From a virus (Duplodnaviria > Caudoviricetes): 27,102 bases of DNA. The translations under genes were made by a program, and so were the position numbers. The notes under the pieces were generated by a model. It saw only the letters and a program-made list of their open reading frames with translations. It was not told where the DNA came from and did not search any database. The stretch spans positions 1 through 27,102 of the IMG/VR virus record IMGVR_UViG_3300020411_003416; one strand, written 5' to 3'. Positions 1 through 27,102 of this stretch are shown piece by piece (position 1 is the stretch's first letter; the number at the start of each line of letters is the position of its first letter).

Positions 1-389
1 TAATAGATCCTGATCCTGAATCACCTACTTATCAGCAAGTAGTTGATATTATTGTTCTTACTCCTGGTGAAAATTATCCAGTTAAAGATGATCAAAAACC
101 TGTTATAGTTGATCATGTGTCTGTTATTGAACCTGGTGAAGAATATGATAAGGATGATACGGTTATAGATTCTGCAGGTAATGAGTACTCTGTAATTGTT
201 GATGATTTTGGTAGAATTGTTAATGTAACTATACCACCTTCTTCATCAGTAAATGTAGCAGAAATAATAGAATTCCCTGAACTTACAGTACAGACTAAAA
301 CTGGTTTTGGTGCAATATTAAGAGCACAATTGAAACCAAGACCTGAATATCAAGGTGAAGTTAAGCAAGTTATTGACTGTATTGGTTGA
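1..389 (+). CDS. 3' end of a 5'-truncated virion protein, probably the cyanomyovirus gp5-like baseplate hub protein
   Basis: Frame 3 is open from base 3 (IDPDPESPTYQQVVDIIVLTPGENYP...) to TGA at 387-389, so the track start at 117 is internal. It ends ...KQVIDCIG. The product is inferred from context (gp5-C-like gene follows) and recalled similarity to cyanophage baseplate proteins. Confidence 0.5.
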   Translation, partial: IDPDPESPTYQQVVDIIVLTPGENYPVKDDQKPVIVDHVSVIEPGEEYDKDDTVIDSAGNEYSVIVDDFGRIVNVTIPPSSSVNVAEIIEFPELTVQTKTGFGAILRAQLKPRPEYQGEVKQVIDCIG

Positions 390-390
390 A

Positions 391-397
391 ATAAATA
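391..397 (+). promoter_or_regulatory. T4-type late promoter (ATAAATA)
   Basis: Intergenic ATAAATA 20 nt before the ATG at 418; matches the gp55-dependent TATAAATA core. Confidence 0.7.
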
Positions 398-417
398 GAA
401 AGGTAAGGTATTAGAAT

Positions 418-951
418 ATGACAAAACAACCAAGTTGGCAAAAAAGACAGGTTGATTCTTTTGGTGATTTTAAGATTGAATATGGAAATCCTTCAAGTCA
501 TTTAGGTGGACCTGCTGTTTTCAGCATGGTTGGTAATGGTGCTGGTGGAACTGCTAAACTTGGATTGAGAGAAAGTGGAACTTTTGATATTATGGTCGAT
601 CAGACTGTAAAGATTACTGGTGCTGCTAATAATCAGAGACCTGATGGATATAATGGTGTTGAAATTGTCTCAATGGAAGGTGGAGTTGCTATTACTTGCC
701 AAAAAGGAACTCTTAAACTAATTGCTGCAAATATAGAAGTTGTTTCTGGTAGTAACATACATTTTAAAGCAAGTGGAAAAATTACAAATGATGCTGATCA
801 TGTTCATTTTCACGTTAGAGATTTAGATGTGGATCCTGGTAAGAGATTTATGGGTAACTCTAAAAGAGGTGATATTGTTGTTAGAGAGGCTGGATTCTTG
901 CACAAATGTTATAAGAATACTGATGTAAAAGATCATAAGAGAGCCAACTAA
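418..951 (+). CDS. Putative baseplate spike protein, gp5 C-terminal beta-helix-like (177 aa)
   Basis: Short alternating-hydrophobic beta repeats with ~8-aa period (VAITCQKG TLKLIAAN IEVVSGSN IHFKASGK ITNDADH) resemble the gp5/VgrG C-terminal spike. AAGG precedes the ATG and the stop is coupled to the next gene (TAATG). Confidence 0.5.
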   Translation: MTKQPSWQKRQVDSFGDFKIEYGNPSSHLGGPAVFSMVGNGAGGTAKLGLRESGTFDIMVDQTVKITGAANNQRPDGYNGVEIVSMEGGVAITCQKGTLKLIAANIEVVSGSNIHFKASGKITNDADHVHFHVRDLDVDPGKRFMGNSKRGDIVVREAGFLHKCYKNTDVKDHKRAN

Positions 952-3900
952 TGACCGAAGAAACAAATTTTTCAGGAATAAACGACGGTGATAATTTTGG
1001 TGTCAGTAATGTTGCTGAATTTTATAATGACGTTCATGTTTATGGAAAATTATATGCTGATCTAGTTGGTGGGTTAAGTGGAGATGGTAGTCAAGGATTA
1101 ACTGTAGAAAGTTTAATTGTTAATAATAATGCTTTTTTTAATAGTGATGTATCCATAGAAGGTCTTCTTGATGCTGATTACCTTACAGTTTTTCAGAGAT
1201 TAGATGTTGGTGCTGGTGGAACAGTTTTTACTGCTATATCTACTACTAATGGAAGGAATGGTCAGGGACAAACGGGAGGTCGGGTTGGTATAGGTAGTAC
1301 ACAACCAGATGCTTTATTCCAAGTTGGAGAGAAACTTACTTCTCTTATTGTTACTGATAGTGGTAATGTTGGCTTGGGTTCTACGACACCTGGAGCACGT
1401 TTCCAAGTTGGTTCTGAATGTTTAATTGTTAATACTGATCCTTGTTCAGTAGGAATAGGAACGACTTTACCTGCACAAAAATTCCAAGTTAAAACTGGTA
1501 CACAAGGAGCAGTTATAAGTGATTCTGGACAAGTTGGTGTAAGAACCTCTATGTTCGAGGGGACAGAAGTCTTTAAAGTAAATTCAAAAGATAATTCATT
1601 CGTTATTACTGATACTGGTAATGTTGGTATTGGTAGTCTAGATCCTACTGCAATTCCTGGTTATAATGTTGCCGATGGAATTATAAAATTAAATGTAGAG
1701 GGATCAGTTAAGATTGATCGAAATATAATTGACTCTTCAGATTCTCCAGGTGTAAATGGATATTATTTGAATAGAGATGGAAATGGTATTCGTTGGGTGC
1801 AAGCATCTCCAGTTTCTTTGGATGGAATGTATGTCCAAGATGAGGGAGTAGATTTACCTGTAGGTGGCACAGCACAATTATTCCAATGGTTAAACTTCCA
1901 AGAACTTAATAGTCTTGGTGTTGGAACTGATACTACCTATGCAGAACCTAATCCTGGTAATCCAACTGCTATTGCTAACATCTATACTAGAGATCTATGG
2001 GGATTTAGTGGAACTGGTAACAATGCTCCAGTTTATAGAATGACTAATGTTGGTATTAAGAATAATAATCCAGCAGTAGAACTAGATGTAACAGGAGAAC
2101 TTCATGTAACTGGTAATGTTGATTTTGATTCAGAATTAAATGTTGATGGTAATACCTTCTTAAATGCTGATTTAGATGTTGACGGTCTTACTACCTTTAA
2201 TAATACTACTGATGCAACATCGACTACAAGTGCATCTGTTCAGTTAGATGGTGGATTAGGTATTGTAAAACAGATTTATGTTGGTGGAGTTGCAAGAATA
2301 CAAGATTCAACTGATTCTTCAAGTTGTACTACAGGTGCTTTAACGGTTGCTGGTGGTGTAGGTATTTCTAAGAAATTGAATGTTTGTGGTGATCAAAAGA
2401 TTACTTCAGCAACAGAATCTACAAACTGTACTACAGGTGCTTTAGTAGTTACTGGTGGTGTTGGTATTTCTAAGAACTTGAATGTTTGTGGTGATGTAGA
2501 TATCTACGGTACAACACAGTCAGTAGATAAGAATAGTGGTGCATTAGTTGTTGAAGGTGGTGTAGGAATTGAGAAGAACTTAAATGTAGGTCAGAATACA
2601 AAACTCACAGGTAGTCTAGAATTAGAAAGTAGACTAATTGATAAGTTTAATAGTAATGGTGTTGGTATATGTAAGACAGATTATAGATTATCTTCCTTTG
2701 ATGTATCTGGTGTTGGTGTTGGTGTATCTTGGAGACCACCTGGCGTTCAAACTAAGAAAACTATTTGGGTTACTAAGAATGGATGCGATACTAATAGTGG
2801 ATTATTAGAAGGTGATGCAAAATATACTATAGCTGCTGCAGCAGAAGTAGCACAAATGGGTGATACTATTAAAGTTCGTTCTGGTGTTTACTATGAGAAT
2901 AACCCAATTGGATTAAGAACTGATGTTGCAATCTCAGGTGAAGATTTAAGATTAGTTACTGTAGTACCTGAGAATACAAGTAAAGATTTCTTCCACGTTA
3001 GAAATGGATGTTTGGTTGAGAATATTAGTTTCAAAGGATCTGGTGGAACAGAAACACTTCATCATGGTTTAGCAGCAGTTGCTTTCCCACCTACTGATGC
3101 TGCTGACCAAGCGGTTACTGGATATATTGAACTTGGTCCATCTAATGAAGGACCTAATGGTAGATATAAGAGTCCTTATGTTAGAAACTGTACTAACTTT
3201 ATGACTGGTAGTATTGGAATGAAGATTGATGGAAATCATGTAGGTGCTGCTTATACTGGAACTAATAATCTAGGACAGGATTTGAAGAGTATGGTTTGCG
3301 ATGCCTTTACTCAATATAATGAGGCTGGTATTGGTGTTTCAATTACTAATAAAGGATATGCACAGTTAGTTTCTATCTTTACTATTGGGTGTGAGAAAGC
3401 AATTTATTGTGATAGTGGTGGACAGTGTGATCTTACAAACTCTAACTCATCATTCGGTAAGTTTGGATTAGTTGCTGATGGCACAAGTGGTGTTGAATTT
3501 GATGGAACTCTAAGTGCTAAGATGGAAGCTGAGGCTGATAAGATAGAAGTTACTAATTGTCAAGATCAAAGCAATAATAATAGAACTCCTTTTGATGGAC
3601 AGGGTGCATACTTCCACTTAGATATGAATGATTACCCAGATACAATTTCAACTGCATCGATAACTGAACCATTACAAACTATTAGATCTATTGTAGTTGT
3701 GAATGGTGGTAATCCTGGTGATTATTCTGCATCTGCACCTCCTCTTATTACTGCTACTTTACCTTTAGGACCAGAAGCAATTATTGCTGAGTTTTCTCCA
3801 AATGTAAGTGCTGCTGGAACGATCACTTCTGTTGATGTTATTGCTAGTGGTAGAAACTTCTTACCTACTCAGAATGTTGTAATGAGTATATCTGGTAGTG

Positions 3901-4328
3901 GTAATGCTCAGTTGACAGCAGATATGGATCCGATTCTATATACTGTGGATGAGGCAACCGAAGTTACTAATACTGGTGGAACAACAGTAACCTTTAATGA
4001 ATTTATTCCTTATGAAGTAAAATCTACTGCAAAAGTTGAATTTGTTAGGTTGAGTAGAATCATAACCAGTTCACATTCATTTGAATATGTGGGTGCAGGT
4101 GTAGATATAAATACAGCTAACCCATTCCAGGCTGGAAAACCAATACCCGAAAATGAAGTTGTTGCCATTAATGGTGGTCAAGTTCCCTTCACAAGTACGG
4201 ATCAAAAAGGTAATTTTAGAATTGGTGATGGATTGACTATTGATCAAACAACGTCTACAATACGAGGTAGAGATTTCAATAGAGCAATACAAGCACAATT
4301 AACACCACTTATATTAGCGTTAAGATAA
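951..4328 (+). CDS. Large virion structural/tail fibre protein (1125 aa): N-terminal fibre repeats plus C-terminal beta-helix-like domain
   Basis: Contains VGIG(S/T)TxP..FQV repeats, four S..TGAL.V.GGVGI.K.LNV-type fibre repeats, then a domain (IWVTKNGCD..., SPYVRNCT, SMVCDAFTQ, TNSNSSFG, SSHSFEYVG) paralogous to 16108..21801. Confidence 0.8.
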   Translation: MTEETNFSGINDGDNFGVSNVAEFYNDVHVYGKLYADLVGGLSGDGSQGLTVESLIVNNNAFFNSDVSIEGLLDADYLTVFQRLDVGAGGTVFTAISTTNGRNGQGQTGGRVGIGSTQPDALFQVGEKLTSLIVTDSGNVGLGSTTPGARFQVGSECLIVNTDPCSVGIGTTLPAQKFQVKTGTQGAVISDSGQVGVRTSMFEGTEVFKVNSKDNSFVITDTGNVGIGSLDPTAIPGYNVADGIIKLNVEGSVKIDRNIIDSSDSPGVNGYYLNRDGNGIRWVQASPVSLDGMYVQDEGVDLPVGGTAQLFQWLNFQELNSLGVGTDTTYAEPNPGNPTAIANIYTRDLWGFSGTGNNAPVYRMTNVGIKNNNPAVELDVTGELHVTGNVDFDSELNVDGNTFLNADLDVDGLTTFNNTTDATSTTSASVQLDGGLGIVKQIYVGGVARIQDSTDSSSCTTGALTVAGGVGISKKLNVCGDQKITSATESTNCTTGALVVTGGVGISKNLNVCGDVDIYGTTQSVDKNSGALVVEGGVGIEKNLNVGQNTKLTGSLELESRLIDKFNSNGVGICKTDYRLSSFDVSGVGVGVSWRPPGVQTKKTIWVTKNGCDTNSGLLEGDAKYTIAAAAEVAQMGDTIKVRSGVYYENNPIGLRTDVAISGEDLRLVTVVPENTSKDFFHVRNGCLVENISFKGSGGTETLHHGLAAVAFPPTDAADQAVTGYIELGPSNEGPNGRYKSPYVRNCTNFMTGSIGMKIDGNHVGAAYTGTNNLGQDLKSMVCDAFTQYNEAGIGVSITNKGYAQLVSIFTIGCEKAIYCDSGGQCDLTNSNSSFGKFGLVADGTSGVEFDGTLSAKMEAEADKIEVTNCQDQSNNNRTPFDGQGAYFHLDMNDYPDTISTASITEPLQTIRSIVVVNGGNPGDYSASAPPLITATLPLGPEAIIAEFSPNVSAAGTITSVDVIASGRNFLPTQNVVMSISGSGNAQLTADMDPILYTVDEATEVTNTGGTTVTFNEFIPYEVKSTAKVEFVRLSRIITSSHSFEYVGAGVDINTANPFQAGKPIPENEVVAINGGQVPFTSTDQKGNFRIGDGLTIDQTTSTIRGRDFNRAIQAQLTPLILALR

Positions 4329-4329
4329 T

Positions 4330-5322
4330 ATGGCAATAGCACCAGTAAATAAGTTTATTAATATTGCCGTTCCTGTTGCACCAGGTGTGCAGAAACTTTA
4401 TGAAGTTCCAACAGGAACTTCTGCTTTATTATTGTATGCACAAGTATCTAATGTTGCTGCTGGAACAACTTATCCTACAACTACATTTTGGCAAAGAAGA
4501 ACTCAAAGAAGTACGGGTAGCGAAAGAGACGTAAGAATTATAAAGGAAGCAGAGATACCACCACAGGATGCATTAATAATGGTGGATGGTAGAATAGTAT
4601 TAGAAAAAACACCATTAGTAGTTGATAGTTTATACATTCGTGGAACCCAACAAGGTGTTGGTATTATTACTGATGTTCAATATGATGAACCATCAGGGAT
4701 TGCTACAGTTCAAACTCAGATAAAGCATGGATTTAATGTTGGTGATCAAATTAGTATGGGTGGAATGTATTTCACTTGTCCAAGTTATTCTGGTATAACA
4801 ACTAATATTTTCCCAGATCCTCAAAGATCTTATGTTGTAGATACGGTTGATGGTAATGTTGGAACTTCTAAGACATTTTCAATTGATATTGGTGGTGCTA
4901 GTGGAAATGAACACGTTTATAGTACAGCAATTCATAGATTTGTTAGAGCAGTTCCTCAGTGTATAGAGGTAGTTTCTAGTTCAAGTGTAGCAGTAGGAAC
5001 AAAGTTTAATGTAAGTACTGCAGATTACACTGGAAGTACAGGAGAAATAACTTTAAATATTGGAAATAATGGTTTATCAAATGGAGATACGATTAAGATA
5101 GCAGATAATTCTATAGTATTCACTTGCACGATGGATAATCATTATAGTGAACATTCTTATCCTAGAGCAACAGATCCAGCATCTAATACACCATTAACAC
5201 TTGCTATTGCTGTTGCAAATGAATCAATTCGGGTTCAAGTTGGTAAGTCAAGTGCTGGTGGATATGTTGCTCCACTAGAGATGGAACTAATAGCAAGTAT
5301 CCTAGAGAATAGTAATGTCTAA
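4330..5322 (+). CDS. Virion structural/adaptor protein (330 aa) with two internal beta-barrel-like repeats
   Basis: Long ORF starting 1 nt after the upstream stop. Two related segments: [33 protein letters not shown] and [34 protein letters not shown]. Confidence 0.7.
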
Positions 5323-7138
5323 GAGATACCTAAGTGGGCGGGTTAAACGATTACCGCAAGATCAATTAAAAGATGATAGATATAAGTATCTTGGTTTAGA
5401 TCAGGCAGAACCAAACCTTGCTGATCCAATTACAACACCTGCAGTTCCTTCTGGTCAACAGTATCAGTTGGTTGCTATTCCTGGTTTTGAAGGTAAGAGA
5501 TATTGGGTTCCTGTTGGTGGTGGATTAATTCCAGGTGCTATTAGTGTATATGATGAAGGAGTTCTTGTTAGTGCTGCAAGTAGTATTACCCAACTTAATT
5601 TTGTTGGAGCAGCAGTAACAGCACAAGTAGATGTTCAAAATCCTTCAGGGCATCCAGGTATTGCTGCAACAGTTACAGTTGTACCTGTTACAATTGGTTC
5701 TGATCCTCCAGTTAATCCTATTCATGGAGAATTATGGTGGGAAGATGATATTGGAGACTTATGTATTTACTATAATGATGGTGATACTAGTCAATGGGTT
5801 ACTGTAGTTGCTAGTGGAAATGGTGGAGGTCCCACAGGTCCTGCTGGTCCTCCAGGTCCAACTGGATTAACTGGTCCTTCTGGTCCTCCAGGTCCTGCAT
5901 CTACAGTACCAGGACCTCCTGGTCCTACAGGTGATGATGGTCCTCCTGGTCCTTCAGGTCCTCCTGGTGCTGATGGTAATGATGGTGCTCCAGGTCCTAG
6001 TGGTGGTCCTGGTCCAGATGGTCCTGCTGGTCCTCCAGGTAATGATGGTCCTCCAGGACCTCCAGGTCCAAGTGGTGGTCCTCCAGGTCCTGCTGGTCCT
6101 CCAGGTCCAAGTGGTCCTCCAGGTAATGACGGTGGATCTGGTACTCCAGGTCCTCCAGGTAATGATGGTCCTCCAGGTCCTCCAGGTCCAAGTAATGGTC
6201 CGACTGGTCCTGCTGGTCCTCCAGGTCCTCCAGGTAATGACGGTGGATCTGGTACTCCAGGTTCTCCAGGTCCAAGTGGTCCTCCAGGACCTCCAGGTCC
6301 AAGTGGTGGTCCTCCAGGTCCTGCTGGTCCTCCAGGTCCTCCAGGTGCTGACGGTGATGATTCAACAACACCAGGACCTCCAGGTCCTCCAGGTGCTGAT
6401 GGTTCTGATGGTGGTAGTGGTCCTCCAGGTCCATCTGGTCCTCCAGGTTCAGGTGGTAGTCCTGGTCCTTCTGGTCCTCCAGGTCCTCCAGGACCTCCAG
6501 GTTCAGGTGGAACAGCAAATACCGATCCAGCATTTGACATATACGTAAGAAATACTCAAACAACTCCATCAACTATATCAGTTACTTTTGATACTACTGA
6601 TTATGATAGTTGGTTAGTTATCGTTACCTCTGGAGGAGGTGGCGGTGGCGGTGGTTCTTCCAGTGGAAACTCTGGTGGAGGAGGAGGCGGTGGCGGTACA
6701 GCCATTCGTAGATATTCTGCTGCAGAAATGGGTAATGGTCAGTGTACTTTATTTGTTGGTCAAGGTGGGTCTGCTGGATCTGGTGGAGGTAATGGATCTG
6801 CTGGTCAGTATTCTCAGTTCTATCCAAACTCAAGTCAGTATGCTATAACTGCTTATCCTGGTCAAGGTGGTAGTGGTGGTAATAACGGTGCTCTTGTTGC
6901 TGGTGGTGGAGGAGGAGTTGGATATGGTGATATAAATTCCTTTGGTGGTGAAGGTACTCCTGGTGCTGGTGGAGAAACTGGTAGAGGTGGAGAAACTTAT
7001 TGGGGTGGTGGTCACAACTGGACTCCTGGTGGAGGTGGAAGAGGAGTTCAGGGTGGTGGTAATCCTATAGGAATAAATGATGGAAGACCAGGACAGATTG
7101 TAGTTTTTTCATATAAGAAGAGTAAGTTTACCGTTTAA
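5315..7138 (+). CDS. Collagen-like tail fibre A (607 aa) with glycine-rich C-terminal tip domain
   Basis: N-terminal anchor, a PPx[18 protein letters not shown] motif (5702-5800), ~75 G-X-Y triplets (~5825-6510), then a polyglycine domain ([15 protein letters not shown]...[11 protein letters not shown]). Confidence 0.85.
6046..6339 (+). repeat. Perfect direct repeats inside the collagen A coding region
   Basis: 63-bp exact copies at 6046-6108 and 6277-6339; 39-bp exact copies at 6113-6151 and 6224-6262, on a background of GGT-CCT-CCA triplet repeats. Confidence 0.85.
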
Positions 7139-7140
7139 TT

Positions 7141-7671
7141 ATGAGTTTTCTAGACGATTTTAAAAAAACAGATCTTCAACATCAAGCTGATGCTGATACT
7201 GTTCAAACTAATATAAGAGCTGGTATTGGAACCACTTACATAGATTTTGCTATAGTTGACAATTCTACTAGTTTAGTAGCAACTACTATAGTGGGTTATG
7301 CAGATACATCCAAGAATCCAACTTGTACTGAAATGGGTTTTACTGAACATCATTTCGTTGCTATTGGTGCTACTTATCGTGGTGAATTTGCTGGTATTCC
7401 AAATCGGTGCTTAGTAAGACCTGATTGGAAATATACTGATGCTGGTGGATTTTTTGATCCAGTTGATTATACAGAAGCATGGACAAAGGGTATGAGAGAA
7501 ACTAGAGATAAAAGATTAGCAGAATCTGATTGGACTCAATCGGCAACAGATAGCACATTATCTTCTAGTAAGAAGACTGAGTGGGCTACTTATAGACAGG
7601 CACTAAGAGACTTACCTGCTAATACTACAGATATTGCTAATCCTCCTTGGCCGACAAAACCATCAACTTAA
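7141..7671 (+). CDS. Tail fibre assembly chaperone (Phage_tail_APC-like C-terminal domain), 176 aa
   Basis: C-terminal RETRDKRLAESDWTQ...WATYRQALRDLP...WPTKP signature; lies directly after a fibre gene. Confidence 0.85.
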   Translation: MSFLDDFKKTDLQHQADADTVQTNIRAGIGTTYIDFAIVDNSTSLVATTIVGYADTSKNPTCTEMGFTEHHFVAIGATYRGEFAGIPNRCLVRPDWKYTDAGGFFDPVDYTEAWTKGMRETRDKRLAESDWTQSATDSTLSSSKKTEWATYRQALRDLPANTTDIANPPWPTKPST

Positions 7672-7672
7672 A

Positions 7673-7679
7673 ATAAATA
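7673..7679 (+). promoter_or_regulatory. T4-type late promoter (ATAAATA)
   Basis: Intergenic, followed by AGAGG and the ATG at 7700. Confidence 0.7.
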
Positions 7680-7699
7680 AAGAGGTATAATAATACAGT

Positions 7700-9241
7700 A
7701 TGCCAAGAATTGATTTTCCAGCTAATCCTAATGTAGGTCAAGATTATTCCTACAATAACTCCATTTGGAGATGGGATGGTTATGTCTGGAGAAGAATTCC
7801 TGATCCAGGTGCTCCAGGTCAAACAGGTCCTGCTGGTGCTCCAGGTTTAACAGGTCCTGCAGGTCCAAATGGTCCTCCAGGTCCAGTTGGTCCTCCAGGT
7901 CCTGCTGGTGGTCCTCCAGGTCCTCCAGGTGACGATGGTGCAGATGGTTCTCCTGGTCCTCAAGGTCCTCCAGGTATTGGTGGTCCAACTGGTCCAACTG
8001 GTCCTGCTGGTTCTCCAGGTCCTCCAGGTCCTGTAGGTCCTTCAAATCCAGGTCCCACAGGTCCTGAAGGTCCGACTGGTCCAACTGGTCCTACAGGTCC
8101 TCCAGGTCCTACTGGTCCAGGTAATACAGGAACTATTGATAGTGTAAAGCAATATAGAACTCCTGGTGTAGAGAGAAGTTGTGAAAGCCCGATCTTTGTA
8201 GTTAATAATAATACAATAGGTATTGGATCGACAAGTAACGCTTACGGAAATAGATTTGCTCAGAACGATGATCCTACTACTTCTGCTGGTGGTAGTTGGA
8301 ATGTATGTGATGGGGATTTATGGTATGATATGGACTCTGGTGCTGGTGGTGGACCTGGTCCTGCTGGTCCTCCAGGTCCATCTGGTCCAGCAGGTCCTCC
8401 AGGTCCAGCAGGTCCTCCAGGTTCAGGTGGTGGTGCGAATGTAGAAACATCTGATGTTCCACCAAGTAATCCTAGTGATGGTGATCTTTGGTGGGATTCT
8501 GTTAATGGACGATTAAATGTATATTACCAAGATGCTGATAGTTCACAGTGGGTTAGTTCTAATGGAGTAGGAATTGGTTCAACAGGTCCAGCAGGTCCTC
8601 CTGGTCCGACTGGTCCTGCTGGTCCTCCAGGAACTGGTAGCATATCAGATAAAATAGAAGAGGGTAATAGTAAAGTAGAAGTTATTGATACTGGAGTTGG
8701 TTTAGGTACTGTTTTTGTTAATACAGAGGGTACTGATCGTTGGGAATTTACCCATCAAGGTCATCTTCTTCCAATAGCACATGAAACTTATGATATAGGT
8801 TCAGCAGATCAAAAAGTTAGACATTTATTCTTATCAGATAATAGTATAAAATTTGTTAAGAGTAATGGTACAATTAATTCATTAGGAATATACACAGGTA
8901 CTGATCAATTAACTTGGACTGGATCATATGGTTTTATGAATTTAAGTGGGCATATTATTCCCACTGATAATGCACAGTATGATCTAGGTAATGCAGAATA
9001 TAAGATTAGACATTTATTCTTATCAGATAATAGTTTAAAATTTGTAGGTGCTGATGATGTTGTACGTGCAGTTGGTATTACCAATGGTAATTTAACCTAT
9101 ATGGGTAATCAATTATTAACAGTTCAACTTGATAGTCCTCAATCTGGGCATATTTTAGAGTATAATGGAACAGTATGGGCAAACAAGGCTAATACTGCAA
9201 GTTCTGCTTCATTTCAAAGTAATTGGCATATCCCTCTCTAA
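7700..9241 (+). CDS. Collagen-like tail fibre B (513 aa)
   Basis: N-terminal FPANP...WRWDGYVW motif, three collagen segments, a truncated GDLWYD motif, a full [16 protein letters not shown] motif, two GH..P....YD.G....RHLFLSDNS repeats, and C-terminal WHIPL. Confidence 0.85.
8817..9034 (+). repeat. Internal tandem domain duplication in fibre B
   Basis: 29-bp exact repeat TTAGACATTTATTCTTATCAGATAATAGT at 8817-8845 and 9006-9034 (189 nt = 63 aa apart), encoding RHLFLSDNS twice. Confidence 0.9.
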
Positions 9242-9251
9242 ATAGTAAATA
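9238..9251 (+). promoter_or_regulatory. Late promoter(s): CTAAATA overlapping the fibre B stop, plus GTAAATA
   Basis: TAAATA cores at 9239-9244 and 9246-9251, upstream of the ATG at 9266. Confidence 0.6.
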
Positions 9252-9265
9252 GGTAATTTAAAATT

Positions 9266-9661
9266 ATGGCAGCAACAGTATATACAGGATCTGGAGATTG
9301 GAGTTACACCAATAGTACTGGTGGGAATGTTCGTGTGATTGTCGCATATTGCTGGAATAATCAAACGAACTATACTAATGATGAAGGAATAACACAAATT
9401 GTCAATGGAATTACGATTGGTCAGGCTACTAGTGGAACTAATCAGTATTTTAGAGGTTTTGGTAAGCATATAACTTATTATGATTATATAACAGGTTCTT
9501 CAGGTACTTCTTTGCAGATGAAAAATATTTCTGGTAATGTAAATGGAACTTTTGCAGATGAATTTTTTCTTGCCAATGGGCAAACTGCTGCACTTCAGTC
9601 TACTGATGGTGGTAAACCAATAAAGGCATATAATATTATGGTTATACCAGAGGGTAATTAA
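9266..9661 (+). CDS. Small beta-rich protein (131 aa), putative tip/receptor-binding partner of fibre B; paralog of 12186..12611
   Basis: Shares ATVYxG, YxNxTGxNVRxxxxY, GK, F..E..L..G and YN...I.E motifs with 12186..12611. Confidence 0.7.
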   Translation: MAATVYTGSGDWSYTNSTGGNVRVIVAYCWNNQTNYTNDEGITQIVNGITIGQATSGTNQYFRGFGKHITYYDYITGSSGTSLQMKNISGNVNGTFADEFFLANGQTAALQSTDGGKPIKAYNIMVIPEGN

Positions 9662-11607
9662 TGGCAGTAAATTTTCCAAATAGTCCTTCAACTAACGATA
9701 CCCATACCGAGAACGGTTATACATGGAAGTGGGATGGAACTTCTTGGATTATTCAATCTCTTGCTCCTCCAGGTCCGACTGGTCCAAGTGGTCCATCAGG
9801 TCCAAGTGGTCCTGCTGGTCCGCCAGGTCCGCCAGGTCCAACTGGTCCTCCTGCTACGGTAAGTAGTGATCCTATAGGATCAATCATAGCATGGTCTGGA
9901 TCTACATCTAATATTCCAAGTGAGTATCAATTATGTGATGGTTCTACACCAGTTACGACTGAATTACAACTGATTACTGGGGGTGTTGTTCCTGATTTAC
10001 GAGGTAGATGGATTGTTGGAACAGATGGTAGTTTTCCCAATAAAACTTTTGGTAATCAATTTTCAAGTGGATCTGCTACACCTCCATATTATTCCTTATT
10101 TTACATAATCAAACATACTGCTTCTGCAGGTCCTCCAGGTCCAGCAGGTCCTCCAGGTTCTGGGTCTTCTACTTTTGTAGGTTTAACAGATACACCATCT
10201 ACCTTTACTGCTGATAAGTTTGTAAAAGTAAATTCTAGTGGTAATGCTTTAGAATGGACTGATGCTCCTACTAATGGATTACCTATAGTTAATGTTGCAG
10301 ATTTTGGAGCACTTCCAGGTGCTGCTGGTGCAACAAACAGGACTAGTATTGAAAATGCTATTAACTCATTAGCATCTACAGGAGGATTGGTTTATATTCC
10401 TACAGGAACTTATGATATAACAGGAACTATAGAATTAAATAATGGAACTCTGGGTGATGGTGGCGGTATAAGTATCATCGGTCCTACTCAGAACTATAGA
10501 GTTACTTCTGCTGATACTGAAGGAGTTTGTTTGAGATCTACTGATGCTGTTAGTGATATAATCAAAGTAAATAACGTAAGAAATGTAACTTTTGCCAACT
10601 TAGCATTTGATCATAAAGAAGGTACACCTAGAAATGGTGGAAATGCTGTTCATTTTTATTCTAATACAAATACTCAACAGATTAGAATGGATAGGATTTA
10701 TATCCGAAACCAATTTGGTGGTATTAAAGTAGATGGACATTCAATCGCAACATTTAGAGATATAGAAATTAGAGATTTTCCACTTCAAGCTGGAGCTTAT
10801 GGAATGTTATTTTCTGCTTCTGCTGGTGGATCGGAAAGAGTTGATCAGGTAAGATGTGAAAATATTATTATTGATGGTTTAGTTGATGGAGGTCCACATC
10901 CAACTGCAAATGGATTATGGGTTAAGGATTTTGTAAATTCAATATGGTTCCTTAATTGTGCTGTTATTAGATGTAATAAAGGATTTTTAATGGACTCAGC
11001 TGTTCCTAGTGGAGCAACAGGTAATCCTGGTTCATTCTTTAGAATAAATGACTGTGATTTTGATACAAATGGTACATATGGTATTGAGATTGCTGGTGGT
11101 AGTTTTATATGGATTAATAACCCATATATAAGTAGTAATTTCGTTAATGGTTTGAGAGTTAGTAGTACTTTCACAGGCGTATTAAGAGTACATGGTGCAG
11201 ATTGTAGAGGTAATAGGCAGCACGGAATTTATATTGATTCACAAGATCATAAGAAGATCTTTATAAGAGATTCACAGTGTGCTAATAATTCTGCAACTAA
11301 TGATAATCAATATGATGGTCTTGCTTTTTATGATTCTAATGGAACTAATCAATCAGATATTCATATTGATGGTGGACAGTATGGTGGAGATATAATGGGA
11401 TCAACTAATGGCGGTACTAATGGTAGTGTACCTCAAAGATATGGTATATCAGCAGTTAATAATACAAAATTTGATAGAATTACTATTAATAATGTAGATT
11501 GTACTGGAAATAGAACGGGTACAGTTCAATTTAACCCTAATAATGGGTCTGATAATTATATTCATAATGTTATCGGATTCCACGGAACACACTCAGGTGC
11601 TCACTAA
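9661..11607 (+). CDS. Collagen-linked tailspike C (648 aa): tail-collar domain plus pectate-lyase-like beta-helix
   Basis: N-terminal FPNSP...WKWDGTSW motif, short collagen, collar motif ([42 protein letters not shown], 9868-10113), then VNVADFGA...IENAIN...[11 protein letters not shown] and right-handed beta-helix repeats (10285-11604). Confidence 0.85.
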
Positions 11608-12161
11608 TGGCAGTTAAGATACGAAAAGGTGGTCAATGGGTAACTATAGTAGGTAATGGACCTCCAGGTCCAGCAGGTCCCACAGGTCCAACTGGTCCTG
11701 CTGGTGCAGACGGTGCTGATGGTGCTGATGGTGGAACAGGTCCAACAGGTCCTGCTGGTCCAACTGGTCCCACAGGTCCGACTGGTCCGACAGGTCCTTC
11801 AGGTGGAGCTGGTGGAACTGGTCCTGCTGGTCCGCCAGGTCCTGCTGGAAATGATGGTGCTGATGGAAGTAATGGACCTCCTGGTGCAACTGGTCCTACA
11901 GGTCCTACAGGTCCTGCTGGTCCGCCAGGTCCAACTGGTCCTTCTGGTCCCCAAGGTGTTGCTGGTCTAGATATTGGAACTTCACCTCCATCTGGTCCTT
12001 CTACTGCTGGTGATTTATGGTGGGAATCGGATACAGGTCATCTATATGTTTATTATAATGATGGTAATAGTAATCAGTGGGTAGCAGTCTCACAAGGTCC
12101 TGCTGGATCGCCTGGTGGAGGTGGTCTATTTACAACACCAAAATGGAATATACCAGTCTAA
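11607..12161 (+). CDS. Short collagen-like fibre D (184 aa)
   Basis: 15-aa N-terminus [15 protein letters not shown], ~34 G-X-Y triplets, a [16 protein letters not shown] motif and C-terminal WNIPV; TAATG-coupled to the upstream gene. Confidence 0.85.
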
Positions 12162-12164
12162 ATA
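12158..12164 (+). promoter_or_regulatory. Late promoter CTAAATA overlapping the fibre D stop
   Basis: Same position relative to the stop codon as at 9238; followed by AGGAG and the ATG at 12186. Confidence 0.65.
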
Positions 12165-12185
12165 CTAAACAGGAGATATAAAATC

Positions 12186-12611
12186 ATGACAGCAACAGTT
12201 TATAATGGAGTATTACAGGGAACTGGAGCAACTCACATTCAGACTCTTTATAATAACAATACTGGTAAAAATGTAAGAATAGTATGGAATTATATTCAGG
12301 CAGGAAATAGTAATCCTAATGAAGTTGAGGTGATTGTAGGTCCAATAACTACACTTCCTGGTCATAGTAGTGGAAATAACCTTGATACAATCTTATTAAG
12401 ACTTCCTTCTGGTTTTGCAGCTGGTAAAAATTTGGGAATTTTTAGGAATGATACTAATACAGCACATAGAGGATCTGGTGGTACTCCAGGTAGTTTTCCA
12501 ACGGAAATGATGTTGTCTGATGGAGATAAAATTAGTATACGAATTCCTTCACAAATAGGCAGTTACGTGAATGGTCTTCATTATAATTTTGTAGCGATAA
12601 CGGAAGATTAA
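12186..12611 (+). CDS. Small beta-rich protein (141 aa), putative tip partner of fibre D; paralog of 9266..9661
   Basis: MTATVYNG...[15 protein letters not shown]...GKNL...[10 protein letters not shown]...YNFVAITED; good AGGAG RBS. Confidence 0.7.
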
Positions 12612-12615
12612 TAAT

Positions 12616-14379
12616 ATGGCAGCATTCGATTTTCCAAACAGTCCATCCCTTAATGATACCCATACAGAAAATGGGGTAATTTGGAAGTGGAATGGATATG
12701 CTTGGGATCGAGTTCCAAGTAGTGGTCCTCAAGGTGCTCCAGGTCCAACTGGACCAAGTGGTCCTGCAGGTCCTCCAGGTCCAACAGGTGGTTCTGGTCC
12801 TCCTGGTCCAGGTGGCACAGGTCCTGCTGGTCCTCCAGGTCCACCAGGTCCTACTGGAAATGATGGTGCTGACGGTGCTGATGGAGGAAGTGGTCCTCCA
12901 GGTCCTGCTGGTCCTCCAGGTCCTACAGGAAATGATGGTGCTGATGGAAATGATGGTAGTACAGGTCCAACTGGTCCTACAGGTCCAACTGGTCCATCTG
13001 GTCCTCAAGGTAATCCAGGTCCACCAGGTCAGTCTGGAGCAAGAAATTATACTATAACAAATAGTGGATCTGGTTCGTATTGTGTTGATGGCACTTGTAG
13101 TAATCCAACAATAAGTTTAATAAGAGGATTTACTTATACCTTTAGTGTAAATGCAAATGGGCATCCGTTTTGGATTAAAACATCTCAAACTACTGGAACA
13201 GGTAATCAATATAATACAGGAGTAACAGGTAATGGTACTCAAGTAGGAACTATAACTTGGACTGTTGCATCTAATGCACCAAGTACTCTTTATTATATTT
13301 GTGAATATCATAGTGCTATGACAGGCACTTTTTCTATATCAGATTTTGGTCCTGTTGGTCCTCCAGGTCCAACTGGTCCTGCAGGTCCTCCAGGTCCAAC
13401 AGGTGGTTCTGGTCCTCCTGGTCCCACAGGTCCTGCTGGTGCTGACGGTGATGATGGAGGAAGTGGTCCTCCAGGTCCTCCAGGTCCAACAGGTGGAGAT
13501 GGTCCTCCTGGTCCAGGTGGCACAGGTCCTGCTGGTCCTCCAGGTACTCCAGGTAATGATGGAAATGATGGAAATGACGGTGCTGATGGTGGACCTGGTC
13601 CTGCTGGTCCTCCAGGTATTCCAGGAAATGATGGTGCTGATGGTGCTGATGGTGGTCCAGGTCCTGCAGGTCCTGCAGGTCCTCCAGGTTCAAGTGGTCC
13701 TGCTGGTGTTCCTTCTGGAGCTGTTATGTTATTTGCACAAGCTAGTGCTCCTACTGGATGGACAAAATCAACATCACATAATAATAAAGCACTTAGAGTT
13801 GTAAGTGGTTCTGGTGGTGGTTCTGGTGGTAGTAATTCATTTACTAGTTCATTCTCCAACCAATCTTTAAGTGTTAGCGGATCTGGAAGTGCTAGTGGAA
13901 CTACAGGAAGTAGTGTTTCTGGATCTACAAGTAGTGAAAATGCTGGATCTGTTAGTGTTAGTGGATCTGTTAGTGGTAATTGTGGTGGTGGACAATACAT
14001 TTACGCTAGTACCAGTCAGGTAACATTAGCAACTAGTCAGATACCATCTCACCAACACGCTTATGATGTTCCTCGTGGTAGTAGTGGTTCTGGATATGGT
14101 TTCCGAGATACTATGAATGGTACTTCTTCTGGAACCGCATCAGTTGCTGCTGCTGGTGGAGGTGGTGCTCACAATCACTCATTAGTTAATTATCTAATAT
14201 CTGGTTCTAACTTTAGTTTCAGTGATAGTTTTACTGCTTCTGGTTCCCCTAGTAATCACAGTCACGATATAGGCAATCACTCTCATAGTTTTAGTGATAG
14301 TAGTATTAGTGTTAGTAGTTCTGGTTCTCTTGACTTGCGTGTTCAGTATGTTGATGTTATAATAGCATCAAAGGATTGA
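12616..14379 (+). CDS. Collagen-like tail fibre E (587 aa) with internal cupredoxin-like domain and HxH needle tip
   Basis: N-terminal FPNSP...WKWNGYAW motif, collagen, a GHPF...[10 protein letters not shown] domain (13045-13347), more collagen, collar-like [20 protein letters not shown], and four HxH motifs (14050, 14170, 14257, 14278). Confidence 0.85.
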
Positions 14380-14383
14380 TTTA

Positions 14384-14710
14384 ATGAAACTTGAACGTGG
14401 CAATTATTGTCCTTTAATTAAGAAGGATTGTATAGGATTACAGTGTACTTGGTTTACTCAAATACGTGGTATGAATCCCAATACAGGAGAAGAAACTGAT
14501 GAGTGGGGATGTGCAGTTGGTTGGATGCCTATGTTAATGGTTGAAAATTCTCAAATGCAAAGACAAACTAGTGCTGCTATTGAATCCTTTAGAAATGAAT
14601 CTGTAAAGTCAACTTTACAAGCACAAGAGATATATAAGGCAGAATTGAAACTTAAAGCATTAGATAGATTACAAGAACCTAGAAAAACCTTAAATGTAAC
14701 AGAAGAATGA
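14384..14710 (+). CDS. Cys-rich phage protein (108 aa), probable tail-fibre-associated factor
   Basis: CPLx4Cx4C...WGCA motif followed by a helical C-terminus; sits between a fibre gene and a chaperone gene with an ATGA overlap. Confidence 0.7.
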   Translation: MKLERGNYCPLIKKDCIGLQCTWFTQIRGMNPNTGEETDEWGCAVGWMPMLMVENSQMQRQTSAAIESFRNESVKSTLQAQEIYKAELKLKALDRLQEPRKTLNVTEE

Positions 14711-15213
14711 AATTAACAGTTGTTCCATCTGATAAAACAATAATTATTGATACTGAAGGGGTAGTATGTAGTAATGTTGATCTTTCTTGGATTCCTACAG
14801 ATGTTCATGCGATGCATTGGGACAGTTCAACAAATAAAGGTCACGTTGAATATGAAGATGATGCTGTAGATGGAGATGGAAATAAAAAATGGGGTGATGA
14901 AATTACTGCAATAGGTATTTGGCAGCAAGCAGTAACAGATCACGCTAATGAAAAAACTGCTCAAGCAAATGCAATAGAAGCAGCAAGAGATCATTTAGCA
15001 GAAGTAAAACAATATAGAAATGCTTTATTATCTTGGTCTGATTGGACTCAAGGTAATGATTCCCCATTAAGTTCTAGTAAGAAAACTGAGTGGGCAACAT
15101 ATCGTCAGGCATTAAGAGATCTTCCAGCAACTATAGCAGCAGATTCTAATTTAACTGCAAAGGCGATGGCAGATGACTTTACGCATTCTAGTTGGCCGAC
15201 AAAACCCACATAG
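14707..15213 (+). CDS. Tail fibre assembly chaperone (Phage_tail_APC-like C-terminal domain), 168 aa
   Basis: RNALLSWSDWTQ..LSSSKKTEWATYRQALRDLPA..WPTKPT, nearly identical to the C-terminus of 7141..7671; the N-terminal domain is different. Confidence 0.85.
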   Translation: MKLTVVPSDKTIIIDTEGVVCSNVDLSWIPTDVHAMHWDSSTNKGHVEYEDDAVDGDGNKKWGDEITAIGIWQQAVTDHANEKTAQANAIEAARDHLAEVKQYRNALLSWSDWTQGNDSPLSSSKKTEWATYRQALRDLPATIAADSNLTAKAMADDFTHSSWPTKPT

Positions 15214-15224
15214 TATGCTATAAT
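15196..15224 (+). promoter_or_regulatory. Putative sigma70-type (early) promoter for the oxygenase gene
   Basis: CCGACA (15196-15201, 4/6 to TTGACA), 17-nt spacer, perfect TATAAT (15219-15224), with extended -10 TG at 15216-15217. Confidence 0.6.
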
Positions 15225-15247
15225 AATTAAACTAGATGGATAACTAG

Positions 15248-15841
15248 ATGAATGATCTGATACAAGTAATTAAGATTCTTAATGGTGCTGATCTTAAAAA
15301 AGTAAATCAATATGTTGATACTTTAGAATTTAAAGATAATACTGTGTTTGGCAAACCTGGTGAGGAATGTCAAACTAATACTGATATTAGATCTAGTACT
15401 GGGGTATCTTTAGATGATGCACATGAAATAACTAATGTTATTCATAATGCTATGAATAATGGATTGGATGAATATAAGAGAAGAGTACAAAAGATTCATC
15501 CTAATTTTAGTTATTATCCTGTACCTGGTGCTGTAGGAACTAGATCTTGGAGAGAAGGAATACAAATATTAGATTATAAAAAAGGACAAGAATATAAGTT
15601 TCATCACGATGCAGCAACAGAACCTAGATTAGGTGAGTATCATAGAAAGATTTCTGTTATATTATATTTAAAGGAAGCAACTAAAGGTGGTGGAACTGCA
15701 TTTGCACATCTATCAGTCAAACCAAAACCTGGTTATGCTCTTATATTTCCATCTAATTGGTGTTATCCTCACGCAGGTGAACCAGTAAGTGCAGGTAAAA
15801 AACGAGTCGCTGTTACATGGTATTACGTTGAGAATATATAG
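15248..15841 (+). CDS. 2OG-Fe(II) oxygenase, prolyl 4-hydroxylase-like (197 aa)
   Basis: DIRSS, EGIQILDY..GQEYKFHHD (HxD at 15602-15610), RKISVILYL...GGGTAF, KPKPG.ALIFP and H-AGEPVSAG-K-K-RVAVT-W (distal His 15770, Lys at +10, Trp at +16). Confidence 0.9.
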   Translation: MNDLIQVIKILNGADLKKVNQYVDTLEFKDNTVFGKPGEECQTNTDIRSSTGVSLDDAHEITNVIHNAMNNGLDEYKRRVQKIHPNFSYYPVPGAVGTRSWREGIQILDYKKGQEYKFHHDAATEPRLGEYHRKISVILYLKEATKGGGTAFAHLSVKPKPGYALIFPSNWCYPHAGEPVSAGKKRVAVTWYYVENI

Positions 15842-15857
15842 ATATTATGCGATACAT

Positions 15858-16070
15858 ATGATTATGAATGATGAAACTGTTCAAGATATCATAATTGATG
15901 TCTGCAAAAGAAGAATTACTTTAATTAGTAATGAAGGTGAAACTAGATTTGTTAAGTGTGATAACACAGATCAGTTTATGGGTGTAATGGATGTTATTAA
16001 GGAACATGCTGATCCTGAAATCATTACTTATGTTCAACCAAAATTAACTACAGATAGCAAAGCTAAATAG
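15858..16070 (+). CDS. Small hypothetical phage protein (~68-70 aa)
   Basis: More plausible start at ATG 15858 or 15864 (no overlap with the oxygenase) than the track start at 15789; MNDETVQDIIIDVCKRRITLISNEGETRFVKCDNTDQFMGV... Confidence 0.65.
   Translation: MIMNDETVQDIIIDVCKRRITLISNEGETRFVKCDNTDQFMGVMDVIKEHADPEIITYVQPKLTTDSKAK
16063..16069 (+). promoter_or_regulatory. Late promoter CTAAATA for the 1897-aa fibre gene
   Basis: TAAATA core overlapping the upstream stop, ~40 nt before the ATG at 16108. Confidence 0.65.
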
Positions 16071-16107
16071 AACATAGAAATACCAACTGGACTAGTAGTA
16101 TAAAAAG

Positions 16108-19100
16108 ATGCCACTTAATAAATTAGAGAATTTTATAAAGAATAGTGAGGGTCGCATTCTTTATGTTAATCCAAATGATCTTGATGCCACCGATGGAATA
16201 GAAAATCAGGGTAATTCATTAACAAAACCATTTAAGACCTTACAAAGAGCACTTATCGAATCCGCTAGATTTTCATATCTAAGGGGAAATGATAATGATT
16301 TAGTGGAGAAGACAACAATATTACTTTTTCCAGGTGAACATTTAATAGATAACCGTCCAGGTTTTGGTATAAAGGATGTTAATGGAACTGCTACTGCTAT
16401 TAGTCCAAGTAGTGCAGAGTCTGGTGCTCAGAATACTCTTACATTAACTCTTAACTCTAACTTCGATTTAACACAAGAAGATAATATACTTTATAAGTTT
16501 AATAGTACAGAAGGTGGTGTTATAGTTCCTAGAGGAACATCTATTGTTGGATTAGACTTAAGAAAAACAAAGGTTCGTCCTAAGTATGTTCCAAACCCAA
16601 CAGATGATAATGTAAAATCTGCTGCTATCTTTAGGGTTACTGGTGCTTGTTATTTCTGGCAGTTCTCTATATTTGATGGGGATGAGTCTACATTAGTATA
16701 TACAGATCCTACTAACTTTGATACTACAAATAGATCTAAACCAGTATTTTCTCACCATAAATTAACAGTATTTGAATATGCTGATGGTGTTAATAAATTA
16801 GATAAGTTTGGTGGATTAACTGATCTAGATGTTTATTATAGTAAGTTATCCAACGCATATAATAGGGCATCAATCAGAGATATTGATGAGAAGTTTCCTA
16901 GTAATTCAGGTGGATTTGCAAAGCAAAGACCTGAATTTGAAATTGTAGGTGCTTTCTCTGCTGACCGTATTCAGATCTCAAATATTATTTCAGGTGATGG
17001 TGCAACACCAGGTCAGGTTGTTACTGTAACAACAGCAGTTCCACATGAATTAACTGGTGGTACACCAATTAAGATTGAGGGTGTTAATGAAGTAACATAT
17101 AATATTTCAACTAAAGTTAATAGTGTTTTGAATGAAACTCAATTCACATATCTATTATCTTATGTTCCACCTAATCTTAGGGCAGGTCCTGCTGGTGGAT
17201 TAAGTGCTGGTAGTGCGGAAGTTAGTGTAGAAGTTGATACTGTTACTGGTGCATCTCCTTATATCTTTAACTGTTCTTTGAGATCAGTTCTTGGTATGTG
17301 TGGTATGAAAGCTGATGGTGCAAAGGCAACTGGATTTAGATCTATGGTTGTTGCTCAGTTTACTGGTGTATCACTACAGAAAGATGATCGTGCATTTGTA
17401 AAATATAATAAAAATAGTAGAAAATATGATGGTATTACATATCAAAAACAAACTGGTGAGTTACTATCATCCGAAGCATCAAATCCTAATCCAGCAAATG
17501 TTTATCACTTAGATAAAGATGCTGTTTATAGAGATGGTTGGAAGACTGCACATATTACATTAGAAAATGATGCTGTTCTACAGATCGTTTCTGTGTTCGC
17601 TATTGGTTATCATATTCATTTCTTAATGAAGTCTGGTGGTGACGCATCAATTACAAACTCTAACTCTAACTTCGGTCAGTTTGCTCTTGCTGCTGATGGA
17701 TTTAAGAAAGAATCTTTTGATAAAGATAATAAAGGATTTATTACATCTGTTATTGCACCAAAAGCAGTTGTTAGTGAAGAATCTAATATTGAGTTAAATC
17801 AACTTGATACTTCTGTTAACCAAGCATATAAAGCTGCTGATACTTCAACTAATAATATTAATAGTAGAAGTAAGTTATTCTTATTAGGACAAACTAATGA
17901 GAACTTAGTACCATCTGAAATTGCACAGGGATTTAGAATTGGTGCAAGAGTTGGTGAGAAGTTTTATATAGATTTAGCAAATGGAACTAAAGTTCAAGCT
18001 ACCATTTGTATGTCTAATAAGGAAATTGTTGGTGGTAATGCTTCAACTGTGACTTCAACAGTTAGAGTTACTTCAGAAAAAGAATATGAAGGAACTCATA
18101 ATAATACTACTCAAGGAAGTGCATCTATTCAGCATGAAATAGAACTCAATAATTTACGTGCTGTTGGTGCTAAACATGATCTTAATAATGGTGAATCTAT
18201 TAGAGTTATTGCAGAGAGTGGTGATTTACCAGAAGGTTTAGATCCACATAAAATTTATTATGCAATTACTAATGAAAAGAATAGTTCAAGACAAGATGGC
18301 ATCAGTTTAGATGATTACACAATTCAGATTGCATCATCAAAAACTAACGCTGATAGAACTACACCACAATATATTAAAACTATTTACAGTCCTGATGCAG
18401 GTAAATTAAAAATTATTAGTAGAGTTTCGGATAAGAAACCAGGTGAATTAGGACATCCAATGCAGTGGGATGCTGCTGAGAGTAATTGGTTTATTCATGT
18501 TGATGGCACTAATCAAAGTTCTGAATCAACTTATAATAGTATATGGGATAACTTTGCTAATTTAGATCCTGATGATGAGGATATTCCTTATCTTCAAAGA
18601 CAAAATGATAGTAGAAGTTTAGATGATAAACTCTATAAGTTTAGATATGTAATTCCAAAAGAATTAGAAAATGCTAGAGATCCTAACGATAGTTTTATCA
18701 TTCAAGATTCTAGTTCTACTAATATAAGAGCAACGGCAGATTTTACTAGAACTTCTATTGGATCTACTGATTATGATTATAATAGGAATTTGAGATTCAT
18801 TTCTTATCTTGATTATAACAGTACTACTAAGATAGTCACTATTAGAGCAGATAAGTCTCACAATCTAAATGCTGGTGAACAGATTATCCTTAAGAATATA
18901 ACATGTAATGTTAATCCTAATGGAGCAGCAGGTAAAGGATATAATGGAACATTCTTAGTTAACAGTGTTATTAGTGATAAAGTCTTTACTTATAAAACAA
19001 CTGACATTTTAGGTAATGTTCATAATGTAGGAACTTATAATAATGACACTCATACTAGGAATATGGCATTACCTAGATTTGAGAGAAATAATAACCAAGA

Positions 19101-21801
19101 GAATCTATTCATTTATAGAACAGAAACAATTTTACCTTATGTTGAAGGAGCACAAGATGGTGTTTATCATCTATACGTTCTGAATGGTAATAATGTTATA
19201 CCAGAAGAATTTGCTAATGGTAAGTATAATCAGAATGTTGTTAATCTTTATCCAGAATTGGATCGAGATAATGTAAATGATAACCCACAACAGGCAAATA
19301 GTTATGCTAAGAGATTCCCTATTGGTGATGTAGTTACTAATGATCTTAAGAAGAGTATTACTAGAGAAACTGCTAATAATTTTATTAATAGTTTTGGTGT
19401 TGCGAATACAGTTAGTGATGTAACTGATAATGGTACTTCTGCTGTTCTAACACTTACAAAAGAACATGATCTTGGTGGTTTGAAGTATGGTGGAACATTA
19501 TCAGGTGGAGGAAGTCATACTGATGGAACTTACTATAATGTAAAATTATTTGATGATGCTTCTGCTCCTGCTTCTGCTGTATGGAAAGGTGCTACTGCTA
19601 AAGTTGTTGTTAGTGGTGGAGCAGTTACCGAATATGAGATAACTGAACCAGGATCAGCATATAAGAGTTCACTATCTCCATTATATTTTGATTCTTCATT
19701 AGTATCTCAAGGTGGTATTGGTGGAGCTCCTAGTGCTAATATTGCTATTACTAATGATAACATTAGTTTGGCAACTGATAGTTATGTTCAAGTAACTGGT
19801 ATTAGTACAGGAACTGACAATTATTTCAGGGTTAATGATGCTACGGATATTAATAAAATCAATATTAATAAGACTGCAAGTGAAACAATTCTGAACGGTC
19901 AGACTGTTGTTAGTGTAGGACCTACTGTTGAAGTTAATACTTCTAGTGGAACCGATACAACTACATTTAATTGTACTGCTGCACACGGATTATTAAAAGG
20001 AAATCGTTTTAGAGTATTAAATGCTTCTGATGCTAATCTTGGAGACTTTATTGTTACTGAAGTTGTGGATGTAGATAGTTTTACTGCTGCAACTCCAGGT
20101 GGATTAACATCTCCTAAGTATATTCTTAAGCATGGATTATCTGCTAATGATGGTAATTCTGGTAAACAGGGTGAAAGTTTGGGGGTAAGAGGAGTTAGTT
20201 TCTATGATAATGAATCTCTAGTTTTGAATGAAACAATTACTTCAGTTACGGATGAAATTAAAGTTACTCTACCTGGTGGAGGAACAACTGTTGCATCTAT
20301 TCAGGCAAGATTCCCATTAGGTTCATTTATTCAGATTGATAATGAAATAATGAGAGTTGTTGATAAAACTATTGGTACTGGAACTAAACTTAAAGTTATT
20401 CGTGGTGCATTAGGTACTATTGTTGATAATCATGTTATTAATTCTCAGATTAAGAAGATTAAACCACTTCCTGTTGAATTAAGAAGACCTTCTATACTTC
20501 GTGCATCTGGTCATACGTTTGAATACCTTGGTTATGGTCCAGGTAACTACTCAACTGGTTTACCTCAAGTTCAACTTAAATCTCTAACTGAGAGAGAAGA
20601 GTTCTTATCACAATCACAAGAAACATCTTGTGGTACTGTTGTTTACACAGGTATGAATGATAAGGGTGACTTCTATATTGGAAACACTAAGATTTCATCT
20701 GACTCTGGTGAACAGGTAACATTTGATATTCCAATTCCAACTGTAACGGGTGAAGATCCAAGTACACTTAGTGTTGTATTTGATGAGGTAATCATTAAAG
20801 ATAGATTACTTGTTGAGGGTGGAAGTTCTAATACAATTCTATCTCAGTTTAATGGACCTGTAACATTCAACGGTAATGTAAGATTCAACAAGGATCTTAA
20901 AGTTGCAACTAACTTAACTGTTGATGGTATAGTTAAATTTAATAATGAAACGGTAGCATCATCTGCTTGTGGTGTAACTCCTACAGGATCATTAGTTGTT
21001 AAAGGTGGAGTTTCTATTGGTGATAAGGTAACTGGTGCTGGTGCAGTATCCTTAAATGTACTAGATGGTATTGTTAGAATTTGTGAAAATGCTGCATCAA
21101 CCAGTTCTACTACAGGTGCTTTAATAATTGGTGGTGGTGTTGGTATTGCTGGCGATCTGAATGTTGGTGCTAAAGCATCTTTCGGTCAAAATGTAACATT
21201 TAGTGGTGGATTGCATTTACCAAGTGGTGTTCAGATAACTTTTGGTGGACCAGATGCTACTGATCCACTAGGAACTATTCAGCATGATGCTCCAGGTGAT
21301 AATTTTAGACTTACCGCAAGGGGTGATACTACTGATGTTTACTTACAAAGTAATTCAAGAGTTATTATTGGTGATAAAGAGAATACTGAGCAAGGTTTCG
21401 TTTACAATAAGGGTGCTAGCTCAGCAGTATATTATGGTGGATTAAAGAAACTTGAAACTCTTAATACTGGTGTTAAGGTTACTGGTGACTTAGATGTTAC
21501 TGGTGATATTACTGCATACTCAACTTCTGATGCAAGATTGAAGAATGATGTTAAACCAATACAAGATTCTCTTGCTAAGGTTAAATCAATTTCAGGTAAT
21601 ACCTTTACTTGGAATGAAGCATCTAAGAAAGAGGGACAGGAAGATACTGGTGTGATCGCACAAGAAATTTCTGCTATCGGATTACCTGGCACAGTAACTA
21701 TCAGAGAAGATGGAACCTATGCTGTTGATTATGAGAAGTTAGTTCCACTTCTACTAGAAGCAATCAAGGAATTATCTAATAAGGTTGATACTTTATCATA
21801 A
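16108..21801 (+). CDS. Large tail fibre/structural protein (1897 aa) with C-terminal intramolecular chaperone (peptidase S74)
   Basis: N-terminal ILYVNPNDLDATD..GNSLTKPFKTLQRA beta-helix-type head, several TxxxHxLxxG beta-barrel inserts, STTGALIIGGGVGI fibre repeats, and S74 signature SDARLK..GVIAQE..VDYEKLVPLLLEAIKEL (from 21526). Confidence 0.9.
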   Translation: MPLNKLENFIKNSEGRILYVNPNDLDATDGIENQGNSLTKPFKTLQRALIESARFSYLRGNDNDLVEKTTILLFPGEHLIDNRPGFGIKDVNGTATAISPSSAESGAQNTLTLTLNSNFDLTQEDNILYKFNSTEGGVIVPRGTSIVGLDLRKTKVRPKYVPNPTDDNVKSAAIFRVTGACYFWQFSIFDGDESTLVYTDPTNFDTTNRSKPVFSHHKLTVFEYADGVNKLDKFGGLTDLDVYYSKLSNAYNRASIRDIDEKFPSNSGGFAKQRPEFEIVGAFSADRIQISNIISGDGATPGQVVTVTTAVPHELTGGTPIKIEGVNEVTYNISTKVNSVLNETQFTYLLSYVPPNLRAGPAGGLSAGSAEVSVEVDTVTGASPYIFNCSLRSVLGMCGMKADGAKATGFRSMVVAQFTGVSLQKDDRAFVKYNKNSRKYDGITYQKQTGELLSSEASNPNPANVYHLDKDAVYRDGWKTAHITLENDAVLQIVSVFAIGYHIHFLMKSGGDASITNSNSNFGQFALAADGFKKESFDKDNKGFITSVIAPKAVVSEESNIELNQLDTSVNQAYKAADTSTNNINSRSKLFLLGQTNENLVPSEIAQGFRIGARVGEKFYIDLANGTKVQATICMSNKEIVGGNASTVTSTVRVTSEKEYEGTHNNTTQGSASIQHEIELNNLRAVGAKHDLNNGESIRVIAESGDLPEGLDPHKIYYAITNEKNSSRQDGISLDDYTIQIASSKTNADRTTPQYIKTIYSPDAGKLKIISRVSDKKPGELGHPMQWDAAESNWFIHVDGTNQSSESTYNSIWDNFANLDPDDEDIPYLQRQNDSRSLDDKLYKFRYVIPKELENARDPNDSFIIQDSSSTNIRATADFTRTSIGSTDYDYNRNLRFISYLDYNSTTKIVTIRADKSHNLNAGEQIILKNITCNVNPNGAAGKGYNGTFLVNSVISDKVFTYKTTDILGNVHNVGTYNNDTHTRNMALPRFERNNNQENLFIYRTETILPYVEGAQDGVYHLYVLNGNNVIPEEFANGKYNQNVVNLYPELDRDNVNDNPQQANSYAKRFPIGDVVTNDLKKSITRETANNFINSFGVANTVSDVTDNGTSAVLTLTKEHDLGGLKYGGTLSGGGSHTDGTYYNVKLFDDASAPASAVWKGATAKVVVSGGAVTEYEITEPGSAYKSSLSPLYFDSSLVSQGGIGGAPSANIAITNDNISLATDSYVQVTGISTGTDNYFRVNDATDINKININKTASETILNGQTVVSVGPTVEVNTSSGTDTTTFNCTAAHGLLKGNRFRVLNASDANLGDFIVTEVVDVDSFTAATPGGLTSPKYILKHGLSANDGNSGKQGESLGVRGVSFYDNESLVLNETITSVTDEIKVTLPGGGTTVASIQARFPLGSFIQIDNEIMRVVDKTIGTGTKLKVIRGALGTIVDNHVINSQIKKIKPLPVELRRPSILRASGHTFEYLGYGPGNYSTGLPQVQLKSLTEREEFLSQSQETSCGTVVYTGMNDKGDFYIGNTKISSDSGEQVTFDIPIPTVTGEDPSTLSVVFDEVIIKDRLLVEGGSSNTILSQFNGPVTFNGNVRFNKDLKVATNLTVDGIVKFNNETVASSACGVTPTGSLVVKGGVSIGDKVTGAGAVSLNVLDGIVRICENAASTSSTTGALIIGGGVGIAGDLNVGAKASFGQNVTFSGGLHLPSGVQITFGGPDATDPLGTIQHDAPGDNFRLTARGDTTDVYLQSNSRVIIGDKENTEQGFVYNKGASSAVYYGGLKKLETLNTGVKVTGDLDVTGDITAYSTSDARLKNDVKPIQDSLAKVKSISGNTFTWNEASKKEGQEDTGVIAQEISAIGLPGTVTIREDGTYAVDYEKLVPLLLEAIKELSNKVDTLS

Positions 21802-21807
21802 TAAATA
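21801..21807 (+). promoter_or_regulatory. T4-type late promoter (ATAAATA)
   Basis: At the gene boundary, 16 nt before the ATG at 21824. Confidence 0.7.
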
Positions 21808-21823
21808 ACTAAAAATAATATTA

Positions 21824-23845
21824 ATGGCTAATATTAAGAAGACATTTAATTTCCGTAATGGTGTTCAGGTTGATGATGATAATCTGATCGTAAACCAAAC
21901 GGGTCTGGTTGGTATCGGAACTACTGTTCCAACTGAGGCTTTGGATGTCCGAGGAAAAGTTAAAGTTCTTGTAGACCCTAATGTTGCTGGATCTGGAGAG
22001 ATTAATGCAACTACAGGTATAATTACATCTTTAACTGTAACCAATTTAACTGTTAGTGGAAATGATTATTCTGGTGGTGTAATTGGTGTTGGTATTAGTG
22101 TTGGAACAGCAGGTATTATAACTGCAACTGAGCCATCTGGTATTGTTACTTATTATGGTGATGGTAAAGAATTATTGAATCTACCCACATCACAGTGGAT
22201 AGATAAGGACGTAGGATTAGGATATACAAGTATATACGCTCAAGGTGGCGTAGGTGTGGGGACAGTAGATCCTCGATTTACCTTCCAAGTTAGTGGAAAT
22301 AATGACTTAACTAACTTTGAAGAAGGTGTAGGTATTAATGATAAGGGTGGTGTTGTAGCAACTGGTGTTATTACTGCTACTACATTTAAGGGACATGTTG
22401 ATGGATCTGTATCTAGTGGATTAGCAACTATTACACAGTTACAGTCTACAAATGCAAATGTTACGGGTGTAGTTACTGCTACTGAATTTAAAGGAGATGT
22501 TACTGGTGATGTAGTTAGTGGTGTATCAACAATCACTACCTTACAATCAACCACGATAAATGCAGGTCTTATAAACGCTACTGGTGCAGGATTTACTGGT
22601 GCTTTATCAGGTGATGTTACTGGAAATGTTACTGGTAATATTAATGGTAATATTAATGCGGTAACAGGTATTTCAACACTTAATATACTTAAGATACTTG
22701 GAACTATTGATGGTGATACTGTTTCTGGTATTCTTACTACTGGAAGATTAACTTCTGCTAGTTCAACTATAGGTGTAGCAACAGCAGCATCATTAAATGT
22801 TCAAGGCAAATTGGGAGTTGGTATCAATAATCCAATAGGTGATATTCAGGTATATAAGTCAGGAATTTCTACTGTTAATATTGTTGGTGAAGAGTATGCT
22901 GTTTTACAGTTAGGTCAAAGAGATTCGATTGGTATTGGAGCAAGCACAGCACAGTTTAAGTTTGGTGAAACCAGTCAAGAACTTGATATTATTAATGGAG
23001 ATCCTGGTAGTATCAATAGTATTATTCATGGTGGTGGATCTGCTGGTATTAATACTGGATCATTTAACTGGATATATGGTGTAAATAACAGTACACTAAT
23101 GTCACTAGACTATACTGGAAAATTGGGTGTTAATAAACCTGATCCAGAATATCCTTTAGATGTAAGTGGTATTGGAACATTCTCAAGTGATGTTTATGTA
23201 AGAAATTCTTTAGATGTTGGTGTTTTACTGACTGTTGGTGGTAATGCAACTGTCGCTGGAACATTAGGAGTTACCAGTAGTGTGACTATTGGTGGAGATT
23301 TAAATGTTACTGGAGTATTTAATTATCCTTCAGATGTTCCTGCTGATAGATTGCCAGAAGAAATTGATGTTAGAATATCTTCTGCTGGAGTATCTACATT
23401 CTTAGGTGGTGTTAATCTTGGAGCAGTTCAAGTTGGTGGATTAAATGGAGTTATCTCTGGTGTATCTACGATTGGAATCTTAACTTCTGCTGAAAATATT
23501 CCATTAGCTATGGGTGTTTATTCACCAACAGCAAATGCATCTTTCAATAGATTGGGTGTTGGTAATACCAATCCTATAAATGCGTTGGATGTTACTGGTA
23601 CTATTCAAGCGACTCAATATCTTGGAGTTGGTAATCAACCAATAGGTGCTGCGGTTGACTTCTCTAATGCTGGTAGGGGACTTACTGTACCATCGTTACA
23701 GAATAGAAACTTTATGCTCCCACCAAAAGTTACCACAACTGAAAGAGGTAACTTAGTAGGATTAGCTGCTGGTGCAATAATATACAATACTACTACAAAC
23801 AAACTTCAAGTTTATAATGGATCTTCGTGGCAGAACCTTCACTAA
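21824..23845 (+). CDS. Tail fibre protein (673 aa)
   Basis: VGIGTTVP..LDV and GVITATTF.G repeats, G(N/D)VT runs, and C-terminal PKVTTTER..GAIIYNTTTNKLQVYNGSSW domain. Confidence 0.8.
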   Translation: MANIKKTFNFRNGVQVDDDNLIVNQTGLVGIGTTVPTEALDVRGKVKVLVDPNVAGSGEINATTGIITSLTVTNLTVSGNDYSGGVIGVGISVGTAGIITATEPSGIVTYYGDGKELLNLPTSQWIDKDVGLGYTSIYAQGGVGVGTVDPRFTFQVSGNNDLTNFEEGVGINDKGGVVATGVITATTFKGHVDGSVSSGLATITQLQSTNANVTGVVTATEFKGDVTGDVVSGVSTITTLQSTTINAGLINATGAGFTGALSGDVTGNVTGNINGNINAVTGISTLNILKILGTIDGDTVSGILTTGRLTSASSTIGVATAASLNVQGKLGVGINNPIGDIQVYKSGISTVNIVGEEYAVLQLGQRDSIGIGASTAQFKFGETSQELDIINGDPGSINSIIHGGGSAGINTGSFNWIYGVNNSTLMSLDYTGKLGVNKPDPEYPLDVSGIGTFSSDVYVRNSLDVGVLLTVGGNATVAGTLGVTSSVTIGGDLNVTGVFNYPSDVPADRLPEEIDVRISSAGVSTFLGGVNLGAVQVGGLNGVISGVSTIGILTSAENIPLAMGVYSPTANASFNRLGVGNTNPINALDVTGTIQATQYLGVGNQPIGAAVDFSNAGRGLTVPSLQNRNFMLPPKVTTTERGNLVGLAAGAIIYNTTTNKLQVYNGSSWQNLH

Positions 23846-23855
23846 GGAATAATTA

Positions 23856-26800
23856 ATGGGAATTAGTGTAACTAAGGCAGGACCATATTTTGGTTCAGGT
23901 GAAATAAAGTTTAGTCAATTAAGATCTAACTTTAAGGAAACTGGTAGTGGACCTGTTTCTGCTTCAGAACTTTTTAGAAATACAAATCCCTATGATAGAG
24001 AACCTATAACACCAGATTCTACTGAGAATGATCAAATAGCATCTGATCCATTTCCAGTGAGTGTGACTTGGTCTACAACTTATGGACCAGCATATGTTTC
24101 TGGACAAAATTATGTGGAAGCGATGCCATATAGTACAGATTATCCTAGAGGTTCTTTTGACTATTATTTTGGTGGTGTTAAAGTAGGGACACTTGATCTT
24201 GAAACTGCATCCAATACTTACATAGAACTTGGTGATATTAGGTATGATTCACATACTCAACAGCCAGCAGAATGGACTGTTATTGATCCTATGAGTCATA
24301 TCTCTGGTCAAAATTATGTAGAAGCTACAACACCTATTGCTGGACAATTTCCTGCAGGAACTTTTGAATATTATTGGGATGGTGTTCTTCAAGGAGTTCT
24401 TAATATTCAAGGTGCTACTGTTGATTATGTTGAGGTCACTAATCAATATGGTAGTTTTAGATTTAGAGGTGGAACATTACAAGCGGATGGAACATATTCA
24501 ATCGAAAGATCCAAATTAACACAAAATTTTTATTCAATATCAAAAATAGAACGCACGATTGGTACTGGTGGTAGTGGTCCTTTTAGATATTCTGGTGTAG
24601 GTAAGAATTTAAAAGCATCACAATTTAGAAATTCTATTAAGAGATATACTGCTACTCAATCTGGTAATGATCAATTCTTAGATATGGGATTATATACTGC
24701 CAGTGGTGGTAAAGGTATTGATTGGGACGGACAGGGTGTGCAAGATGCTGCAGGATCTGTAACTGGAAATTATCAAAGAAATGTACAGAAGATAATTAAT
24801 ATAACTGGTATATGTTATTCTGATGATGAAGGAACTAATGGTGCTGTAGGTGGTGGTGGAAGAGGGCATACTAAAAAGCCTGCTGCTAAGTTGGTTATGC
24901 CTAATCCATTAAAAGCTTTGAATACAAGGCTTCATGTTAGTGGTGGAATATATGGAGCTGGTGGTAAAGGTGGTTATTTTGGTCCTACTCATGCTCCTCA
25001 AGATGAATCTGATCCAGGTAAAGATGGTGGACCAGCATTATCAATATCACATGAAGGTATAGAAAGTATAACTTATATTCATGTTGAAGGTGGTAAGATA
25101 TATGGTGGTGGTGGCGGTGGAGAACAAGGAATACAAGGAGAGTGGCCTGTTGCAGCTGGCATATGTGATTTAGGTGGATATACAAGTTGTTCTGGTGGTA
25201 ATACAGTTTGTACTACTAGTGGTGGATATACTGCTGGATATGATGAAGGATGTCATGGTAGTGGTACTGGTGGAAGTTGTGCTCCAGGAGAAATAAGTGC
25301 TAGTTTACACATAGCAACATTACCTTGTCCTGATGGTAGTGGATATGGAACTATATCTGCTGTTTTCTGTTATAGACAAACTTGTGTTACAACAGAACGT
25401 ACTTGTACTTACACTTCATATGGTAGTTATACCTCAACTTTACCAATTCAAGGTAGAGGTGGTGCTGGTGGTAATGGTGCTGCTGGTGTTCCTGGATCAC
25501 CTAATTATCAAGCTCAAAGTAGTGGAAGTGCTGGAACACAAGATATAGATGCTCAATGTAATTCTGGTGGAACATTAGGAGGTGCTAAGAACTCAAGTCC
25601 AGGTGGTACTGGTGAAGATGGTGGACAACATGGTTCTCCTGGTGGTTCTAATGCTGGTAAGAGTCCTGCTGCTAGTGGATTAGCACAAGGAGAAGGTGGT
25701 GGTAAAGGTGGAGCTGCTGTATGTGGTCAATACTTTAAGACACCATTATTAGGAAATACTGGATCAAATAATGTTAGAGGTACTATTGGAAATCAGTGTG
25801 ATGGAACAAATTCACCACCTATTATCGTTCCTAATGCACCAACTGTTACTATGGGTGATGTTAATTACATTAGGTTTAACTATCCTGATGCGGATGGTAC
25901 ACAGACTCAAACTCTAAATGTAACTGGTACTGTATCTGCTAAGTTTGCTCATATGTGGAATGATAAGAATGATTATGGACGTGGGATGGATGGAATAAAG
26001 ATATACAAACCAGACGGATCAGTTTTATGGAGTAGTGTTTTTAATGTTGATTTCTCAGACCCAGGAAGTGGGATACCAAAAACATATTACTCTCCTCAAC
26101 TTACTATAACTGAAGGGATATATCCTGTTGAATTTATTAACTTACATCCAAGAAATCAAGCTGGAACTGATTCAAATGGAAGACCTTATCTTAAAGCAGA
26201 TCATTTATTAGAAATAGGTCAGAAGATGTTTTTCGTAGATGGTCATGAAGGTGATAGAAACCAAGAGGTTTATATATTACCTAATGGAACTGATACTCTT
26301 TGGCAGAAATCTTATATAACAGGAACTCATGGTTCTGCTAGTGCTGCTAATAATTGGGCAGGAGATACTTCATCCGAGTATGTTGGTATGAACCAGTATT
26401 GGTCAGCATTTATGCGTAGATTAGCATACTGGGAAAATAATAGTGATCCAAAGACTCAAGGCGGTGCTGAACCTGGTTTCTTCCAAGCTTGGTCTTTCAA
26501 CCCACCAATAACTAGGGGTGTTAACGAATATAGACTCAGAGCTCAGTCTGATAATGATTGTATATTTTATATAGATCAGATGTTTAAGATTGGAGAAACA
26601 TCAAAATATGATAGTAGTGGAAGTAGTGAATTAGATATACCTATAAATTATGCTTTTGCAAATGGAACTAACGCATCAGTTAGGGTGCAGTGTTTCAATA
26701 GACAACCATTAAATATAAGTTGGAATACGATTAATGAACCAGGATATGTTGCTAATCAAAATTATGTATTGTTCACAACAGCTACTCAACAGTATCCTAG

Positions 26801-27102
26801 AGGAACTTTTGAATATTATTGGGGTGGTGTTAAAGTAGGAACACTTAATATTGAAGGTGCTAGTGTTACTTACATAGAATCTGAGGATGGAAATTACAGA
26901 TATGATTCTCACACCCAAGTTGGTGGAACAGGTTCAAATTTCTATACAATATCAAGGATAAAGCGTAGTCCTCAAATAAACTGGAAGGAAAACCCTGCTG
27001 GTGTTGCATTTGAGATCTATACTTATGATAATGATGGAAATAAGGTAGTTGCAGTTGATTCTAGTCCTCTTGGTTCTGAAGGTACTGTATGGGGTGCTGC
27101 CC
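23856..27102 (+). CDS. 3'-truncated large adhesin (>1082 aa) with T-even gp38-like glycine-rich core; absent from the ORF track
   Basis: Manually translated: ATG at 23856 (MGISVTKAGPYFGSGEIKFSQLRSNF...) stays open in frame 3 to the window end. LHVSGGIYGAGGKGG...GKDGGPALSI...GGKIYGGGGGG matches the gp38 polyglycine pattern. C-terminal part has YRLRAQSDNDCIFYID...NPAGVAFEI (PA14/lectin-like). Confidence 0.85.
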   Translation, partial: MGISVTKAGPYFGSGEIKFSQLRSNFKETGSGPVSASELFRNTNPYDREPITPDSTENDQIASDPFPVSVTWSTTYGPAYVSGQNYVEAMPYSTDYPRGSFDYYFGGVKVGTLDLETASNTYIELGDIRYDSHTQQPAEWTVIDPMSHISGQNYVEATTPIAGQFPAGTFEYYWDGVLQGVLNIQGATVDYVEVTNQYGSFRFRGGTLQADGTYSIERSKLTQNFYSISKIERTIGTGGSGPFRYSGVGKNLKASQFRNSIKRYTATQSGNDQFLDMGLYTASGGKGIDWDGQGVQDAAGSVTGNYQRNVQKIINITGICYSDDEGTNGAVGGGGRGHTKKPAAKLVMPNPLKALNTRLHVSGGIYGAGGKGGYFGPTHAPQDESDPGKDGGPALSISHEGIESITYIHVEGGKIYGGGGGGEQGIQGEWPVAAGICDLGGYTSCSGGNTVCTTSGGYTAGYDEGCHGSGTGGSCAPGEISASLHIATLPCPDGSGYGTISAVFCYRQTCVTTERTCTYTSYGSYTSTLPIQGRGGAGGNGAAGVPGSPNYQAQSSGSAGTQDIDAQCNSGGTLGGAKNSSPGGTGEDGGQHGSPGGSNAGKSPAASGLAQGEGGGKGGAAVCGQYFKTPLLGNTGSNNVRGTIGNQCDGTNSPPIIVPNAPTVTMGDVNYIRFNYPDADGTQTQTLNVTGTVSAKFAHMWNDKNDYGRGMDGIKIYKPDGSVLWSSVFNVDFSDPGSGIPKTYYSPQLTITEGIYPVEFINLHPRNQAGTDSNGRPYLKADHLLEIGQKMFFVDGHEGDRNQEVYILPNGTDTLWQKSYITGTHGSASAANNWAGDTSSEYVGMNQYWSAFMRRLAYWENNSDPKTQGGAEPGFFQAWSFNPPITRGVNEYRLRAQSDNDCIFYIDQMFKIGETSKYDSSGSSELDIPINYAFANGTNASVRVQCFNRQPLNISWNTINEPGYVANQNYVLFTTATQQYPRGTFEYYWGGVKVGTLNIEGASVTYIESEDGNYRYDSHTQVGGTGSNFYTISRIKRSPQINWKENPAGVAFEIYTYDNDGNKVVAVDSSPLGSEGTVWGAA
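24069..26966 (+). repeat. Three dispersed copies of an ~80-aa domain in the adhesin gene
   Basis: W...(G/N)QNYV...P.G(S/T)F(D/E)YY(F/W).GV..G.L......Y(I/V)E...Y(S/T)I at 24069-24554, 24273-24515 (nested in the first) and 26721-26966. Copies 1 and 3 share DNA blocks such as GGTGGTGTTAAAGTAGG and TACTTACATAGAA. Confidence 0.85.

Follow-up and report, generated by a model that had tools for sequence, protein, structure and literature searches.

A prolyl 4-hydroxylase-like oxygenase is the probable modifier of Gly-Pro-Pro-Gly repeats in the collagen-like fibres of a P-SSM2-like cyanophage

The 27,102 nucleotides analysed here (IMG/VR record IMGVR_UViG_3300020411_003416; hereafter the window) derive from a P-SSM2-like cyanomyovirus, closely related to P-SSM2 itself, a marine phage of Prochlorococcus. 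Comparison of its genes with those of relatives and of solved enzymes leads us to propose that a 197-residue 2-oxoglutarate (2OG)-Fe(II) oxygenase encoded in the window is probably a prolyl 4-hydroxylase (P4H) that turns the prolines of Gly-Pro-Pro-Gly (GPPG) in the phage's own collagen-like predicted fibres into hydroxyproline (Hyp). We consider this likely because the enzyme has been retained by all the related phages examined that carry repeats of this kind in the gene block. With somewhat less assurance, we suggest that P-SSM2-like cyanophages build virion fibres of animal-type Gly-Pro-Hyp collagen inside a cyanobacterium by means of a dedicated, stand-alone P4H that is switched on before its substrates, and that GPP repeats and enzyme have been gained and lost together in the lineage, Hyp being one of three ways of stabilising its collagens, beside Lys-Asp/Glu pairs and Gln/Thr-rich sequences.

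Five plus-strand open reading frames of the window contain G-X-Y runs (fibres A-E in Table 1). An earlier note on this DNA had described all five as GPP-rich; the five genes stand, but fibre D is richer in GPT (10 triplets, against 4 GPP) and fibre C has only 13 triplets. Counting runs of at least three triplets, we found 248 in all, of which 62 were GPP, 35 GPT, 31 GPA and 19 GPS; for fibre A, the note's approximate 28 GPP in about 75 triplets became 26 in 73. Pro occupied 64.5% of X positions, and Pro and Asp occupied 33.5% and 14.5% of Y positions. A single Arg and no Lys occurred among the 248 triplets, much as the note had said of tracts with Asp and essentially no Lys or Arg. The tracts are interrupted, the longest unbroken runs being 35 triplets in D and 19 in A. 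Fibres A, B, D and E passed the Pfam Collagen (PF01391) cut-off, and fibre C fell below it (20.6 versus 27.2 bits). The motif GPPG was present 64 times in the five fibre genes and not once in ten other window genes that were checked, and the repeats are therefore not due to chance. Matches to PHROG tail-fibre families, the two assembly chaperones and the TAAATA boxes lead us to predict that the five products are tail-fibre proteins. P-SSM2 genes PSSM2_023-031 form the same island, enzyme included, and the collagen-like repeats of its orf23 and orf28 were described as tail-fibre-like (Sullivan et al. 2005, PMC1079782).

Table 1. Predicted genes and a promoter-like site in and beside the collagen island of the window
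Feature	Position	Strand	Remarks
Fibre A, 607 aa	5315..7138	+	Interrupted collagen region, residues 172-401; 73 triplets, 26 GPP, 28 GPPG; glycine-rich C-terminal part; PSSM2_023 counterpart
Tail-fibre assembly chaperone-like protein	7141..7671	+	Pfam Phage_tail_APC
Fibre B, 513 aa	7700..9241	+	52 triplets, 12 GPPG; late-promoter-like TAAATA box at 7674
131-aa protein, no known family	9266..9661	+	Clusters with the 12186-12611 gene; TAAATA at 9239 and 9246
Fibre C, 648 aa	9661..11607	+	13 triplets, 4 GPPG; pectate-lyase-like beta-helix domain; PHROG tail collar protein
Fibre D, 184 aa	11607..12161	+	Single unbroken 35-triplet run, GPT-dominated, 4 GPPG
141-aa protein, no known family	12186..12611	+	TAAATA at 12159
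Fibre E, 587 aa	12616..14379	+	75 triplets, 16 GPPG; PSSM2_028 counterpart
108-aa protein, no known family	14384..14710	+	Four conserved Cys
Second tail-fibre assembly chaperone-like protein, 168 aa	14707..15213	+	Pfam Phage_tail_APC
Extended -10 promoter-like site, TG-N-TATAAT	15216..15224	+	Gap before oxygenase
P4H-like 2OG-Fe(II) oxygenase, 197 aa	15248..15841	+	PSSM2_031 counterpart, 97% identical
DUF7294 protein	15858..16070	+	Conserved; adjoins the variable island on its right
Long tail fibre	16108..21801	+	phrog_529, Peptidase_S74 chaperone domain; TAAATA at 16064

The oxygenase gene lies downstream of the collagen array without quite closing it, as had been thought, for two genes (products of 108 and 168 aa) separate it from fibre E. 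Late-type TAAATA boxes precede the structural genes, and the oxygenase gene has a sigma-70-type box of its own in place of a late one; a -10 box was found before it in 22 of the 32 relatives having such a gap.

The P4H motifs that the earlier note had read in the oxygenase are there: D46-I-R-S-S, E103-G-I-Q-I-L-D-Y110, H119-H-D121 and H175...K185...W191. Lys as the 2OG ligand, however, which the note took as a mark of a P4H, also occurs in 60 of 64 other oxygenases at the same loci, and the H...K...W motif is common to most other cyanophage oxygenases; neither therefore singles out a P4H. The iron triad (H119, D121 and H175) is kept in 80/80 homologues, and the 2OG ligands Y110, T150 and K185, mapped by spacing and HMMER alignment rather than by superposition, in 53/53 members of the clade. 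Among residues of the peptide site, R48, E103, R133 and W191 are present in 53/53 clade members and Y116 in 52/53; R48, E103, Y110 and Y116 appear in only 4, 3, 18 and 13 of the 64 other oxygenases. Twelve catalytic, 2OG and peptide-site residues are listed for P4H-TM, among them Y319, T375 and K451 for 2OG and R273, E312, Y325, R358 and W457 for the peptide (PMC7948501), and 11 of the 12 map onto the phage enzyme by spacing and HMMER alignment. The substrate-stacking aromatic (W279 in P4H-TM, Phe in the Bacillus anthracis enzyme) is absent, its place being taken by S54 in the window and by variable residues across the clade, and we therefore file the enzyme as a separate P4H-like clade rather than as a member of the collagen-type P4Hs.

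Among solved sequences, the nearest were B. anthracis P4H (PDB 3itq, 5hv0), which was the best match (E 6e-11 with the single sequence, 8e-16 with a profile), Chlamydomonas P4H-1, the vCPH of chlorovirus PBCV-1 and human C-P4H-II. With an AlphaFold model (pLDDT 88.5) as query, Foldseek placed the algal P4H-peptide complex (PDB 3gze) and vCPH (PDB 5c5t) first, PHD2 and EF-Tu hydroxylases being close behind in score; the nearest solved fold was thus that of a peptidyl P4H. The likeness to algal, chlorovirus and B. anthracis P4Hs that had been noticed earlier was borne out. PSSM2_031 is annotated as piuC/ferrochelatase, but as a PiuC or PKHD-type Fe2+-dependent dioxygenase the enzyme scored 26.9 bits where the cut-off is 143 (NCBIfam NF003974), and this assignment was rejected. 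PHD2 uses Arg as the ligand of the 2OG C-5 carboxylate, as does OGFOD1 (Arg230); membership of the HIF-PHD/OGFOD1/PPHD type was rejected, Lys185 standing in that place in 80/80 homologues. The animal C-P4H tetramer type was likewise set aside, the phage protein being a single domain without the N-terminal dimerisation and peptide-binding domains or the PDI subunit. Longer fused forms were not seen among 7999 scored candidates, a weak test, nor was an enzyme-collagen fusion among the best 150 profile matches.

We examined the association of the clade with GPPG repeats in relatives. Discovery loci were chosen by the neighbouring long-fibre gene, whose N-terminus served as an independent anchor, with three of the four anchors taken from enzyme-positive loci, and the cut-off of at least two GPPG was picked after looking at exceptions. 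On these terms the clade was present in 24/24 loci with the repeats and in 6/140 without, or, after dereplication, in 18/18 and 5/84 (p 7e-16); counted as independent pairs, about six agreed and none opposed (p about 0.03). Sorted by collagen class (97% dereplicated, long-fibre-anchored), it was found in 12/13 Y-Pro-rich loci, 9/33 with other collagen and 2/59 with none, both of these last holding short GPPGPP repeats. The test fixed beforehand, of Y-Pro-rich collagen against the enzyme, fell short of significance when independent pairs were counted (4 to 0, p 0.125). Held-out loci gave 3/3 with GPPG and 1/31 without, the anchors of the three positives being 85-94% identical to the window lineage. 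Approached from the enzyme, 40/42 loci with 5 kb upstream had at least two GPPG, and in whole records clustered GPPGP matches occurred in 7/8 with the clade, a cluster in 0/30 without it. The check proposed in the earlier note, of this clade against Y-Pro-rich collagens across relatives, thus came out in its favour, while its caveat that the adjacency could be coincidental has lost its force, no other island gene tracking the motif. Indeed, of 43 island families the enzyme alone was present in all 18 GPPG loci, the next most enriched being in 3/18. Phages of this lineage with Lys-rich or Gln/Thr-rich collagens mostly lack the enzyme.

The association has exceptions. Six discovery loci have the enzyme and no GPPG, and one locus (L625), on a 5.6-kb contig, has a complete island with the enzyme and no collagen; at the level of the island this is the case that the note had named as speaking against its reading, although collagens elsewhere in that genome are possible. 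At two more loci (L070/L071) the enzyme lies beside a head-completion gene in a collagen-free context, and in a Vulcanococcus bin a relative 39% identical adjoins sufS with no collagen seen. In ACG-2014f the clade enzyme accompanies a Thr-rich collagen holding one GPPG. Among viruses at large, profiles detected no oxygenase in 44/46 loci with the GPP pattern (at least 15 triplets), and GPP collagens can therefore work unmodified.

The enzyme would be made from a host-type promoter ahead of the late fibre genes and so be present while the fibre chains are translated, and a groove of R48, E103, Y116, R133 and W191 may bind them unfolded. With Fe(II), 2OG and photosynthetic O2 it would hydroxylate mainly Pro at Y, as the P4Hs of animals, algae and Bacillus lead one to expect, and possibly also at X. 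Hyp would then stabilise triple helices that are short and interrupted and whose Asp, for want of Lys, presumably cannot enter the charge pairs on which other prokaryotic collagens rely.

Hydroxylation of a host protein or of a phage protein other than the fibres, by an enzyme merely travelling with the island, is unlikely in our judgment. EF-Tu is a substrate of the Bacillus and Pseudomonas P4Hs, and structures of these systems (PDB 5v7y, 4iw3) were among the Foldseek matches; the enzyme's own sigma-70-type box and the collagen-free contexts just described fit a substrate of this kind. Hitchhiking, however, predicts that neighbouring genes track GPPG equally, and none does, the repeats occurring in several different protein scaffolds; moreover, the clade is absent from 16/19 cultured cyanomyovirus genomes tested, which have the same hosts. 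It is also rather unlikely that the modification serves to equip the fibres with a chemical handle or to decorate their surface (by glycosylation, carbamoylation or sulfation of the hydroxyl), or that the product is something other than 4-Hyp at Y, such as X-position Hyp, 3-Hyp or another hydroxylated residue. Pro at X is as good as Pro at Y in separating enzyme-positive from enzyme-negative loci, and the Bacillus P4H is active on both positions (PMC8968730). Decoration has been proposed for bacterial collagen-like proteins, as hydroxylation followed by sulfation (Iyer et al. 2010, PMC2938197). Related islands hold many other tailoring enzymes, including carbamoyltransferases, sulfotransferases and other oxygenases, and in ACG-2014f and S-CAM7 the enzyme gene is immediately preceded by glycosyltransferase genes. 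Against this, the islands of the window and of P-SSM2 contain no transferase, and the collagens beside glycosyltransferases are Thr-rich, which suggests Thr as the sugar acceptor. Thr is the acceptor in BclA.

A role in metabolism or repair (draining 2OG to tune NtcA, AlkB-like DNA repair or small-molecule synthesis) appears very improbable. Such roles have been proposed in print for the cyanophage 2OG oxygenase superfamily (PMC3037559, PMC2984593, PMC2938197), and most cyanomyoviruses carry several of these oxygenases, but they leave the clade-specific peptide-site residues and the match to GPPG unexplained, and the PiuC assignment failed.

Fibre hydroxylation has partial parallels. Chlorovirus vCPH and Chlamydomonas P4H-1 share with the phage enzyme a small single-domain fold and the metal, 2OG and most peptide-site residues, and PBCV-1 likewise pairs a virus-encoded enzyme with virus-encoded Pro-rich substrates (Eriksson 1999). 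They are only about 20% identical to it, however, and act in eukaryotic cells, whereas the phage clade has no aromatic six residues beyond its first Arg and shows Val in place of the Thr of most P4Hs, and its substrate would be G-P-P collagen fibres in cyanobacterial cytoplasm. The B. anthracis enzyme hydroxylates (PPG)n peptides at Y and X, but no collagen has been established as its natural substrate and EF-Tu has been reported as one, whereas the phage clade co-occurs with a candidate substrate motif. Mimivirus too encodes collagens and their hydroxylating and glycosylating enzymes, but it is a giant virus of amoebae, and its lysyl hydroxylase (PDB 6ax6) matches the phage enzyme only at E 0.64; here a bacteriophage and proline are concerned. 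Bacterial operons in which beta-hydroxylase or PhyH oxygenases and sulfotransferases accompany collagen-like or tail-collar proteins (Iyer et al. 2010) resemble our case in that the substrate is predicted from the neighbourhood, and differ in being cellular and in their oxygenase families; that study placed the oxygenase arrays of cyanophages in secondary metabolism.

Since 2010 the 2OG-Fe(II) oxygenases of cyanophages have figured among auxiliary metabolic genes with no substrate (PMC3037559), and a 2022 survey termed the use of viral P4H 'cryptic'. The word 'oxygenase' is absent from the P-SSM2 paper (PMC1079782), and our literature search found no published link between the P-SSM2 enzyme and collagens. 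Our analysis names one clade, one substrate motif and one cultured phage with its gene, PSSM2_031. If correct, it would reassign an abundant gene from 'metabolic' functions to the maturation of the virion, provide a case of Hyp collagen made in a bacterial cell on a natural substrate, and make a small cytoplasmic P4H available for producing recombinant collagen.

Finally, we note that the 108-residue protein encoded downstream of fibre E is not specific to GPPG loci, being present in 5/18 of them, and that a sigma-70-type -10 box precedes its gene in 16/19 relatives.

The window spans its whole 27,102-base record and comprises a baseplate and tail-fibre region from a T4-like cyanophage. The oxygenase shares 97% identity with PSSM2_031 of Prochlorococcus phage P-SSM2, and the gene order is that of PSSM2_020-035, a likeness from which its host is inferred. 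The five GPP-led collagen-like genes proposed in an earlier note (5315-14379) proved to be real: they hold 248 G-X-Y triplets, among which GPP (62) is commonest, followed by GPT (35), GPA (31) and GPS (19). Proline occupies 64.5% of the X positions and 33.5% of those at Y, and the note's description of tracts with Asp and nearly no Lys or Arg was borne out (Asp at 14.5% of Y, one Arg, zero Lys). The tracts are interrupted, and fibre C, with only 13 triplets, falls below the Pfam cut-off. PHROG matches are to tail-fibre or collar families, two tail-assembly chaperone genes sit among the fibre genes, and the repeats of P-SSM2 orf23 and orf28 were called tail-fibre-like by Sullivan et al. 2005 (PMC1079782). 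In Gram-positive collagens, according to a review, Thr is often at Y (PMC8968730).

Features of the window and of compared loci from other genomes or contigs (L-numbers)
Locus	Coordinates	Strand	Feature
Window	5315-7138	+	Fibre A
Window	7700-9241	+	Fibre B
Window	9661-11607	+	Fibre C
Window	11607-12161	+	Fibre D
Window	12616-14379	+	Fibre E
Window	14384-14710		Unnamed 108-aa family, four conserved Cys
Window	15248-15841	+	P4H-like oxygenase (the enzyme)
Window	16108-21801		Long tail fibre
Window	23850-27102		ORF >1000 aa, open-ended past window edge; PSSM2_035 counterpart; missed by default ORF call
L026	9352-9999		Tandem paralogue of enzyme, ~47% identical
L042	1148-1792		Tandem paralogue, as L026
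L043	5565-6263		Tandem paralogue, as L026
L405	9283-9966		Second island oxygenase type
L093	1396-2049		Second island oxygenase type
L548	4037-4657		Second island oxygenase type
L533	7680-8285		Second island oxygenase type
L572	1952-2563		39% relative, Vulcanococcus bin (69% GC)
L078	16917-18008		Glycosyltransferase-collagen pair
L079	16114-17993		Glycosyltransferase-collagen pair
L590	724-1461		Glycosyltransferase-collagen pair
L589	3399-12258		S-CAM9 fibre, oxygenases, possible glycosyltransferase-like protein
L592	4609 onward		P-SSM2 GPP collagen ORF, ~220.6 kb

The enzyme belongs to Pfam family 2OG-FeII_Oxy_3, and its closest solved sequences are Bacillus P4H and next chlorovirus vCPH, Chlamydomonas P4H-1 and human C-P4H-II. 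For its AlphaFold model (60-row alignment, pLDDT 88.5), the top Foldseek matches were the algal P4H-peptide complex and vCPH, with PHD2 shortly after (TM ~0.6). Using the residues listed for P4H-TM (PMC7948501), placed by spacing and HMMER alignment, we mapped the iron ligands to H119/D121/H175, the 2OG ligands to Y110/T150/K185 and the peptide site to R48/E103/Y116/R133/W191; Ser54 is the counterpart of P4H-TM Trp279, and Val189 stands where Thr is usual in P4Hs. The mapped residues are conserved in 52-53 of 53 distinct clade members. The earlier note had taken Lys as the 2OG ligand for a mark of collagen-type P4Hs, but this fails: Lys185, like Trp191, is present in 60 of the 64 non-clade oxygenases encoded at the same set of loci and is thus not diagnostic. 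In those 64, R48 is found in 4, E103 in 3, Y110 in 18 and Y116 in 13, and it is the peptide-site residues that, as judged from the alignments, are diagnostic of the clade. By analogy, the enzyme probably works as vCPH, algal P4H-1 and Bacillus P4H do; it nevertheless forms a separate clade without one conserved aromatic residue, and is therefore not filed as a member of that group. Comparison with PiuC led us to reject that identity. The second oxygenase type of the islands has Lys/Thr at the R48/E103 positions and retains Y110/Y116; several adjoin Lys-rich collagens, and its peptide specificity is possibly different.

The proposed pairing of the clade with Y-Pro-rich collagens was supported across related phages. 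With the enzyme as anchor, 76 loci were fetched; of the 42 with 5 kb upstream, 40 had at least two Gly-Pro-Pro-Gly (GPPG) and all 42 had GPPG or a collagen run. To avoid circularity, four scans took the start of the long-fibre protein encoded downstream as anchor. They gave 260 loci, of which 164 had 6 kb of upstream sequence or reached the island boundary; three of the four queries, besides the window's, were taken from enzyme-positive loci. The first scan gave enzyme and collagen in 12 loci, enzyme alone in 1, neither in 23, and collagen alone in 6, all Y-Pro-poor. With collagen classes set before the test and loci dereplicated at 97%, the enzyme was present in 12/13 Y-Pro-rich, 9/33 other-collagen and 2/59 collagen-free loci; independent pairs (4 to 0) were not significant. 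On inspection, the enzyme-positive "collagen-free" loci contained short repeated GPPGPP units, and the lone Y-Pro-rich exception was a polyglycine protein. A rule picked after inspecting the exceptions, at least two GPPG, found the enzyme in 24/24 such loci and 6/140 of the remainder (dereplicated, 18/18 versus 5/84, p 7e-16; independent pairs on supported branches ~6 to 0, p ~0.03). With the rule fixed first, 104 new loci were drawn, of which 42 could be used and 34 remained once those already represented in the first set were removed; the enzyme was in 3/3 with at least two GPPG, all near the window's lineage, versus 1/31 without (p 7e-4). Among 38 whole records (19 cultured and 19 IMG/VR, 13 of the latter <90% complete; eight positives known beforehand), clustered GPPGP matches occurred in 7/8 clade-positives, whereas 26 of the 30 negatives had no such match and 4 had one or two, scattered. 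Pfam collagen matches were absent from 15 of 16 cultured clade-negative genomes; the collagen of clade-negative S-CAM9 is of GPT/GQK type, with one Y-Pro among 59 triplets.

The feature is real, and comparative evidence supports its reading as a fibre-hydroxylation system, hydroxylation itself being predicted. GPP prolines in nascent fibre chains, above all those at Y, are probably what the enzyme hydroxylates, and the Hyp would stabilise short, interrupted helices that do without Lys-based charge pairs. It is well established, and cited also in PMC9301287, that Hyp at the Y position makes the triple helix more stable. The adjacency, which the earlier note cautioned could be coincidental, is not chance: of 43 island families occurring in at least three loci, the enzyme alone was in 18/18 GPPG loci (next most enriched, 3/18), and the proteins that carry GPPG repeats begin in at least three different ways. 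Against this, a complete island, L625, has the enzyme and no collagen. A divergent clade member also adjoins a head-completion gene in two overlapping-type loci. A host or other target, with the gene hitchhiking in the island, is quite improbable. As a qualification on L625, collagens can also sit outside the island, elsewhere in the genome, in P-SSM2 and S-CAM7; the P-SSM2 ORF, distant from the island, is possibly a substrate in trans. The enzyme occurred without GPPG in five dereplicated loci. In three of these the clade member is divergent (232-277 bits), some G-x-P-G is present in four, and for one the available sequence does not extend upstream.

That the fibres are modified to yield another product or for another purpose is unlikely. 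The clade lies beside a Thr-rich collagen and a glycosyltransferase in ACG-2014f, and the islands (83 representatives scanned out of 413 clusters) abound in other oxygenases and in carbamoyl-, sulfo-, methyl- and glycosyltransferases. In viruses at large, GPP collagens are mostly without a detectable oxygenase nearby, so hydroxylation is not physically necessary. A metabolic or repair role is very improbable. Cyanophage oxygenase arrays were put down to secondary metabolism by Iyer et al. 2010, whose prediction of collagen-like substrates concerned other oxygenases of bacteria (PMC2938197), and modulation of 2OG was the proposal of Sullivan et al. 2010 (PMC3037559). The clade is nearly all viral (555 matches at E<=1e-10): 185,579 prokaryote genomes gave four loci. 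Three lie on contigs that look phage-like; the fourth is a Vulcanococcus gene convergent with sufS, and this gene has the full residue set, with no collagen seen in its contig.

Virus-encoded collagen modification is on record for mimivirus (PMC8968730) and, as cited in a Baltic survey (PMC9301287), for chlorovirus; the survey named phage collagen next to P4H and called its use cryptic. Our literature search, mostly of papers outside subscription, found none tying a bacteriophage P4H to its collagens. With a cultured phage, this long-open question is directly testable.

Promoter boxes suggest that the enzyme is expressed earlier than the late fibre genes. TAAATA, with which the S-PM2 late promoter NATAAATA agrees (PMC2984593), lies within 50 bases upstream in 32/32, 14/14 and 22/34 members of three structural families and 33/79 collagen genes (background 2.6%). 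A sigma-70-type -10 box precedes 22/32 enzyme genes where a gap is present and 1/24 where there is none (background 6.4%); these counts are not independent, because the upstream sequences are related. Early expression would fit the modification of collagen chains ahead of trimerisation (PMC8968730). A sigma-70-type box also lies upstream of 16/19 genes of the four-Cys family, which is usually found between a fibre gene and an assembly chaperone and is possibly a fibre-folding helper.

Related islands hold other collagens, making three alternative chemistries within one phage lineage. Five islands before the long fibre (L419, L423, L451, L565, L543), mostly without the clade, have collagens of two other kinds. 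Those of the Pro-free kind (G-T-Q/G-L-Q/G-A-Q) are very long, one protein reaching 380 triplets, and the rest are rich in Lys (G-E-K/G-Q-K). The C-terminal parts of fibres in L038, L063, L066, L068 and L075 carry repeated units of only three triplets, 2-10 residues apart, less than a classical triple helix needs, the enzyme always adjoining. In ACG-2014f and S-CAM7, glycosyltransferases adjoin Thr-rich (GAT/GST) collagens, candidates for fibre glycosylation, and S-CAM7 has a second collagen cluster with a glucosyltransferase near 168-182 kb. In S-CAM9, two oxygenases of other types come after the collagen fibre, together with a protein that may resemble a family-25 glycosyltransferase at its start, a candidate set for lysine hydroxylation and glycosylation.
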